IMG/VR virus record: IMGVR_UViG_3300047560_000604
Span: 32,001-96,000 of that record
DNA: 64,000 nt
Source: a virus
Direction: 5' to 3' (one strand)
A model generated the notes under the pieces. It saw nothing but the letters and a program-made list of their open reading frames with translations. It had not been told where the DNA came from and ran no database searches. Shown piece after piece: positions 1 to 64,000 of the stretch. A program made the translations under genes and the position numbers. The stretch's first letter is position 1, and each line of letters opens with the position of its first letter.

Positions 1-29
1 GCAAAATCAAAAAGTTGTCAGGTCTATGA
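1..29 (+). CDS. 3' end of upstream gene (…KIKKLSGL*)
   Basis: Open frame from the window edge to TGA at 27-29, overlapping the next ATG (ATGA). The KKLSG(L/I) end also occurs in the 51308-53686 protein. Confidence 0.5.
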
Positions 30-1579
30 AAGAAATAAAGCTATTAGAATCATGGGCTGATGACATAACAGAATTCAAGCAGCCTACTAGAATGGGCACG
101 CCTATGACTGCTAAGGCTGATAGACCTTTACCAAGAAATATCGACATTCAATATAAAGCACAACGTGCCCATCCTGAACTAAGTCCAGAACAAGCACTAG
201 CATTGTATATGAACGATGAACTTGTTGACAAAGAAAAAATGGACTTTGCTCAGAACAAGTTAATCAACACAGTAAAGCGTGAAAACGAAAAACTACGTAA
301 GAACGTAACTGATATTGGCAATGAATTACATGACTTAGAACGTCAAGAAGCAGAGACAGATAAAGAAGTTGCAAGACTACGTGACCTAAGTGCTAAGTTA
401 AGACCAGCTGGTGAAGTTCAACAAATGGCTGCTAAGGCAAGTGCTGATAAAGTACAAAACATGCTTTCTGACTTAGAGAAGTTACAAAACAAGCCAGGCG
501 TCGATGACGCAAAATATCAAGAACTAGTCGATAAGGTTAACAGAATTAAATCTGGTCCAGTGGACAACACTGACGTTCAAAAAGTTCAAGCTGCATTAGC
601 TGCATTAGGTCAACGCCAGAACGTAGATGACGAGTTATTCAACAAAGTGATGGGTAGACTTGAGACTACTGAAAAAGAATTGGCTGCAAAAGAAAAACGT
701 TTCCAAAAGAGTATTACCAAGAATGCTGAAAAGATTGGTCAGTGGGGGAATAAGTTCGGTGATCTAGACGACAAGGTCAAGAAAATTGAAGTTCGAGCTA
801 AAGAAGTCTTAGATAACGTTGAAAAAGAGAACGACAATCTACAGGACAAGTTCAACCGTCTAGCCGATTTGATTTATAAAATCAATCCTGATATTCTGCA
901 ACAAGCAGGTATTACTGCTGGAAGTGTTGCTAGTAGTGTCGCTGATAGACAAGAAAAGGATGAGGCGGATTTAGCCAAGATCCAACCAGAGCCAGTGGAT
1001 CCAGAAGAAATCGCAGCGGCTAAACTGCAAGCTGCTAGTGGATCATCTCAAGTTGACATAGACGATACGTTAGATGATGAGCCGTTCGACAAAGACAAAG
1101 TAGTATCCATATTCAAGAATCAAGGCAAACAATCATCAACTATGCCAGATGATATGAAGGATGCAATGAAACAAGAACCTCGCAAAGTTAACGAACAAGA
1201 TTTGCCTATCACTATGGTAGACAAACCAGAAACAAATCAAAAAGTTACACCTGACTACATCGAAGATACTGTTATTCCAAATCTAGTTCGTTGGTATAGA
1301 AATCAATATCCAATTGATTTAAAACAATACACAGTTCAACAACTAATGGAAATCATTCGTAGAACAGTTACTGGCGGATTATTAATATATGGTGATGACA
1401 TAACAGACAAGACAGTAGAAGAATATCTAGCCAGAGTGCGTGGATGGTTACGTAAGTCTAGACCCGTAGCACCTGAGTTACCCGGTATACCTAGTGAGCC
1501 TCCATCACAAGGTGGACTACAAGAATCCATGTTTAGGAACTTCACTGACGAATTAGACCGTTTAACAGGCGGATATTAA
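26..1579 (+). CDS. Coiled-coil hypothetical protein, possibly a virion/head protein
   Basis: 517-aa ORF with long heptad-like K/E/Q-rich helices; no catalytic motif recognised. Confidence 0.6.
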   Translation: MKEIKLLESWADDITEFKQPTRMGTPMTAKADRPLPRNIDIQYKAQRAHPELSPEQALALYMNDELVDKEKMDFAQNKLINTVKRENEKLRKNVTDIGNELHDLERQEAETDKEVARLRDLSAKLRPAGEVQQMAAKASADKVQNMLSDLEKLQNKPGVDDAKYQELVDKVNRIKSGPVDNTDVQKVQAALAALGQRQNVDDELFNKVMGRLETTEKELAAKEKRFQKSITKNAEKIGQWGNKFGDLDDKVKKIEVRAKEVLDNVEKENDNLQDKFNRLADLIYKINPDILQQAGITAGSVASSVADRQEKDEADLAKIQPEPVDPEEIAAAKLQAASGSSQVDIDDTLDDEPFDKDKVVSIFKNQGKQSSTMPDDMKDAMKQEPRKVNEQDLPITMVDKPETNQKVTPDYIEDTVIPNLVRWYRNQYPIDLKQYTVQQLMEIIRRTVTGGLLIYGDDITDKTVEEYLARVRGWLRKSRPVAPELPGIPSEPPSQGGLQESMFRNFTDELDRLTGGY

Positions 1580-1623
1580 TTCTCCCAAAAGCCTCACATA
1601 AAAGTGAGGTTAGCCATATCTGG

Positions 1624-1631
1624 GATAAATA
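1624..1631 (+). promoter_or_regulatory. T4 late-type promoter motif GATAAATA
   Basis: Matches the ATAAATA motif recurring upstream of many genes here (T4 late consensus TATAAATA). Confidence 0.5.
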
Positions 1632-1634
1632 CTA

Positions 1635-1663
1635 TTGACACTGCTTGATAGTAATGCTAAACT
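1635..1663 (+). promoter_or_regulatory. sigma70-like promoter upstream of SSB
   Basis: TTGACA-17 nt-TAAACT. Confidence 0.55.
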
Positions 1664-1741
1664 ATCATCTGTGTTAGTCACTAATAGGTAGTGGCGAATA
1701 TTAAAACAGAGACCATCTCAATTTATTAAGGAAATATTATT

Positions 1742-2749
1742 ATGGCATCATTAGCAGAAATTCGTGCCCGTATCGCGGCACAAGAAAACAAGTCTACTGG
1801 CGGCGAACGTCAGCAATCAGACAACGCAATCTACCCCCACTGGAACATGGACGAAGGCACAACAGCTACAATTCGTTTCTTGCCAGACGCAAATCCAAAC
1901 AACACATTCTTCTGGGTAGAACGTCAAATCATCAAACTACCATTCAACGGTGTTAAGGGTGATACTAATATGAAACAAGTTATCGTTCAAGTTCCATGTA
2001 TGGAAATGTACGGTGAGGCTTGTCCAGTATTGGCAGAAGTTCGTCCTTGGTACAAAGACGAAACATTGAAAGAAATGGCAAACAAATACTGGAAGAAGCG
2101 TAGTTACTTGTTCCAAGGTTTTGTTCGTCAAAACCCACTTGGTGATGACAAGACACCAGCGAACCCAATTCGCCGTTTCGTTATCAGCCCACAAATCTTT
2201 ACAGTCATCAAATCTAGTTTGATGGATCCTGAAATGGAAGAATTGCCAACAGACTACATGCGTGGTCTTGACTTCAACGTTAAGAAAACAAGCAAGGGTG
2301 GTTATGCTGACTACTCAACTAGTAACTGGGCACGTAAAGAATCTGCATTGACCGAAGCAGAAGCATCAGCAGTTGATGCACATGGTCTATTTGACTTGGC
2401 TGAGTTCTTACCTAAGAAGCCAGGTGAAGCAGAATTGCGTATCATCAAAGAAATGTTTGAAGCATCAGTTGATGGTCGCCCATTCGACAACGAGCGTTGG
2501 GGCAATTACTACCGTCCATTCGGTGTAGAAGCACCTGCAGGTTCGACCGCGGAAAAACAAGCAGCGCCAGCACAAGAAGCAAGCGCACCCGCAACAGCAC
2601 CCGTAGCAGAAGCTAAACAACCTTGGGAAGGTGATGACGAGCCATCATCAGCAAGCACCCCAGTTGAAGTTCCAAAAGCAACTCCTAGTAGCGATAAAGC
2701 ACAAGACATTTTAGCAATGATTCGTGCCCGTCAAAACAAGCCTGCTTAA
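1742..2749 (+). CDS. gp32: Single-stranded DNA-binding protein (T4 gp32-like)
   Basis: IRFLP…FFWVER…VPC…CPVL…YWKKRSYLFQG core, LTDY…G.DF..KKT, low-complexity acidic/Ala-rich tail; directly upstream of UvsX. Confidence 0.9.
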   Translation: MASLAEIRARIAAQENKSTGGERQQSDNAIYPHWNMDEGTTATIRFLPDANPNNTFFWVERQIIKLPFNGVKGDTNMKQVIVQVPCMEMYGEACPVLAEVRPWYKDETLKEMANKYWKKRSYLFQGFVRQNPLGDDKTPANPIRRFVISPQIFTVIKSSLMDPEMEELPTDYMRGLDFNVKKTSKGGYADYSTSNWARKESALTEAEASAVDAHGLFDLAEFLPKKPGEAELRIIKEMFEASVDGRPFDNERWGNYYRPFGVEAPAGSTAEKQAAPAQEASAPATAPVAEAKQPWEGDDEPSSASTPVEVPKATPSSDKAQDILAMIRARQNKPA

Positions 2750-2756
2750 TCAAAAC

Positions 2757-2780
2757 GGGGAAGGTTAACCTTCCCCTATT
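2757..2780 (+). terminator. Probable intrinsic terminator or attenuating hairpin after SSB
   Basis: GGGGAAGG-TTAA-CCTTCCCC perfect 8-bp stem; short U-tract (TATT). Confidence 0.5.
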
Positions 2781-2792
2781 AAGGAGTATGTT

Positions 2793-3026
2793 ATGACAAT
2801 GCCTGATGAAAGATACCGTGCCCTAAAGCAAGGTAGAAAACTATTAGAAGAACTATGCGATCCAGGTAAGACACCTAGAGTACCTAGCATAGTACGTGAC
2901 CGAGCACGAGGCGCATTGAGACACTTTCCATCTGATTATGAATTAGATTGCATGGCAGACAAATGCCCAGACATGCTTGATAAGCAACCGTTTAGTGCGT
3001 ATACTAACGGTACAAATAGACAATAA
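2793..3026 (+). CDS. Small hypothetical protein
   Basis: 77-aa ORF with AAGGAG RBS, between SSB and UvsX. Confidence 0.7.
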   Translation: MTMPDERYRALKQGRKLLEELCDPGKTPRVPSIVRDRARGALRHFPSDYELDCMADKCPDMLDKQPFSAYTNGTNRQ

Positions 3027-3045
3027 GTATATATAAGGAGTAGAA

Positions 3046-4119
3046 ATGGTAAAACCATTTGACGTAAGTAAGTTCCGCAAGGACATTACAAAAAGTATTG
3101 AAGGATTATCAATTGGATTTAATGACCCCACTGATTGGATTAGCACAGGAAACTATGCACTTAATTATCTCATTAGCGGTGATTTTAATAAAGGTATACC
3201 TCTTGGCAAAGTTACTGTATTCGCTGGAGAGTCTGGTTCGGGAAAGAGTTACATCTGTTCCGGGAACCTGGTTCGCCACGCTCAAGAGCAAGGTATCTTT
3301 GTTGTCCTCATTGATTCAGAGAATGCACTAGACGAAACATGGTTGCATAACTTAGGAGTTGACACAAGTGAAGCTAAACTTCTAAAATTGAACATGGCTA
3401 TGATTGATGACGTGGCTAAGACAATCAGTAAGTTCGTAGCTGATTACAAAACATTACCCACAGAAGATAGACCAAAAGTCTTGTTCGTTGTTGATTCACT
3501 TGGTATGTTGTTGACTCCAACTGACGTTAATCAGTTTGAAGCAGGTGATATGAAAGGTGACATGGGTCGTAAGCCTAAAGCACTTACAGCACTTGTTCGT
3601 AACACAGTTAACATGTTTGGTTCACTCGGCATCGGCTTGGTAGCAACGAACCACACATACGCATCGCAAGATATGTTTGATCCAGATGATAAAATCTCTG
3701 GTGGTCAAGGTTTCATTTATGCAAGTTCTATCGTTGTTGCGATGAAGAAGTTGAAGTTGAAAGAAGACGAAGACGGTAACAAAGTTACAGACGTTCGTGG
3801 TATTCGTAGTGCTTGTAAGATTATGAAAACTCGCTATGCAAAACCATTCGAAGGTGTGCAAGTTAAGATTCCATATGACACAGGTATGAGTCCATATTCA
3901 GGTCTTGTTGATATGATTGAGAAAGATGAATTGTTGAAGAAAGAAGGCAACAGTTTAGTGTACACGGGCATTGACGGAGTTATCATTAAGAAGTTCCGCA
4001 AAGCATGGGAATCAAACACTGACGGTTGTTTGGATACAGTTATGTCAGAATATTCAACTAAGATGGCAAAGATAAGTAATGTAGATTTAACAAATGAAGA
4101 AGGAGAATCTACAGAATGA
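3046..4119 (+). CDS. uvsX: RecA-like recombinase (UvsX)
   Basis: Walker A GESGSGKS, IDSENALD, VVDSLG, ATNHTY, SGGQGFIYASS. Confidence 0.95.
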   Translation: MVKPFDVSKFRKDITKSIEGLSIGFNDPTDWISTGNYALNYLISGDFNKGIPLGKVTVFAGESGSGKSYICSGNLVRHAQEQGIFVVLIDSENALDETWLHNLGVDTSEAKLLKLNMAMIDDVAKTISKFVADYKTLPTEDRPKVLFVVDSLGMLLTPTDVNQFEAGDMKGDMGRKPKALTALVRNTVNMFGSLGIGLVATNHTYASQDMFDPDDKISGGQGFIYASSIVVAMKKLKLKEDEDGNKVTDVRGIRSACKIMKTRYAKPFEGVQVKIPYDTGMSPYSGLVDMIEKDELLKKEGNSLVYTGIDGVIIKKFRKAWESNTDGCLDTVMSEYSTKMAKISNVDLTNEEGESTE

Positions 4120-4364
4120 GTTTAAGTATCGTATCAGAAGTTTGGGAAATATTGCGTGAGCATATTGACTTTAATGAACGCAGTGAAGCAGCCGACACCC
4201 TAGTGAATTATTTGATGGACAACAATTATGAAGTTGATGATATCAAAGACGAATTCAAGGACAAGGATATTACTAAGGCTTTGAAAGGTTATGCTGAACA
4301 GCATTTCCAAGAAGAAGAATACGAAGAATATGAAGACGAAGACCAAGACGAAGAATGGGATTAA
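4116..4364 (+). CDS. Small acidic hypothetical protein
   Basis: 82-aa ORF, ATGA-coupled to uvsX, E/D-rich tail. Confidence 0.75.
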   Translation: MSLSIVSEVWEILREHIDFNERSEAADTLVNYLMDNNYEVDDIKDEFKDKDITKALKGYAEQHFQEEEYEEYEDEDQDEEWD

Positions 4365-4823
4365 ATGGCAAACTGGTATACCCGAGTATCACAAGACTTA
4401 TCAGTAATACCCGATTTCATTAACCATTACGAAGCCGAACTTGGTTCGGCTAGAAATGATGTGAAGATTTACGGCAATGTTGAAAAGAACATTGCCGCTT
4501 TACCCGGAGTTACTGAACACCGTTTCAACCAGCTTCAAGAGATTGAGGCTGTGTTGAATTATCTCAATATTCAATTACGGAAAATTCGCCGAAAACATTT
4601 TCAAAAGTATTTAGAAGCGTATAATAGAGCTTTAACAAGTCGTGATGCCGAGAAGTATGTCGATGGTGAACAAGAAGTTATTGACTTTGAAACCATTATT
4701 AACGAAGTAGCATTGTTACGTAATCGTTGGTTAGGTATACTTAAAGGCATTGAAGCAAAACAATGGCAGATGGGACATATTGTTCGTTTGCGTACTAGTG
4801 GAATGGAAGATATTTCAATATGA
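4365..4823 (+). CDS. uvsY: Recombination mediator UvsY
   Basis: Helical ~150-aa protein, RDAEKYVDGE…GILKGIEAKQWQ, in the uvsX neighbourhood. Confidence 0.8.
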   Translation: MANWYTRVSQDLSVIPDFINHYEAELGSARNDVKIYGNVEKNIAALPGVTEHRFNQLQEIEAVLNYLNIQLRKIRRKHFQKYLEAYNRALTSRDAEKYVDGEQEVIDFETIINEVALLRNRWLGILKGIEAKQWQMGHIVRLRTSGMEDISI

Positions 4824-5605
4824 GTTTAAGTAACGTTTCTTGGTCACCTACTATCACAATAGGTTCAGCCGCAAGTCAGCACACTATCAACATTTTAGAT
4901 TCACTCAGTGGCTTGAATAGTGATTATCACAAAGTCAAAAGATACGAGGTGTGCGAATCACCCGAAGACACTCTTGCATTAAGCGTAACATGGAAGCGGT
5001 TACGTGATGCAGGCAAAAGCACTTCCGGTAAAATATTGGATAGACAATTATTCGATGAAGTTACAGATGCTGACCGAGAAGAAGCTAAAGTAATTCGTGA
5101 TTACTATAGCAAGAAGATTATGATGTGGAAACTTAAGGGGGATAAACCCTTCACTCCGTATCGTGAAGACTTAAACAAGTTTGTCCATAGTGACGGTACG
5201 ATTGTTCGCAATGACATGATGGGTTTAATTTACTATCTTCCTATCTTCCATCAATATGACACTGAACTTGATGTAGTCAAGGACTTAGTAACTACGAATC
5301 AATCATTCAAGAAAATGGATGAGTCACATACACCTAAGGTGATGACACTAACTGCATCATTGGAACCTCTCAAAAAGATTGCTAAGAAACGTAAACGTGC
5401 CACAACGATTGAGTATTGGTTCAAGGACAATAAAGTTAACTCAGCAGTTGTAATGACCCTTGACAAAAAGAACCCTCTAGAGCATATCTGGGAGAACGTT
5501 TTTAATACTGAAAAAGTATTACAAATTAAGGGTGCCTATTGCAGACGCAAACAAGACGAATTTGAATACTATAGTATTGATAACTGGACGCTCGAAAAGG
5601 CTTGA
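4820..5605 (+). CDS. Hypothetical protein
   Basis: 261-aa ORF coupled to uvsY. Confidence 0.7.
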   Translation: MSLSNVSWSPTITIGSAASQHTINILDSLSGLNSDYHKVKRYEVCESPEDTLALSVTWKRLRDAGKSTSGKILDRQLFDEVTDADREEAKVIRDYYSKKIMMWKLKGDKPFTPYREDLNKFVHSDGTIVRNDMMGLIYYLPIFHQYDTELDVVKDLVTTNQSFKKMDESHTPKVMTLTASLEPLKKIAKKRKRATTIEYWFKDNKVNSAVVMTLDKKNPLEHIWENVFNTEKVLQIKGAYCRRKQDEFEYYSIDNWTLEKA

Positions 5606-5630
5606 CAAATAATCATTTTGGGCATATAAT
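5602..5630 (+). promoter_or_regulatory. sigma70 consensus (early) promoter
   Basis: TTGACA-17 nt-TATAAT, perfect consensus. Confidence 0.85.
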
Positions 5631-5659
5631 ACATGTATTGATTGATTAAAGGAGCATGT

Positions 5660-5866
5660 ATGTCGTTCGAAAAAGAAGTCCTCGCTAAAGTTGCTAAGAT
5701 TCTCAAAGACGAAAATTCTGCTAGTTTTTTCTATGGTACATTGTCGGTCGTTTGCTCCGAAGACGAAGCCCGCAAAGTCTATCACAAACTAGCTAAAGAT
5801 TATAAGAATAAAGTACTCATTTCCAAGGATGGTTCTTACGGTTATTTGTTCGACTTTACGGCTTGA
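5660..5866 (+). CDS. Small hypothetical protein
   Basis: ATG at 5660 with GGAG RBS; flanked by two consensus promoters. Confidence 0.7.
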   Translation: MSFEKEVLAKVAKILKDENSASFFYGTLSVVCSEDEARKVYHKLAKDYKNKVLISKDGSYGYLFDFTA

Positions 5867-5891
5867 CAATAAACCCAAAACATAGTATAAT
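5863..5891 (+). promoter_or_regulatory. sigma70 consensus (early) promoter
   Basis: TTGACA-17 nt-TATAAT, perfect consensus. Confidence 0.85.
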
Positions 5892-5917
5892 AACATCTTT
5901 ACACACGAAAGGTTTCA

Positions 5918-6916
5918 ATGACTACAGTTCGCATCGTTTCTGGCTCTTATCGCAACACCCCAGTTTCTAATCAAGTTTTCACATTAGTGAAAGGTTACCA
6001 ACTAGGTGCTAAAGGTGGTTTCGTTACTGTGAAGAATGAGGGTCAGTTCCCGGGTCGTAGTGACGAATTGCGTATTCAAATTGATAATCAACAATGTATT
6101 GAATTTGGTGCAAGTATGCCTGAGGTAGTTGAGACTGTTAAAGAAACTGAGACAGAAGCAATGGATCGTATTGCCTCACGATTCGCAGTGCTTGATGAAA
6201 TGTCTCGTGCCTGTATCGCAGGCGATATTCGTGCTATGATTGTGACAGGTCCTGCAGGTATCGGTAAGTCACACGGTGTTATCACACAGATGGAGAAAGC
6301 ATCTATGTTTGACAAGATTCAAGGCAAGCGTCCTCGCTTTGAGATTGTCAAAGGTGCAATGTCAGGCATCGGCTTGTTCGCTAAGTTGTACAAATTCAGT
6401 GACAAGAAAAATGTCTTGGTGTTTGATGACTGTGACATTTGGGATGACCAAGATGCTGTTAACGTACTGAAGGGCGCTTTGGATTCAGGTAAGACTCGCC
6501 GTATCTCTTGGAACAAAGATAGTCGTTTGTTGCGTGACGAAGGTGTGCCAAACACTTTCAACTTTGAGGGTTCAATCATCTTCATTACAAACAAAACTTT
6601 CGATAGCAAAAAAGCAAGCAAGATGACACCTCACTTGGATGCTCTCCAATCACGTAGTCACTTCTTAGACCTGACTGTTGATACTGAGCGTGACAAAATG
6701 TTGCGTATCAAGCAAGTTCACCGTGATGCTGATGGTGGTTTGTTTGCTGACTATGACTTTACTCAGGAACAAACTGACGAAGTTATGGCATTCATTGAGG
6801 CTAATCATTCTAAATTGCGTGAAGTGTCTTTGCGTATGTGTTTGAAAGTTGCTGACCTCGTGAAGATTAGTGGTAACTGGCGTGAACTCGCTAAAGCAAC
6901 TTGTATGAAAGGTTAA
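5918..6916 (+). CDS. AAA-type P-loop ATPase of unknown role
   Basis: Walker A GPAGIGKS, Walker B LVFDDCD, sensor-like IIFITN. Confidence 0.8.
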   Translation: MTTVRIVSGSYRNTPVSNQVFTLVKGYQLGAKGGFVTVKNEGQFPGRSDELRIQIDNQQCIEFGASMPEVVETVKETETEAMDRIASRFAVLDEMSRACIAGDIRAMIVTGPAGIGKSHGVITQMEKASMFDKIQGKRPRFEIVKGAMSGIGLFAKLYKFSDKKNVLVFDDCDIWDDQDAVNVLKGALDSGKTRRISWNKDSRLLRDEGVPNTFNFEGSIIFITNKTFDSKKASKMTPHLDALQSRSHFLDLTVDTERDKMLRIKQVHRDADGGLFADYDFTQEQTDEVMAFIEANHSKLREVSLRMCLKVADLVKISGNWRELAKATCMKG

Positions 6917-6917
6917 T

Positions 6918-7169
6918 ATGAGAGAACGTATCAACGAACTTGCCATCAAAGCTGGCGGAATCTGGCAGGGTGGCTATGTTGAGCAGGCTAACGGTGATAG
7001 TGTCTACACTGACCGGAAGTTTGTGAGTGGTGGCGACATGGATGTAGAACAATTCGCCCGGTTGCTGGTGAAAGAATGTGCCATAATTGCTAATCGTGCA
7101 GATAATACTGAAACTGAGATACGGTGTATGTATGATGTGATTACTGAACATTTCGGAGTTGAAGAATGA
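6918..7169 (+). CDS. FGVEE-family small protein
   Basis: MRERINELA…EQFARLLVKEC…EHFGVEE*. Confidence 0.8.
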   Translation: MRERINELAIKAGGIWQGGYVEQANGDSVYTDRKFVSGGDMDVEQFARLLVKECAIIANRADNTETEIRCMYDVITEHFGVEE

Positions 7170-7363
7170 CTAAACTAACATACACTGAATGGTTTGAAAA
7201 ATACGGCGGTAAGTTAAAAGACGGCGAATTTCAGACTGCACAAGAAATGATATCCGATTTTCAAAAATTACACGGACTATCTTTACAAAATGAAATTGAT
7301 AAAATAAACCAATCGGAATATCAGTTATACCTAGAGCGGTTTGCCGCAGGAGTTGAAGAATGA
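7166..7363 (+). CDS. Small protein ending AGVEE
   Basis: Shares the GGAGTTGAAGAATGA junction; body unrelated to its neighbours. Confidence 0.7.
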   Translation: MTKLTYTEWFEKYGGKLKDGEFQTAQEMISDFQKLHGLSLQNEIDKINQSEYQLYLERFAAGVEE

Positions 7364-7632
7364 ATGAACGAATTAAAGAACTTGCTGAACAGGCTGCGAT
7401 AAGTTGTGGTTATTTTATTGGACCCAGGTTGTACATGACACACGAAGAAGAAATGGAAAAGTTCGCCGAGTTGATGATCGTTGAGTTTACCGAGGCTGTA
7501 AAAGAAACTGCTACTCGTGTTGCTCAAACTGCATTCAATGATGGTGAAGACGCAGTTGCAGTCCAAAAGCGAGTTGCTGGTGCGTTGCGGGTGTTGGATG
7601 TTATGCGTGAGCGTTTCGGAGTTGAAGAATGA
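7360..7632 (+). CDS. FGVEE-family small protein
   Basis: MNERIKELA…EKFAELMIVE…RFGVEE*. Confidence 0.8.
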   Translation: MNERIKELAEQAAISCGYFIGPRLYMTHEEEMEKFAELMIVEFTEAVKETATRVAQTAFNDGEDAVAVQKRVAGALRVLDVMRERFGVEE

Positions 7633-7877
7633 ACCACCGACTAGATGAACTTTATGAACAATCATTGTTATCTATCCCATACAGGATATGCCCCAACTCA
7701 TACAAAGAGATAGATGATCCAGCGGGTGACCGCATTAGGAAAGTGTTTGATCCCGAAACATTCGCCGAGTTGATTGTCAAGGAATGCCATAGTGTTATTG
7801 TTAAATCTCACAGGGGGCACATGAATCCCGATTTATCTTGGAATGCGGTTAAAGAACATTTTGGAGTTGAAGAATGA
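7629..7877 (+). CDS. FGVEE-family small protein
   Basis: MNHRLDELY…ETFAELIVKEC…EHFGVEE*. Confidence 0.8.
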   Translation: MNHRLDELYEQSLLSIPYRICPNSYKEIDDPAGDRIRKVFDPETFAELIVKECHSVIVKSHRGHMNPDLSWNAVKEHFGVEE

Positions 7878-8077
7878 CAGACTTTGAATTGGTACAACGT
7901 TTTCAATCATGGGAACGTGAACTTAATCAATTAGGCTACAAAGTGTCTGCAATTAATATGGGCTTTTATATTCATAATAACAAAGGTACGATTGTTGCTG
8001 ACGTTTCTAGTGTAGATGGCTTGCGAGGATTCGCACAGGGTATTGAGTATATGAATTCATTAAAGGATAAAGAATGA
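7874..8077 (+). CDS. Small hypothetical protein
   Basis: 67-aa ATGA-coupled ORF. Confidence 0.7.
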   Translation: MTDFELVQRFQSWERELNQLGYKVSAINMGFYIHNNKGTIVADVSSVDGLRGFAQGIEYMNSLKDKE

Positions 8078-8394
8078 ACTTTGGATTATGGCTACTCAAG
8101 CGCATGAAGCGTAAAGTCTTCGGTGGTGAGTGGGGCTGGCTATACAAGTATCGTCAATTCATTCAAGAGGAAATGGCATTGTCTATTCTGATGACTGTCA
8201 TCCTCGGCGCTATATGGACAATAGTAGTGGGCGTGATTTGTGCTTGGTTAATTGACAGCGGAGACACATTGCGAACAGTAATGAAGTGTGTGGTTGCTTG
8301 TCCTCCCTTGTTCTTTGTGTATAATTGGATCTATGGGTTATATCAGATTTATGATACTGAACGAATGGCTACTTGGAATAGGCTTAAAGAATGA
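8074..8394 (+). CDS. Membrane protein with two predicted TM helices
   Basis: Hydrophobic runs MALSILMTVILGAIWTIVVGVICAWLI and VVACPPLFFVYNWIYGLY. Confidence 0.7.
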   Translation: MNFGLWLLKRMKRKVFGGEWGWLYKYRQFIQEEMALSILMTVILGAIWTIVVGVICAWLIDSGDTLRTVMKCVVACPPLFFVYNWIYGLYQIYDTERMATWNRLKE

Positions 8395-8624
8395 ATGAAA
8401 AAGAAAATACATTCAGAATCTTAAAGGATGAAACACCTCTTATGAAAAGTTTTTGGTGTCGCATTGGCATTCATAACTGGACAATGTGGGGTGAACCTCA
8501 ACAAGGTGTACATGAAAATGTGTTCCTTTCAACTAAGCGTAAAGCGTTGTTCCAGTTTCGTCATTGCGGCAACTGTAATAAGATTAACAGAGGCAAGACG
8601 TTACTAGGTTCTATCTATCATTAA
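8391..8624 (+). CDS. Small Cys/His putative Zn-binding protein (DUF1660-like)
   Basis: CRIGIHNW…CGNC pattern; same pattern in 19755-19955. Confidence 0.55.
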   Translation: MNEKENTFRILKDETPLMKSFWCRIGIHNWTMWGEPQQGVHENVFLSTKRKALFQFRHCGNCNKINRGKTLLGSIYH

Positions 8625-8640
8625 ATTTCAATCACTTTCT

Positions 8641-8662
8641 GGGGACTTCGGTCCCCTTTTTT
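8641..8662 (+). terminator. Rho-independent terminator
   Basis: GGGGAC-TTCG-GTCCCC followed by TTTTTT. Confidence 0.9.
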
Positions 8663-8673
8663 CACCTCTAGTG

Positions 8674-8703
8674 TTGACTTCTGTGTACTAAAAGCTATAT
8701 ACT
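8674..8703 (+). promoter_or_regulatory. sigma70-like promoter
   Basis: TTGACT-18 nt-TATACT right after the terminator. Confidence 0.5.
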
Positions 8704-8709
8704 AAGAGA

Positions 8710-9753
8710 ATGAAAAAAGTGAAACCTACAACAAAAGAACAGTTAATATACTTTTTTATAACCAACGTAAGTTTAGGAACTTACGATAAAAGATTCTTGT
8801 CTAATATAGAATCAATGAGCCTCATTGAAGGAAAACCATTGACCTCTAACCAAGTAGCATTGTTAGATAAGATAATCGCTAGGTATAGTAGACAGTTATC
8901 TAAAATGGAAATCAACGTAGATGAAATGTTGGCACTGCCATGGAACCTACAACCGATTGAAAGTCTACCACAATTCACTGAGGCTCACTTGAATCTCATG
9001 GAGGATGTATTTCTACTACATAGTCCATATAAGAAAGAATTCATCGATGAATTCAAACAAGCTGACATTGATGGTAAGTGGAACAAAGAAGACCGGTGCT
9101 GGACATTCCCTGCGTGTACTCATTCATTAAGTATAGCTACCTTTCTGATTGAAAAACATTATAACAAAGTAAACTACTGCGACCAAACTAAAGAGTTTAT
9201 AAATACAGCTAGTGAGTACAAGGATATGAAATATTGGAATCCTACTTACAAGTATATCAACGGTTCATTCTATGTTGTAGCAACAAATCCATATCTTGAA
9301 TCTGCAATTACAGATTTAGAATTTAACTTAGACCTTTCAGTCTTAGCTAGATTAGTAAGATATGGTGTCACTATTGATGACACAGTATTGATGAAGTTCA
9401 GTGAAACGTATTCGGTTGATGAAATAGCCTTTGCTATAGATCCTAAACCCAAAGTAGAAATAAACGATGATTCTATCATAGACAAGTTACAATCAATTAA
9501 AACAGATTGTGTTGCTTTTATGGAACTCACCGGCAGTTCTAGTAATTTTTTCAAAGGGTTGAAAGAGCAACTAAACGACACTGACATGAAGCAATTAACA
9601 CTATCAACCCGAGAGCCAGTCAATGATGCTTTCGTAGATAGTGAATACCCCGTGCTACTTGTATCTGGCTTTTGGACTAAATCCATGATGGATTCTCGTC
9701 AAGCTGCCAAAGTTATACACGTAGTAAACAGTAAACCAATTTTTATTAAATGA
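8710..9753 (+). CDS. Hypothetical protein upstream of UvsW
   Basis: 347-aa ORF; central PYKKEFIDEFK…GKWNKEDRCW resembles HARP-like modules (weak). Confidence 0.65.
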   Translation: MKKVKPTTKEQLIYFFITNVSLGTYDKRFLSNIESMSLIEGKPLTSNQVALLDKIIARYSRQLSKMEINVDEMLALPWNLQPIESLPQFTEAHLNLMEDVFLLHSPYKKEFIDEFKQADIDGKWNKEDRCWTFPACTHSLSIATFLIEKHYNKVNYCDQTKEFINTASEYKDMKYWNPTYKYINGSFYVVATNPYLESAITDLEFNLDLSVLARLVRYGVTIDDTVLMKFSETYSVDEIAFAIDPKPKVEINDDSIIDKLQSIKTDCVAFMELTGSSSNFFKGLKEQLNDTDMKQLTLSTREPVNDAFVDSEYPVLLVSGFWTKSMMDSRQAAKVIHVVNSKPIFIK

Positions 9754-11237
9754 AACAATGCAAAATAATCGTTAAGGATGAAGTTAACGTAAAAATAGAA
9801 GGACTCGAACTAACAGAGCGCAAGGCTCTGATGAAGAAGTTTGAGTATGAGAAGCCGGGTGCGAGGTATTTACCAAGTGTCCGGCTTGGTCGTTGGAATG
9901 GCAAGATTAGCTATTTCAGTCTAGGTGGTTCTAGTTTTGTAAACTTATTACCTGACATCCTTCCCTTCATTGACCAAGCAGGTTATGATATTGAGCTAGA
10001 AGACTTGCGTGAGTATTCTACTACGTTCAACTTCACCGAGTTCAAAGAAGATAGCTTCGCCGCGCACGTGTGGCCTGACAAGCATCCAATGGCAGGTTCT
10101 CCTGTTATGATTCGTGACTATCAGATTGAGATTATCAACAACTTCTTAAAGAATCCGCAATCACTACAAGAAGTTGCGACTGGTGCTGGCAAAACAATTA
10201 TGACTGCCGCACTGAGTTATTCAGTAGAGGGTTATGGACGTTCAATCGTTATCGTTCCTAACAAGGACTTGGTTACACAAACAGAACGTGATTACATTAA
10301 CGTGGGATTAGACGTAGGTGTATACTTCGGTGACAGAAAAGACTACGGTAAGACTCACACAATTTGTACGTGGCAAAGTCTTGGCAACATGTTAAAGAAA
10401 ACTAAAGCAGATGAAGCAGAGATTACAATAGGTGAATTCATTGAAGGTGTATGCTGTGTTATCGTTGACGAAGTTCACATGGCTAAAGCTGACGTATTGA
10501 AAGAACTATTGACAGGGGTAATGTCACACATTCCAATTCGTTGGGGATTGACTGGAACTATCCCTAAGAGTGAGTTTGATTATAAAGCTATCATGGTCTC
10601 ACTTGGACCTGTTATCGGTAAACTATCAGCAAAAGAATTACAAGACAAAGGCGTGTTATCAAACTGTCACGTTAACATCGTACAATTACAAGATAAAGTA
10701 GAGTTCAGTAACTACCAAACTGAATTGAAATATCTTCTTGAAGATGACAAACGATTGACTTCTATTTGTCAGTTACTTGAGAAGATTAAAGAGACTGGCA
10801 ACACATTAATTCTTGTTGATAGAGTGTCAGCAGGTAGAGCAATTCAAACAAGATTGAGTGAGGCATTCACTAAAGAAAGACTTGATTACGAAGTTAGTTT
10901 TGTGTCAGGTGAGACAGGATTAACTGAGAGGAAAGAACAGTATGATGAAGTGGCTACAGCTACTAACAAGGTTATTGTGGCGACTTATGGTGTGGCCGCT
11001 GTGGGTATTAATATTCCTAGGATTTTCAATCTGGTTCTTGTGGAACCCGGAAAGAGCTTTGTTCGAGTTATCCAATCTATTGGACGAGGTATTAGAAAGG
11101 CAGAAGATAAGGACTTTGTACAAATCTGGGATATTACGAGTTCCTGTAAATTCGCCAAACGACATTTGACACAACGTAAGACGTTCTACAAAGAGGCGTC
11201 GTACCCGTTTTCGATTGAAAAACTAGACTATAAGTGA
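9750..11237 (+). CDS. uvsW: SF2 DNA helicase (UvsW-like)
   Basis: RDYQ, ATGAGKT, IVDEVH, GLTGT, QSIGRGIR motifs. Confidence 0.9.
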   Translation: MKQCKIIVKDEVNVKIEGLELTERKALMKKFEYEKPGARYLPSVRLGRWNGKISYFSLGGSSFVNLLPDILPFIDQAGYDIELEDLREYSTTFNFTEFKEDSFAAHVWPDKHPMAGSPVMIRDYQIEIINNFLKNPQSLQEVATGAGKTIMTAALSYSVEGYGRSIVIVPNKDLVTQTERDYINVGLDVGVYFGDRKDYGKTHTICTWQSLGNMLKKTKADEAEITIGEFIEGVCCVIVDEVHMAKADVLKELLTGVMSHIPIRWGLTGTIPKSEFDYKAIMVSLGPVIGKLSAKELQDKGVLSNCHVNIVQLQDKVEFSNYQTELKYLLEDDKRLTSICQLLEKIKETGNTLILVDRVSAGRAIQTRLSEAFTKERLDYEVSFVSGETGLTERKEQYDEVATATNKVIVATYGVAAVGINIPRIFNLVLVEPGKSFVRVIQSIGRGIRKAEDKDFVQIWDITSSCKFAKRHLTQRKTFYKEASYPFSIEKLDYK

Positions 11238-11249
11238 TACAATATAATT

Positions 11250-11750
11250 ATGCGAATTTTAACTTTAGACAACCAATACTATAACTTAGAGACACTACCA
11301 GAAGAAGTAGATGACTTACGCTTTGCTATCTTAGATAACAGCACACCAACAAACGTAGACTATCATTACATTCCATTAATCTTCTTAGAATCGTTTAACT
11401 CACCTGCTCTCGTATTGAGAGTGGGAGACAAGACTATAAAGATGCCGGTTGATTGGCAAATATTAATAGGCGAACCTGAAATGGGTGACTTAGAAACGTT
11501 ACCATTAACAAGTATCAATGATCGGGGATTCAAAGCATTTGAGTTTAATCCATTGTCAGCATTCAGACCCAGCTTTCAAGACATTGAGATTGTAGACATA
11601 TATCACGATGTAACATGGTATGCACCTCGATTGAAGAACGGACAGTTCTTATGTGTACCGATAGATGATACAGATAAACCCCGATGTGTTTACTTTGTAA
11701 AAGAGATTAGTAGAAACTGTGAAATCGTAGACTATCAACAGGCTTGGTAA
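11250..11750 (+). CDS. Hypothetical protein
   Basis: 166-aa ORF between helicase and clamp-loader-like gene. Confidence 0.75.
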   Translation: MRILTLDNQYYNLETLPEEVDDLRFAILDNSTPTNVDYHYIPLIFLESFNSPALVLRVGDKTIKMPVDWQILIGEPEMGDLETLPLTSINDRGFKAFEFNPLSAFRPSFQDIEIVDIYHDVTWYAPRLKNGQFLCVPIDDTDKPRCVYFVKEISRNCEIVDYQQAW

Positions 11751-12346
11751 TGGCAACTAAAAAACCCGCAATAGCAAAAGACGAAAAGTTTGAAAAGCAA
11801 GACCTTGATTTGTTTGAGGCACTAGGTGCATTAGACAAGAAGGACTATGGATATTATTCTAGGCTCACGGAAGACCAGAAGAAGAAATTCTCTCACTATA
11901 TGATGACTACTTGGATGAGTATGGTAGATTCACGCAACAGTGAATTGCAAGGATACTATATTCGTGCCACTGATATGGCAGCGAACAAGCACATGTTCAA
12001 CGAAAACGTTCAACGTCATCCTGAATTGCAATGGTTGATGCTATGTGCTATTAGTCCTGGCATGGGTGCTCAACGTAGAAAGTGGATCCCGCATCTATCA
12101 CCTAAAGTTGCGATGTTAAAAGAAACACCCAAGGCTAAAGACATAAAAGAATATTACAGCAAAATCTATCCTGGAACTAAAGACAGTGACTTGACTATGA
12201 TTAGTGATGTGTTTGTTAAAGAACACAAGAAGAAAGTATATCTAGCAAGTGTATACCCACTGATGAAACAGACTGACATTGAACTACTAGCACAAATGGT
12301 TACTGATGAAGATATTGAACAATATGAGCGAGACCGAGGAAACTAA
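11750..12346 (+). CDS. gp62: Probable clamp-loader small subunit (gp62-like)
   Basis: YYSRLTEDQKKKFSHYMMTTWMS…HPELQWLMLC resembles gp62-type proteins; gp44-like gene present at 62731. Confidence 0.5.
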   Translation: MATKKPAIAKDEKFEKQDLDLFEALGALDKKDYGYYSRLTEDQKKKFSHYMMTTWMSMVDSRNSELQGYYIRATDMAANKHMFNENVQRHPELQWLMLCAISPGMGAQRRKWIPHLSPKVAMLKETPKAKDIKEYYSKIYPGTKDSDLTMISDVFVKEHKKKVYLASVYPLMKQTDIELLAQMVTDEDIEQYERDRGN

Positions 12347-13022
12347 ACCAATATATGGTTGTGAATTTTGTAATCGTAAATTTGCAAGAGAACGCACATT
12401 AGTTTCCCACATCTGTGAAACAAAATCTAGATGGCTTAGTAGAGATACCGCAGGCAATCGTTTGGGATATCAATGCTTCTTGCAATTCTATAAAAAGAAT
12501 ACAACAGCAAAGAAACCCAAGCCATACGAGGAGTATATTCGTAGCCCGTACTATACTGCGTTTGCTAAGTTCGGTAGTTACTGTGTTGATGTGCAAGTTA
12601 TCAACGTAAGTAGATATGTTGATTGGCTATTGAAAGATAGTATCAAGCTAGATAATTGGGCAACTGACGCAAACTACACAAAGTTCTTGTGTGAGTATCT
12701 TAGAATAGAAGACCCATTTGATGCTATTTACCGAAGCGTTGAGAAGTGTGTTGAATTGGGTGAGGCCCAAAATATATTACCAAATGATGTGTTGAGATTT
12801 GGGAATGTGAACAAAATCTGTTACGCCATAACAACGGGCAAAATCTCCCCCTGGATGTTGTATTGTAGCGACAGTGGTACCCAATTTCTAGCTAACTTAA
12901 ATGAAGATCATGTTAGAATAGTCATAGATTATATAAATCCACAACAATGGGCATTGAAGTTTAACCGTGACGAAAATCTTAAACAACAAATCAGAGACAC
13001 GCTCCAAGCCGCAGGGTACTAA
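12306..13022 (+). CDS. Hypothetical protein with N-terminal Zn finger
   Basis: CEFC-x12-H-x-C. Confidence 0.7.
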   Translation: MKILNNMSETEETKPIYGCEFCNRKFARERTLVSHICETKSRWLSRDTAGNRLGYQCFLQFYKKNTTAKKPKPYEEYIRSPYYTAFAKFGSYCVDVQVINVSRYVDWLLKDSIKLDNWATDANYTKFLCEYLRIEDPFDAIYRSVEKCVELGEAQNILPNDVLRFGNVNKICYAITTGKISPWMLYCSDSGTQFLANLNEDHVRIVIDYINPQQWALKFNRDENLKQQIRDTLQAAGY

Positions 13023-13206
13023 AGTAACACTTGATTGGCGGCACGGGCGTGATGGGACAGAATCATGGAATGAGATTTGTGCTTGGGTAATTGAGCAATA
13101 TGGTATGCCAGGCACACTTTACACATGGCACCCAACGGAAGACTACATGCAGTTCTACTTTCATAGAGAAAAGGATGCTATTCATTTTAGTTTGAGGTGG
13201 TTATGA
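12967..13206 (+). CDS. LRW-family small protein
   Basis: AWVIEQYG…FYFHREKDAIHFSLRWL*. Confidence 0.75.
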   Translation: MTKILNNKSETRSKPQGTKVTLDWRHGRDGTESWNEICAWVIEQYGMPGTLYTWHPTEDYMQFYFHREKDAIHFSLRWL

Positions 13207-13466
13207 AAGAACCCTATTTTGTTAGAGAAAGATACATTGTTAATGTATGTAGAGGTCTATGGATAGAGCCTTGGCCCAAATACTTTGATAACTTTTGGAA
13301 TCATTGTCTTGCTATTGGTCATGAAAATGAATGGCAAACTATCACTGTTGCTAACCATGAACTTAAACCATTAGGTGGTAAACTGATTATAACTAAAACA
13401 CAAGGGTGGTACTTACGTTGGGATGATGAAAAAACTCACGCATTTTTTATATTAAAGTGGTCATGA
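13203..13466 (+). CDS. LRW-family small protein
   Basis: …DDEKTHAFFILKWS*; ATG at 13203 after GAGGTG. Confidence 0.75.
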   Translation: MKEPYFVRERYIVNVCRGLWIEPWPKYFDNFWNHCLAIGHENEWQTITVANHELKPLGGKLIITKTQGWYLRWDDEKTHAFFILKWS

Positions 13467-13645
13467 ATCAACATAGTATCGCTATCGAAAGATGGACTTG
13501 GAAACATAGAAATGAAGTGAGAATGTGGCTAGTTGAGAACTTCGGTGTTCATGGTGGTCGCTGGTTTGAAGATCCTGACTACGGATTAGATAATCTAGTT
13601 ATGGATGAAGATGTTTATATGATGTATAGGTTGAGGTGGGAATAA
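13463..13645 (+). CDS. LRW-family small protein
   Basis: MWLVENFG…DEDVYMMYRLRWE*. Confidence 0.75.
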   Translation: MNQHSIAIERWTWKHRNEVRMWLVENFGVHGGRWFEDPDYGLDNLVMDEDVYMMYRLRWE

Positions 13646-13818
13646 TGGATCTTACTGAAGAACAATGTGACAAAATTTTTACTCCAAGTGAGGCAGAGCA
13701 AACTTGGCTAGTGTTACAAGGTAAATGCCCGCACAACGGCGGCTGGCGTCATGTGGGTCACGGTCATAACGATGACTGCTATGAATGTAAATTATGCAGC
13801 GAATCAAGATGGTGGTAA
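13645..13818 (+). CDS. Small Zn-ribbon-like protein
   Basis: CPH…CYECKLC; TAATG coupling. Confidence 0.6.
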   Translation: MDLTEEQCDKIFTPSEAEQTWLVLQGKCPHNGGWRHVGHGHNDDCYECKLCSESRWW

Positions 13819-13819
13819 C

Positions 13820-14065
13820 ATGAGACTGAAAGCGTTCAGAGGCAATCTGATGGCGCACAAACATCGCGGTAATCGCTGGACAGTGAGAGTTGCTGGCAAG
13901 ATTGATGATGAAGTGTGGTGTTGGTTAAGTGATAATTATGGCGAAGAAGATTTTGAAAATGGTCCCTGGGCTAGAATGTATGCTTCATGGGACTATTATA
14001 GTCACGCTACTTATGATGTAACAGACCCTAAAATTATTACTATGTTGAAATTGAGGTTTGAATGA
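13820..14065 (+). CDS. LRW-family small protein
   Basis: CWLSDNYG…DPKIITMLKLRFE*. Confidence 0.7.
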   Translation: MRLKAFRGNLMAHKHRGNRWTVRVAGKIDDEVWCWLSDNYGEEDFENGPWARMYASWDYYSHATYDVTDPKIITMLKLRFE

Positions 14066-14379
14066 TTACAAGTGTATGGTACTCTACGGACGATCATAGA
14101 CCTTCTGTAGAGGGTTATTACCTAGCATACAAATTGCCTACTTTAGGTGATGATGAAGAAGGCTACGGGGTATACTACTGGGATGAGTTTTATAGAGACT
14201 GGAGAGAATCGAGTTCCCCTCAGTCACACGGCGTTAGAGTTAGCTTATGGTCAGAATTGCCACCACACGACCCTCGTGATAATACTGTACATCCACCCTC
14301 AGTAGCAGAAATTGACGCTTGGAATAATGTGATGAATGCCATTGACAAATTTAACATGGTGAAAGAGTTGAGTAGATAA
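14062..14379 (+). CDS. Small hypothetical protein (DUF551-like start)
   Basis: W.S..D.RP..EG.YL…V..W.ELP pattern. Confidence 0.6.
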   Translation: MITSVWYSTDDHRPSVEGYYLAYKLPTLGDDEEGYGVYYWDEFYRDWRESSSPQSHGVRVSLWSELPPHDPRDNTVHPPSVAEIDAWNNVMNAIDKFNMVKELSR

Positions 14380-14723
14380 TGTTAGAAGTTGTGAACAAGA
14401 TTCTCGGAATGTTTGGTAAAGACATTCAAGCGAAAGCTACCCGAAAGATAGCAAACCCCGGTGACCAATTTAGCCCATTTAAGATAGTAGATGGGTATAT
14501 TGGGTTTAAACCTTTCCTAATTATTGAGAATCAAAACGAAACTATGTTATACTCACATGACTGTGTAGCAATTGATACCCGGTCAGAAGTTGAATTATGG
14601 ATACTTGACCAACCAGTTCACATGTGGAAGTATGCAGAAGAATGTGATGATTGTCACCCTGCAATGACAAGATTTTTAGTAAACAAAGAATTATTAACTT
14701 GGATGGAGTTAAAATGGAATTGA
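14379..14723 (+). CDS. LRW-family small protein
   Basis: …NKELLTWMELKWN*. Confidence 0.7.
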   Translation: MLEVVNKILGMFGKDIQAKATRKIANPGDQFSPFKIVDGYIGFKPFLIIENQNETMLYSHDCVAIDTRSEVELWILDQPVHMWKYAEECDDCHPAMTRFLVNKELLTWMELKWN

Positions 14724-15151
14724 ATCACTTATCAGATAATGAATTGATTGAGCATATCATTAGATATGATAATGACCCTGTGAGGGTTCGTCTTGCCACT
14801 CACATGCAACGAGTTAGTGGTGCTATCATTGATGACTTGCTTGATGCTGGTATGGATGACACATGGTGTAATTTTGATAGTGTTGTGAATGGTGCTCAAT
14901 ATCACCCCGGTCGATATATTACGCACCTTGAGAATGAAGTTGAATATCTTAACGACAAATTATCCGACGCCCTCAAAGAAATCAAAGAACTTCAAGCACG
15001 AACTATCATGGACTTTATCGGTGAACTTAAACAAGAGATTAAGACTGTAGAATGGTGCAGAGATGAGGCTTACAGAGATAGAGACAAAGCACAAGAGAAT
15101 GAAAAGTTGATGAAAAGTAAACTTAGCATGTGGGCTGAGTTGAACAGATGA
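14714..15151 (+). CDS. Coiled-coil hypothetical protein
   Basis: ATG at 14714 inside the AAA-TGG (KW) codons of the upstream gene; helical C-half. Confidence 0.65.
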   Translation: MELNHLSDNELIEHIIRYDNDPVRVRLATHMQRVSGAIIDDLLDAGMDDTWCNFDSVVNGAQYHPGRYITHLENEVEYLNDKLSDALKEIKELQARTIMDFIGELKQEIKTVEWCRDEAYRDRDKAQENEKLMKSKLSMWAELNR

Positions 15152-15372
15152 ACGATAAAGTGAAAAGTTTTATGGAACAATGGTTCGGTGAAGAAGAACT
15201 CAATGACAAGTACTGGCCCTATCAGTTTACTATCAATGACTGGCAACGTATTCGTGAAACTGAACGATTTTGCTATAACAGTTTTAAAAGTGGTAACTGG
15301 CGCAATCGTGGAAGATACTTTGGATTCAAACGTAAGCAAGATTACGAATGGTTCTTATTAAGGTGGCTATGA
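15148..15372 (+). CDS. LRW-family small protein
   Basis: FMEQWFG…FGFKRKQDYEWFLLRWL*. Confidence 0.8.
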   Translation: MNDKVKSFMEQWFGEEELNDKYWPYQFTINDWQRIRETERFCYNSFKSGNWRNRGRYFGFKRKQDYEWFLLRWL

Positions 15373-15626
15373 GAGTAGAGTTTAATCAAGGCGTACCCGA
15401 AGGATGTAAGCAATGGCTTTGGGATAATGTCGGACCCGGCAATATAACATTGACTAGACCTGGTATCATTGACACAAAAGATAGTCCCGAGTATGCTTGG
15501 TTCTTTGAGCGTATTAAGAAACCAACAACCCCGGAATCGTTTTATGACGACCCATTTTATTTTGTCCCTACTATCACAGTGAAAGATGAAAAGATGGCAA
15601 CAATATTTGCTTTGAGGTGGCTATGA
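15369..15626 (+). CDS. LRW-family small protein
   Basis: QWLWDNVG…DEKMATIFALRWL*. Confidence 0.8.
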   Translation: MRVEFNQGVPEGCKQWLWDNVGPGNITLTRPGIIDTKDSPEYAWFFERIKKPTTPESFYDDPFYFVPTITVKDEKMATIFALRWL

Positions 15627-15871
15627 TGGATTTAGAACTTGTAAAAAAGATTGTGGCTAGACAAGGGCAGAATGAGTTTCTCAAAAAACCTATCGTATTG
15701 CCACCCGAAGCAAAAGTTGTCACTGGTCAAATGAAGGAAGATGCTTACTTACATTTCCTAGAAACTAACTGCGGGGTAGAGATACATTTGTCAGAATATC
15801 ATAACGAGATAGTTGGGTACAATGTCATTGATGAAAAGAAATTTTCTTGGTTTGTATTGAAATGGTCATGA
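15623..15871 (+). CDS. LRW-family small protein
   Basis: HFLETNCG…DEKKFSWFVLKWS*. Confidence 0.8.
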   Translation: MMDLELVKKIVARQGQNEFLKKPIVLPPEAKVVTGQMKEDAYLHFLETNCGVEIHLSEYHNEIVGYNVIDEKKFSWFVLKWS

Positions 15872-15882
15872 AGGGACAATAA

Positions 15883-16221
15883 ATGGCACAGCCAATCATC
15901 ATGCCAATAATTAGACAGGTGACACCCACTTTACTAGCTAATAGTATCTTAGGTGTACAACCCATGACGGGCCCGGTGGGTGAAATCTTTACTATGAAGG
16001 CTAACTACGCTCCGCTCAAATATAAATTTAGCCGTGCTAAATGGTACTATGCAGACCATCGTTATGAAGATTATGATGCTATCATAGCATGGTGTACTGA
16101 ACAGTTTGGTCCGCGACCCAAACGCCCTGATGCATGGACACGATGGGTTGATGAACACATTGACCGTATTAAATTCCGTGACGAAAAAGATTATGCTTGG
16201 TTTGTGTTGAGATGGTCATGA
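15883..16221 (+). CDS. Fusion of a major-capsid (gp23) segment and an LRW domain
   Basis: N-terminus PIIMPIIRQVTPTLLANSILGVQPMTGPVGEIFTMKANY matches the gp23 GVQPM region; C-terminus AWCTEQFG…DEKDYAWFVLRWS*. Confidence 0.75.
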   Translation: MAQPIIMPIIRQVTPTLLANSILGVQPMTGPVGEIFTMKANYAPLKYKFSRAKWYYADHRYEDYDAIIAWCTEQFGPRPKRPDAWTRWVDEHIDRIKFRDEKDYAWFVLRWS

Positions 16222-16496
16222 CAGATACAGTCAAACTAGAGTGGACAGATATTTGTCGCCACGAGCATAGGTGTGAGAGCGGGAAAATGTTCCATCACAC
16301 TGTGCCCAGCTATAGTGTATACGTTCAAGCATACCAATGGTTGCGGGTAGAGCGTGGGTATAAGTTTATATGTGCTGCAGCCGAGATATCAGAGGAAGAA
16401 TACCCGGAAAGGGGTGGTAAAATTCACACCGGCAGATTCATATTCAAGTTCTTATGTGAGCAAGAGTATATGTGGTTTAAGTTGAGGTGGAGTTAA
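16218..16496 (+). CDS. LRW-family small protein
   Basis: QWLRVERG…CEQEYMWFKLRWS*. Confidence 0.8.
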   Translation: MTDTVKLEWTDICRHEHRCESGKMFHHTVPSYSVYVQAYQWLRVERGYKFICAAAEISEEEYPERGGKIHTGRFIFKFLCEQEYMWFKLRWS

Positions 16497-16774
16497 TGGA
16501 ATATTTTTACGGTGGCGGCGGCAACAATCGCCCTGTCTTTTTATACAGATTTAAAGTCAACCCTTGTACTACTGAAATGTATAAGTGGGCACAAGCATAT
16601 CCTGAGAAAGGTCCCTTCAGTCGGTTTCATGTTGAATGGCGAGGGGCTTATAGCAAAATGGATAGACCCTTAGAATATGATGTAATTCAGTTTGAACATA
16701 GTGAAGCCGCTAAAGTATTCAGAATCGCATTTGCGGGTGAGTATGAAGAAACCACTTTCAAAGAATACAGATGA
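16496..16774 (+). CDS. Degenerate LRW-like small protein
   Basis: KWAQAY…FEHSEAAKVFRIAF. Confidence 0.65.
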   Translation: MEYFYGGGGNNRPVFLYRFKVNPCTTEMYKWAQAYPEKGPFSRFHVEWRGAYSKMDRPLEYDVIQFEHSEAAKVFRIAFAGEYEETTFKEYR

Positions 16775-17001
16775 ACAAGTACGATTACTGGAGATTGTTA
16801 AGAATTCTTAAAACAGAATATGATAAACAGTATACTGGTTACTATGAACCGACATATACTGGTTTCACAGATTCGTTTGACAAGTACATACAAGAACAGT
16901 ACGGAATAAAAATGTGGATTCATAATGACGGTAATATTGATGGTACTTTTGAAATTCTAGACGAAGGTAAGTATGCATGGTGCCTACTTAAACATAAATG
17001 A
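16771..17001 (+). CDS. Degenerate LRW-like small protein
   Basis: KYIQEQYG…DEGKYAWCLLKHK*. Confidence 0.7.
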   Translation: MNKYDYWRLLRILKTEYDKQYTGYYEPTYTGFTDSFDKYIQEQYGIKMWIHNDGNIDGTFEILDEGKYAWCLLKHK

Positions 17002-17438
17002 AAATACTTAGACGAATCAAAGCCTACGTTAGACTCAAAAAGAGCAGAAATTTTCTAAAGAAACATAAGTGTTTATCTTATAAACAATACAAGCTCCAGT
17101 ATGACGATGATATAATTAAGTACGCTACTTTGGTTAGCCACTTCTATCACGGTTACCCATATACATGTTACTTTGAGAAAGTACCCGACGGTGAGTTGTT
17201 GATGCCTTGGTTAGAGAAAATGGACGATTGGTGTCATACTAATTGTTCGGGTAAAGTCAGACATGATATCCATAGAGTTATTCGGGAAAAGGGCTTGATT
17301 CACAATCAATATGATGATACAATGATATGGAGTGATATAGAAGATTTTTCCATGAATGATATCGGTGGACATGACTTGTTATTCTATGCGTTTAAAAGTG
17401 AAAAGGATTATGCGTGGTTCAAACTAAGATGGCAGTAA
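16998..17438 (+). CDS. LRW-family protein with N-terminal extension
   Basis: DWCHTNC…FKSEKDYAWFKLRWQ*. Confidence 0.8.
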   Translation: MKILRRIKAYVRLKKSRNFLKKHKCLSYKQYKLQYDDDIIKYATLVSHFYHGYPYTCYFEKVPDGELLMPWLEKMDDWCHTNCSGKVRHDIHRVIREKGLIHNQYDDTMIWSDIEDFSMNDIGGHDLLFYAFKSEKDYAWFKLRWQ

Positions 17439-17692
17439 AAACCAAAGAAGAAGAAATGATGGATATCTTGGCTGAAGAAATTCGCAAAGAAATTGATGAG
17501 GGTATCATATCAAATATATTAGTTGAGACTGGATGGACACCTGTACAGTTTTATTTTAAGAACGGTGAGCAAGCAGTTGATGTACAGATTTGGTTAGCCG
17601 GAACATGTACTGATGACTATCGTAGATTGGGCAGTGACTACTTGTTTAAAAGTAAGCAAGATGCTGAATGGTTTATTCTACGATGGCTATGA
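17429..17692 (+). CDS. LRW-family small protein
   Basis: …FKSKQDAEWFILRWL*. Confidence 0.8.
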   Translation: MAVKTKEEEMMDILAEEIRKEIDEGIISNILVETGWTPVQFYFKNGEQAVDVQIWLAGTCTDDYRRLGSDYLFKSKQDAEWFILRWL

Positions 17693-17946
17693 CATTCAAA
17701 ATTGATGAGGGCAGAGTGTATGGAGCACGATACTATACCGCAAAACCTCATTGTGATGATTGGGATGAAGCAGTCCCATGGTACATACTACAAGACTGGG
17801 TAGAAGAAATGTTCGGAGAAAGTAAGGGTTCTATATGGTTTGATAAGGGAATACCTCAACCAGGTGAAAGATGGTATGTGAACAATGCGAAATTTTGGTT
17901 TCGCAACAAAGAAGATTTAGAATGGTTTTTATTAAGATGGCAATGA
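17689..17946 (+). CDS. LRW-family small protein
   Basis: DWVEEMFG…FRNKEDLEWFLLRWQ*. Confidence 0.8.
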   Translation: MTFKIDEGRVYGARYYTAKPHCDDWDEAVPWYILQDWVEEMFGESKGSIWFDKGIPQPGERWYVNNAKFWFRNKEDLEWFLLRWQ

Positions 17947-18188
17947 AAATAGAAGCAACAAAAGAGTTAGTCCAAATGATTGAACGTTCCGCACGTGAGT
18001 GGAAGAGGATCAAACCAATCCTAGAAGAAAAACATCGTCATTATGATACCTACGCTGAAGATATGTTCGGGATCAATGTCGATTTTGGTGTGTTTGATAA
18101 CAAGGTAGCTATCATTGGTGCCCAAATAATAGATGATGAAAAGTACGTCAACTTTCTATTAAGGTACGGAGACATGCCAAATGAGTAA
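17943..18188 (+). CDS. LRW-family small protein
   Basis: YAEDMFG…DDEKYVNFLLRYG. Confidence 0.75.
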   Translation: MKIEATKELVQMIERSAREWKRIKPILEEKHRHYDTYAEDMFGINVDFGVFDNKVAIIGAQIIDDEKYVNFLLRYGDMPNE

Positions 18189-18465
18189 TATGCACAAAGC
18201 AGTAAAAGAAATTAAAGAATTAGGCTCCTTCAGATATTGGGATGAACACTACTACGGCAGTAAACGAACTATTACTACTATTACTTGGAAAGGCAGGGGC
18301 GAAGTTGACTCTGATGAAATACAAGATTGGTGTTTAACCTCATTTGGTAAGAGCGGCTATCAAGAAGAAATCGAAGATAGTCTTTGGGTTGATAATTGTC
18401 AGTACGGTGAGCTTATGTTATGTAGACCCGAACTACTCACAGCGTTTTTATTAAGATGGACATGA
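18181..18465 (+). CDS. LRW-family small protein
   Basis: DWCLTSFG…RPELLTAFLLRWT*. Confidence 0.8.
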   Translation: MSNMHKAVKEIKELGSFRYWDEHYYGSKRTITTITWKGRGEVDSDEIQDWCLTSFGKSGYQEEIEDSLWVDNCQYGELMLCRPELLTAFLLRWT

Positions 18466-18728
18466 AATTTGACATAAACAGAAGCATAGGCTGGAACATA
18501 GATAGAAGAATTGTGAAGCGTACTGACATTATCACAGACGGCGCAGATTGCTATCCATGGACTGAAACGTTTGTCATTTGGCCCAGACGAAGTATTTCGG
18601 GTGCTCCGTTGTTCTGGACTAAAGCATACAAGCGTAGAGTTTGGGTAGTATGGGGTACGGGGTTTCATATGGAACCAGAAGTTCAATATGCTACAGCATT
18701 TGATTTGTTGACACATGGTAACGATTAA
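18462..18728 (+). CDS. Small hypothetical protein
   Basis: Trp-rich 88-aa ORF, ATGA-coupled. Confidence 0.65.
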   Translation: MKFDINRSIGWNIDRRIVKRTDIITDGADCYPWTETFVIWPRRSISGAPLFWTKAYKRRVWVVWGTGFHMEPEVQYATAFDLLTHGND

Positions 18729-18966
18729 ACTTAAACGAGGGCTAGAGCCACAAGCAGAACAATGGCTTGCTAAGAATGTGGGGCCAAGAATGCACTACCT
18801 CCATAATTCAATCGGTGGAGAAGGCTGGATCGCTAAGAAAGGTACCGAACCATTTGAGTATACCGATCAACAAGGTAATACGAGACAAATGACTGTTATA
18901 GTATGGAACCTCACATTCCAAGAAGATAAGTATGCTACTTGGTTTAGGATAATGTTTCCAGAATGA
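18715..18966 (+). CDS. Degenerate LRW-like small protein
   Basis: QWLAKNVG…FQEDKYATWFRIMF. Confidence 0.7.
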   Translation: MVTIKLKRGLEPQAEQWLAKNVGPRMHYLHNSIGGEGWIAKKGTEPFEYTDQQGNTRQMTVIVWNLTFQEDKYATWFRIMFPE

Positions 18967-19181
18967 TAGAGGTTAAACTCATAGATTTGATGCCCAATGA
19001 GATTATGGACATCGTAAAAGAACTAAGAAAGAACGGGTGTGTACAGGGTTTGGACTTTGATTTTGAGTATCATAAGCCCAAATATGATGACTTCGGCCAT
19101 GAACCAGTGTATAATAGACATACAATATTCAAGTTTTACAAAGAAGAATTAGCGACTTGGTTCGCATTGAGGTATCAATAG
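18963..19181 (+). CDS. LRW-family small protein
   Basis: …FKFYKEELATWFALRYQ*. Confidence 0.8.
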   Translation: MIEVKLIDLMPNEIMDIVKELRKNGCVQGLDFDFEYHKPKYDDFGHEPVYNRHTIFKFYKEELATWFALRYQ

Positions 19182-19465
19182 TGGCAATATCAGGTATAGG
19201 TAATAGCACAGGCACATTCATGCCCTACACAGGGACTCGTCCGCCTGAGGATCAAAGTAAATATGAAATTCATCACATGGGTAAAATCTTTCATCAGATT
19301 GATTTGAAATTTAGTAAAATTGATCCAGTAGACTATATTAAATGGTGCCGTAGAAATCTAGGTGATCGCGGTTCTACATGGGAGTTCTGGATGGCAGGTG
19401 GAATGTTGTATATTGAAGTCTGGGGCGAGAAGGCAAAGTTTACTTATGAAATGTGGAAGAACTAA
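19181..19465 (+). CDS. Degenerate LRW-like small protein
   Basis: KWCRRNLG…GEKAKFTYEMWKN*; GTG start at 19181 overlapping TAG. Confidence 0.6.
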   Translation: MAISGIGNSTGTFMPYTGTRPPEDQSKYEIHHMGKIFHQIDLKFSKIDPVDYIKWCRRNLGDRGSTWEFWMAGGMLYIEVWGEKAKFTYEMWKN

Positions 19466-19758
19466 TGAGTGAGCTAGTAGCAATCAATGGAATTGTACAA
19501 GCACGTAGCCAATACATGGTATCCGGGGATAACATCGTGTTTCACATCGCACCGCCGTGCGGCTCAAGAATCTGTATTCTGTCAGAAGATGGTAGGTCTG
19601 ACTATGAAGGCACCGGCGACACGTATGTGTACCCAGGGGCTTCTAATGAAAGAACAAAATACAAACAGTTTATGGAAGATGTTTATGACAAACGTTATAA
19701 CCCAACAGTCAAAGACGCATTAGAGAAATTAAAAGTAGTAATGGAATTAGTACGATGA
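19465..19758 (+). CDS. Small hypothetical protein
   Basis: TAATG-coupled ORF. Confidence 0.6.
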   Translation: MSELVAINGIVQARSQYMVSGDNIVFHIAPPCGSRICILSEDGRSDYEGTGDTYVYPGASNERTKYKQFMEDVYDKRYNPTVKDALEKLKVVMELVR

Positions 19759-19955
19759 GTGCCGAGAATACATGGCGTGTAGTTGCAGGACTTAAACCCA
19801 TCCAATCATTTCGTTGCCGCTTTGGTTGGCATCGCTGGACTAGTTATGAAGTTGTAGAGCGACATGAATTCTCCATGCCATACGCCAAGTGTCATTGTGC
19901 AGACTGTGGATTACCTAGAATAGAACAACCCTACTCAAGCAAGAAAGAAAAGTAA
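19755..19955 (+). CDS. Small Cys/His putative Zn-binding protein (DUF1660-like)
   Basis: CRFGWHRW…CHCADC. Confidence 0.6.
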   Translation: MSAENTWRVVAGLKPIQSFRCRFGWHRWTSYEVVERHEFSMPYAKCHCADCGLPRIEQPYSSKKEK

Positions 19956-20200
19956 TGGCTAATGCTTCACGCACTTGGCAAGAAAATCTAAAACAGTGGC
20001 AAAATTCAGATTTACCGGGTCTTTCAAATAGTCTCAATGAAATTGATATGCTCGTATTAGTACATGGTAAGATGCAAGAGTTATACCCGGGCAATTATTC
20101 ACTTGATTGGAAGTTTGATTCAGTAACCGGGGCTTTCAAGTTGTATCCGAAATTTAACACACCAGAAGACGAGACTTGGTTCATATTAAAATATAGTTAA
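19955..20200 (+). CDS. LRW-family small protein (last of array)
   Basis: MQELYPG…TPEDETWFILKYS*. Confidence 0.75.
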   Translation: MANASRTWQENLKQWQNSDLPGLSNSLNEIDMLVLVHGKMQELYPGNYSLDWKFDSVTGAFKLYPKFNTPEDETWFILKYS

Positions 20201-20229
20201 GGAAACAAACGACATTATGATTGACGAAT

Positions 20230-20237
20230 GATAAATA
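20230..20237 (+). promoter_or_regulatory. T4 late-type promoter motif
   Basis: GATAAATA ~20 nt upstream of the HNH ATG at 20258. Confidence 0.55.
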
Positions 20238-20257
20238 CTTTATCAGGAGTTAAAACA

Positions 20258-20875
20258 ATGGATTACAGGAAACTTTGGGAATCGCACAACGGACCTATAC
20301 CAAAAGATAAAGATGGTAGAAGTTATGAAATACATCACATTGATGGTAACCATCAAAATAATGTCATTGAAAATTTGAAATTAGTAACTATTCAAGAACA
20401 CTATGATGTACATTATTCGCAAGGTGACTACGGGGCATGTCTGGCTATCATTATGAGAATGAATGTTCCGGTTGAGGTGTCAAAGAAATTACAAAGCAAA
20501 CTAAGTAAAGCAGTTGCCGCAAAACGCATTGCCGAAGGCACCCATAACTTTTCATCCGAACTTAGTAAGCGAGTTCAGAAAGAAAGATTAGATAATGGAA
20601 CACACAACTTTCAAGGTGAACAAGGTAGCCTTAATGCTGTACAACGCAATAATAAACTAGTAGAATTAGGAAAGCATCCGTGGGCAGGTGAGTTAGGAAA
20701 GATTCATAATAAGAAAGTAGCTACTGAAAGAATTGCTAATGGTACGCATAACTTTCAAGGAGAGATGAACCCTAATAAAAACATGCCTAAGGTAACATGC
20801 CCACATTGTGGTAAAGTAGGTGGTCGTAATTCAATGAAACGATACCATTTTGATAATTGTAAGAATAAGGAATAA
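20258..20875 (+). CDS. Free-standing HNH (homing) endonuclease
   Basis: YEIHHIDGNHQNNVIENLKLVTIQEH; C-terminal GTHNF repeats and CPHC zinc knuckle. Confidence 0.85.
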   Translation: MDYRKLWESHNGPIPKDKDGRSYEIHHIDGNHQNNVIENLKLVTIQEHYDVHYSQGDYGACLAIIMRMNVPVEVSKKLQSKLSKAVAAKRIAEGTHNFSSELSKRVQKERLDNGTHNFQGEQGSLNAVQRNNKLVELGKHPWAGELGKIHNKKVATERIANGTHNFQGEMNPNKNMPKVTCPHCGKVGGRNSMKRYHFDNCKNKE

Positions 20876-20877
20876 GT

Positions 20878-21438
20878 ATGGCGGCGGACATTATGATAGA
20901 TATTGAGAGTTTAGACACAACACCTGATTGTGCTATTCTTACGATTGGTGCAGTAAGATTTGATCCTAAGGGTTCAGGTGTTGTTGAAAAACTTGAACTT
21001 AGACCTACATTAGAAGACCAAACAGAAAAATATAATAGGAGAATTAGTGATGATACACTTCGTTGGTGGTCCGAGCAGTCCCCAGAAGCCCTCGAGGAAG
21101 CGATGGGCGACAGAGGCCGTGTCCCGTTTGCTGAATGCATGGAGACGCTATATAAGTTTTGTTGGAATCGCCGTGCTGTTTGGAGTAACGGTGCTCCATT
21201 CGACTTGGTCGTTATGGAGCACGCCTGGCGACAAACAAGTGATAAACCAAATCCTATCCCTTGGCCGTTCTGGACAATGAGAGATACTAGAACTCTCTTT
21301 GAAATAGCAGGTGTTAAACTAAGTGATGGCGGCCATTCTACGAGTCACAAGGCTGTGGAAGATGCTGAACGACAAGCCATTGTCGTACAAAAAGCATATA
21401 TGAAACTAATCAAAGCAGAATTGGTAGCACCACGATGA
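20878..21438 (+). CDS. DEDDh 3'-5' exonuclease
   Basis: MIDIESL, WSNGAPFD, HKAVEDA. Confidence 0.85.
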   Translation: MAADIMIDIESLDTTPDCAILTIGAVRFDPKGSGVVEKLELRPTLEDQTEKYNRRISDDTLRWWSEQSPEALEEAMGDRGRVPFAECMETLYKFCWNRRAVWSNGAPFDLVVMEHAWRQTSDKPNPIPWPFWTMRDTRTLFEIAGVKLSDGGHSTSHKAVEDAERQAIVVQKAYMKLIKAELVAPR

Positions 21439-21857
21439 GTATTTTTTCTGATCTGTTTCACACACAGGAGAACGATATCATGCACACAAAGATGTGTAGC
21501 ATGTGCAATCGAACTTTGCCCGCGAACGGTGCTCATTTTGCAAAAGAAGGTAGCAAGGGATATTTGCGATATGAGTGCAGGGATTGTGCTAAGAAACACA
21601 GCAAACTATTAGCAAAGATTAAAAAGTCAGCACCTAAAGTTGCAGTTGACCACAAATGTCCTGTGTGTTTAAGAGGTGCAGCCGATCTCAAAACTTATGG
21701 AAAAAACAAAAAATCAGTTTGGGTCGCTGACCATGACCATGCTACTGAAAAGTTTCGAGGGTGGCTGTGTCACAAGTGTAACTTAGGTCTAGGTAATTTA
21801 GGTGATGATGCAGAACGATGTATTAGAGCCGCGGAGTATTTAAAAAATGAAGTTTAA
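21435..21857 (+). CDS. Endonuclease VII-family nuclease with N-terminal Zn finger
   Basis: CSMC…CRDC; CPVC…DHDH…RGWLCHKCNLGLG. Confidence 0.85.
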   Translation: MSIFSDLFHTQENDIMHTKMCSMCNRTLPANGAHFAKEGSKGYLRYECRDCAKKHSKLLAKIKKSAPKVAVDHKCPVCLRGAADLKTYGKNKKSVWVADHDHATEKFRGWLCHKCNLGLGNLGDDAERCIRAAEYLKNEV

Positions 21858-22443
21858 TTCAGATATTGATATTGACTTTGGTAACAGAGAAAATATACTA
21901 CAGCATATCAAGCATACGCCGGCGGCGATGCGTAATGTAACTCCCATACGAAAACATGCTACTGGAGTATATGTAACTGATGTTCCATATGATGCTGTAA
22001 ATGATATGGCTAATATTGATTACACTGTAGCAGAAGATAGAGGGTATGTTAAGCTAGACTTTTTGAACGTACACATTTATGAGCATGTTCGTGATGAGGA
22101 TCACTTAAAAAGTCTAATGAAAGAACCTGATTGGGCTAAGTTGAAAGACAAAGATTTTGTTGAAAAGTTAATTCACTTGTCTAATCATTACAACAGCCTT
22201 CAGCGTATGCCTGAGCCGGTAGATAGTATTCCTCGTCTTGCTATGTTTCTTGCGATAATCCGCCCAGCGAAGAAACACCTCATTGGTCTCCCATGGAAGA
22301 AAGTCTCTGAATCTGTGTGGGAAAAAGAATCTGATGGTTATCATTTCAAGAAAAGTCATAGTGTCGCCTACGCAAATCTTGTTGTTGTTCATATGAATCT
22401 GTTGAAAGAGGGTCTAGGGCATACGCTTGACGAGAGTAATTGA
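21847..22443 (+). CDS. dnaE: Miniature DNA polymerase III alpha (DnaE) catalytic fragment
   Basis: DIDIDF, KHATGVYV, GYVKLDFL, LAIIRP and FKKSHSVAY: the DnaE palm/finger motifs in order within 198 aa. Confidence 0.75.
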   Translation: MKFNSDIDIDFGNRENILQHIKHTPAAMRNVTPIRKHATGVYVTDVPYDAVNDMANIDYTVAEDRGYVKLDFLNVHIYEHVRDEDHLKSLMKEPDWAKLKDKDFVEKLIHLSNHYNSLQRMPEPVDSIPRLAMFLAIIRPAKKHLIGLPWKKVSESVWEKESDGYHFKKSHSVAYANLVVVHMNLLKEGLGHTLDESN

Positions 22444-22794
22444 TTTGCGTTTACTCTTACGCTTATTGAGTTCTAACATAGAGCATATGGGCCCATGCAT
22501 GATTGTTAGACTCTTGTTATTGAATGTTCTAAGATAGGGTTTGAACACTACCCAATCTTCTTTTAAGAACATATTGATGGGAACTAAGCGATTTGATTCC
22601 CACCACCACGTGTCTCCCAATTCTAGGAACTTTTCTCTAAGTTCAGGGTGTTGGATTGACCCGTAGTCGTATATAGTGGTGACAATATCATCCCTGTTCT
22701 GCACGATTCCCACATAGTCTTGACCAGCATAGGAGCATACAGTAATAAAGGGATGATTCTCGGTCAATTTTTTGAAGAATTCGTTGTGAAACAT
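22414..22794 (-). CDS. Hypothetical protein
   Basis: 126-aa ORF with a late-type motif upstream (22813-22820, minus strand). Confidence 0.7.
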   Translation of the reverse strand: MFHNEFFKKLTENHPFITVCSYAGQDYVGIVQNRDDIVTTIYDYGSIQHPELREKFLELGDTWWWESNRLVPINMFLKEDWVVFKPYLRTFNNKSLTIMHGPICSMLELNKRKSKRKSITLVKRMP

Positions 22795-22812
22795 TATAAT
22801 ATATTACGGATA

Positions 22813-22856
22813 TATTTATCATTGGGCAAAACCCAATATATTATTTGTCATAAATA
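22813..22856. promoter_or_regulatory. Back-to-back late-type promoter motifs
   Basis: TATTTATC (GATAAATA on minus) at 22813-22820 and CATAAATA at 22849-22856, separated by a TTGGG-CAAAA-CCCAA hairpin. Confidence 0.55.
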
Positions 22857-22875
22857 GATTATAAGGAGCCAATCT

Positions 22876-23667
22876 GTGTACTCAACAAACGTTTATCTAA
22901 TAACTGGAAGAAACTATCTTCTAACTCAAAAGCATACGGTTGTGGTTTACAGTGGGAACTCGACCAGGAGGTATAGTCTAGTGTACGCAAAGAATCTAAA
23001 ATTACATAAGGGCGTTGAAAATCGCATTCAATTCCAATTTTTAAACCAGGAACAGAAACCAGTGGATATCACTGGAAAGACCTTTACTTTTAGACTTATC
23101 AGCTACGACGGCACAGAAGTATTGTTACAAGTTCCGTTAGTTACAACACTAGCATTGACTGGTATTGCAGAGTTGAGAACTAAAGCAGGTCAGTTGGAAG
23201 GAATCGATCCTCAGAACGCATCTTATAGTTTGGAAGTTATTGACCCAGATGGTGATGCATCCGAGTATACCGGGCATCCTCATTATCCTGTGTTCACTAA
23301 TAGTGATGCAGGTGGTCGTGGTTTATGTCAAGTAGTATCAAGTATCATGCCAGACTTTGTTTCGGCAACTAACGTTACCATTCCTAGTCATTCTATTCCA
23401 AACTCAAATACGGTTACTTATACCAGCAGTGTACTAACATCAAATGATACGGGTGTGACTACTATACAAACATTCTATGACAACTATAGCGGTACTGCTA
23501 CTATTCAAGGGTCAACGTTGAATGATACAGATTGGTATGATATTAGCACATCAACATATCTGGAAACCACCGCAAGTGATGGATACACTGTCACTGGGTT
23601 TCACCCATATCTGAGACTAAGTTTCACTAGTACTCAGGGCAATGTCACTCAAATTTTAGCCAGATAA
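22876..23667 (+). CDS. Putative virion structural protein (beta-rich)
   Basis: GTG start after AAGGAG; late-type promoter; S/T/beta-strand-rich. Confidence 0.6.
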   Translation: MYSTNVYLITGRNYLLTQKHTVVVYSGNSTRRYSLVYAKNLKLHKGVENRIQFQFLNQEQKPVDITGKTFTFRLISYDGTEVLLQVPLVTTLALTGIAELRTKAGQLEGIDPQNASYSLEVIDPDGDASEYTGHPHYPVFTNSDAGGRGLCQVVSSIMPDFVSATNVTIPSHSIPNSNTVTYTSSVLTSNDTGVTTIQTFYDNYSGTATIQGSTLNDTDWYDISTSTYLETTASDGYTVTGFHPYLRLSFTSTQGNVTQILAR

Positions 23668-23669
23668 GA

Positions 23670-23698
23670 TTGCATCAACATATATACTATGTTACAAT
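23670..23698 (+). promoter_or_regulatory. sigma70-like promoter for primase-helicase
   Basis: TTGCAT-17 nt-TACAAT. Confidence 0.5.
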
Positions 23699-23704
23699 AG
23701 TATT

Positions 23705-24679
23705 ATGTTTGATATCCTTTCGTTAATTCCCGGTAAGAAAAAGAGCACAAGTAGTGGTTGGACTAGTTTCAATGCTATTTGCTGCGGGCACCGCGGTCAT
23801 AAAGCTGACCGGCGCGGTAGAGGTGGTATTAAATTTGATGGCCAAGCAAACTGGGTCATGCACTGCTTTAATTGCAGTTTCAGTTGTAGCTTTACATTGG
23901 GCAAGACTATTGCCCCTAAAACTCGACAATTCTTAACATGGTGTGGCGTTGATACTGAACAAGTACAACGATGGAGTTTAGAAAGTTTACAGCACAAAGA
24001 TTTCTTGGATTTCACTATCCAACAAAAACGATTAACACAAATCAAGTTCAAGACTAAGAAACTGCCTTTGGGTGAACCACTTGACAGTTCTAATCCAAGA
24101 CACAAATTCTACGTAGATTATCTGAACAAGCGCAAGATAAATTATAATACATATTCTTTCTATGTGAATCCAGATGGAAAGAGTAGAAATCAGTTCGGTA
24201 TAATCGTACCATACACTTACAAGGCAAAACTTGTAGGCAGCACTATTCGCTTCATTGACAATAAAATCCCCAAGTTCATTAATGACCAACAACCGGGATA
24301 TGTATTCAATGTTGACGCACAAAAATCTGAATCGACTGTTTGTATTGTTACTGAAGGTATCTTTGACGCCCTGGCTATTGATGGGGTAGCATTGATGCAC
24401 GATGATATCAGCAATGAGCAAGCAATGCTACTAGCACAAATGAATAAGAGAATAATCGTAGTGCCCGACTTTGATGCAACGGGTTTGAAGATATGTGATA
24501 GAGCCCTTGAATTAGGATACAGTGTAAGTTTACCCCCATGGGATGTAGGGATAAAGGATGTTAATGACGCAGTGGTTAAGTACGGAAAACTACCTACTCT
24601 GTTGAGCATTTTAGAGAATGCTACGATGAGCAAAATTAAAATAGAATTAAGGAAGAAACAAATTGCTAAAGGAATATAA
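23705..24679 (+). CDS. gp61: DNA primase (gp61-like)
   Basis: N-terminal Zn motif CCGH…HCFNC; TOPRIM IVTEGIFDAL, VPDFD, KDVND. Confidence 0.88.
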   Translation: MFDILSLIPGKKKSTSSGWTSFNAICCGHRGHKADRRGRGGIKFDGQANWVMHCFNCSFSCSFTLGKTIAPKTRQFLTWCGVDTEQVQRWSLESLQHKDFLDFTIQQKRLTQIKFKTKKLPLGEPLDSSNPRHKFYVDYLNKRKINYNTYSFYVNPDGKSRNQFGIIVPYTYKAKLVGSTIRFIDNKIPKFINDQQPGYVFNVDAQKSESTVCIVTEGIFDALAIDGVALMHDDISNEQAMLLAQMNKRIIVVPDFDATGLKICDRALELGYSVSLPPWDVGIKDVNDAVVKYGKLPTLLSILENATMSKIKIELRKKQIAKGI

Positions 24680-26099
24680 TAAAGACGTACAATCATTGTT
24701 CTTGCGAATGATGTTAACTAACTCCGAGTTGTATACTCGTGTTATGAACATTATGAACGCAGACAACTTTGATAAAGGGTTGAGACCAGTTGCTGAGTTT
24801 GTCAAGGAATACAGTGCAAAATATAATGTGTTACCTGATGTATCACAAATCAAAGCAACAACTGGCACAGACATTGAACTTGTTGAAGACATGGGTGACA
24901 AGCACACCGAATGGTTTTTGACTGAGTTTGAGGGTTTTACTAAACGTCAAGAGTTAGAACGTGCAATTCTTAAAGCAGCCGATTTGCTTGAGAAGGGTGA
25001 ATTCGGCCCGGTTGAGAAACTAATCAAAGACGCAGTTCAAATCAGCTTACAGAAAGACATGGGTACAGATTACTTTCTAGACCCAAAGACTCGTATCAAC
25101 AAATACTTTAACGCAGGTGGACAACAATCTACGGGTTGGCCTCAACTTGATAAACTACTATATGGTGGTTTCAGTCGTGGTGAATTGAACATCTTTGCAG
25201 GTGGTTCAGGTTCAGGTAAATCATTGGTTATGATGAACATTGCGTTGAACTGGTTAGAGATGGGATTGAACGGAGTGTATGTCTCACTTGAATTGTCAGA
25301 AGAATTAACAAGTTTGCGTACTGATGCTATGTTAACTAGCATGAGTACCAGAGACATTCGCAAGGACATTGATAGCACAGAACTTAGAGTTAAGATGTTT
25401 GCTAAGAAAGCAGGACAGTATCGTGTCAAGGGGATGCCAGCGCAAAGTAACGTTAACGACATTCGTTCATATCTAAAAGAAGTGCAAATTCAAACAGGAA
25501 TGAGAGTTGACTTTGTTATGATTGACTACTTGGATCTTGTTATGCCAGTTTCAGTCAAAGTGAACCCAAATGACCAGTTTATCAAGGATAAGTATGTTTC
25601 AGAAGAACTACGTAACTTAGCTAAAGAACTAGGAATTTTGATGGTTACAGCGTCACAGTTGAACCGTAGTGCGGTTGAAGAAATCGAATTCGACCATAGT
25701 CACATTGCTGGTGGTATTTCAAAGATTAACACAGCAGATAACGTATTTGGTATCTTTACAAGTCGCTCAATGAGAGAGCGCGGACAGTATCAGATTCAAT
25801 GTATGAAGTCACGTAGTTCTACGGGTGTGGGTCAAAAGATAGAATTATCGTATAATATCGAAACCATGCGTATTACAGATGATGATCCAGATGGATATGC
25901 TGACCAACAAGCAAAATACAAGTCTGCTCCTAGTCCGAATGACATTATGAGTCAGTTAAAACCACAGTCAAGTTTAAGTTCGTCTGAACCAGTAATCGAC
26001 CAGAAAACAGGGGAAATCATCGAACCTGTACAGAAAAAAGTCGTTGCAGACGTTAGAGGATCACAACTCAAATCTCTACTCAACAATCTGAAAAAGTGA
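24663..26099 (+). CDS. gp41: Replicative DnaB-like helicase (gp41-like)
   Basis: GGSGSGKS, SLELSE, IDYLDL, TASQLNR, KSRSS. Confidence 0.92.
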   Translation: MLKEYNKDVQSLFLRMMLTNSELYTRVMNIMNADNFDKGLRPVAEFVKEYSAKYNVLPDVSQIKATTGTDIELVEDMGDKHTEWFLTEFEGFTKRQELERAILKAADLLEKGEFGPVEKLIKDAVQISLQKDMGTDYFLDPKTRINKYFNAGGQQSTGWPQLDKLLYGGFSRGELNIFAGGSGSGKSLVMMNIALNWLEMGLNGVYVSLELSEELTSLRTDAMLTSMSTRDIRKDIDSTELRVKMFAKKAGQYRVKGMPAQSNVNDIRSYLKEVQIQTGMRVDFVMIDYLDLVMPVSVKVNPNDQFIKDKYVSEELRNLAKELGILMVTASQLNRSAVEEIEFDHSHIAGGISKINTADNVFGIFTSRSMRERGQYQIQCMKSRSSTGVGQKIELSYNIETMRITDDDPDGYADQQAKYKSAPSPNDIMSQLKPQSSLSSSEPVIDQKTGEIIEPVQKKVVADVRGSQLKSLLNNLKK

Positions 26100-26105
26100 T
26101 AAATA
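26098..26105 (+). promoter_or_regulatory. T4 late-type promoter motif
   Basis: GATAAATA. Confidence 0.55.
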
Positions 26106-26123
26106 CAATTAGGATATCTACAT

Positions 26124-26372
26124 ATGCAAAAGAAAACTCGCAGCTTGTTAGAGGAATTAGAGGCTATTGGTCAAAATCGTGATACTAAGCATATCATTGA
26201 AAGCCGTGCCCACAACATCATTACCAGTGCAATTAATCTAATAGAAATGATTAATAAACACTATGATTCAGAAAAAGCGCAAGTTTTAGAGCGCAAACTC
26301 CTCAGTGCAATCAAAGCCCGAGACCAGGGTAGATTCTCCAAAAGTCTGAGGAAGAATAATGAAGGCGAATGA
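26124..26372 (+). CDS. Hypothetical protein
   Basis: 82-aa ORF after late motif and AGGA RBS. Confidence 0.7.
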   Translation: MQKKTRSLLEELEAIGQNRDTKHIIESRAHNIITSAINLIEMINKHYDSEKAQVLERKLLSAIKARDQGRFSKSLRKNNEGE

Positions 26373-27153
26373 GTTTATCGTAGAGGGACCAGTAGACCAG
26401 ATACGTACAAGTATGTACCGTAATTTGGGCATTGGTGGTGACGCGGCAAATGAAGTGGCTGCAAAACAAAACTTTGTAGACCGCTTTATGCAACAAGTGA
26501 AGCAGAATCAAAAAGCATCAGCTACATCAGGAATGCCACTAGATGTGAACCAAATGGTTCAATCTTATCTAGGTCAATATGGCTGGGTAGTATCACCTGC
26601 ACAACAAGCAAAACTATCTCAGATGGCTGACGCCGTGGGTGGAGAACGAGGTTTAATGGGCGGCGCATCTATGTACGCTCCTAAGTTAAAACAGTTAGCT
26701 AATGCTATGTACATGATCGGTAGTCAACAGCTACGTGATCCTAAAACAGGATTAACGATTCAAGGTGCAGGTGGCCAAGGTGGTGGATCTGCCGGTGGAC
26801 AAGCTAGTGCGGCAGCAGAACCAGAGCAATTATCACCTGCGACAGAACAAATCGTACAAAGAATTCAAAAATTACTAGGTTCTGAGAACAACGATGACCT
26901 AGAAATAATCGCAAAAACTGCTATGCAAGTATTGTATAAGCAAAACCCAACTGCATATACTGAGTTGTACAAAGAGATTATGACCGGTGAGACTAAGAAG
27001 AAAGCTCGTTCTCCTGAAGATATCCGCAAAGTTAAACAAGCACGTGCGGCTAGAGTAGCAAATCGTTCAGCAGTACCCGGTTCTAAACCAGTAGCTGATA
27101 CCGGTGAAAACCCTAACATTGTTCAGGGTTACAATGAGTCTAGAAGAAGATAA
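26359..27153 (+). CDS. Hypothetical, possibly head-associated protein
   Basis: MKANEFIVEG start; Gly/Ala linker. Confidence 0.65.
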   Translation: MKANEFIVEGPVDQIRTSMYRNLGIGGDAANEVAAKQNFVDRFMQQVKQNQKASATSGMPLDVNQMVQSYLGQYGWVVSPAQQAKLSQMADAVGGERGLMGGASMYAPKLKQLANAMYMIGSQQLRDPKTGLTIQGAGGQGGGSAGGQASAAAEPEQLSPATEQIVQRIQKLLGSENNDDLEIIAKTAMQVLYKQNPTAYTELYKEIMTGETKKKARSPEDIRKVKQARAARVANRSAVPGSKPVADTGENPNIVQGYNESRRR

Positions 27154-28325
27154 TGTTTTCCCTACGTGAACTAACTGATAAGCTAAATGAACTTTCTATC
27201 GTTGAAGACGAAGAAGTTCTAGTAGAAGATAAGGGTCATTTGGATCATCCAGAAGACTTAATCTTTCTCGGTGGAAGCGCCGGCGCAACTAAAGCAGTAA
27301 ATGCAATTGTTGACACTGTAAAGAATCCAAAGAACGTTACTATCAAGTGGGATGGATATCCTGCGTTGATATTCGGTCGTGATGTTGAAGGTAAGTTTAG
27401 CATCATGGATAAGCACATGTTCAACAAGAAAGATGGTTCAGGACGTGTAGCATATAGCCCGCAAGCATTTAGAAAGTATGACTTGGCTCGTGGGGTAGAC
27501 CGATCAGACTTACATCGTTTGATTGCTATGATTTGGCCTGGTCTAGAAAAAGAAGCACAAGGCAAGGGATACTATTGGGGCGACTTGCTATTCAGTAATC
27601 CATTGCAAAACGACAATGGCTTATATAAGTTTAAAGCTAACCCTAACGGAATCACATATACAGTTGACGTAAATAGCGATGTGGGTAAGTTGCTTACTAG
27701 TAAGCAAGCTGGAATCGCTGTACATCAATATATCGATCCAAGTGCCCCTACGACAGACCAAGCAGTTCCGTTAAACGGTACTATTGGTCAACTTAGAAAC
27801 GATAGCAACGTTGCTATTGTGCCTAGCAAGATGCCGTTAACTCCCAAGTTAACACTATCTCAAGCGCAAGTAGCAAGATGTCAACAAGCTATTCAAAAGT
27901 ACGGTCCTGCAGTAGATAAAATGTTAAGTACTGCACCTCAAGCAAGATCAGGATTCGTGGGTTTGTTTACTGTCTATATCAATAGAAAAGTTGTATCTCG
28001 TAATCTCACTGGCTTGATGAAAGACTTCATGGCTTTCTTTAATACTCGTCCTATGACTGAATCAATGAAAGCTAAGTTAACTGAGCACTTCCGTCAGAAT
28101 AGAGAAGGATTAGCCGGCGCATTTGTCATCTGGAGTGAGATTTATAAGCTAAAAATGTCAGTTGTTAAACAACTAGACAAAGCAAGTAAAGCAAGTCCAG
28201 TGAAGGGCTATCTACAAGATGGTTCAGAGACACATGAAGGATTTGTTGCATACGGATTGAAGTTTGTTGATAGAATGGGCTTTTCTGCTCAGAATTTGGC
28301 TGCTAGAGCACCCGCAACTCCATGA
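27153..28325 (+). CDS. Conserved phage protein (DUF6267-like)
   Basis: GHLDHPEDL…TIKWDGYPALIFG…GDLLF…HEGFV motifs. Confidence 0.55.
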   Translation: MFSLRELTDKLNELSIVEDEEVLVEDKGHLDHPEDLIFLGGSAGATKAVNAIVDTVKNPKNVTIKWDGYPALIFGRDVEGKFSIMDKHMFNKKDGSGRVAYSPQAFRKYDLARGVDRSDLHRLIAMIWPGLEKEAQGKGYYWGDLLFSNPLQNDNGLYKFKANPNGITYTVDVNSDVGKLLTSKQAGIAVHQYIDPSAPTTDQAVPLNGTIGQLRNDSNVAIVPSKMPLTPKLTLSQAQVARCQQAIQKYGPAVDKMLSTAPQARSGFVGLFTVYINRKVVSRNLTGLMKDFMAFFNTRPMTESMKAKLTEHFRQNREGLAGAFVIWSEIYKLKMSVVKQLDKASKASPVKGYLQDGSETHEGFVAYGLKFVDRMGFSAQNLAARAPATP

Positions 28326-28339
28326 TTTTTTCTTCCTGG

Positions 28340-28347
28340 CATAAATA
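28340..28347 (+). promoter_or_regulatory. T4 late-type promoter motif
   Basis: CATAAATA. Confidence 0.55.
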
Positions 28348-28393
28348 ATAGTATGAATCTATATGATTCAAACATTATAAAGGAAATTATATC

Positions 28394-28786
28394 ATGGCAT
28401 ATACAGCACGTACACACGGTGACTTGAAACAAGTTGCTAACTTTGACACTCCAGACTACACAGTTGGTTCAGTTGACGCAGTAACTTCAGCAGTTACAGT
28501 TCAACCACAAGGTCCTAAGCTAGATTATTGCACTATCACTTCTGAAGTCGGTCACTTGACTGGTGCTGAAGTTAACGCTATCATCCAGACTTTGACTCAA
28601 TTGGCTACTGTTCACATCTATGAATTCACTACTGGTGGTACATACGATTCATTAGCAGTTGCATTCTACCCAACACAAGCATGGGGTGCAGACGTTACAG
28701 CTACTGGCGCTGGTACACTTGACGCTGCTGTTACAGCAGTTGCTGGTGCAGTTGCTATCACAGCTTCAGCTACATTCACAAACTAA
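28394..28786 (+). CDS. Small putative virion structural protein
   Basis: Late motif, AAAGGA RBS, strongly biased codons, T/A/V-rich, own terminator. Confidence 0.65.
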   Translation: MAYTARTHGDLKQVANFDTPDYTVGSVDAVTSAVTVQPQGPKLDYCTITSEVGHLTGAEVNAIIQTLTQLATVHIYEFTTGGTYDSLAVAFYPTQAWGADVTATGAGTLDAAVTAVAGAVAITASATFTN

Positions 28787-28807
28787 TTCAAACTTAGTGT
28801 GATTAAG

Positions 28808-28833
28808 AGCCCAAGAATTTCTTGGGCTTTTTT
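28808..28833 (+). terminator. Rho-independent terminator
   Basis: AGCCCAAGA-ATT-TCTTGGGCT followed by a T-run. Confidence 0.85.
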
Positions 28834-28838
28834 ACCTC

Positions 28839-28846
28839 TATAAATA
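28839..28846 (+). promoter_or_regulatory. T4 late promoter (exact consensus)
   Basis: TATAAATA. Confidence 0.65.
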
Positions 28847-28850
28847 GTAC

Positions 28851-29315
28851 ATGACATTTATGATTAGGTGCTATACGTTATTTGATACAGTGAATACAGG
28901 CGTCACTAGCCGTAGACCACCAGTTAACGGTGCCCCTTCTGAGATAGCACAATGGCAACTTGACCGCAATAGACAAGTAAACTATGATACAATTCTGCAA
29001 GTAGTATCACTCAGAGCACAACCGGAGAATATGTCTTCTGTTGTAACAACAAAGATAAATTTTAGAGATTTTGATAATTTTGGATTCTTATTTGAAGATG
29101 AGAAAGATCAATTATGTTATCAGTTTGACTTCACCATCAATCACAAAAACGTATTTTATGACGGTGTAACAGAATTGGGAGCATTGTACAATGATTGCAT
29201 TGACGTTCCCATGATAAAGACTGGAAATGAATGGGAAAAATTACCGTCATTTCTAGATATTAGTCCAGAGTTAAAAAATATCCATTTTGAGGTAGTAAGT
29301 TATGAAGAAGAATGA
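28851..29315 (+). CDS. Hypothetical protein
   Basis: 154-aa ORF. Confidence 0.7.
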   Translation: MTFMIRCYTLFDTVNTGVTSRRPPVNGAPSEIAQWQLDRNRQVNYDTILQVVSLRAQPENMSSVVTTKINFRDFDNFGFLFEDEKDQLCYQFDFTINHKNVFYDGVTELGALYNDCIDVPMIKTGNEWEKLPSFLDISPELKNIHFEVVSYEEE

Positions 29316-29781
29316 ACGTGACATGTTTCAGATCCTAAAACGGATCTTGAGCAAAAATGAGATTGAACAACTATCCAACAAGCTAGTCATTGAAGACGGC
29401 AAGGGATATGAATTGTACGGTGAATACAGCATAAGACCGTCAGGTAATATGTATAAGACTATCAAATTTACTACGTTCACTGAACATAAGTTCTATAGCT
29501 TGAGAAATGCAGCAGTTTGGGTGTCACTAGACAAGACCAATCAGATAATAGACGCACAGCGAGTTTTGGAACTAGATAAAGTACTTGAGGGTGCTTTAAT
29601 CAATGCTGAAATTCACAGAAAATTGTATAAAAATACGAAAAGTTTAGAGGCAAAATCATTGTACTATGCTAAATTGCAAGAGGACAATACTAAGCGTCAG
29701 TACGTAGTTAACCAACTAGAAACTTACGTGAGCAAAGTCAAAGCGTGGCAGGAAAAATGCTTTAAAGAAGCCGCTAAATAA
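29302..29781 (+). CDS. Hypothetical protein
   Basis: 159-aa ORF. Confidence 0.7.
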   Translation: MKKNERDMFQILKRILSKNEIEQLSNKLVIEDGKGYELYGEYSIRPSGNMYKTIKFTTFTEHKFYSLRNAAVWVSLDKTNQIIDAQRVLELDKVLEGALINAEIHRKLYKNTKSLEAKSLYYAKLQEDNTKRQYVVNQLETYVSKVKAWQEKCFKEAAK

Positions 29782-29791
29782 TTTAATCAAT

Positions 29792-29799
29792 GATAAATA
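29792..29799 (+). promoter_or_regulatory. T4 late-type promoter motif
   Basis: GATAAATA. Confidence 0.55.
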
Positions 29800-29824
29800 C
29801 TATATCAGTTCTTTAGGAAAAACC

Positions 29825-30556
29825 ATGAAACTAACCGAATTTAATTTAAGACCAACCACAGTTGCTAAAAAGGCACTGAAGGAGCATTTCAACACAAACC
29901 TCAATGTAGACAATATGAGTCTATATGACACACAGCGCATGATGCGTAAAGTTAGTGGCTTGATGAACGAAATGCGTCAAAAAAGCAATGGTCATGCTAC
30001 TGAGCAAAATCCAGCATACTTGAAACTAGTATTCATGGAGCAAGCTCTATCTCACCACTATGGTGAATTGAAAGCTCTTCCAATGTACAACACACGCATG
30101 GTTGTAGAAAACGAGCAAGTTGAGAAATCACAAGTTATCTTGGCTGCACAAGAAATGGTAGATGCTATGCAAAAGATGATTGAGCAAGTATCTGACATGT
30201 TAGTTAAGGAACTTCCAGCTGTCGTTGACGGAGTTAACTCAGAAGTTGGCACAAACGAAGGTGAACAATTCCAACAACAAGTTTCAGAAGCACTAACATC
30301 ATTGCAAGCTGCATTGAGCCAATCACAAGGCACTATGAAATCTGCTTTAGGTACAATCACTGGTCAAGGCGGTGGTATGGAAGGTGGTATGGACATGGGC
30401 GGCGATATGGCCGGTGGCATGGGTGACGAAATGGGCGACATGGGCGGTATGGGTGATGAGCTAGGTGGCGAACAACCAGACACAGAGTTACCAGAGCTTC
30501 CATCTGAGCCAGACGAATCATTGCCAGTAGGCGGTGCAGGACGTTCAGTACGTTAA
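29825..30556 (+). CDS. Putative head-associated/scaffold-like protein
   Basis: Helical body with a G/M/D-rich then Pro/Glu-rich tail; late motif. Confidence 0.55.
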   Translation: MKLTEFNLRPTTVAKKALKEHFNTNLNVDNMSLYDTQRMMRKVSGLMNEMRQKSNGHATEQNPAYLKLVFMEQALSHHYGELKALPMYNTRMVVENEQVEKSQVILAAQEMVDAMQKMIEQVSDMLVKELPAVVDGVNSEVGTNEGEQFQQQVSEALTSLQAALSQSQGTMKSALGTITGQGGGMEGGMDMGGDMAGGMGDEMGDMGGMGDELGGEQPDTELPELPSEPDESLPVGGAGRSVR

Positions 30557-30557
30557 T

Positions 30558-30893
30558 ATGAAACTGTTCGAATTTGCCGATAATGATCCGTTGCGTGTTA
30601 AGCTGGTTGCAGTAACTAACCAGCTCAAAGAACGTCTTGCAGGTCAGTCGGCTACAATGAGTACAGATGAGTTGTTAAACTTCTTAAAGCAAAACAACGT
30701 TGTACTTGACAAATCAGATTTATTTGATATCGTAAAAAAAGATCCGTTGAAAAACATTATTCACAATGTTAATAAAGATGAAGTAGTCTTTAAGGGTCAA
30801 GAAGGCGCAGAAGAAATGGGTTCAGAGCCCGGGGCTGACGAAAATGAAAAGATTCGACAGCAGTTAGCAAGTAAGCAAACTTCTAAACTTTAA
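30558..30893 (+). CDS. Hypothetical protein
   Basis: ATG at 30558 (MKLFEF…). Confidence 0.7.
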   Translation: MKLFEFADNDPLRVKLVAVTNQLKERLAGQSATMSTDELLNFLKQNNVVLDKSDLFDIVKKDPLKNIIHNVNKDEVVFKGQEGAEEMGSEPGADENEKIRQQLASKQTSKL

Positions 30894-30902
30894 CCAAAAG
30901 AG

Positions 30903-30931
30903 TTGTACTACGAAGAAATTTGTAGTACAAT
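30903..30931 (+). promoter_or_regulatory. sigma70-like promoter overlapped by a 9-bp inverted repeat
   Basis: TTGTAC-17 nt-TACAAT; TTGTACTAC (30903-30911) and GTAGTACAA (30922-30930). Confidence 0.5.
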
Positions 30932-30937
30932 TTCCAT

Positions 30938-31624
30938 ATGTACAATCCCACTAAATTTAACTATGTCCCAATGTCTCGTGTAGAGATTGATGGGAAACGA
31001 AGATATGCCACACCCGATGGTGAAAAACTCCCGAGTGTAACTACTATCTTAGATGCAACTAAATCAGAAGATTCTAAGAAAGCTCTTATGGAATGGCGAA
31101 AGCGTGTTGGTCATCAGAAAGCGCAAGAGATAACAACAGAAGCCGCAGGACGAGGAACTCGTATGCACAAGTGGCTTGAGGATTATATCAAGACAGGAGT
31201 CTTAGGTGAACCAGGATCAAACCCATACTCAGTACAAAGTCATCGAATGGCTTATTCAATTATCAAGCAAGGTCTTAGCAACTGCGCTGAGTTCTGGGGT
31301 ACAGAAGTACCTCTTTATTTCCCTAAAGTCTATGCTGGAACGACTGATTTGGTCGGTGTGCATGATGGTAGTGAATGTATTATGGACCATAAACAGACTA
31401 ATAAGCCCAAGAAACGTGAGTGGATTGATGACTATTTTGTTCAACTTGCGGCTTACGCAACAGCACATAACGAGCTACATGGAACCAAAATCCGTAAAGG
31501 AGTCATTTTTATGTGTGATCCAAACGCTGTATATCAAGAGTTCATACTAGAAGGTGAAGAGTTTGACAAGTATGTTGACTTGTGGTTTCGTAAAGTAGAA
31601 CAGTACTATATGCAGTTCATCTAA
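30938..31624 (+). CDS. PD-(D/E)XK exonuclease
   Basis: LPSVTTIL, GTRMH, YAGTTDL…IMDHKQ, YFVQLAAYA. Confidence 0.85.
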   Translation: MYNPTKFNYVPMSRVEIDGKRRYATPDGEKLPSVTTILDATKSEDSKKALMEWRKRVGHQKAQEITTEAAGRGTRMHKWLEDYIKTGVLGEPGSNPYSVQSHRMAYSIIKQGLSNCAEFWGTEVPLYFPKVYAGTTDLVGVHDGSECIMDHKQTNKPKKREWIDDYFVQLAAYATAHNELHGTKIRKGVIFMCDPNAVYQEFILEGEEFDKYVDLWFRKVEQYYMQFI

Positions 31625-31629
31625 AACAT

Positions 31630-31637
31630 GATAAATA
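31630..31637 (+). promoter_or_regulatory. T4 late-type promoter motif
   Basis: GATAAATA. Confidence 0.55.
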
Positions 31638-31658
31638 GTATAATTAACGGATTATACT

Positions 31659-32987
31659 ATGGCAATCGTACAAATATCAAAAATCATTCACCGCACTGGC
31701 GCAAACGTAGACTTACCTCAACTAGATATCGGTGAGATAGGTTTTGCAACAGATGAGCAACGAGTCTTTATCGGCAATGATCCTGAGATTGTTCCCCCAG
31801 TCGCAGTTGGGGCAACTACACAAACAGAAATTTTAACTCAAGCATCATCGCTTGACTTCTCACGTTTAAATGGTTCTAGCAACGCTACATTAGAATTAGC
31901 GGATGTAGCTACTGGTCAACTATTAGGAATCAACGTAACAGGTGACGTTACTAAAGTAATTAACGTTGGTGGTAATGTCGGTGGTCAAATCACATTAGGC
32001 AACATCAGTGATGTTAAGGCTACAGGTGGTGTCAATGGTTTTGTATTACAGACTGACGGTACGGGCAACTTGTCTTGGACAACTAACGGAACATTAGCAT
32101 ACAAGATTCAGGGTTTCTCTGAGGCTTATTCAGGTAATCTAGTAGTAACAACAAGCACCCCTCATTACTTCGGTACTGGTACATTAGTAACTATTTCAGA
32201 TGTGTTACCGACAGGTACAATTAAGAATTACATTGATAGTGCGGGTGTTGGTGGTACCAATCAATACTATACATACCGTCGTTCGAGTACAACTTTTACT
32301 ATCCATGATGATGCTGCATATAGTGTTGTGGCATATGAATCTTATTTGTCAGGATATACTGCTAACAGTGCAACTATCGTAGGTCAAATTAGTCCTACAG
32401 GCAATGCAGTACCGGGTGGCGCAAATACACAAGTTCAATTCCAAGACACTAGCGGTGCGTTTGGTGGTGATGCCAATCTTACTTTTAATAAGTCAACATC
32501 AGTGTTAGCAGTTACAGGTAACGTTAACGCTACATACTTTAACGGTAGCTTTCGTGGCCCATTGAATGGTGTTATCGGTGCAACTACTGCAAACGTGGCG
32601 ACATTCTCTAGTGTCACGATTAACAACACACTATCAGTTACCGGTAATGTAACTGCTAATAATGTTATCGCAGGATCTAATGGTTCTGGTACTAATTATA
32701 AAGTCGGTGATGATGCTTATATTGGTGATATCAACATATCAAATACCATTCGTATTAAAGGTGTAGAAGATTCTGCAAACGCATATATCGTATTCGGTAC
32801 AGGTGATACTAGTGCATTGGGTAGAGCAGGTACAGGCCCATTAACGTATGAGGGTGATTTCGAAGCTGATAACGTAACAACCGGCAATGTTAATTTAAAC
32901 ACATGGTCAATCTTTGGAAACGTTGATGGCTTGTATGCCACTGACGGTGTTGATACATACCCAATCACACTTGGTCCTGCAGTTTAA
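31659..32987 (+). CDS. Tail-fibre/virion appendage-like structural protein
   Basis: N-terminal LPQLDIGEIGFATDEQRVFIGN module typical of fibre proteins; G/T/N-rich beta body. Confidence 0.6.
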   Translation: MAIVQISKIIHRTGANVDLPQLDIGEIGFATDEQRVFIGNDPEIVPPVAVGATTQTEILTQASSLDFSRLNGSSNATLELADVATGQLLGINVTGDVTKVINVGGNVGGQITLGNISDVKATGGVNGFVLQTDGTGNLSWTTNGTLAYKIQGFSEAYSGNLVVTTSTPHYFGTGTLVTISDVLPTGTIKNYIDSAGVGGTNQYYTYRRSSTTFTIHDDAAYSVVAYESYLSGYTANSATIVGQISPTGNAVPGGANTQVQFQDTSGAFGGDANLTFNKSTSVLAVTGNVNATYFNGSFRGPLNGVIGATTANVATFSSVTINNTLSVTGNVTANNVIAGSNGSGTNYKVGDDAYIGDINISNTIRIKGVEDSANAYIVFGTGDTSALGRAGTGPLTYEGDFEADNVTTGNVNLNTWSIFGNVDGLYATDGVDTYPITLGPAV

Positions 32988-32989
32988 TT

Positions 32990-32997
32990 GATAAATA
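32990..32997 (+). promoter_or_regulatory. T4 late-type promoter motif
   Basis: GATAAATA. Confidence 0.55.
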
Positions 32998-33009
32998 CTT
33001 ATTCGATAC

Positions 33010-33063
33010 ACTCTCATAGTGAGAGTTTACGCGGTAAACCACCGCGCAGTGGCTAGAACCCAC
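33010..33063 (+). promoter_or_regulatory. Three-hairpin structured 5' leader
   Basis: ACTCTCA-tag-TGAGAGT; CGCGGT-aaacc-ACCGCG; GTGG-ctagaac-CCAC; then CAGGAG RBS. Confidence 0.5.
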
Positions 33064-33082
33064 AAATTACAGGAGAAATAAA

Positions 33083-34201
33083 ATGGTTGGAAAATTAAAA
33101 ATAGTTAAAGTCAATGCAGCCGCTGATCCATCAGGTTTAGTTGACTCTGGATTCAATAATCCAATTGGTTCAAGCAACACATACGGTGTTGTTGGTGGAA
33201 CAACTGGTACAACTGGTCAACAAGTGTTGCCTGTAGTTGCTATCGGTAAACCAGCTGCTGGTACAATTTACACCACTAGTGGTAGCAATGTAGCATATGG
33301 TATGGTAACTAGCATGTCAGATTTGAGTGCAAACAGTGCGCTTGCAACTCGCGGCAATGGCTCTAACGTAGACATTGGTCTTGTTGACGCAGTTGAATCT
33401 GGTATTTTGTTAGCCATTACTAACACAATAGCTACTGGTTCATTTATCAAAACATCAGGTAATATTGAAACTTCAGGTGGCGAAGGTACACCAGTATGGT
33501 TCGATACAGCATTCAGTACGATTGCAGTCAATACACCATACTACATCAAGAGTATTGCTAACGCAACACACTTTACAGTATCTACTTCATTAGGTGGAGC
33601 AAATGTTGCAGTTGGCACTGTTAACGGTATTACTGCTAACTTGAATCAACAGGCTGTTACTTTAGTTGCAGATGCTACAGCAACTTACACAAATCAAGAT
33701 TTCCAATACGCTGATGGCGCAGCTGGATATATCTTGCGTCAAAAAGGCAAGCGTAAGTTCTTAGTTGCAGATAGCACTACACTTCAAGACGAAGATATCG
33801 TTGCAGGATTAACATATAGAATCACTTCAGTAAGCGGTACTGACTGGACACAGTATGGTGCAGGTCCAGATGCTGCTGTTGGTAAAATCTTTACTGCAAC
33901 TATCAATGGTTCAGATGCAGTACTAGACGACGGTACTGTAAACTTAGTTGGAACATGTAAGACTGCTAACTTGGCTAACACTAGCTTGACAGTTAACACT
34001 ATGAACTTGGTAGCAACTAAGGATCCTTCTGGTACAGTAAACTTGGATAGCATGACAAGTAAACACGCTATTGACTTTACTGCTGCTGCAGGTGTTAATG
34101 ATAACGCAGGAACACACTACTATGCATCTACTAACGGTGCTGTAGCTGCTGATGCTTCTGCTGGTATCAAGTACATGGTTGTAGACGTAAGAACATCTTA
34201 A
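33083..34201 (+). CDS. Putative virion structural protein
   Basis: A/T/G/V-rich, YILRQKGKRKFLV motif, late motif, biased codons. Confidence 0.65.
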   Translation: MVGKLKIVKVNAAADPSGLVDSGFNNPIGSSNTYGVVGGTTGTTGQQVLPVVAIGKPAAGTIYTTSGSNVAYGMVTSMSDLSANSALATRGNGSNVDIGLVDAVESGILLAITNTIATGSFIKTSGNIETSGGEGTPVWFDTAFSTIAVNTPYYIKSIANATHFTVSTSLGGANVAVGTVNGITANLNQQAVTLVADATATYTNQDFQYADGAAGYILRQKGKRKFLVADSTTLQDEDIVAGLTYRITSVSGTDWTQYGAGPDAAVGKIFTATINGSDAVLDDGTVNLVGTCKTANLANTSLTVNTMNLVATKDPSGTVNLDSMTSKHAIDFTAAAGVNDNAGTHYYASTNGAVAADASAGIKYMVVDVRTS

Positions 34202-34217
34202 TATTAAATTAAGTAAC

Positions 34218-34245
34218 AAAAAAGCCGCTTTATGCGGCTTTTTTT
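34218..34245. terminator. Bidirectional terminator between convergent genes
   Basis: AAAAAAGCCGC-TTTAT-GCGGCTTTTTTT. Confidence 0.85.
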
Positions 34246-34655
34246 ATGAGGTCTTGAAGTTTACTTTGAACTACATCAAAGTTGATTGTGTTAAACAATC
34301 CGGGATGAAGAGGTTTGGGGTAATGGTTGTATTCTACCCAACAATACCCTGAATGTTCTTCATTTAGCTTCGGTATGAACTCATTCTCAATGAAACAGAA
34401 GAACGTATGATAAGTGAAGGTATTGTTGATAAACTTCTGTATAGGAATTAACTTAGCATTTGTTGGAAAGAAATTTAATTCTTCTATACATTCACGTTCT
34501 ATCCCTTCAAATAATGTTTCATTCGATTCAACTTTACCACCAGGGATCCCCCAGTTACCTGGGTTCCTATCATCATTCCGTAGCAAATATAAGAATCTTT
34601 TAGTGTCTTGTGCATAGAAGAAAACCCCGGCACTAGTATTAGGAATAGTGTTCAT
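34230..34655 (-). CDS. NUDIX hydrolase
   Basis: Nudix box GGKVESNETLFEGIERECIEEL. Confidence 0.9.
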   Translation of the reverse strand: MNTIPNTSAGVFFYAQDTKRFLYLLRNDDRNPGNWGIPGGKVESNETLFEGIERECIEELNFFPTNAKLIPIQKFINNTFTYHTFFCFIENEFIPKLNEEHSGYCWVEYNHYPKPLHPGLFNTINFDVVQSKLQDLIKKAA

Positions 34656-34685
34656 ACAATCATTTATCTGAGTACGAACACAGTA

Positions 34686-36221
34686 TTAAATTACAATAGA
34701 GTAATCACCCTGGTCGTACCAACCTTCATAACTCTTCATCCAAACACCTTCAGCGTAACGATATTGAACACCGGATGTTAGATTAGTTACGTATTGTACA
34801 TCAGTTAATAGTGTGCTGTCAAATGCAACTACCCAGATTCCGGCTAATGCAAATGTGTCATCTGGTAACTTGATAACTTGTAAGTCTACACACTCAATGA
34901 TATCGTTAGCGACTGCAACAACATCTCCCCATGCCATTGATGGGTCGGTGTTAGTTTCGCTACCGATACCTTCCACTAACAAATAACGTTGACCCACTTC
35001 TGCTTCTGATAAGCCATGTGTTATCAAACCATTTGCACCTGCGATGGGCTCGTAATTGTTAATATCATACTCGTCATAACCTAAAGGTAAGTCAGGTAAT
35101 GGAGTTAATAATCTAGTAGATGGTCCCTTTAACAATGGGTTGATGATACTGTCTACTTTAGTCAACGAATCTTCTGGCAATGTATCGGGATCGATGTTAA
35201 AAATCAACAATCTATCATCAGTTGGGTTGAATGCCACAGACCCTACAATTTCAGTATTCATGTATGGGTTTTGCAACCAAATCTGACTCACACCAGGGGT
35301 GAATGATGATGAGCTACCTTCTCTTACTGTACCATATACGTTTAACACAGCTTGCCAATACACATCAGTGTTTGGATTCTCTGGTAAATCTAATGAGGGA
35401 TTGCGAGGACTAAAATCTTGATTAGCCGGTAATATTTGTAGACTGTTACCTACTAGTAACAACTTGTATCCGTAAGGTGTAATCTTTTGTCTAGTACCCA
35501 ACAACAAGTCATCATCTTTCATATCTGTAAGAGCATTGCCTTGGAAGATACTTGCAATAATCTTGTGAATAACACCCAGCTTTTTAATCTTAGCACTAGA
35601 ACTAATCCAGATAGGCATGTAGAACTTCCATGACATGATATCAATTGGATTACCTGATCCCATTGGAATAGTTCTACTAGAGAATGTAAGACCGTCTTGA
35701 TATACAACAGACAATGATGTCCAATCAACGAAGTTATCGGTGCTTTGGATTTCCATAGATGGGTTAAACAAGACACCGAGTTGTTCAATCAATTCTAATT
35801 TTTGATTGTAGTTAGTTGTCCAGAAGTCAACGGTGATTCTTAAAGTGTAGGGTACTGGCATTACACGTTCTACTGTAAATGCTTGTCCTTGTGTTTGTTG
35901 ATATGTACCCGTGTTCTGGTCAAATGAACGTTGACGTACAGAAAGTTTATCAATGAAGTATGGATCCTGTGTTCTCTTTTGGTCGTATTCCAATCCACTG
36001 ATATAATATGTAATCATCGGTGCACTAGGTAAACTACTAGCACTGTTGTTCGCAATGATACTACTAGCCATACGAGAACCGTCACCGTATTGAATAGGCA
36101 CACGGATAATAATGTCGTTACCTGCAGGATCTTTACCTTTAGTTACTTCCCAGTTACTAAAGATTCTAGCAAATTGTATAAGAAATCTGCGTATCTGATT
36201 GTCATAGAAGAATTTTGCCAT
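34686..36221 (-). CDS. gp15: Tail sheath stabiliser/terminator (gp15-like) with C-terminal extension
   Basis: FYDNQIRRFLIQFARIFSN, RVPIQYG, PVPYTL, ELIEQLGVLFNP. Confidence 0.7.
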   Translation of the reverse strand: MAKFFYDNQIRRFLIQFARIFSNWEVTKGKDPAGNDIIIRVPIQYGDGSRMASSIIANNSASSLPSAPMITYYISGLEYDQKRTQDPYFIDKLSVRQRSFDQNTGTYQQTQGQAFTVERVMPVPYTLRITVDFWTTNYNQKLELIEQLGVLFNPSMEIQSTDNFVDWTSLSVVYQDGLTFSSRTIPMGSGNPIDIMSWKFYMPIWISSSAKIKKLGVIHKIIASIFQGNALTDMKDDDLLLGTRQKITPYGYKLLLVGNSLQILPANQDFSPRNPSLDLPENPNTDVYWQAVLNVYGTVREGSSSSFTPGVSQIWLQNPYMNTEIVGSVAFNPTDDRLLIFNIDPDTLPEDSLTKVDSIINPLLKGPSTRLLTPLPDLPLGYDEYDINNYEPIAGANGLITHGLSEAEVGQRYLLVEGIGSETNTDPSMAWGDVVAVANDIIECVDLQVIKLPDDTFALAGIWVVAFDSTLLTDVQYVTNLTSGVQYRYAEGVWMKSYEGWYDQGDYSIVI

Positions 36222-36229
36222 TGTTTACC

Positions 36230-38131
36230 TTAATCTGGTTGAATTGTCAACAATGTTGACAATGGTTGTTGTTGCGGAATAACTGTTCCATCAGTCAATG
36301 TAGTTGTTTCAGTGTTATTGATGAACGAACCTAGTAGTGTCTGATCGGAAGATGTTACATCACCTTCTGCTCTTACGTTAGCACTGATTCTGACCCATAA
36401 GCTGCCATCCCAACGATACAATAGCTGCGGTAGATAGTCTGTGCGTAAGAAGTAATCACCCACACTCGGTGCAGATGGGAATACAATTCCTGATCCTACT
36501 GGTAATCCATTAGGTGCAGTGCCATCGCCGATCATGTAACCATCAGTGTATCCAAATCCTTGAGGAGTAGTACGTGTGATGAATTGGAATCTTGGGTCAC
36601 AGTCAGCACGGAAATCCATTTGCTGTGTAACTGTGCCGGTGAAACTAGGAGCGACTGTAATTCCTGTACCAATTGGCATACTCGCTAACGTTGGACGATC
36701 CACGACAAATGTGTTGTTAATTCTATCTACTGAAACAACTAATGTACCGGATGCAAAGACTTCAAATCTAGTGCCACTTTGTGATATAACATGTGCACCT
36801 ACATCGATACCTGGAACTAAATCCTGTGTCACATCAACTACGCTAATAGTAGTGACACCCGCTTGTACTTCAAGCGAAGTGATAGTAAATGATGGGAACT
36901 GGTCAGCAGTAGAGTATGTGTTGTCAGCAGTACCATATGGCCCTGTGATAGCTCCTACGGCTTTAGCAGTCAATACTAAAGTACCATCTACTTGTCCTGA
37001 ACCTGATTCAGTTCTTTGAGGAGCAAGTTTTGCAGTTTGCAAACTCATTGAAATATACTGACGTAACGCATCAGCATCAGATGAAGTTAATTCAAATAGT
37101 TTCTTTCTAGCTTGTGCACCAATTCTAATCACCGGACTAGGGTTTCTATAGTTAGCACTTTGAAATAGTTGTACTACTGCACGAGTGGGTACAGGGTTTC
37201 CAGGTGGCACAAGTACGTTGACTGGCAATGCAGGTTCACCGTCGAATGTAGGCACAACATACAGTTGACTTCTATCGTAACCTGTCTTAGGTACAAGTCT
37301 AGCAGCCTCTTCAATTGCTTTATCATTGATTGCAATGTTAGTGTTGTATCTACTAAGAACATCTTGCAATGTATCAAGTTTGTCATTGTCTGGATCAGAC
37401 AGTTCCCAATATGCTGGATCTGTTGGAGCTATACCTGCAGGTACATCTTGTATTGGGGTGTATAGTTTATTACCGTACATGACCGTATAGCCAGGAACAT
37501 ACGTTTTACTTTGATCCCAATCTCCTAGATAGTTTTCTTGTTCTAACGGTGCAGAAAGGATGTTACTGAATTCTTGACTATCTACTAATGGCTCACACTT
37601 GATACGCCACAAGTGCGGGTACCATGTTTGACTGAAACCCTCACTCGCAAAGTTAGCGTCAGTGATTTGATAGTATCTACGAAGTCCTACTGGAATCTTA
37701 TCATTCAATGGATGATAGTCAGTTAAGTGAGGTAACTCAAATACGTCACCAACCATCAATTTTCTACCTATCAATTCTATCATTTCATTATAATGAACAG
37801 TGACGAAAATAATGTCATTGTTTAAGAATAGACCAAACTGACTTAGGTCAAAGTCTAAATTTTGTACGTTATAATGCCCACGGATTCTATAGATGGAAGT
37901 GTCGTATTTTCTATCTCTGTTTTCCAAGAATAATATGTCTTGGATGTTTGTTGGGTCTAAACTGTCATAGACGGGTAATGTCTTGTCCTTAGTTCCAGTT
38001 GGGTTGTTTACACCGACGTATTTGTGAATGTACAAATCGGTTCCACCGACGGAAAACAATTCCTTGATGTTTCTATCTAAGAATTTGTAATCGTTTGTCT
38101 TTTCGGAACGATATAATGAGAGTCTTGCCAT
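36230..38131 (-). CDS. gp14: Neck/head-closure protein (gp14-like) with extensions
   Basis: LFLENRDRKYD, LSQFGLFL, MVGDVFELPHL; adjacent to gp15-like gene. Confidence 0.6.
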   Translation of the reverse strand: MARLSLYRSEKTNDYKFLDRNIKELFSVGGTDLYIHKYVGVNNPTGTKDKTLPVYDSLDPTNIQDILFLENRDRKYDTSIYRIRGHYNVQNLDFDLSQFGLFLNNDIIFVTVHYNEMIELIGRKLMVGDVFELPHLTDYHPLNDKIPVGLRRYYQITDANFASEGFSQTWYPHLWRIKCEPLVDSQEFSNILSAPLEQENYLGDWDQSKTYVPGYTVMYGNKLYTPIQDVPAGIAPTDPAYWELSDPDNDKLDTLQDVLSRYNTNIAINDKAIEEAARLVPKTGYDRSQLYVVPTFDGEPALPVNVLVPPGNPVPTRAVVQLFQSANYRNPSPVIRIGAQARKKLFELTSSDADALRQYISMSLQTAKLAPQRTESGSGQVDGTLVLTAKAVGAITGPYGTADNTYSTADQFPSFTITSLEVQAGVTTISVVDVTQDLVPGIDVGAHVISQSGTRFEVFASGTLVVSVDRINNTFVVDRPTLASMPIGTGITVAPSFTGTVTQQMDFRADCDPRFQFITRTTPQGFGYTDGYMIGDGTAPNGLPVGSGIVFPSAPSVGDYFLRTDYLPQLLYRWDGSLWVRISANVRAEGDVTSSDQTLLGSFINNTETTTLTDGTVIPQQQPLSTLLTIQPD

Positions 38132-38183
38132 ATTTAAATCCGTTTTATCTAGTATTTAGTACAAAAGTTTTACCTTTCATCTA

Positions 38184-38212
38184 TTGACAATAAATGGGTT
38201 ATGTTATATAAT
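38184..38212 (+). promoter_or_regulatory. sigma70 consensus (early) promoter
   Basis: TTGACA-17 nt-TATAAT. Confidence 0.85.
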
Positions 38213-38235
38213 AATGACTGTTAATAGGAGAAAAC

Positions 38236-39423
38236 ATGGCCACACGTAAACCGAAGCGCACAGACGATCACTTTGTAAAAGCACTGAATCCACGTGACGC
38301 AGACACTAAGTATTTGGGTGAAGAACCCTTCTTCCCATTGCAACCAGACAGCGACCAGCGCACAGTTGCGTTGACCCGAGGCTTTACTTGGTATAATCGT
38401 TTCTATGGCAAGAAGGATGCCCGTGAGCTTTTGTGTCAATATCTTGACCATTACAATCGCACTGACGAAGCAAAAGCCTTACGTAAACTCCCTGAATCTG
38501 AATTTTTGATGACATTGTGCTGGTTGGCACGTATGAATTTGCGAGGTCTTGAGTTGACTGAGCATGAGGAACTGACATTAGAAAACGAAATTTCACGACT
38601 GCATGTAGCATTGGCAAAGCCCGAAATTACAGTAAGCCAAACTGCGGGCGAACAAAAGACAGAGCCTGAAGTTACACGTCCTAACATTCAAGAAATCATG
38701 CGTGACAAAGCACGTGAAGCCGCCGGTGAACTTGAGGGTATGTTCGATGAATTCATTTTAGAGGGTGCAAAAGCATCTACTAAGTTGAAGCCAATGGATG
38801 AAGTTGCTAAGAAAAACGTTCTGCCCGGACATATCAGTATGCTAACTGATGTGTGGAAGAAAAAGCAACGTGAGTTTGAGGAAGTGTTAGAAGCCAAAGA
38901 TAGCCAATTAGTTCAAGCATATCAACACTTGACTAAGACACAAATTAAGAATATACTTAAGTTTATTGATGTTGTGATCGGTGACTTGAACGCATACGTT
39001 TCAGTCAAGAAAGCCTCAAAAGCACCACGTAAGCATAAGCCTGTACCAGTTGAGAAGATTGTTAAGAATCTCAAGTACTTGAAGGAATTCAAAGATGCAG
39101 TCAACAAAATTGATTTGGTATCAGTACACCCAACAAAACTTCATGGTGCAAGCGAGGCGTGGGTCTACGATACTGCCAAACGAAAACTACATCACTACAT
39201 TGCGGATGAGTACTCAAAATCGTTCACAGTTAAAGGTAACACTATCTTGGGTTTTGATACAAATGCTTCCGAAATTAAAACTCTACGTAAGCCCGGAGAA
39301 CAAATTAAAGAGGTTATGGGTAGTAAGCCAGCCGCACGTAAGTATTTCAAAGACATTAAAGCGGTCGCTACAACACCTAATGGACGATTCAACGAAAATA
39401 TGCTAATCCTGCGATGCTTTTGA
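38236..39423 (+). CDS. Conserved hypothetical early protein
   Basis: 395-aa ORF with AGGAG RBS behind a consensus promoter. Confidence 0.75.
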   Translation: MATRKPKRTDDHFVKALNPRDADTKYLGEEPFFPLQPDSDQRTVALTRGFTWYNRFYGKKDARELLCQYLDHYNRTDEAKALRKLPESEFLMTLCWLARMNLRGLELTEHEELTLENEISRLHVALAKPEITVSQTAGEQKTEPEVTRPNIQEIMRDKAREAAGELEGMFDEFILEGAKASTKLKPMDEVAKKNVLPGHISMLTDVWKKKQREFEEVLEAKDSQLVQAYQHLTKTQIKNILKFIDVVIGDLNAYVSVKKASKAPRKHKPVPVEKIVKNLKYLKEFKDAVNKIDLVSVHPTKLHGASEAWVYDTAKRKLHHYIADEYSKSFTVKGNTILGFDTNASEIKTLRKPGEQIKEVMGSKPAARKYFKDIKAVATTPNGRFNENMLILRCF

Positions 39424-40029
39424 TTTGTGTGGTCCTCTAGGACCCCTCATCTTAGCTAGAGATTCTTCACTATGCTTGAATTTACCCTTCATCGGTGAGG
39501 GTCCTCTTTTAGGGCTAATTCGTTTAACTTTGAGAGGACCTCTTGGTCCTCTCATATTAGCTTTATGTTCCTCAGAGAGATTTTTTCCTAGCTTAGATTC
39601 ACTAATTTTTTTTCGCCATTCCTCATCAAATACCCTTCCGGTTAGTTTTTCACTGAGCAACTTCTTACTTTCTTCACTGCGCTTTTTACCTTTATTGAGT
39701 TGTTTTCCAAAGTGTCCGTTTTTAGAACCAGTGCAACCTGCATGTCCAACTGGAGCTCCGGCACTACCGTTTTCTTCAATCAAGTTAGCCCAGAGAGCCG
39801 AGGTTACAATATTGTTATCTTTTGAGAATTTTAATGCAAATGGAGTACATTCTTCTAATGTTTGAAATTCCCAAACCTTTAGAGTTTTTACATACTCAGT
39901 TCCGTGTTTCTTGATATGCTGTTGCCAGTATTTACCCGAACCGTGATATCGGTTAACATTACGAGTGGTTTTGCCAAAATATTTTAATTTGGTTTTAGTA
40001 TGAATCTTGATATACAAGTAAATAGTCAT
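39403..40029 (-). CDS. GIY-YIG (Seg-like) homing endonuclease with NUMOD3-type repeats
   Basis: IYLYIK…KYFGKT…YHGSGKYW; repeats SEESKKLLS, EEWRKKISES, SEEHKANMRG, SEESLAKMRG. The likely true start is ATG at 40029 after AAGGAG. Confidence 0.82.
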   Translation of the reverse strand: MTIYLYIKIHTKTKLKYFGKTTRNVNRYHGSGKYWQQHIKKHGTEYVKTLKVWEFQTLEECTPFALKFSKDNNIVTSALWANLIEENGSAGAPVGHAGCTGSKNGHFGKQLNKGKKRSEESKKLLSEKLTGRVFDEEWRKKISESKLGKNLSEEHKANMRGPRGPLKVKRISPKRGPSPMKGKFKHSEESLAKMRGPRGPHKSKASQD

Positions 40030-40100
40030 GCTGATGCTCCTTTTCAAAATGACAGCATTAGAGTCCCTGGGTTTGTGGTGAACCGCGAGGGACATTTTTG

Positions 40101-40137
40101 TTGACACAATAATCTATGTGTGCTATACTTATTTATC
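40101..40137. promoter_or_regulatory. Abutting divergent promoters: sigma70 (+) and late-type (-)
   Basis: TTGACA 40101-40106 with TATACT 40124-40129 on +; GATAAATA on minus at 40130-40137. Confidence 0.65.
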
Positions 40138-40162
40138 TAAACATGATTATTTTAAAGGCTTT

Positions 40163-40393
40163 ATGAACGAACGAATTCAAAAACTTAAACAACAGGCTAT
40201 AGACTATGCGTGGAATCTTCGTAATGAAGGCAACTCGGCAAGTTTAGACAACCTCTTCCAAGAAAAGTTCGCCGAGTTGCTTGTGCAGGAATGTGCTAAG
40301 ATTGTAGAGGACAGCACATGGAACCTTCCGCATGGATATAAGGCAGTGGATCAGGCTAACTTGGTTAAGAAACATTTCGGAGTTGAAGAATGA
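40163..40393 (+). CDS. FGVEE-family small protein
   Basis: MNERIQKLK…EKFAELLVQEC…KHFGVEE*. Confidence 0.8.
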   Translation: MNERIQKLKQQAIDYAWNLRNEGNSASLDNLFQEKFAELLVQECAKIVEDSTWNLPHGYKAVDQANLVKKHFGVEE

Positions 40394-40554
40394 ATGAGGA
40401 AGATGAAATCAAACTGTTAGAAGGTCGAGTTAAAAATCTATTGATTCTTAATGAATCTTTAGAAAGAGGCATTGCTCGGCGTGATGAACGGATTGAAACA
40501 TTGGAATCATTATTGGCAAAATATAATCCAAAACATTTCGGAGTTGAAGAATGA
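40390..40554 (+). CDS. 54-aa coiled-coil ORF ending KHFGVEE (not in the supplied ORF track)
   Basis: MNEEDEIKLLEGRVKNLLILNESLERGIARRDERIETLESLLAKYNPKHFGVEE*; bounded by two copies of the 15-nt junction. Confidence 0.7.
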   Translation: MNEEDEIKLLEGRVKNLLILNESLERGIARRDERIETLESLLAKYNPKHFGVEE

Positions 40555-40793
40555 AAATTTTAGGTGTACGCTGGTTCGCAGGTAGAAACTGCATCGGCAT
40601 TGTGCAATACATCGAGGATGAGGAAGTGTCACTATATCGTCAAACAGGTGACGCCGATTACAAATACTACATTGGTATGGGTAAAGGACATGACGAAAAA
40701 GAAGATATGCAAACCATCGCTGATTGGGGCAGTACTTTTGACAAGGCTGCAGGCGATGTGTTATTTAAAGTTTATAAAGGAGAACCCATATGA
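40551..40793 (+). CDS. Small hypothetical protein
   Basis: 80-aa ORF starting inside the junction repeat. Confidence 0.7.
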   Translation: MKILGVRWFAGRNCIGIVQYIEDEEVSLYRQTGDADYKYYIGMGKGHDEKEDMQTIADWGSTFDKAAGDVLFKVYKGEPI

Positions 40794-41197
40794 GTAAAAT
40801 TGATTTAAACAAGTATCAGGACTTTGTCCAAGCAGTTACTAGTCAGCCAAGTAATGACCTAGAAACATTGATTACCCGAATGCGTGAAGTAGAAGCACAG
40901 GGTGTTAATGTGTCATTATTATTAACCGGGGGAATTGGTCTAGCAAGTGAAGGTGGTGAGTTTAACGAAATCGTCAAAAAGATTTTGTTCCAAGGCAAGC
41001 CATTCAATGAAGAAAATCGCTTTCACATGAAGCGTGAGTTGGGTGACATTGGTTGGTACTGGATCAACAGTTGCCGAGCATTGAACTATGACCCCAATGA
41101 AGTCTTGCTAGAGAACGTTTCTAAGCTAGAAGCACGTTATCCTGGTGGCAGTTTTGATGCCCACTATTCAGAGAATCGCAAAGAAGGCGATCTATAA
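40790..41197 (+). CDS. mazG: MazG-like nucleotide pyrophosphohydrolase
   Basis: GLASEGGEFNEIVKK…ELGDIGWY…N..KL..RYP. Confidence 0.85.
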   Translation: MSKIDLNKYQDFVQAVTSQPSNDLETLITRMREVEAQGVNVSLLLTGGIGLASEGGEFNEIVKKILFQGKPFNEENRFHMKRELGDIGWYWINSCRALNYDPNEVLLENVSKLEARYPGGSFDAHYSENRKEGDL

Positions 41198-41199
41198 TA

Positions 41200-41700
41200 T
41201 AAATCCCCGCATTGTAGCGTAATTTTTAACGCACCAATGCGGGTTAAGTAATAGATTATTGGTTTATAGGTGTCCCGCTACCTCAAAATGTGGCGATATC
41301 CCGTCCTCATTGTGGTGCGACGGTAGTAGTGAGACCAACACAAATTTATGGGACTACCCTTTGATGCTTAAACGTCTACCCTCTGCGTAGAAACGTTTCC
41401 CATATCTTAATAGTTGAAAGTTTGCCGGGTCATAGTAATTGCGATAGAGGGCCCGGGCTGTGTGTAGAATCCTGATGAATATACCTACACTTTAACAGCG
41501 AATACGGAAAAGTCCCTTCATGGGTTAGTGAGACATAGACAATCCTCCACTGTAATCTTTTAATTCATCATCGCCTCAGTTCCTCAAGAATGTTTTTTGG
41601 CTTGTAGATTTTATATCTACTCGCCATTGCCTAAGAATATCAATAACAGATACCAGCAAATAACCCACAGAAATCCCGAATACAAAACCCATAGACATTT
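41200..41700. ncRNA. Candidate structured non-coding RNA (family unassigned)
   Basis: No ORF of 60 aa or more; at least 8 stems found by eye, including nested and long-range pairs. Confidence 0.45.
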
Positions 41701-41702
41701 CC

Positions 41703-41710
41703 GATAAATA
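41703..41710 (+). promoter_or_regulatory. T4 late-type promoter motif
   Basis: GATAAATA. Confidence 0.6.
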
Positions 41711-41731
41711 ATATATCCGGAGATATTACAT

Positions 41732-42487
41732 ATGGCTAGTTTAGACGAATTGAAAGAAGATTTATTTGCGGGTTTAAGACTACGATTAGGCGATGGTATC
41801 GTTGATGTAGAATTAGATCCAGCGCATTACGAAGTGGCATACAGATATGCTATCAGAACATACCGCCAAAGAGCACAAAACGCTACCACTGAATCCTACA
41901 CATTATTGACAATGCACAAGGATCAAAATTCATATACTTTGCCTAGCGAATTTATCAATGTACGTCAAATATTTCGTAGAACTATCGGTCTTGACACAGG
42001 GCCAAGTTCTAGTTCATTTGACCCGTTCTCTAGTGCTATCCTAAACACATATTTGTTAAATTACAACTATGCAGGTGGTCTAGCAACTTATGATTTCTAC
42101 GCAGGTTACATTGAATTGGCTGCACGTATGTTCGGCGGCTACGTAATCTATACATTCAATCCGGTGACTAAAGAGATTAAACTTGTTCGTAACCCTAAAG
42201 GTGATGGTGAACAAGTTTTAATATGGGCGGACATCCAACGCCCGGAAATTGAACTATTACAAGATCCATACGCTGGAGTTTGGATCGGTGACTGGACACT
42301 TGCGACTTTAAAGAACACTTTGGGTGAAGCACGTGAAAAGTTTGCTAGTATTGCAGGCCCGGGTGGCGGCACCACGTTAAATGGAGCAGCATTGAAGGGC
42401 GAAGCTAAAGCAATGCAAGAACAATTGATTGATGAATTGAAGCGTTATGTAGATGGTTCACAACCATTAACTTGGATCATTGGTTAA
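41732..42487 (+). CDS. gp13: Neck protein (gp13-like)
   Basis: LRLRLGDGIVDVEL…HY, LGEAREKFASIAGPGGGTTLNG…LK.E. Confidence 0.75.
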   Translation: MASLDELKEDLFAGLRLRLGDGIVDVELDPAHYEVAYRYAIRTYRQRAQNATTESYTLLTMHKDQNSYTLPSEFINVRQIFRRTIGLDTGPSSSSFDPFSSAILNTYLLNYNYAGGLATYDFYAGYIELAARMFGGYVIYTFNPVTKEIKLVRNPKGDGEQVLIWADIQRPEIELLQDPYAGVWIGDWTLATLKNTLGEAREKFASIAGPGGGTTLNGAALKGEAKAMQEQLIDELKRYVDGSQPLTWIIG

Positions 42488-42550
42488 TGAGAGCAACTGT
42501 CTGGGAAAATAGAAAATAACGGGTAGACTTTCATGCAACTAAGTAGTTGT

Positions 42551-43213
42551 ATGATTCTAGGCGTAACAGGACTGATAGGCTCCGGAAAAGACACTATCGC
42601 AGATTATTTGGTTACTGAGCATGGCTTCAAGCGAGTTTCATTCGCAGCCAGCTTAAAAGATGCTGTAGCAGCCGTATTTGGTTGGGACAGAGAAATGTTA
42701 GAAGGCACATCTAAACAAAGTCGTCAATGGCGTGAAGAAGTTGACACTTGGTGGGCTACTAGATTAAACATGCCTCAGTTGACACCAAGATGGGTATTGC
42801 AGAATTGGGGAACGGACGTTCTTAGAAACAATTTTCATACTGATATATGGGTTGCATCATTTGAAAACAAACTTAGACAGACTGAGGATAATGTTGTTAT
42901 CACTGATTGCCGTTTCGGTAACGAAGTAGACGCCATTAAAAACGCAGGTGGTACAACTTGTAGAGTATTCAGGGGTCAGCATCCCGACTGGTATCAGGCA
43001 GCAATTGACTACAACAGAGGGCCTAACGGAAATGAAGTCTGGGCATTGAGTAAATTGAAACTAGACAGAGCAAACGTTCATGCTAGTGAATATAGCTCAG
43101 TAGGATTGAAGTATGACCACTTTGTTCAGAATGACGGCACGATAGATGAGTTACATGTACAAGTCAATCGACTTCTAAATCTCCCCGGCGCCAAGTTACA
43201 TTCTTTCGTTTAA
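42551..43213 (+). CDS. Deoxynucleoside monophosphate kinase (T4 gp1-like)
   Basis: GVTGLIGSGKDT, SFAASLKD, TPRWVLQ.WGT, VITDCRF.NE, HASE. Confidence 0.88.
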   Translation: MILGVTGLIGSGKDTIADYLVTEHGFKRVSFAASLKDAVAAVFGWDREMLEGTSKQSRQWREEVDTWWATRLNMPQLTPRWVLQNWGTDVLRNNFHTDIWVASFENKLRQTEDNVVITDCRFGNEVDAIKNAGGTTCRVFRGQHPDWYQAAIDYNRGPNGNEVWALSKLKLDRANVHASEYSSVGLKYDHFVQNDGTIDELHVQVNRLLNLPGAKLHSFV

Positions 43214-43508
43214 CAACCTCAACACAGTTTAAACATATTGTCCTGAGATTCACATACTCATTGTTCTCTAAGTTCCCGTCTACATTATAGACCATCATTT
43301 GAGTAGGGAACAAACTCTTAAACCCACATATATCACATGTGGGTTTTTTCTTGTATCCCGCAGCTTGCCAACTAGGAACTCTTGGCTTAGACCTTTTTTG
43401 CTTTTTACTTCCACAATCATCACATATCCTACGATAGTATGTTTTTCCGTTGCGCTTGTAATTAACAGCACAGAAGTTTTTGTTGCATTCTTTGCATATA
43501 GGTCTCAT
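43164..43508 (-). CDS. Zn-binding HNH-like protein, probably degenerate
   Basis: CKEC, CDDC, CDICG…VYNVDGNLENN…NLRTICLNC. Confidence 0.6.
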   Translation of the reverse strand: MRPICKECNKNFCAVNYKRNGKTYYRRICDDCGSKKQKRSKPRVPSWQAAGYKKKPTCDICGFKSLFPTQMMVYNVDGNLENNEYVNLRTICLNCVEVVKRKNVTWRRGDLEVD

Positions 43509-43630
43509 CAAGTATTTAATCTATAAAAACCTTTAAAGGCATGCTTATTGGTGCTTTTTGTAAATTTTCGCTAAATATTAATACGAATTAGGGCGTTAAC
43601 CCTCACAATCATAACATAAAGGAAAACAAA

Positions 43631-46600
43631 ATGGCATTAGTATCACCAGGCGTACAAGTAACGATCATCGACCAAAGTCAATATCTACCTGCAGCCTCAA
43701 ACTCAGTTCCTCTAGTTGTATTAGCAACAGCAACAAATAAAGCTAATGCTGCAGGAACTGGTGTAGCAGCGGCGACAACCGCAGCAAACGCAAACAAATT
43801 ATATCAAGTAACAAGTCAACGTGACCTAGTTAACTTGTTTGGTTCACCATTCTTCTACAAGACAACTAATGGTACAAGCATTCATGGATATGAATTAAAC
43901 GAATACGGTCTATTGGCTGCTTATTCATTGTTAGGTGCAACAAATCGTTGCTATATCTTACGTGCTGATATCGACTTAGGTTCTTTAGTTGGTACATTGA
44001 GCCGCCCAGTAGGTGATCCAGAAGACGGTACATACTGGTTGGATACTACCAATACATCTTGGGGTATCTATTCATTCAACTTAAGTACAGGTAAGTTCAC
44101 GCAAGTTGAACCAACTGTAATCACCGACAGTCAGTATATCACTGGTGAATTGTCTGATAACTATCCAGTAGACAGCTTCGGCATAATTGGCTCATATGCA
44201 GTAATTGCTAACCCAATCGGTACTGATGGTGTTTACAATCAAGGTACATTCTTCTACAAGACATACGATAACGTATGGGTTAAGGTTGGTTCACCTGATT
44301 GGAAGAAAGCTATCCCTGCAGTAACAGGTACAGTTTCATTCCCAAGTTTAAACATCGGTGACAAGTTTACTATTAACGTCAACGGTGATTTCTCTCGTCA
44401 ACTTAACATTGATACAGGTTCTATCACTGACGTTAAAGACAGTCTAATGTCATTGGGTATTTCTGATTTGAACGTTAGAGTAGTAGACGGTAAGTTGTCT
44501 ATTGCATACGGTATGCCAGGTTCTGGTAAATATATCGCATTGTCTAATGACGATGGTACTCCATTGACTGATATGGGTATTACAGCAGGTACATACTATG
44601 CTGCGGAAGTAGTATATGCACCAAGCTCTGGTATGCCATTATGGTCTAGTCAACAACAAAAACCACATCCAACAGGCAGTATCTGGATCAAGACTAGTAT
44701 TGCAGGTTCAGGTATGGACGTTAAAATGTCTTCATACAGCGCAACAACTGGTACTTGGGTCAGTTCTACTGTTTCTAAGTATAGCTCAGCCGTTGCTGCC
44801 ATCGGTGATCTAGATAGTTCAGGTGGTAAGTCAATTCCTACTGGTACATTGTTTGCTCAAGTAGGCGATGCATCTGGATCTGTAGTTACTCCTGATTTAG
44901 GAATTCAACTATACAAGCGTACAGCAACTGGCACAATGGTAAAAACTGGTGCAGTTTCTGATTTTGTAACATATCCTATCACTGTAGGTAAAGCATTAGT
45001 TATCACTGTTACTGTTCCAGGACAAGCAACAACAACTTCTAATTACTACACATTAGTAACTGCAGGTACAACTGCTGAAAGTTTTGTCACTGAGTGGAAC
45101 GGTTTAGATATTCCTAACACAGTTGCAACAATCACAACTTCTGGTGCAATTCAACTAGAGCACACAGCAGGTGGCGACATTTATCTAACAGATATTCCAC
45201 CAGGAACTTACACACCTGATTCAAATAACACACCTGGTCAAAGTAACGGTTTGTTAGCTGAGATCGGTTTCTCTGCAACTGACGGCACAATGCAAGTTGG
45301 TGCAGTTGTTCCTTTCGTGGCAACTAACGTAACTCAATCAGAGTCTAGCGGTTCAGGCACAGGCGCAGTATTGACAGTTACTAATCGTGGTACATGGTAT
45401 GGCTTCTCCGTAACTACTAACGGTTCAGGCTATGTAGTCGATGATACAATTACTATTGACGGTGCTGATATCGGTGGTGCAAGTGGTGCAAACGACTTAG
45501 TATTAACGGTTGAGTCATTATCTCCATTGAAACTTGCTTACTTGTCAGGTACACCTAGAGTAAACTACTCAGTTGCGGCAAGTAACTGGGAAATCTTAGA
45601 CTATGTTGCTAACGAAGGTGCTCCAGCAACTAACCCAGCAAATGGTACAAACTGGTTCTTCTCAACAGCAACTCAAGTTGATATCATGGTTAACCAACAA
45701 GGTTCATGGAAAGGTTATAAGAACGTAAACTTTGACTCTGATGGTCACCCATCAGCAACAGGTGTTAACTCTACTGATCCATTAGGACCAATCATCGCAA
45801 CTACTGCTCCAACAACTCAATCTGATGGAACAGCATTAGTAACTGGTGATTTGTGGTTAGATTCAAGTGACTTAGAAAACTATCCAAAACTAAGCCGTTG
45901 GCAATTAGTTGATGGTGCAGAACAATGGGTTGCAATTGATAACGCTGACCAAACAAGTCAAGCAGGTATCGTATTTGCTGATGCTCGTTGGGCCAACTCA
46001 GGTACAGTTGATCCAGTAAGTGATCCTCTAACAAGTATCACTACATTGTTGACAAGCAACTACTTAGATTTAGATGCACCTGATCCAGCACTATATCCAC
46101 AAGGTATGTTGTTGTTTAACACACGCCGTTCAGGTTATAACGTTAAACAGTTCACAACTAATTATTTCACAGCAGCTAAGTATCCAGATGCTTATCCAGC
46201 GAATGATTCAAACCCAGCACACGTGCCAAAACTTCCAGCATACACATATACATGGGTATCTGTAAGCGGTTTGCAATCTAACGGTGCAGCATACATGGGT
46301 CGTAAAGCACAACGTAATTTAGTTGTTCAAGCGATGAAGGCAGCAATTGGTACTAATCAAAGTATCCGTGAAGAAGATACATTCTTCAACTTGATTTCTG
46401 CTCCTAATTACCCAGAGCTACAACCTGATATGGTTACATTGAATAATGACCGTAACAACACAGCTTACATCATTGGTGACACCCCATTGCGCTTACCAGA
46501 TCAAGCAACTGACTTGACTAACTGGGCTACAAACGCAGCAGGTGCAACAAGCACAGGTGAAGCAGGTTGGGTCACACGTGACGAATACATGGGCGTATTC

Positions 46601-47242
46601 TACCCAAGCGGTATTACTACTGATTTGACAGGTGCAGAAGTAGTTGTTCCAGCATCACATATGATGTTGCGTACATTCTTACGTAATGATACTGTTGCTT
46701 ATCCTTGGTTAGCACCAGCTGGTACACGCCGTGGTACTATCGACAATGCTACAAACATTGGTTACTTAAACGGTGCAACTGGTGAATTCCAAACAGTTAA
46801 GAATCGTATGAGCATCCGTGATGTATTGTATACAAACCAAATCAACCCACTAGCATACTTCACAGGTATCGGTTTGTTGAACTATGGTAACAAGAACAGT
46901 AAAGATACACAAAGCGCATTGGATCGCATCAACGTTGCAAGACTTGTTTGCTACATCCGTGAACGTCTACAAGTTTCTTCTCGTCCGTTCGTATTTGAAC
47001 CAAACGATGCATTAACTCGTGGTGAGATTACTGGTGTAGTTCAATCATTGTTTATCGACTTAGTTGCTAAACGTGGTTTGTATGACTACTTGGTGGTTTG
47101 TGACGAAAGTAACAACACACCAGCTCGTATTGACCGTAATGAATTATGGATTGACGTTGCTATTGAACCAGTCAAGGCAGCTGAATTCATCTACATCCCG
47201 GTTCGTGTTATGAACACAGGCGAGTTGGCAGCAACGAAGTAA
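43631..47242 (+). CDS. gp18: Tail sheath protein (gp18-like), 1203 aa
   Basis: MALVSPGVQVTIID start; C-terminal YPWLAPAG.RRG, LYTNQINP, DRINVARL, PFVFEPND, IEPVKAAEFIYI. Confidence 0.95.
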   Translation: MALVSPGVQVTIIDQSQYLPAASNSVPLVVLATATNKANAAGTGVAAATTAANANKLYQVTSQRDLVNLFGSPFFYKTTNGTSIHGYELNEYGLLAAYSLLGATNRCYILRADIDLGSLVGTLSRPVGDPEDGTYWLDTTNTSWGIYSFNLSTGKFTQVEPTVITDSQYITGELSDNYPVDSFGIIGSYAVIANPIGTDGVYNQGTFFYKTYDNVWVKVGSPDWKKAIPAVTGTVSFPSLNIGDKFTINVNGDFSRQLNIDTGSITDVKDSLMSLGISDLNVRVVDGKLSIAYGMPGSGKYIALSNDDGTPLTDMGITAGTYYAAEVVYAPSSGMPLWSSQQQKPHPTGSIWIKTSIAGSGMDVKMSSYSATTGTWVSSTVSKYSSAVAAIGDLDSSGGKSIPTGTLFAQVGDASGSVVTPDLGIQLYKRTATGTMVKTGAVSDFVTYPITVGKALVITVTVPGQATTTSNYYTLVTAGTTAESFVTEWNGLDIPNTVATITTSGAIQLEHTAGGDIYLTDIPPGTYTPDSNNTPGQSNGLLAEIGFSATDGTMQVGAVVPFVATNVTQSESSGSGTGAVLTVTNRGTWYGFSVTTNGSGYVVDDTITIDGADIGGASGANDLVLTVESLSPLKLAYLSGTPRVNYSVAASNWEILDYVANEGAPATNPANGTNWFFSTATQVDIMVNQQGSWKGYKNVNFDSDGHPSATGVNSTDPLGPIIATTAPTTQSDGTALVTGDLWLDSSDLENYPKLSRWQLVDGAEQWVAIDNADQTSQAGIVFADARWANSGTVDPVSDPLTSITTLLTSNYLDLDAPDPALYPQGMLLFNTRRSGYNVKQFTTNYFTAAKYPDAYPANDSNPAHVPKLPAYTYTWVSVSGLQSNGAAYMGRKAQRNLVVQAMKAAIGTNQSIREEDTFFNLISAPNYPELQPDMVTLNNDRNNTAYIIGDTPLRLPDQATDLTNWATNAAGATSTGEAGWVTRDEYMGVFYPSGITTDLTGAEVVVPASHMMLRTFLRNDTVAYPWLAPAGTRRGTIDNATNIGYLNGATGEFQTVKNRMSIRDVLYTNQINPLAYFTGIGLLNYGNKNSKDTQSALDRINVARLVCYIRERLQVSSRPFVFEPNDALTRGEITGVVQSLFIDLVAKRGLYDYLVVCDESNNTPARIDRNELWIDVAIEPVKAAEFIYIPVRVMNTGELAATK

Positions 47243-47249
47243 AAATAAC

Positions 47250-47273
47250 TCCCCCGGCAACGGGGGATTATTT
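47250..47273 (+). terminator. Hairpin/terminator after the sheath gene
   Basis: TCCCCCG-GCAA-CGGGGGA followed by TTATTT. Confidence 0.65.
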
Positions 47274-47275
47274 AA

Positions 47276-47283
47276 GATAAATA
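47276..47283 (+). promoter_or_regulatory. T4 late-type promoter motif
   Basis: GATAAATA. Confidence 0.6.
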
Positions 47284-47302
47284 ATATATAGGAGAATAAA
47301 AT

Positions 47303-47932
47303 ATGGCAACAGCCTCACAATCACTGTTTAATATGACCGTAGCAGCGGACAATGGTACCAATGCACAAGGTCTATTAATGCCTAAACTACAATATCGTTT
47401 CAGAGCTTTGTTCTTGAACTTTGGTGTAGGTGGTTCTACACAAGAACTTACAAAACAAGTTATGGACATCACACGTCCTCAAGTTTCATTCGATGAAGTT
47501 ACATTAGACGTTTATAACTCACGTGTGTATCTAGCAGGTAAGCACTCATGGTCTGAAACAACTATCAACCTACGTGACGATGCACAAGGTAATGTTACTA
47601 AGTTGGTTGGTCAACAAATTCAGAAACAAATGGACTTCGTTGAACAAGCATCAGCAGCTACAGGACAAGATTACAAATTCCAAATCAATTACGAAGTACT
47701 TGATGGTGGCAATGGTGTATTGACTCCTACTGTATTAGAAACATGGGAACTTTATGGTTGCTTCATTAAGACAGTTAACTATAATAACATGGACTATAAG
47801 ACAAGTGATCCAGCAACTATCCAGTTGCAAGTTCGCTTTGATAACGCAGTTCAGTCCCCATTGACTTCTGGTATCGGTACTAACGTCGGTCGTGCATTCG
47901 GCGGCGCGGCAGTAACTGGCATCGGCGGCTAA
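47303..47932 (+). CDS. gp19: Tail tube protein (gp19-like)
   Basis: PKLQYRFR…YLAGKHSW…LRDD…ETWELYGCF…RFDNA; follows the sheath gene. Confidence 0.85.
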   Translation: MATASQSLFNMTVAADNGTNAQGLLMPKLQYRFRALFLNFGVGGSTQELTKQVMDITRPQVSFDEVTLDVYNSRVYLAGKHSWSETTINLRDDAQGNVTKLVGQQIQKQMDFVEQASAATGQDYKFQINYEVLDGGNGVLTPTVLETWELYGCFIKTVNYNNMDYKTSDPATIQLQVRFDNAVQSPLTSGIGTNVGRAFGGAAVTGIGG

Positions 47933-49113
47933 TGTCAGGATTCTTCCAGAATCTTTTATCAGACGCTGGAAAAGCATTTTTCGGCAATGAATACTTGCGT
48001 GATTACACTCACGCAAGTAAAACCTTTGTTACTAATGCGTATAGTTACGCTCCCAAATATAAGTTCTTATTTCATGTCTATTTTGACATTAATAAGGACT
48101 TAATCGGTGCTACAAAAAATTGGCCAACTGACCAAAACTTCGGTCTGGCTGTAAAGAACATTCAACTACCCAAATATTCATTTGATGTGCATACATTGAA
48201 TCAATACAATCGTAAGCGTGTAGTTCAAACAAAATTAAAATACGATCCTATTAACATTGCATTCCATGATGATAATAGTAATTTGATTCGTAAAATGTGG
48301 TATACATATTATACCTACTATTACAAAGATGCAACTCAACAAGACAGTAACTCAGGATTACCAGCAGATACGTTTGGTGACGGTGGTTACGGTAATCGTT
48401 ATAACTTGAATCATAGAAACATATATGATGCTAGTATCAACGGTAGCGATGATTGGGGTTATATCGGTGAAACAGGTAAATCCCCTGCAACTAATACAGC
48501 GGCATCATTGGGCGTTTCTAAAGCTCCATTCTTTAAAGCGATCAACATTTATGGTTTCAATCAACACAATTTTGCATTGTATAGATTGATAAATCCCATG
48601 ATTGAAAGTTTCTCACACGATACATATGACTATGCTCAGGGTAACGGCGTGATGGAAAATCAAATGACACTTCAGTATGAAACAGTAAAGTACTATGAAG
48701 GTGCATTGAATGGTAAGAAGCCAGACGACTTAGTTAAGATGTTTGGTACAGAAGACCATTATGATAGAACTCTAAGTCCTATAGCTCGCCCGGGCTCAAA
48801 CGCATCAATTCTTGGTCAAGGTGGTCTTGTTGATGCAGCCGGTGGTATCTTCAGCGATTTAGAATCAGGTAATATCTTGGGTGCGATTCAAAAAGCTGGC
48901 GCAGCTAAGAACACATTCAAAAACCCACAGAACATTTTGCAAATTGCTAAAGGTGAAGCACTTGGTGCTGCAACCAACGCATTAGCCGGCACCCCAAACA
49001 GAAACACAATGTTCGGCTTTCCAGTAAATGCGGCAACTGTGATTAAGAACACTTCGGATTCAATCAACGGCGCATTTAAGGGTGTCGTGTCTGGTCCTAA
49101 GAAGGTCGGATAA
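47932..49113 (+). CDS. Tail-tube-like baseplate protein (gp54-like)
   Basis: VKNIQLPKYSF…YDPINIAFHDD, tube-fold motifs. Confidence 0.55.
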   Translation: MSGFFQNLLSDAGKAFFGNEYLRDYTHASKTFVTNAYSYAPKYKFLFHVYFDINKDLIGATKNWPTDQNFGLAVKNIQLPKYSFDVHTLNQYNRKRVVQTKLKYDPINIAFHDDNSNLIRKMWYTYYTYYYKDATQQDSNSGLPADTFGDGGYGNRYNLNHRNIYDASINGSDDWGYIGETGKSPATNTAASLGVSKAPFFKAINIYGFNQHNFALYRLINPMIESFSHDTYDYAQGNGVMENQMTLQYETVKYYEGALNGKKPDDLVKMFGTEDHYDRTLSPIARPGSNASILGQGGLVDAAGGIFSDLESGNILGAIQKAGAAKNTFKNPQNILQIAKGEALGAATNALAGTPNRNTMFGFPVNAATVIKNTSDSINGAFKGVVSGPKKVG

Positions 49114-49118
49114 CCAAA

Positions 49119-49126
49119 CATAAATA
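49119..49126 (+). promoter_or_regulatory. T4 late-type promoter motif
   Basis: CATAAATA. Confidence 0.55.
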
Positions 49127-49143
49127 CTTCAAAGAGGTAGCTT

Positions 49144-49506
49144 ATGGCACAATCACTAGACCAACCAAGATCCAATTTAGATAGTACAGTAAGAGTATTT
49201 GATAGATTCTATGACTTTGACTTAGTTGTAGACGCAAATCAATATGAGATTGTATATTCTTATTTTTATGACATGTCAAAGAGTAAAGTTATTGCTAGAA
49301 ACTTTACAACAATTATTTTCAGAATCGCCAACATCACCGGTGAAAGTGCAATGCGTGTCATGGAAGACGTAAAAGGAACAACAAAGTTTGAAACCAATGC
49401 GATTCTTACATACTATTTGAATAGTATCAGAAGTAAGAGTACATTGTTCGGCATAGGCGTTATCCCATCGCCTAATCAAAGCATACAACGAAACGTGGTA
49501 ATCTAA
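49144..49506 (+). CDS. Hypothetical protein
   Basis: 120-aa ORF with GAGGT RBS. Confidence 0.7.
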   Translation: MAQSLDQPRSNLDSTVRVFDRFYDFDLVVDANQYEIVYSYFYDMSKSKVIARNFTTIIFRIANITGESAMRVMEDVKGTTKFETNAILTYYLNSIRSKSTLFGIGVIPSPNQSIQRNVVI

Positions 49507-49943
49507 TGGCTAATTGGGCTCAGGGGATATTCACACCTAAAAATTCTGAGAAATATATAGGTAATCACAAGCCCAAGTATCGCAGTGGTTGGGAACTAAC
49601 GTTCATGCAATTCTGCGACACTAACAAGAACGTATTGAAATGGGCTAGTGAATCTATTGTAATCCCCTACAGAAGCCCATTAGACGGCAAGATTCACAAT
49701 TATATCCCAGACTTCTTTGTAGTGTATCAAAACAAACACGGCAAGCAACTAGCTGAAATCGTAGAAATTAAACCCAAAAAACAAAGTCTAATCGAAAGTC
49801 GCACTGCTAGTGCCAGGGATAGAATAGTAGTGGCAGTCAACCACGCAAAGTGGGCTAGTGCAAAAGCATATTGTCAAGCTAATGGATTTACGTTTAGAGT
49901 TATCACAGAAGATGACCTTTTCTACAAGGCAAGTCGCAAGTAA
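49506..49943 (+). CDS. gp4: Head completion nuclease (gp4-like, TnsA-N fold)
   Basis: YRSGWE…FCD…WASE…IPY…H.YIPDF…EIKP…N.AKW..A. Confidence 0.85.
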   Translation: MANWAQGIFTPKNSEKYIGNHKPKYRSGWELTFMQFCDTNKNVLKWASESIVIPYRSPLDGKIHNYIPDFFVVYQNKHGKQLAEIVEIKPKKQSLIESRTASARDRIVVAVNHAKWASAKAYCQANGFTFRVITEDDLFYKASRK

Positions 49944-49970
49944 TAAATACTACTATTATAGGATAATAGT

Positions 49971-50456
49971 ATGACAAAGAAACTCAACGAATTGTTTGAA
50001 CTACCTGAAGATGAAGATATTGGTAGTGATAATGTTTCATTAGAGGAAGCACAAGAAGTTACGCAGGAAGCGTTTGAAACTCTAGATAAAATTGAGAACG
50101 CATTACCACAAGTGCGCGGACTTGAAGCCAGCGACAATGAAATGGACGAGTTAGCAAATCTAGCTACTGAGAGCTACAAAGACTTGATGGATTTGGGAAT
50201 GCAAGTAGATAGTCGTTTTGCAAGCGAAATTTTCAATAGTGCTAGTTCATTCCTAGGTCATGCTATCACATCAAAGACTGCAAAAATCAACAAAAAATTA
50301 AAAATGCTAGACTTACAATTGAAGAAAGCTGCAATGGATCATAAGATTGCTACTAGCAAAGGACCAGAAGAAATCGAAAATACGCCATTAGGTGAAGGAA
50401 GTTTAGTAGATAGAAACGAACTTCTGAAACAGATTCTTGGAAGTAAAAAAGAGTAA
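49971..50456 (+). CDS. Helical hypothetical protein (small-terminase-like possibility)
   Basis: 161-aa helical ORF; late-type AATAAATA at 49942-49949; function weakly inferred. Confidence 0.5.
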   Translation: MTKKLNELFELPEDEDIGSDNVSLEEAQEVTQEAFETLDKIENALPQVRGLEASDNEMDELANLATESYKDLMDLGMQVDSRFASEIFNSASSFLGHAITSKTAKINKKLKMLDLQLKKAAMDHKIATSKGPEEIENTPLGEGSLVDRNELLKQILGSKKE

Positions 50457-50487
50457 AAAGCATAAATAATATAATAGGAATAACATA

Positions 50488-51093
50488 ATGAAAAGCCTTC
50501 GTCACTACCTAACAGAATCAGTTAGAACATATCGTTACACTATCAAAATCGCAGGCGATGTTGATAAGAACTTTTTAGATATGTTTAAACACAACCTTTC
50601 TAAATTCGATCCAGTAAAGATTGAAGAACCAAAGACTACTCCAATTCAAAAGAACCCATATGGTTTCCCTGACTTAGAGAATGAGTCGATTACAATTATC
50701 AATGCTGAATTCAAATATCCAGCAACAGAGCCAATGATTCAACAAATTGTTCAATTATTGGGCAAGAACATCAACAATGTACGTGTCGTTACTTCTGATT
50801 ACAATGATACAATCAACGCAGAGAATGACAAGTATGCAAACGAAGCAGAACATTCACCAATCTTACTTAATAATGAGTTATCAGATGACGGTGGCAAAGC
50901 AGCTAAAGAATACGCAAATCAATACTTAGATAAAGTTCTTCCTAAGAAACCTAGTATTGATATTCCTTACGCAAGCAAACAAACTCCAACTGCTCCTAAC
51001 AAGAGTAAAGAAGGTATTCAAACTAAGAGTCCTATGACTAAAATGACACGCCCTGATTTACCAGCTACAGGTGGCAAAGGATTTAGCAAATGA
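50488..51093 (+). CDS. Hypothetical protein
   Basis: 201-aa ORF; CATAAATA at 50461-50468. Confidence 0.7.
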   Translation: MKSLRHYLTESVRTYRYTIKIAGDVDKNFLDMFKHNLSKFDPVKIEEPKTTPIQKNPYGFPDLENESITIINAEFKYPATEPMIQQIVQLLGKNINNVRVVTSDYNDTINAENDKYANEAEHSPILLNNELSDDGGKAAKEYANQYLDKVLPKKPSIDIPYASKQTPTAPNKSKEGIQTKSPMTKMTRPDLPATGGKGFSK

Positions 51094-51308
51094 TTGATTT
51101 TACAGCCAAACAATTAAGCTGGATTGTTATCAGTGCATGTGGAATTGGTGGTGGTGGCTACCTTACAATGGACAGTAAGATTAAAGAAGTTGATAACAAG
51201 CTAACTATCAACAGTGTAAGACAAGAAGCAATGAACGATAAACTAGCTGAGTTGTCAAAACAACTAGGTCGAATCGAAGATAAATTAGATAAAAGAGGAT
51301 CACGATAA
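51090..51308 (+). CDS. Small membrane-anchored coiled-coil protein
   Basis: N-terminal hydrophobic/Gly segment, then heptads. Confidence 0.6.
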   Translation: MIDFTAKQLSWIVISACGIGGGGYLTMDSKIKEVDNKLTINSVRQEAMNDKLAELSKQLGRIEDKLDKRGSR

Positions 51309-53686
51309 TGGATTTTAGAAGCCTATTACATTCACTCACTTCTCTAAGTGAAGGTGAAACAAAAGAAACCGGCAAAGGTCGTGTTCATAAAGGTACTTAC
51401 GGTACTGAATATGACACTGACAAAGAAGGTAACGAAAAGAAAAAAGAAAAGCCAAAGGCTGAGAAAAAAGGTCGCGGTCGCCCTAAGAAAGAAGAAAACG
51501 ATGATACTAAAAAGTTTGATAGTTCAGCGTTAAATTCTGTATTCGGTGGCAAGAAGCCTAAGAAAGAAGTAGGTAAAGTATCTAAGAAGCACTCATTAAA
51601 AGAGTACATGGAATCTGTCGAAGATACTAAGAATGCTGAAGCCGTAATGGAAGGCATGTTCGGTGGCGTTGACCACACAAACGTTGCAGCTAACTTAGGT
51701 AAATTAGCAAAAGTTATTAAGTCGGTACAAACTCCAGAACAGTTCAAAGTTGCTCAAAAGTATGCTCAAAGAATGAGTGGTACTATTATGAAGCATCAAC
51801 ATGACAATTCAGGCTTTGGTTCAGGCTTGAGAGCTAACATCGCTGTTTCGAGAGCAATCCAAGACGACTTGAAGCGTAAGGCTGCTGAGTTAGGTATTGA
51901 TTATCAATCACTAGAAGAAACAGGTGGAGATCAAATCGAAATCAAACCAGCTTCACAGACACAAACTCAAGTTATTCAACAAGGTAACAAGACATTAGGC
52001 ACAGTTGACAATCCACAACTTGCACAACAGATTAAACAATCCATTGGTAAGGGTGAAATGTCATTTGCATCTGACGAACAAGGTATGTCTGAAGGTAAAG
52101 ACGAAGGTAAACCAGGTAAGAACTTTGCTAAGATTGCTAAGTCAGCGGGTCAAAAGTATGGTTCAAAAGCTGCCGGCGAACGTGTAGCAGGTGCTGTACG
52201 TAACAAATTAAAAGCACAAGGTAAACTTGAAGAAGCTAAACCAGATTTCTTAGACGTTGACAAAGACGGTAACAAGAAAGAAACTTTTAAGAAAGCCGTT
52301 AAAGACAAGAAGAAAGTAGCAGAGAGCATTCAGTTAAATGAAGGTTCAATGAAAGAATTAATGTTACGTCTATTTGATGATTTGAATGTAGGAGCTCAAG
52401 GTTACAATATCAAACCAGCAGTAGAATTACAAGACAGAGCACTAGCTACTCGTGTTATCGATAAGACATTAGCACATGATGATAGATATAGACGTTTATC
52501 ACACACTCTAAAGAGTCAATTACGAGATGCAGCATTAGAAGAATTCGGTTTTACTGATTTCGATTCTAGCTTAGAAGAAGCCAATGATGCGCCAGGTCCA
52601 GTTGATAGCATTAGACAGCATACTCAACATGGTTTAGATGCTAAGCCAAGTAGATTTGTAGCAGTAGATCCTAATCCACCGAAGACTCCGTGGAAAGTAG
52701 ATCCAATTGAGCGCACTACGCAAGAAATTGGTGCAGGCGCACGTAGAGCATTTGATTTTATCAGAGGCACAAAAGAATCAACATTTGAAGGTAAAAATAT
52801 GAAAGATATCCAAGTAGAAAGCTGGGAAAAGCAATTAAACGGTTTATTGACAGAAGGTATCACCGTATCTTCAAGTCAAGGTCAACAGGGTGCACCTGAT
52901 TCAGTAAGCGTTACCGCTACTGAAAATGATGCACAATCATTGATGTCAGTATTACGTAATGCAGGTATTGGTGGATTTGGTGCAGAACCAGCATCTCCTG
53001 AAATCGGCTACGGTGTAGCTCAAGGCGGTGAAGATGAACCAACAGGTACAGGTACAGAACCTCAACCGAGTCCAGACGTAGTTGGTGATGACGGTGATAT
53101 GTTAGACATGATTAAGAAAATGGCTGGTTTGGGTGGTGGCGATGCCGAAGTAGTTGCTATTGGCGGCGAAGAAGGTGGTCAAGACTATGAAGATGAAGAA
53201 GGTTCTGATGACCAAGGTGGTGAAGAACAATCTCAAACTCTAGAGCCAGCAGACAGTGATGAAGAAGGTTCGGATGAAGAATCTGATGATGAAGAATCAG
53301 AAGATGACGAAACAGAAACAACTGACGAAGGTAATGCTTTTGGCCAAGAAGTTCGTCAAAAGAAATCTGATAATATCCCTGATAGTCAACAAAAAATCAA
53401 AACAGGTGGTCAAAATCTACCAGTTAAAGAAGGTGAGCATGAGTGTAATGAGTGCGGTATGATGGAATCATCATGTGAATGCGATTCAGAGCAAGTGAAT
53501 GAGTTCGCAAATGACGCAGGTGGAAACGCTATGGGCGACACTGAATTAATGAAGCTAAAGGCTTTATTGTCAATGGGCGGCGATATGCACAAGTTAAAGC
53601 GTGACCAGACAGTCGGCAATCCGACTCAAGTATCAATGGCTGAGTCATTGGCACAATGGAAAAAGTTAAGCGGTATTAAAAAATAA
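51308..53686 (+). CDS. Large acidic low-complexity protein, probably internal head protein
   Basis: Mosaic of K-rich, D/E-rich and G-rich blocks; DxDxDG motif (DVDKDG); ends KKLSGIKK. Confidence 0.6.
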   Translation: MDFRSLLHSLTSLSEGETKETGKGRVHKGTYGTEYDTDKEGNEKKKEKPKAEKKGRGRPKKEENDDTKKFDSSALNSVFGGKKPKKEVGKVSKKHSLKEYMESVEDTKNAEAVMEGMFGGVDHTNVAANLGKLAKVIKSVQTPEQFKVAQKYAQRMSGTIMKHQHDNSGFGSGLRANIAVSRAIQDDLKRKAAELGIDYQSLEETGGDQIEIKPASQTQTQVIQQGNKTLGTVDNPQLAQQIKQSIGKGEMSFASDEQGMSEGKDEGKPGKNFAKIAKSAGQKYGSKAAGERVAGAVRNKLKAQGKLEEAKPDFLDVDKDGNKKETFKKAVKDKKKVAESIQLNEGSMKELMLRLFDDLNVGAQGYNIKPAVELQDRALATRVIDKTLAHDDRYRRLSHTLKSQLRDAALEEFGFTDFDSSLEEANDAPGPVDSIRQHTQHGLDAKPSRFVAVDPNPPKTPWKVDPIERTTQEIGAGARRAFDFIRGTKESTFEGKNMKDIQVESWEKQLNGLLTEGITVSSSQGQQGAPDSVSVTATENDAQSLMSVLRNAGIGGFGAEPASPEIGYGVAQGGEDEPTGTGTEPQPSPDVVGDDGDMLDMIKKMAGLGGGDAEVVAIGGEEGGQDYEDEEGSDDQGGEEQSQTLEPADSDEEGSDEESDDEESEDDETETTDEGNAFGQEVRQKKSDNIPDSQQKIKTGGQNLPVKEGEHECNECGMMESSCECDSEQVNEFANDAGGNAMGDTELMKLKALLSMGGDMHKLKRDQTVGNPTQVSMAESLAQWKKLSGIKK

Positions 53687-53700
53687 TAAAACCGTATTTT

Positions 53701-53730
53701 AAATAGCTCACTTCGGTGGGCTATTTTTTT
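53701..53730 (+). terminator. Rho-independent terminator
   Basis: AAATAGCTCAC-TTCG-GTGGGCTATTTTTTT. Confidence 0.88.
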
Positions 53731-53743
53731 GGCTACTCGCTTT

Positions 53744-53751
53744 GATAAATA
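53744..53751 (+). promoter_or_regulatory. T4 late-type promoter motif
   Basis: GATAAATA. Confidence 0.6.
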
Positions 53752-53772
53752 CTCTATAAGGTAGATAGAAAC

Positions 53773-56622
53773 ATGTCCCAGCAATTTATTGATTTTGGTA
53801 CTTTCCCTAATGATCCATCAGCGGATCCTATTAGAGCAGCGTTCCAGAAAATTCAAGATAACTTTAACGAGTTGTATAGCACTACGCTAGTATCCGGTGT
53901 AAGTAACGTTTACGTAGGTCCCGGTCTAGCACAGAATGATAACAGCGGTAACATCTTTATTACTGCGAACATCCCATATATCAAAATGCAAACCGCTAAT
54001 GGTTTGACAGTGGATCAAGGGTCATATAGTCCAACTAGCAACACTGCAAACGTTAGCGCAGCCGCAACACCTTTTGTTGTCGGTTTGTCTAATGCAATTT
54101 CGGCTAATAACGCTAACTTTTCCGGAAACGTAAGAATTGGTAGCTTGATTGCAACTAACGTAGGCTCTGGACTAACACCCAACGCTAACGTATCATACGA
54201 TCTGGGCACCCCATCTAGTCGTTGGAGAGATTTATACTTAAGCGGAAGTACGTTAGCGTTAGGTCCTCAAACAATCAGCGCAAACAGTGCTGGTGTTATT
54301 ATTTCTAACTTAATTGTATCTACAAACATTTCAGTGGGTAATGTTACTTTAACAGGTACATTGACGACTGCTAATATTTCTGCATCCGGTGTTGCTGCTG
54401 TCACTGGTACTGCAACAGTAGGTAATTTAACTACAGGTGGAAACATTGATGCTACTGGTTTGTTGAGTGTGGGTAGTAATGCATCTGTTGGCGGTAAACT
54501 AACAGTTACTGCCAATGCTAACGTAACAGGTAACGTAAACGTCACTGGTAACATTCGTTCTTCTGCTACTATATATGGTGAAATATCTGCTGGTAATATC
54601 GCAGCATCAGGTGATATAACTGGTACAGGTAACATTACTATTGGCGGAACTGCTACCATCACAGGAAATATTAGTGGTGCAAACTTACGTGCAGTAGGCG
54701 CAGCAAATATTACAGGTAACGCAAATGTAGGAGCTCATTTGACTGTTGTAGCAAATGCTACAGTCGGTGGATTGAGTGTCACATCGTATGTAAACACTGA
54801 CTTGTTACCGTATGGTAACGAGACCCAAGATTTAGGATCCCCAACACATAGATGGCGAGATTTGTTCCTAAGTGGCAATTCGTTGAAATTGGGAACCTCT
54901 ACTATCACATCTACTGGTGATGGTGGTATCGCAATTGACAGCGCAACAATCACCGGTAACTTAGACGTAGGGAATGTCACTGCTACGTATGTTCAAGGAA
55001 CATTGACTTCTTCTTCACAGCCAAATATCACTTCAGTGGGTATTTTAAGTAATCTTTCAGTTTCAGGGGATCTAAGTACAGGTAACATCTCGGTTGTAGG
55101 TGATTTAACTGCTGCAACTATGAATGTCACTGGCTCATTCAGTGCAACAACTATTACTGGTAACGTTGTAGTTCCCCCGGGTGGTGTAGTAGCTGCTCCA
55201 GGAAACACAACCCAACTATTATTCAATGATGACGGTAACACTGCTGCGGTTGCCGGCATGACATTTGATAAAGTTTCTAATCTATTAACTATTACAGGTA
55301 ACGTATCAGGTGGTAATATCGTAACATCAGGCGCAGTAGCGGCTGGTACAGGTGATATCACTACATTAAACTCTACAACTATCACTGCATCAGGTAATGT
55401 AACTGGTGCTAACTTGATTACTGCTGGTATCTTATCTGCATCAGGTAACGTATCAGGTGGCAACTTATCTACTAGTGGATTCTTGCAAGTAACCGGTAAT
55501 GCAAGTATGGGCAACATTACTGCTGTTAATTCTATTACCGGTAACGTTGTTTCTATCGCAGGCAATATTAGCGGTGCAAACCTAGTAGCAAGTGGAATAC
55601 TAAAAGTAGATGGTAATGCTAACGTTGGCAATTTGACAACGAACGAAGTAATCTCTGTAAGTGTAACATCAAGCGGAAACGTATCGGGTGGTAATTTAAC
55701 TACTGGTGGATTGATCTCAGCTACAGGTACTGTAACTGGTGGCAATTTAGTAACCAGCGGTGTATTGACAGCTACTGGAAACATTACAGGTGGTAACATT
55801 ACAACTGGCGGCGTGTTAAATGTAACTGGTAATGGTACATTTGGTAACGTATCAGGCGGAACATTCACTGCTACATTGTTTAGTGGTAATGGTTCTAGCA
55901 TCACTGGATTGAATATCTTAAATGCTAGTACAGTCGTGGCAGTTACAAGTGTAGCAGGTACTGGTTCTGTAGCAACATTAGGATTTAGTACACGCACTTT
56001 TGCACCATACTCAATTGGACAATCTATCACGATAGCAGGTGTCACACCTACTGGTTATAACGTAACTGCAACTGTAATAACATGTTCTGCATCAACTGTG
56101 ACATTCTCATGTACTGCAACTGGGTCTACTGGATTCGTTTCAGGTGTAGGTACTATTACTGGTGGAGCAAAGGCATCAGCGGCATTGCAAAGTGATACTG
56201 TAATATCAAGTAGTCAACCGAATATCACGAGTGTTGGTACGTTAACTGGACTAACATTGTCAGGTGGATTCACTGGTACTGATGTTACTTCAACTGGCTT
56301 CTTCTTAGCAAGTGTAGGTACTGGTGTCTCGGCAGCGGGTACTAATCAAGCCGGAGCGACACTATTGACTAAGCAGGTAAACGTGATTTCAACTGTTGCA
56401 ACAGGTATCAATGATGGTATTAAGTTACCGGCCCCAACAATTGGTATGCAACTTATCATTGTTAACACAACTGCATTCCCAGTGAAGATTTACCCTTCAA
56501 CTGGTGGAAATATTGATAGCTTGGCTACTAATGGATCATTCTCATTGGGTGCAGGCGCAAGATTGATGATTGTTGCTGCTACTGTAACTCAGTGGTACAC
56601 AATGGTCGGAGTTTATGGATAA
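53773..56622 (+). CDS. Long repetitive tail-fibre/baseplate appendage protein
   Basis: N-terminal NDPSADPIRAAFQKIQDNFNELY; many GN(V/I)(S/T)GGN(L/I) repeats; duplicated YDLG.P..RWRDL.LSG module. Confidence 0.75.
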   Translation: MSQQFIDFGTFPNDPSADPIRAAFQKIQDNFNELYSTTLVSGVSNVYVGPGLAQNDNSGNIFITANIPYIKMQTANGLTVDQGSYSPTSNTANVSAAATPFVVGLSNAISANNANFSGNVRIGSLIATNVGSGLTPNANVSYDLGTPSSRWRDLYLSGSTLALGPQTISANSAGVIISNLIVSTNISVGNVTLTGTLTTANISASGVAAVTGTATVGNLTTGGNIDATGLLSVGSNASVGGKLTVTANANVTGNVNVTGNIRSSATIYGEISAGNIAASGDITGTGNITIGGTATITGNISGANLRAVGAANITGNANVGAHLTVVANATVGGLSVTSYVNTDLLPYGNETQDLGSPTHRWRDLFLSGNSLKLGTSTITSTGDGGIAIDSATITGNLDVGNVTATYVQGTLTSSSQPNITSVGILSNLSVSGDLSTGNISVVGDLTAATMNVTGSFSATTITGNVVVPPGGVVAAPGNTTQLLFNDDGNTAAVAGMTFDKVSNLLTITGNVSGGNIVTSGAVAAGTGDITTLNSTTITASGNVTGANLITAGILSASGNVSGGNLSTSGFLQVTGNASMGNITAVNSITGNVVSIAGNISGANLVASGILKVDGNANVGNLTTNEVISVSVTSSGNVSGGNLTTGGLISATGTVTGGNLVTSGVLTATGNITGGNITTGGVLNVTGNGTFGNVSGGTFTATLFSGNGSSITGLNILNASTVVAVTSVAGTGSVATLGFSTRTFAPYSIGQSITIAGVTPTGYNVTATVITCSASTVTFSCTATGSTGFVSGVGTITGGAKASAALQSDTVISSSQPNITSVGTLTGLTLSGGFTGTDVTSTGFFLASVGTGVSAAGTNQAGATLLTKQVNVISTVATGINDGIKLPAPTIGMQLIIVNTTAFPVKIYPSTGGNIDSLATNGSFSLGAGARLMIVAATVTQWYTMVGVYG

Positions 56623-56632
56623 AGGAAATTAA

Positions 56633-57256
56633 ATGATAACAGTAGATATTTTACAACAACTATGCCCTAAGACAAAACGTAGTGTCTTAGAACTATACGC
56701 AGTTCCATTACATGAGGTAGCTGAGTATTATGACATGTACGATAATATGCATCGTGCAGCAGCTTTCATAGCGCAAACAGCACATGAGTCGGGTGGCTTT
56801 CAATTCGTGAAAGAGAACTTAAACTACAGTGCTAAAGGGTTAATGGGGACCTTTAAAAAATATTTCCCCACAGAGGATCTTGCTAAACAATATGAAAGAA
56901 AGCCTGAAAAAATTGCTAATCGTGTTTATGCTAATCGTATGGGGAATGGAAGCGAGGAGTCTGGTGATGGATATCGTTTCTGTGGTCGCGGGCTTATCCA
57001 ATTAACCGGTAAGAACAACTATACTAAATTTGCAGAAGACTTGGGAATATCAGTGGAAGAAACAGTAGCTTACTTAGAAACACCCGCTGGAGCAGTTAGC
57101 TCTGCCGGTTGGTTCTGGGATAATAACAATTTGAATCAATACTGTGACAAAGATGATTTTGTTACATTGACAAAAAGAATCAACGGCGGTACGATTGGTT
57201 TAGAAGATAGACAACATCATTATCACTTAGCATTAGACTTATTGCAAGGTCATTAA
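56633..57256 (+). CDS. Glycoside hydrolase family 19 endolysin
   Basis: AAFIAQTAHESGGF, ENLNYS, GDGYRFCGRGLIQLTGKNNY, TKRINGG. Confidence 0.9.
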   Translation: MITVDILQQLCPKTKRSVLELYAVPLHEVAEYYDMYDNMHRAAAFIAQTAHESGGFQFVKENLNYSAKGLMGTFKKYFPTEDLAKQYERKPEKIANRVYANRMGNGSEESGDGYRFCGRGLIQLTGKNNYTKFAEDLGISVEETVAYLETPAGAVSSAGWFWDNNNLNQYCDKDDFVTLTKRINGGTIGLEDRQHHYHLALDLLQGH

Positions 57257-57257
57257 T

Positions 57258-59432
57258 ATGTCACAACCAAATTGGATCACGCCAGCTGGCTCGTTGGGAT
57301 TATTCCCATCTGGACTAGCATTTAATGTCTCGTTCTTAGCACAGCCAGTTTCTCCTGCAGCTACGGTAAACTACTTATTATTGAATGGTACTTTACCTGT
57401 GGGTATGGACAGTGATCCTGTTAAGTTTTCTAATTTGGGTGTATTGTCGGGTACTCCCCAAAACGTAGCAGTAGAAACAATTCATACGTTTACAATCCGT
57501 GCTGTGGATAACATGGGTGGAATCAAAGATAGAACATTCTCAATAAAAATATTTGGTTCTGAGTGGGTTCACATCGAAACACAACCAGGCGAAATCTTAA
57601 ACATCATAGATAGTCAATATGTTGATTATACAATTAACGTAGCTAACCCTGTTATAGGTACTGATTATAGAGTAACACTAAGTTCAGGCATTCTCCCACC
57701 GGGATTATTCATGGATACAACTGGTAGAATTACAGGATATCCTGAGCCACCTATATTGTTAAACGGGTCGCCAACTACAAAGACATATGAGTTTAGTGTG
57801 CAACTGACTAGTCACTTAGGTATAGATAATAAAATATACTCTATCACAGTGAGAAACTTTAGTTTAAATCACCCACCAAACACAAGAGTACCTGCAATTA
57901 TTAACAACACACCGGTAGTACAGCCATTGGATCCTGAGGATCCATACTACGGATACTATTTACCAGAAGACAATATTATCCCTACAGTTCGTTCAGGTGA
58001 ATACTTCTCGTTCAAAGTCATTGGGTATGATTTTGATAGAAATAGAATAACGTATCAGTACAGTAAACTACCAACCGGCTTGACTGGAGATCCAAACACG
58101 GGATGGATTACGGGAACCCCTATTCTTCCTCCTGATAGTATTGCTAAATTTGATATAGCAGTGACAGTATCAAAGGCTATGAATACTAGTATCGTTAGCA
58201 GCCCTGAAGTATTTCAAATGACAATCACAAACGGTATAACCGAAGACATTGTTTGGAATACAGTCGCTAATTTAGGCACAGTAAATAACGGATCGATAAG
58301 TGAATTGTTCGTTAAAGCGACTTCTGCACAGACTATTGAATACAGATTATTAGATGGAGCTTTGCCACCTAACTTAGAACTACTATCTAATGGACAGATT
58401 GTAGGTAGAATTCCTAACCAACCAGACGTGAATGGTTTGTTGAAAGAAGGAACATCATCAACTTACACTTTTACTATTAGAGCATATAATCCTATATACC
58501 CGGTGGTAAGTAATGATAGAACGTTTACATTAACAATCTATCAAAAATACAAAGTACCTACAGAAAATCTGTACTTCAAAGCTACACCTAATGTTAAGGG
58601 AAGAACTATAATTCAATCTTTGCTCACTGATGATACATTGATACCTACTGAGTATCTATACAGAGCAGAAGATCCTTACTTCGGTAAAGCAACAGATGTT
58701 AGATATGTACATATCTATGGTATGGAACCTTATAACTTGTCAACGTACATCGAAGCGGTTGGTACTAGTCATTACAACCGAAAAGTTGTATTGGGTGAAA
58801 TTAAAACTGCTGTAGCAAGAGATAGTAATGGCAACATCTTGTATGAAGTAGTATATGCTGACATAGTAGACGATTTGATAAATGCAAACGGAGTCTCAAT
58901 TCCGCAGGAAATTATTTGGCCAAGAAGAATCCCATTAGACTTGGGTCCTTACTTTGTAACCAATAATCAACTCTTTGTATCATCGGGTACTATATATGAT
59001 AGTTTCACTGGTGGATTTGTTAGAAACTTAAATCCAGCTAGTACTACAAACATGCGTACTGAATTAACCGATAGACTTGTTCAAAATCAAAGTCAAGACA
59101 TACTACCATTATGGATGACAAGTCAGCAAATAAACGGTAACACATTGGGTTACGTACAAGCGTGGGTCATTGCATATACATTGCCAGGATACGCTGAGAC
59201 TATTAAAGACAACATTAACAATAACTGGGAGTATACTTTAAATCTAATAGATTTTTCTATAGACAGATTCAACGTAGACCGTAGCGGTACGTTTGACTAT
59301 AACACGAATCTCTATTCTGGTGCATGGACTAACTTACCTAGTGCAACCCCCACACCAGACCCGATGGATCAATACGACATTCCTGTACTGTTCCCTAGAA
59401 AAACTATTTTACCTAAGACAGTAGACTACTAA
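57258..59432 (+). CDS. Baseplate/structural protein with Ig-like (He_PIG-type) repeats
   Basis: Repeated G.LP.GL.(L/M)…G.I.G.P units. Confidence 0.7.
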   Translation: MSQPNWITPAGSLGLFPSGLAFNVSFLAQPVSPAATVNYLLLNGTLPVGMDSDPVKFSNLGVLSGTPQNVAVETIHTFTIRAVDNMGGIKDRTFSIKIFGSEWVHIETQPGEILNIIDSQYVDYTINVANPVIGTDYRVTLSSGILPPGLFMDTTGRITGYPEPPILLNGSPTTKTYEFSVQLTSHLGIDNKIYSITVRNFSLNHPPNTRVPAIINNTPVVQPLDPEDPYYGYYLPEDNIIPTVRSGEYFSFKVIGYDFDRNRITYQYSKLPTGLTGDPNTGWITGTPILPPDSIAKFDIAVTVSKAMNTSIVSSPEVFQMTITNGITEDIVWNTVANLGTVNNGSISELFVKATSAQTIEYRLLDGALPPNLELLSNGQIVGRIPNQPDVNGLLKEGTSSTYTFTIRAYNPIYPVVSNDRTFTLTIYQKYKVPTENLYFKATPNVKGRTIIQSLLTDDTLIPTEYLYRAEDPYFGKATDVRYVHIYGMEPYNLSTYIEAVGTSHYNRKVVLGEIKTAVARDSNGNILYEVVYADIVDDLINANGVSIPQEIIWPRRIPLDLGPYFVTNNQLFVSSGTIYDSFTGGFVRNLNPASTTNMRTELTDRLVQNQSQDILPLWMTSQQINGNTLGYVQAWVIAYTLPGYAETIKDNINNNWEYTLNLIDFSIDRFNVDRSGTFDYNTNLYSGAWTNLPSATPTPDPMDQYDIPVLFPRKTILPKTVDY

Positions 59433-59452
59433 ATATATAACGGAATAACATT

Positions 59453-60256
59453 ATGAGCAACATAAACACAAACGCAATCGACACGACTTACCCTACTCCA
59501 GGTGTGAACAATAGCACACAGGGATTTAGAGACAATTTTACTAGTATTAAGCAAAATTTAAATGCTGCTGGTACTGAAATTTCAGATATCCAAAGCAAAG
59601 CAATAGTTAAGTCAGCATTGACCGGCACGTCACTTAACAATGATATGGCTAACACTTTGCTTAGTAATGCAGCGATACAAGGATTTCGTGCCAAGACGTA
59701 CAATTTAGGATCAAACTTAGCTGAGACTGTATTAGTAAACGTAAGCAAGGCTGATGTTCAATATGGTACTATTACTCAGAATACGGCTATTACTTTTGCT
59801 GCTTGGCCACCTAGTGGAACTCAAGCTAATGTTCAATTGATTTTGACTGTGGCAAATTCATCTGCTTATATTACATTCCCTACAACAACTGTTAACTCAA
59901 GCGGTAACATTGTAACTGGTATGAACCCTAGTGCTAGATTATTAGAAAACTATTCTAGCAACGGAGCCATTGTTGCTGATACTACCTACACTAATATGGT
60001 TAGTATTCCTAGCGGCGTCACGGAACTTCACTATAATTTCTCTACTATTGATTGCGGTGCAACTCTAGACGTAGAACCTACAAATAGAAACCAAAAAGCT
60101 GACCAAATTACTACTAGAACACCTACACGTACTGGCTTGCGCGGCGACATGCCCGGACATGTGTGTGCAGATGGTAGCTATATGTATGTTTGTGTGGGCA
60201 CATATGATGGTACGACTACTATTTGGGGTAAAGTGGCATTAACCGCTGTCAGTTAA
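59453..60256 (+). CDS. Putative virion structural protein
   Basis: YPTPGVNNSTQGFRDNF start; T/S/N-rich. Confidence 0.65.
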   Translation: MSNINTNAIDTTYPTPGVNNSTQGFRDNFTSIKQNLNAAGTEISDIQSKAIVKSALTGTSLNNDMANTLLSNAAIQGFRAKTYNLGSNLAETVLVNVSKADVQYGTITQNTAITFAAWPPSGTQANVQLILTVANSSAYITFPTTTVNSSGNIVTGMNPSARLLENYSSNGAIVADTTYTNMVSIPSGVTELHYNFSTIDCGATLDVEPTNRNQKADQITTRTPTRTGLRGDMPGHVCADGSYMYVCVGTYDGTTTIWGKVALTAVS

Positions 60257-60290
60257 TTTTTCACTACGTTCAGATACATTAAATATCTGA

Positions 60291-60524
60291 ATGCAACATC
60301 CTTTCATCACAGACCTAAGCGACAAGTCTATGGAAGACTTGGTAACCATAATGGGTGACTTAACCAAAAAACTTAATTTTGCATATAGAATGCAAAATTC
60401 TGCCATGGTTGGTCAACTGCATATGATTATGGAAAGTTACAAGAACGAGTACAACAAACGCATGGACGCTCTCTATAAGAAACAAAATCTAAACAACAGT
60501 ATTAACATACAGGATAACAAATGA
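60291..60524 (+). CDS. Hypothetical protein
   Basis: 77-aa helical ORF. Confidence 0.7.
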   Translation: MQHPFITDLSDKSMEDLVTIMGDLTKKLNFAYRMQNSAMVGQLHMIMESYKNEYNKRMDALYKKQNLNNSINIQDNK

Positions 60525-61126
60525 CAGCAAGAATTAGTAGAAATTTTGAATTTATGGCTGGAGTAACATTCGATAACGAGTTCTATATGAACAGTTATGA
60601 TGTAACAACTACATTTACAGTAGAAACAGATTCAATCGAGGAACAAAACATTGCCCTTGAACGAATCAAATACTTATTGAACGAAGCACTAGAGCATTCT
60701 GTATTCTTACGTGACACTGATACTGAGGGTTTTGATAGGTTTACTGATGCAGGCATTAAAGTATGTACATTACCCGAAGATCCTTATGACCAAATCATCG
60801 GTATCATGTTGTTAGTAAAGATGAATGCTATATCTGAAGGTAGATTAGTAGCTAGTGATATCGAGATTACTTCACGCATGAGTGATGGTGTATATTGTAT
60901 GCACTCTATCGAAGAAAATATCGGCCCATTCAACAACAAGGGATGGTGGAACGATACTACTCCTAAAATCAATTCTATCGCACCAAAGTCTAGGGGTAAA
61001 AAGGTTGTTAAGCTAACCAAAACACCAAGTGCTTGGGATGAGTTGTCATTGGGTTGGGTTACTAAACCGATCGAACGCATAACAAATGAAGTTGTGTTTG
61101 CTAGTTTTGACAAATTGGACAAATAA
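60521..61126 (+). CDS. Hypothetical protein
   Basis: 201-aa ORF, ATGA-coupled. Confidence 0.7.
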   Translation: MTARISRNFEFMAGVTFDNEFYMNSYDVTTTFTVETDSIEEQNIALERIKYLLNEALEHSVFLRDTDTEGFDRFTDAGIKVCTLPEDPYDQIIGIMLLVKMNAISEGRLVASDIEITSRMSDGVYCMHSIEENIGPFNNKGWWNDTTPKINSIAPKSRGKKVVKLTKTPSAWDELSLGWVTKPIERITNEVVFASFDKLDK

Positions 61127-61129
61127 GTG

Positions 61130-61158
61130 TTGCATTACATCTGATGTTGTGTTATCAT
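61130..61158 (+). promoter_or_regulatory. sigma70-like promoter
   Basis: TTGCAT-17 nt-TATCAT. Confidence 0.45.
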
Positions 61159-61164
61159 TGATAG

Positions 61165-61674
61165 ATGCAAACTGATATTTACGGCAGACAGATTTTAAAT
61201 GAAGATGATTTGTGCAACCTTTTCTTACAAGACCCTACACGAATCATCAAACGTGCCTACGTAGACAAACAAATCAACTTTAATGATGCAATCGTTAACG
61301 TTGACAACGTTCCCAAACTTGAAGTGTACCAAGAACTGGATCTAACACTTGACCAATTCGATAAACATCAGCAGAACAAATGGTTAATGCCCACTGAGTA
61401 CGCTGAATTGGATATTGCCAAATACTTACTAGACTTGTGTACTACGGATCACGAATTACAGCGTGTGGGTGAAGAATTGTTATTGTTTCAAGAACGAGAC
61501 ATGTTCCCATTACTCTGTTACTGTAAGTACTTAGTTGATACAATGCGTACTAACAAGGTAATCTGGGGAGTAGGTAGAGGCTCTAGTGTGTCTAGTTACG
61601 TTCTATACCTGATTGGAGTACACCGTATAAATAGTTTGCATTATGACTTGTCAATAGACGAGTTTCTAAAATAG
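61165..61674 (+). CDS. dnaE: DnaE-like fragment (helix plus GRGS motif)
   Basis: RVGEEL…Y…LVD…WGVGRGSSVSSYVLYLIGVHRIN…YDL…FL: the DnaE segment that immediately precedes PDxDxDF. Confidence 0.72.
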   Translation: MQTDIYGRQILNEDDLCNLFLQDPTRIIKRAYVDKQINFNDAIVNVDNVPKLEVYQELDLTLDQFDKHQQNKWLMPTEYAELDIAKYLLDLCTTDHELQRVGEELLLFQERDMFPLLCYCKYLVDTMRTNKVIWGVGRGSSVSSYVLYLIGVHRINSLHYDLSIDEFLK

Positions 61675-61683
61675 GAGAAAAAA

Positions 61684-61998
61684 ATGGCAATACAAAGAAC
61701 TGCACAGGGAAAAATGGTAGATATGTCACAATTGGCTGCACGTAACGAAAAGGTTAGAGCAGTGGGTAACATGAACGTTAACGCTAGAGGTGACGTAGTT
61801 GATAGTCATAACAAAGTTATCACGGATAACACTAAACGAGTAAAGCCTAGCTATCAAAACGTAGTCAGTAAACCAGCAACTCAACAAGCCCCGGCGCCAG
61901 TGAAGCCAACACAACCAACAATTCAACCAGACGAACCCGTTGAATTGACCAAAGAAGAACAAGAACTTTTTGATGATGACGAGGATATTGTCAAGTGA
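61684..61998 (+). CDS. Hypothetical protein
   Basis: RTAQGKMVDM…GNMNVNARGD; AGGAG RBS. Confidence 0.7.
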   Translation: MAIQRTAQGKMVDMSQLAARNEKVRAVGNMNVNARGDVVDSHNKVITDNTKRVKPSYQNVVSKPATQQAPAPVKPTQPTIQPDEPVELTKEEQELFDDDEDIVK

Positions 61999-62375
61999 TT
62001 GAAGAAAAGAAACTATCTTTTGAACCTCACAGGTTCAACAAAGACCAATTCAAAGCAATTGGAGACCATGTTATCGTGTGTGATATGGATTTCGAAGAAC
62101 GTATTACTCACAGTGGTATCGTATTGCCAAATGACGATATGAAGTCGGCAGGTATTCGCCCACGATGGGCAAGAATCTATGCTGTTGGGCCTGACCAGAA
62201 AGACCCTGAACTAGTTGTAGGCAAGTGGATTTGGATTAGTCATGGTCGTTGGACTCGCGGTGTTAATATTGAAGATGAAGAGGGTAAAAAGACCATACGC
62301 AGAGTAGATAATAATGATATACTACTTGCATCAGATGAACCTGTACACGATATGACATGGAGTGATAAGATATAA
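61995..62375 (+). CDS. groES: Co-chaperonin GroES-like
   Basis: KAIGDHVIV, mobile loop THSGIVLP, IYAVGP. Confidence 0.75.
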   Translation: MIEEKKLSFEPHRFNKDQFKAIGDHVIVCDMDFEERITHSGIVLPNDDMKSAGIRPRWARIYAVGPDQKDPELVVGKWIWISHGRWTRGVNIEDEEGKKTIRRVDNNDILLASDEPVHDMTWSDKI

Positions 62376-62734
62376 TGAAATGGTTTTTCAAGTGGTTGCG
62401 TAATGGCATCAATACAGTTGATAAAGAGGATAGAGAAGCTGAACAAAGAGCAGTCGAAACTATCACAATGCCCAAGATTAATATTGGATTAAAGACATAT
62501 AAAAATAGAAACGCTATTGCAGGTGCGACAGCATCAAGCGATGGGCACATCCATTTAAGTCAATCACCTATGAACTTTAGAATCTACCCAGCAACGGGTG
62601 GACATATCGTTGAGTATAGCTATTACAACGAACGTAAAGATACAAATGACCAAGCACTACATTTAATACCCAGTGATCTTGACTTAGGCACAGAACTTGC
62701 TAAAATTATGACTTTAGAGGCATTGAAACGATGA
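62375..62734 (+). CDS. Hypothetical protein
   Basis: 119-aa ORF. Confidence 0.7.
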   Translation: MKWFFKWLRNGINTVDKEDREAEQRAVETITMPKINIGLKTYKNRNAIAGATASSDGHIHLSQSPMNFRIYPATGGHIVEYSYYNERKDTNDQALHLIPSDLDLGTELAKIMTLEALKR

Positions 62735-63654
62735 GAAATAATTTATGGGTTGAAAAATATCGCCCGAACTCAACATCTGATTATGTATTTGTTGACGACA
62801 GACAAAAGCAACAGGTAGAAGGCTGGATTCAGTCTGGAACTATCCCTCACTTGTTGTTATCAGGTGATGCAGGCACAGGTAAGACTACTTTAGCTAAAGT
62901 TCTCATCCATGAACTTGGTATTGAAGAATACGATGTTATGGAAATCAACGCAAGTCGTGAGGGGCGCATTGAAGATGTGCGTGAGAAAATTAATGGCTTT
63001 GTATCAACGATGCCATTCGGTAAGTTCAAAGTCTTATTGTTAGACGAAGCCGACTATCTATCACGTGATGCACAGGCTGCGTTGCGTAATGATATGGAAG
63101 CATACGCTGATACAGTTCGTTATATTCTAACATGTAACTATATTCACAAGATTATTCCAGCGTTGAAGTCTCGTTGTCACGAATTTCACATTGCTAAGCC
63201 AGACGTGAATGATTTCTTGATTCGAGTAGCCACTGTATTATCAACAGAAGGGATCGAAGCAGACCCAGATACATTAGATAGCTATGTTCGTGCTACGTAT
63301 CCTGACTTGCGTAAGTGTTTGAATCAAGTTCAAGTAAATAGTAGTACAGGTAAATTGTTACCACCTGTCAGTCAGGGCAACGGTGAAGAAGAATTATTAA
63401 TCGAAGCCGCAACTTTGTTCAAACAAGGTAAGATTACTGAAGGTCGTCAGCAGTTACTACAATTCTTGGGACTATATCCAACACGCATTGAAGAAGTGTA
63501 TCGTTGGATGTATAACAACTTAGATTTGTGGGGCAAAGACAATGAACGCAAGGATGCAGCAATCATTATTATTCGTAATGGTCTAGCAAACTTGAGTCTT
63601 GTTGGAATCCCAGAGATTTGCCTAGCGGCAACTATCATTGAATTAACAGGATAA
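62731..63654 (+). CDS. gp44: Clamp-loader large subunit (gp44/RFC-like)
   Basis: LWVEKYRP, GDAGTGKT, INAS, LLDEAD, ALKSRC. Confidence 0.92.
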   Translation: MRNNLWVEKYRPNSTSDYVFVDDRQKQQVEGWIQSGTIPHLLLSGDAGTGKTTLAKVLIHELGIEEYDVMEINASREGRIEDVREKINGFVSTMPFGKFKVLLLDEADYLSRDAQAALRNDMEAYADTVRYILTCNYIHKIIPALKSRCHEFHIAKPDVNDFLIRVATVLSTEGIEADPDTLDSYVRATYPDLRKCLNQVQVNSSTGKLLPPVSQGNGEEELLIEAATLFKQGKITEGRQQLLQFLGLYPTRIEEVYRWMYNNLDLWGKDNERKDAAIIIIRNGLANLSLVGIPEICLAATIIELTG

Positions 63655-63657
63655 AAT

Positions 63658-63912
63658 ATGAGATACTTACTAATTACGTACTTACGTAAACCAAACGGAC
63701 AAATTGATGAACAAGTGGAACTTTCACGCAATGTAAAGCCTAAAGACCATCAAGTTTGCAACGCCATCTTAGACTTTAAGGATAAAAAGGTTCTTAAGTG
63801 TGTGATTGAAGGTAAAGCAATGGAGACAGACTGGGATCAGTTGTCTGGTTATTACAAACAAGTCTATCCATCAGTGATAGAAAGACTAGAAAAAGAAGCT
63901 AGTGAAGAATGA
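63658..63912 (+). CDS. Hypothetical protein
   Basis: 84-aa ORF. Confidence 0.7.
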   Translation: MRYLLITYLRKPNGQIDEQVELSRNVKPKDHQVCNAILDFKDKKVLKCVIEGKAMETDWDQLSGYYKQVYPSVIERLEKEASEE

Positions 63913-63936
63913 AAAAGGGGCGTTAAGCCCCTTTTC
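63913..63936. terminator. Bidirectional terminator
   Basis: AAAAGGGGC-GTTAA-GCCCCTTTT between convergent genes. Confidence 0.8.
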
Positions 63937-64000
63937 TTATGAGTACAGTTTAAGTACATGCTCAATGATTCTATGTCTTTGAACATCTTTTAGTTCAAAA
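63937..64000 (-). CDS. phoH: 3' end of a PhoH-family protein (partial)
   Basis: Minus-strand translation FELKDVQRHRIIEHVLKLYS* matches the PhoH C-terminal D(V/I)xRH…Y pattern; only 20 aa visible. Confidence 0.55.
   Translation of the reverse strand, partial: FELKDVQRHRIIEHVLKLYS

Follow-up and report, generated by a model that had tools for sequence, protein, structure and literature searches.

The window analyzed, a 64-kb stretch (64,000 nucleotides) of a 133-kb contig from an uncultured giant phage, contains 27 small genes on the + strand that are packed between positions 12967 and 20200. They encode proteins of 57-146 amino acids. With refined starts, neighboring genes overlap by 1, 4, 8, 10, or 14 nt at 24 of the 27 junctions, and none is separated by more than 38 nt. 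This layout agrees with an earlier note based on the sequence, which had described 27 head-to-tail open reading frames (ORFs) of about 57-146 residues with overlapping or abutting ends. Most of these genes belong to a family, termed here LRW, most of whose members end in L-[RK]-[WYF]-x. The genes and flanking features are as follows, with coordinates after start refinement; the ORF starts used elsewhere in the text can differ (e.g., ORF 17871-18188 corresponds to gene 17937-18188).

8641-8703, +: terminator-like hairpin GGGGACTTCGGTCCCC and T run, followed by a promoter-like element of sigma-70 type (TTGACT-18-TATACT; consensus match only)
9750-11237, +: UvsW-type helicase, conserved upstream flank
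within 9750-13022, +: three conserved unknown genes of the same flank (phrog_11279, 11758, 11058)
12967-13206, +: LRW gene, strong (HMM/hhalign)
13203-13466, +: LRW gene, moderate, terminal part only (HMM/hhalign)
13463-13645, +: LRW gene, strong (HMM/hhalign)
13645-13818, +: non-family Cys-rich ORF, 57 aa, ending SRWW (hhalign)
13820-14065, +: weak LRW candidate, ending LKLRFE (hhalign probability 35-57%)
14062-14379, +: non-family gene, 105 aa, conserved in relatives (L003: 70% identical) (hhalign, synteny)
14379-14723, +: weak LRW candidate, ending MELKWN (hhalign)
14714-15151, +: non-family gene, 145 aa (hhalign)
15148-15372, 15369-15626, 15623-15871, +: three LRW genes, all strong (HMM/hhalign)
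15883-16221, +: LRW member with a copy of the capsid Gol region (residues 3-46) ahead of the LRW domain (residues 50-112) (Pfam, AF2)
16212-16496, +: LRW gene, strong (HMM/hhalign)
16496-16774, +: LRW gene, strong against A2 (HMM/hhalign)
16771-17001, +: LRW gene, moderate, ending LLKHK (HMM/hhalign)
16998-17438, +: LRW gene, strong, 146 aa (HMM/hhalign)
17429-17692, +: LRW member with an N-terminal helix like capsid region B (spine-helix segment) (Pfam, alignment with the major capsid protein, MCP)
17683-17946, +: LRW gene, strong, AF2 model 2 (hhalign, AF2)
17937-18188, +: LRW gene, moderate, 7-residue tail beyond LRY (hhalign)
18181-18465, +: LRW gene, strong (hhalign)
18456-18728, +: non-family gene, 90 aa, conserved in relatives (hhalign, synteny)
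18715-18966, +: LRW candidate, moderate (hhalign)
18963-19181, +: LRW candidate, weak, terminal helix only (hhalign)
19220-19465, +: LRW candidate, moderate (hhalign)
19465-19758, +: non-family gene (hhalign)
19755-19955, +: non-family gene (hhalign); CxxC motifs were noted in the pair at 19465-19955
19955-20200, +: last LRW candidate, weak, ending FILKYS (hhalign); no orthologue among the fetched loci
20228-22443, +: downstream flank with an HNH endonuclease (missing from L003, L005, and L006), a DEDDh exonuclease, a 140-aa gene, and a small polymerase-like gene

Between 12967 and 20200 we counted 49 promoter-like sites (37.6 ± 6.1 expected) and 4 terminator-like sites (5.9 expected). The array thus has no clear internal signals, in accordance with the absence of internal terminators and consensus promoters reported previously. 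From 8710 to about 22.8 kb, a crude gene map showed no true gap of >40 nt, and the hairpin and promoter-like element at 8641-8703 probably form the start of a roughly 14-kb packed unit that holds the array. The T4 late-promoter motif TATAAATA was not enriched (3 copies versus 5.4 expected). Transcription of the array, along with the replication genes, probably falls in the early or middle period.

The L[RK][WYF]x ending was found in 17 of the 312 + strand ORFs of the whole 133-kb contig, 16 of them within the array, and in 1 of the 382 - strand ORFs. The seventeen endings listed earlier, one of them as a near-end, were recovered as 16 true endings plus ORF 17871-18188, where FLLRYG lies seven residues ahead of the C terminus. 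Alignment A1 shows a W-x-x-[ED]-x-[FY]-G helix and an F-x-F..E.D..WF.LRW block at pairwise identities of 13-27%; conservation spans about 60 residues, including W70, C71, G76, and W88 far from the gene junction. The Trp content of the family is 4.7% (background, 1.2%), and the members, with pI values from 4.6 to 9.2, have no charge signature in common.

Leave-one-out HMMs recovered 13 of the 21 candidates (E <= 0.012), all of which ranked level with or directly behind the 20 training members; in 11 cases, no non-member among 1952 six-frame ORFs scored higher. In orthologue-enriched hhalign comparisons, 12 ORFs exceeded 90% probability, five (ORFs 13197, 16771, 17871, 18715, and 19157) reached 80-90%, four (13751, 14379, 18963, and 19955) scored weakly, mostly via the terminal helix, and six (13636, 14062, 14651, 18456, 19453, and 19755) fell outside the family. 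The subfamily profiles A2 and A3 matched each other at 99.5% (E 7e-23). Recovery of members from each other had been proposed as a check in the earlier note, and these tests support a real family, in which 12 members are strong, 5 moderate, and 4 weak. The previous tally of 17 members plus four degenerate ones was about right in number; ORF 16487, classed there as degenerate, is a good member (93.9%). Sequence and fold searches of Pfam, PHROGs, and the PDB revealed no relative, as anticipated by the claim of no characterized family, and no match to a characterized phage anti-defense inhibitor. LRW is an undescribed, virus-restricted, Trp-rich domain of about 60 residues, with about 17 and up to 21 paralogues in the array.

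Two members carry segments related to the T4-type MCP. Gene 15883-16221 matched positions 5-48 only of the 376-position Pfam model Gp23 (PF07068; E 6.3e-13). This segment matched the MCP in nearly all of 2488 matching phage records (40 rows inspected), a few of the matches being annotated as the vertex paralogue, and its residues 4-42 align with residues 93-131 of T6 gp23. The graft is a copy of the most conserved stretch of the T4-type MCP, the Gol region, which we take to span residues 93-122 of gp23. That stretch has been equated with the Gol region (PMC3014915), which acts via EF-Tu as a cofactor of the e14 Lit protease (reviewed in PMC3014915; PMC9712102). Unlike the Gol region of T4 gp23, the segment stands alone here: it is joined to a domain unrelated to it and encoded away from the capsid gene. 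Gene 17429-17692 (ORF 17414) matched Gp23 positions 171-199 only, below the cut-off (E 0.0018); its N-terminal helix is 41-46% identical over 24-33 aa to the MCPs of relatives, and region-B look-alike fusions were significant in G002 and G003. Both genes were rejected as capsid proteins and regarded as grafts: short segments were matched, not the HK97-fold core, and the real MCPs of relatives have 396-402 aa. A look-alike of gene 14379-14723 in G001 (L090), with the same HMWK and LLTWM.LKW motifs by eye, also carries a region-A graft.

Across the fetched loci, grafts came overwhelmingly from MCP regions A (Gol), B, and C, in addition to a DnaB-like helicase piece. A recognizable graft was present in 36 of 684 family ORFs, 475 of which had an N-terminal stretch of at least 25 aa to test. 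Since only about 5% of the members are grafted, mimicry cannot be the general function. The origin of the grafts, together with the fact that jumbo phages pack paralogous small proteins in the head, might suggest capsid-associated proteins (internal head, decoration, or assembly modulating), whose LRW domain or grafts co-assemble with or regulate the MCP. This is unlikely: the array shares a unit with replication genes, downstream of a sigma-70-like promoter, and is not part of the structural module; the late-promoter motif is not enriched; and capsid pieces are confined to the small fraction given above. The N termini, moreover, are the most variable part and have no shared targeting motif, and T4 internal head proteins (IPI-III type), which share an N-terminal capsid-targeting signal, were rejected as counterparts.

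A profile search of 1.84 billion proteins retrieved 523 cluster representatives at E <= 1e-3. Among the 150 matches listed, proteins had 61-156 aa with the domain at, or a few residues from, the C terminus, with one exception, a 1176-aa helicase-repeat protein matched only via the W..FG helix. The family was present in 78 IMG/VR contigs, with arrays of 3-20 copies in most of these loci, and four near-complete jumbo phages (338-382 kb, rated 97-100% complete) contained 26, 23, 7, and 4 copies; XaC1 contained none. In 185,579 species genomes, a single true array was found, on a 6.4-kb MAG contig. The UvsW block precedes the array in L003, L006, L008, L009, L011, and L013, and the array is placed between this block and the exonuclease/polymerase block in L003, L006, L011, and L013 (L008 and L009 hold the upstream block, L005 the downstream block).

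Most members have orthologues with 49-86% identity in related contigs, in reshuffled order. Their dN/dS values, which are rough because dS is near saturation, were 0.12-0.34, compared with 0.05-0.10 for flanking genes. The paralogues diverged long ago, and every copy is maintained by purifying selection, while gene order and content change between phages. These data speak against the hyper-divergent, immune-repertoire-like library envisaged in the earlier note, as the genes are not actively hypervarying; the comparison of copy number and order that it suggested gave 0 to 26 copies among related phages. Such variation, the shuffled order, a conserved junction of roughly 15-24 nt recurring at many junctions, and the HNH endonuclease at the array edge are also what a self-propagating cassette system or "gene nursery" might produce, in which the 3' end is an expression and recombination joint, most copies are of little benefit, and grafts are accidents of illegitimate recombination. 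We consider this quite unlikely, given the purifying selection on individual paralogues across contigs with near-saturated synonymous sites, the region-A fusion, which dozens of 90%-identity clusters and many contigs (44-84% identity) have retained, and a divergence between paralogues (13-27% identity) that is too great for homologous recombination anywhere but at the joint.

AlphaFold predicted a confident beta-alpha-beta-beta-alpha core, in identical order, for two paralogues of about 20% identity, namely, gene 15883-16221 (model 1; domain pLDDT, 89-97) and gene 17683-17946 (model 2; mean pLDDT, 86.6; pTM, 0.77). Together with the profile matches, this bears out the single amplified alpha/beta scaffold suggested previously. 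The best VIA Z scores in structure searches were 5.8 and 5.0, within the range that the tool states to be noise (Z under 8); two-layer alpha/beta arrangements of this type are common, and the fold is thus uninformative on function. The paralogues might nevertheless form a small nucleic acid- or ribosome-binding module of KH-, SUI1/eIF1-, or ACT-like topology that tunes the translation or the fate of phage or host mRNAs. Their extreme translationally coupled chain would fit this, as would weak resemblances to aIF1/SUI1 (Foldseek TM, 0.50-0.54; probability, 0.6; E 0.6; VIA Z, 3.8) and to KH domains (VIA Z, 4.5-5.1). However, all structural matches are in the noise range. With no conserved basic patch across the range of pI values and no GXXG-type motif in alignments A1 or A2 by eye, we regard this reading as very unlikely. 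In topology, model 2 lacks the final strand of the SUI1/eIF1 fold (beta-beta-alpha-beta-beta-alpha-beta), and the model is one helix short of KH (beta-alpha-alpha-beta-beta-alpha).

The codons of the LRW ending are strongly biased. AGG accounted for 244 of the 343 Arg codons at this site (71%) versus 3% in long ORFs and genome-wide, CGT for 6 of 343 (background, 45%), and TTG for 58% of the Leu codons (background, 30%). The string TTG AGG TGG NNA TGA corresponds to a GAGGTG Shine-Dalgarno (SD) sequence, 5 nt ahead of ATG, and the ATGA start of the next gene; an ATGA overlap follows 256 of 418 family members. In the AGA TGG variant, the ATG within these two codons is the start of the next gene. 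With stop/start overlaps and SD sequences inside the upstream coding sequence, the array is a translationally coupled chain, resembling known overlapping genes (ATGA/TAATG, SD in the upstream gene); unlike in ordinary coupled genes, the SD or start is fixed inside the conserved structural motif of a protein family, and the rare AGG is therefore the majority codon at this site in hundreds of genes. That the shared ending is merely a coupling by-product in unrelated ORFs is extremely improbable: the codon bias and the four ORFs with little in common beyond the terminal helix would agree with it, but profile matches (hhalign probabilities of 90-99%) refute it for at least 12 members, and the leave-one-out recovery, the conservation over about 60 residues, the common core of two confident models, the retention of L, R/K, and W with codons that are not SD-like (AAA, CGA, CTA), and the non-family genes that are coupled in the chain without an LRW ending all argue against it. 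Both properties are real: the ending belongs to the last helix of the protein, and at the nucleotide level its codons are strongly selected as the SD or start of the next gene. Coupling, which the earlier note had set against a genuine family, is thus present at the codon level and leaves the family intact.

T4-type hyperplastic regions are shuffled through promoter-early stem-loop (PeSL) cassettes (Arbiol et al. 2010, PMC2839356; Comeau et al. 2014, PMC4122927). Similarly, the array consists of small, mostly unknown accessory genes in a block between conserved core genes, with whole genes gained, lost, and reordered among relatives (L003, L006, L008, L009, L011, and L013) at a repeated joint with expression signals, and one terminator-plus-promoter element lies upstream (8641-8703). 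In contrast to PeSL regions, the joint within the array is formed by the final five codons of the gene ahead, used as SD or start, and not by an intergenic promoter and stem-loop, so that translation rather than transcription is handed on, and most cassettes are paralogues of one fold. The array was accordingly rejected as a set of PeSL cassettes: its genes overlap and 12967-20200 has no excess of such sites. Phage anti-defense and host-takeover islands (anti-CRISPR loci, T4 early small genes) likewise hold small, fast-turnover, probably early, unannotated genes in variable blocks, but usually unrelated proteins, whereas LRW genes share one scaffold.

Taken together, our preferred reading, to which we assign a probability of about 0.6, is that the array represents a hyperplastic block of accessory genes in a T4-superfamily jumbo phage of roughly 350 kb and contains coupled ancient paralogues with a carrier function. 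In the chain of 27 small genes, the last five codons of each LRW gene would supply the initiation signal for whatever gene comes next; as each gene would bring this signal along, whole genes could be gained, lost, or reordered between phages with expression kept. The LRW domain would be a stable carrier, whose variable N-terminal extensions and loops may bind different host or phage targets, and a minority of members display copies of the most strongly conserved stretches of core proteins of the phage itself (capsid A, B, and C; DnaB-like helicase piece), which points to molecular mimicry. Our best guess is that these are early accessory or adaptor proteins, possibly serving host takeover or counter-defense. 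In a more specific version, which appears fairly unlikely, mimics of core motifs (Gol, spine helix, capsid C-terminal strand, replicative helicase piece) would be made early and occupy the host factors or immune sensors by which such motifs are recognized, while the loops of un-grafted paralogues would bind other host targets, together forming a modular, cassette-swappable counter-defense or host-takeover repertoire.

Jumbo phages devote several kilobases and up to 26 genes per genome to this undescribed family. The LRW ending provides a clear case from nature in which a protein motif and a translation initiation signal are co-selected in the same codons, which explains the codon anomaly at this site, and the joint offers a mechanism for cassette-like gene exchange without intergenic regulatory elements. 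The conserved capsid-segment fusions are testable leads to how phages handle host systems able to recognize capsid motifs. One carrier of the family, Sinorhizobium phage Phosso, with about 18 copies, is in culture and thus open to experiment.

The window corresponds to positions 32001-96000 of a single IMG/VR virus contig of 133,466 bp, whose completeness was estimated by CheckV at 38%, so that the genome would measure roughly 350 kb. The UvsW-type helicase encoded at 9750-11237 shares 54% identity with its homologue in the cultured Sinorhizobium phage Phosso (PV764938.1; host S. meliloti) and approximately 48% with those of PA5oct-like jumbo phages; the true major capsid gene is absent from the contig. 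The segment 12967-20200 is filled by 27 plus-strand genes encoding proteins of 57 to 146 amino acids. With gene starts placed at the ATG closest to the previous stop, overlaps of 1, 4, 8, 10 or 14 nt were found at 24 of the 27 junctions, and consensus scans revealed no clear promoter or terminator signals inside the array. Both results agree with an earlier note on this DNA, which had described 27 overlapping head-to-tail ORFs with neither internal terminators nor consensus promoters. An Rfam scan of 11-22 kb gave no match. The ending L-[RK]-[WYF]-x is found in sixteen array ORFs; outside the array, it occurs in just one other of the 312 plus-strand ORFs of the whole contig, and in only 1 of its 382 minus-strand ORFs.

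An alignment of 21 candidates, with pairwise identities of 13 to 27%, revealed a helix of the pattern W..[ED].[FY]G, a Trp in the middle and the terminal motif F.F..E.D..WF.LRW. Leave-one-out HMMs recovered 13 of the 21 at E <= 0.012. When all 1952 six-frame ORFs of the contig were ranked, each of these 13 stood at or just behind the 20 training members, and 11 of them were outscored by no non-member ORF. Furthermore, a profile of each ORF plus its orthologues in related contigs was compared by hhalign with two independent subfamily profiles, which match one another at 99.5% (E 7e-23). The probability exceeded 90% for 12 ORFs and was 80-90% for 5; another 4 were weak, with mostly the terminal helix alone in common, and 6 chain ORFs were clearly unrelated. 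In the AlphaFold2 model of ORF 15883-16221 (49-row alignment), the domain comprises residues 50-112 (pLDDT 89-97) in the predicted order beta-alpha-beta-beta-alpha. That of ORF 17668-17943 (31 rows; mean pLDDT 86.6, pTM 0.77) has the same core order plus one additional strand before the core. Since the models share a predicted core and the HMMs recover members, the earlier claim of one family stands for the core members. Two of the non-family ORFs, 13645-13818 and 19755-19955, carry paired CxxC-type motifs, possibly zinc ribbons, and had no database match.

No evidence that the LRW family was previously known emerged from sequence, profile or structure searches. Pfam and PHROGs left the LRW domain unmatched in the window ORFs and in 49 homologues; across all array ORFs, matches were limited to Gp23 segments and one tail-fibre-like N-terminus. 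The latter lies in the non-LRW ORF 19465-19758, whose residues 8-40 resemble positions 48-81 of 373 in PHROG 18673, 'tail fiber protein' (E 5e-5), and which may be another small gene with a piece of a structural protein. A profile search of PDB sequences with the LRW domain returned one chance match (E 0.44). With both models, Foldseek (PDB) and VIA-align gave nothing above the tools' stated noise range, within which fell generic two-layer alpha/beta sandwiches (Z at most 5.8 and 5.0) and the highest TM score, of about 0.5, to aIF1/SUI1. Matches in BFVD were uncharacterised 'uncultured Caudovirales' proteins only, and those in the ESM Atlas viral hypothetical clusters only. The relatives are called 'hypothetical protein' in every named source, the Phosso copies included, save for two JGI names that were evidently assigned automatically; no other name came from cluster look-ups. 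Among 50,697 phage records, neither megablast with the array nor tblastn with the bare LRW domain produced a match; as tblastn missed the Phosso copies, it was profile searching that made them detectable.

The window profile matched 523 cluster representatives at E <= 1e-3 (1.84 billion searched). The 150 matches listed are proteins of 61-156 amino acids with the domain at, or a few residues from, the C-terminus, the one exception being a 1176-aa helicase-repeat protein matched solely via the W..FG helix. Most of the 78 loci fetched from IMG/VR contain same-strand arrays of 3-20 members. Four jumbo genomes (338-382 kb, 97-100% complete) harbor 26, 23, 7 and 4 copies, arranged as one to three clusters, and Phosso (469 kb) approximately 18, and a profile search found none in Xanthomonas phage XaC1. 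When 185,579 species genomes were scanned for the junction pattern, three matches emerged, two by chance and one a true array; a strict DNA pattern for FRDEKDYxWFxLRW matched none of these genomes. The true array, of about 16 chained LRW genes, occupies a 6.4-kb contig (DLXM01000070.1) binned in the Bacteroidetes MAG UBA11400; this is probably a phage contig, and as a host hint it is weak at most. Taken together, these distributions make the family look virus-restricted. Three further ORFs of the source contig, upstream of the window, gave weak family-HMM scores (E 0.006-0.1) and may be outlying members, one of them ending in YYKLKFE:

Source contig (G000:C1) 18445-18708, plus strand, weak family-HMM match
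Source contig (G000:C1) 6454-6765, plus strand, weak family-HMM match
Source contig (G000:C1) 21068-21343, plus strand, weak family-HMM match

The array slot, between the UvsW block and an exonuclease/polymerase block, is conserved in four related loci for which both flanks were fetched (L003, L006, L011 and L013); the upstream block alone was obtained for L008 and L009, and the downstream block for L005. In the relatives, identity reaches 96% for flanking genes, and most array members have clear orthologues there (49-86% identity), in an order that differs between relatives, with gains and losses. Nei-Gojobori dN/dS values against L003, rough because dS is near saturation, lay between 0.12 and 0.34 in the array and between 0.05 and 0.10 in the flanks. 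The paralogues are accordingly old, and each is maintained in its own right. Thus, of the hyper-divergent repertoire described in the earlier note, the divergence is confirmed but is ancient, and nothing points to diversification that is still under way. An HNH homing-type endonuclease (20228-20875), which borders the array on its 3' side, looks like a recent mobile insertion: L003, L005 and L006 lack it, and there the last array gene in common (19465-19758 or 19220-19465) is followed immediately by the exonuclease gene. In L003 the ORFs at 19755 and 19955 are missing as well.

The LRW ending shows a pronounced codon bias. Among 418 distinct members from related loci, the Arg of LRW is encoded by AGG in 244 of 343 cases and by CGT in 6, as compared with 3% AGG and 45% CGT in long ORFs of the contig, and its Leu by TTG in 58% (background, 30%); an ATGA overlap follows 256 of the 418. 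In the window, the ending TTG AGG TGG NNA TGA places a GAGGTG SD 5 nt upstream of the next ATG, and the ending ..AGA TGG NNA TGA contains, within AGA-TGG, an in-frame ATG start 10 nt upstream. The residues L, R/K and W are retained even where the codons are non-SD; they sit in the last helix of both predicted models, and W is invariant. Protein-level and RNA-level constraints therefore coexist in a dual-coded ending. Each gene would supply the initiation signal for its successor, which would let whole genes be swapped at the joint with their expression kept intact and fits the gene shuffling among relatives. A rival explanation is that the array is largely a selfish cassette system. Phosso encodes a tRNA-Arg(CCU) (PV764938.1 2821-2895; 322-396 of the fetched locus L098), which reads AGG, the rare codon preferred in the LRW ending. 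It lies about 4.8 kb upstream of the first Phosso LRW match (7.7-14 kb), with a weak LRW match just downstream (3037-3186).

Directly ahead of gene 8710, the segment 8641-8703 contains a strong GC-rich terminator-like hairpin with a T run, followed by a sigma-70-like promoter (TTGACT-18-TATACT). This composite is PeSL-like, with a terminator and an early promoter ahead of a unit of about 14 kb, and no true gaps of more than 40 nt occur from gene 8710 to ~22.8 kb. The late-promoter motif TATAAATA was not enriched. Replication genes of T4 are expressed early or middle, and this analogy suggests the same timing for the array.

Some members carry an N-terminal graft, a copy of a piece of a core protein. 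In ORF 15883-16221, residues 3-46 correspond to positions 5-48 of Pfam Gp23 (E 6e-13). Of the 2488 phage records that matched, almost all did so through the major capsid protein, judging from 40 rows inspected, a few of these proteins being annotated as the vertex paralogue; the best identity among these rows reaches 61%, to XaC1. The graft aligns with T6 gp23 residues 93-131; we take 93-122 to be the Gol region of gp23 (region A). This fusion is kept in dozens of clusters and in three related genomes (G001-G003). A graft of capsid region B, the spine helix, is weak in window ORF 17429-17692, and look-alike fusions are significant in G002 (E 5.5e-9) and G003. In all fetched DNA, 475 of 684 family ORFs have an N-terminal stretch of at least 25 aa, and 36 of the 475 tested matched a larger protein, with capsid region A, region B or a third one (C) accounting for almost all of these matches. 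One of the matches was short (14 residues), and in one group the N-terminus resembles a DnaB-like replicative helicase of 501 aa (its residues 176-215; 41-44% across 41 aa):

L022, L024 and L025 (8946-9458 / 9686-10198), LRW members with the helicase graft
L028 15315-16817, the DnaB-like helicase compared

Grafts are thus recurrent but rare (~5% of family ORFs). When the array ORFs were compared by BLAST with the large proteins of their own contig, no local donor emerged for any graft. Phosso has a region-C::LRW fusion at ~113.9-114.4 kb. It also encodes a 228-aa ORF (L104 1390-2073; PV764938.1 ~182.2-182.8 kb) that combines capsid region A with a short collagen-like run of G-x-x and a tail of unrelated sequence, with no LRW domain.

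In our best reading of these sequence patterns, the LRW domain would be a stable carrier that binds different targets through its variable N-termini and loops; the proteins would be made early, and some members would mimic core-protein motifs. Lit and CapRel reportedly sense capsid proteins via short motifs (bioRxiv 10.64898/2026.01.04.697583; PMC9712102), which makes mimicry by grafted members plausible but unproven. As rivals to the carrier reading, the LRW proteins could be capsid-associated, or they could bind nucleic acid or the ribosome. A uniform DNA mimic and a uniform nucleic-acid binder were dropped, because charge varies too widely (pI 4.6-9.2). The LRW proteins contain no enzymatic motif, and a search revealed no longer fused forms of the domain, which is weak evidence. 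Outside the window, ARAGORN predicted a permuted tmRNA-like gene with the tag ANDSAYSLAA (G000:C1 3562-4011) and an amber-reading tRNA with anticodon CUA (G000:C1 6078-6154).
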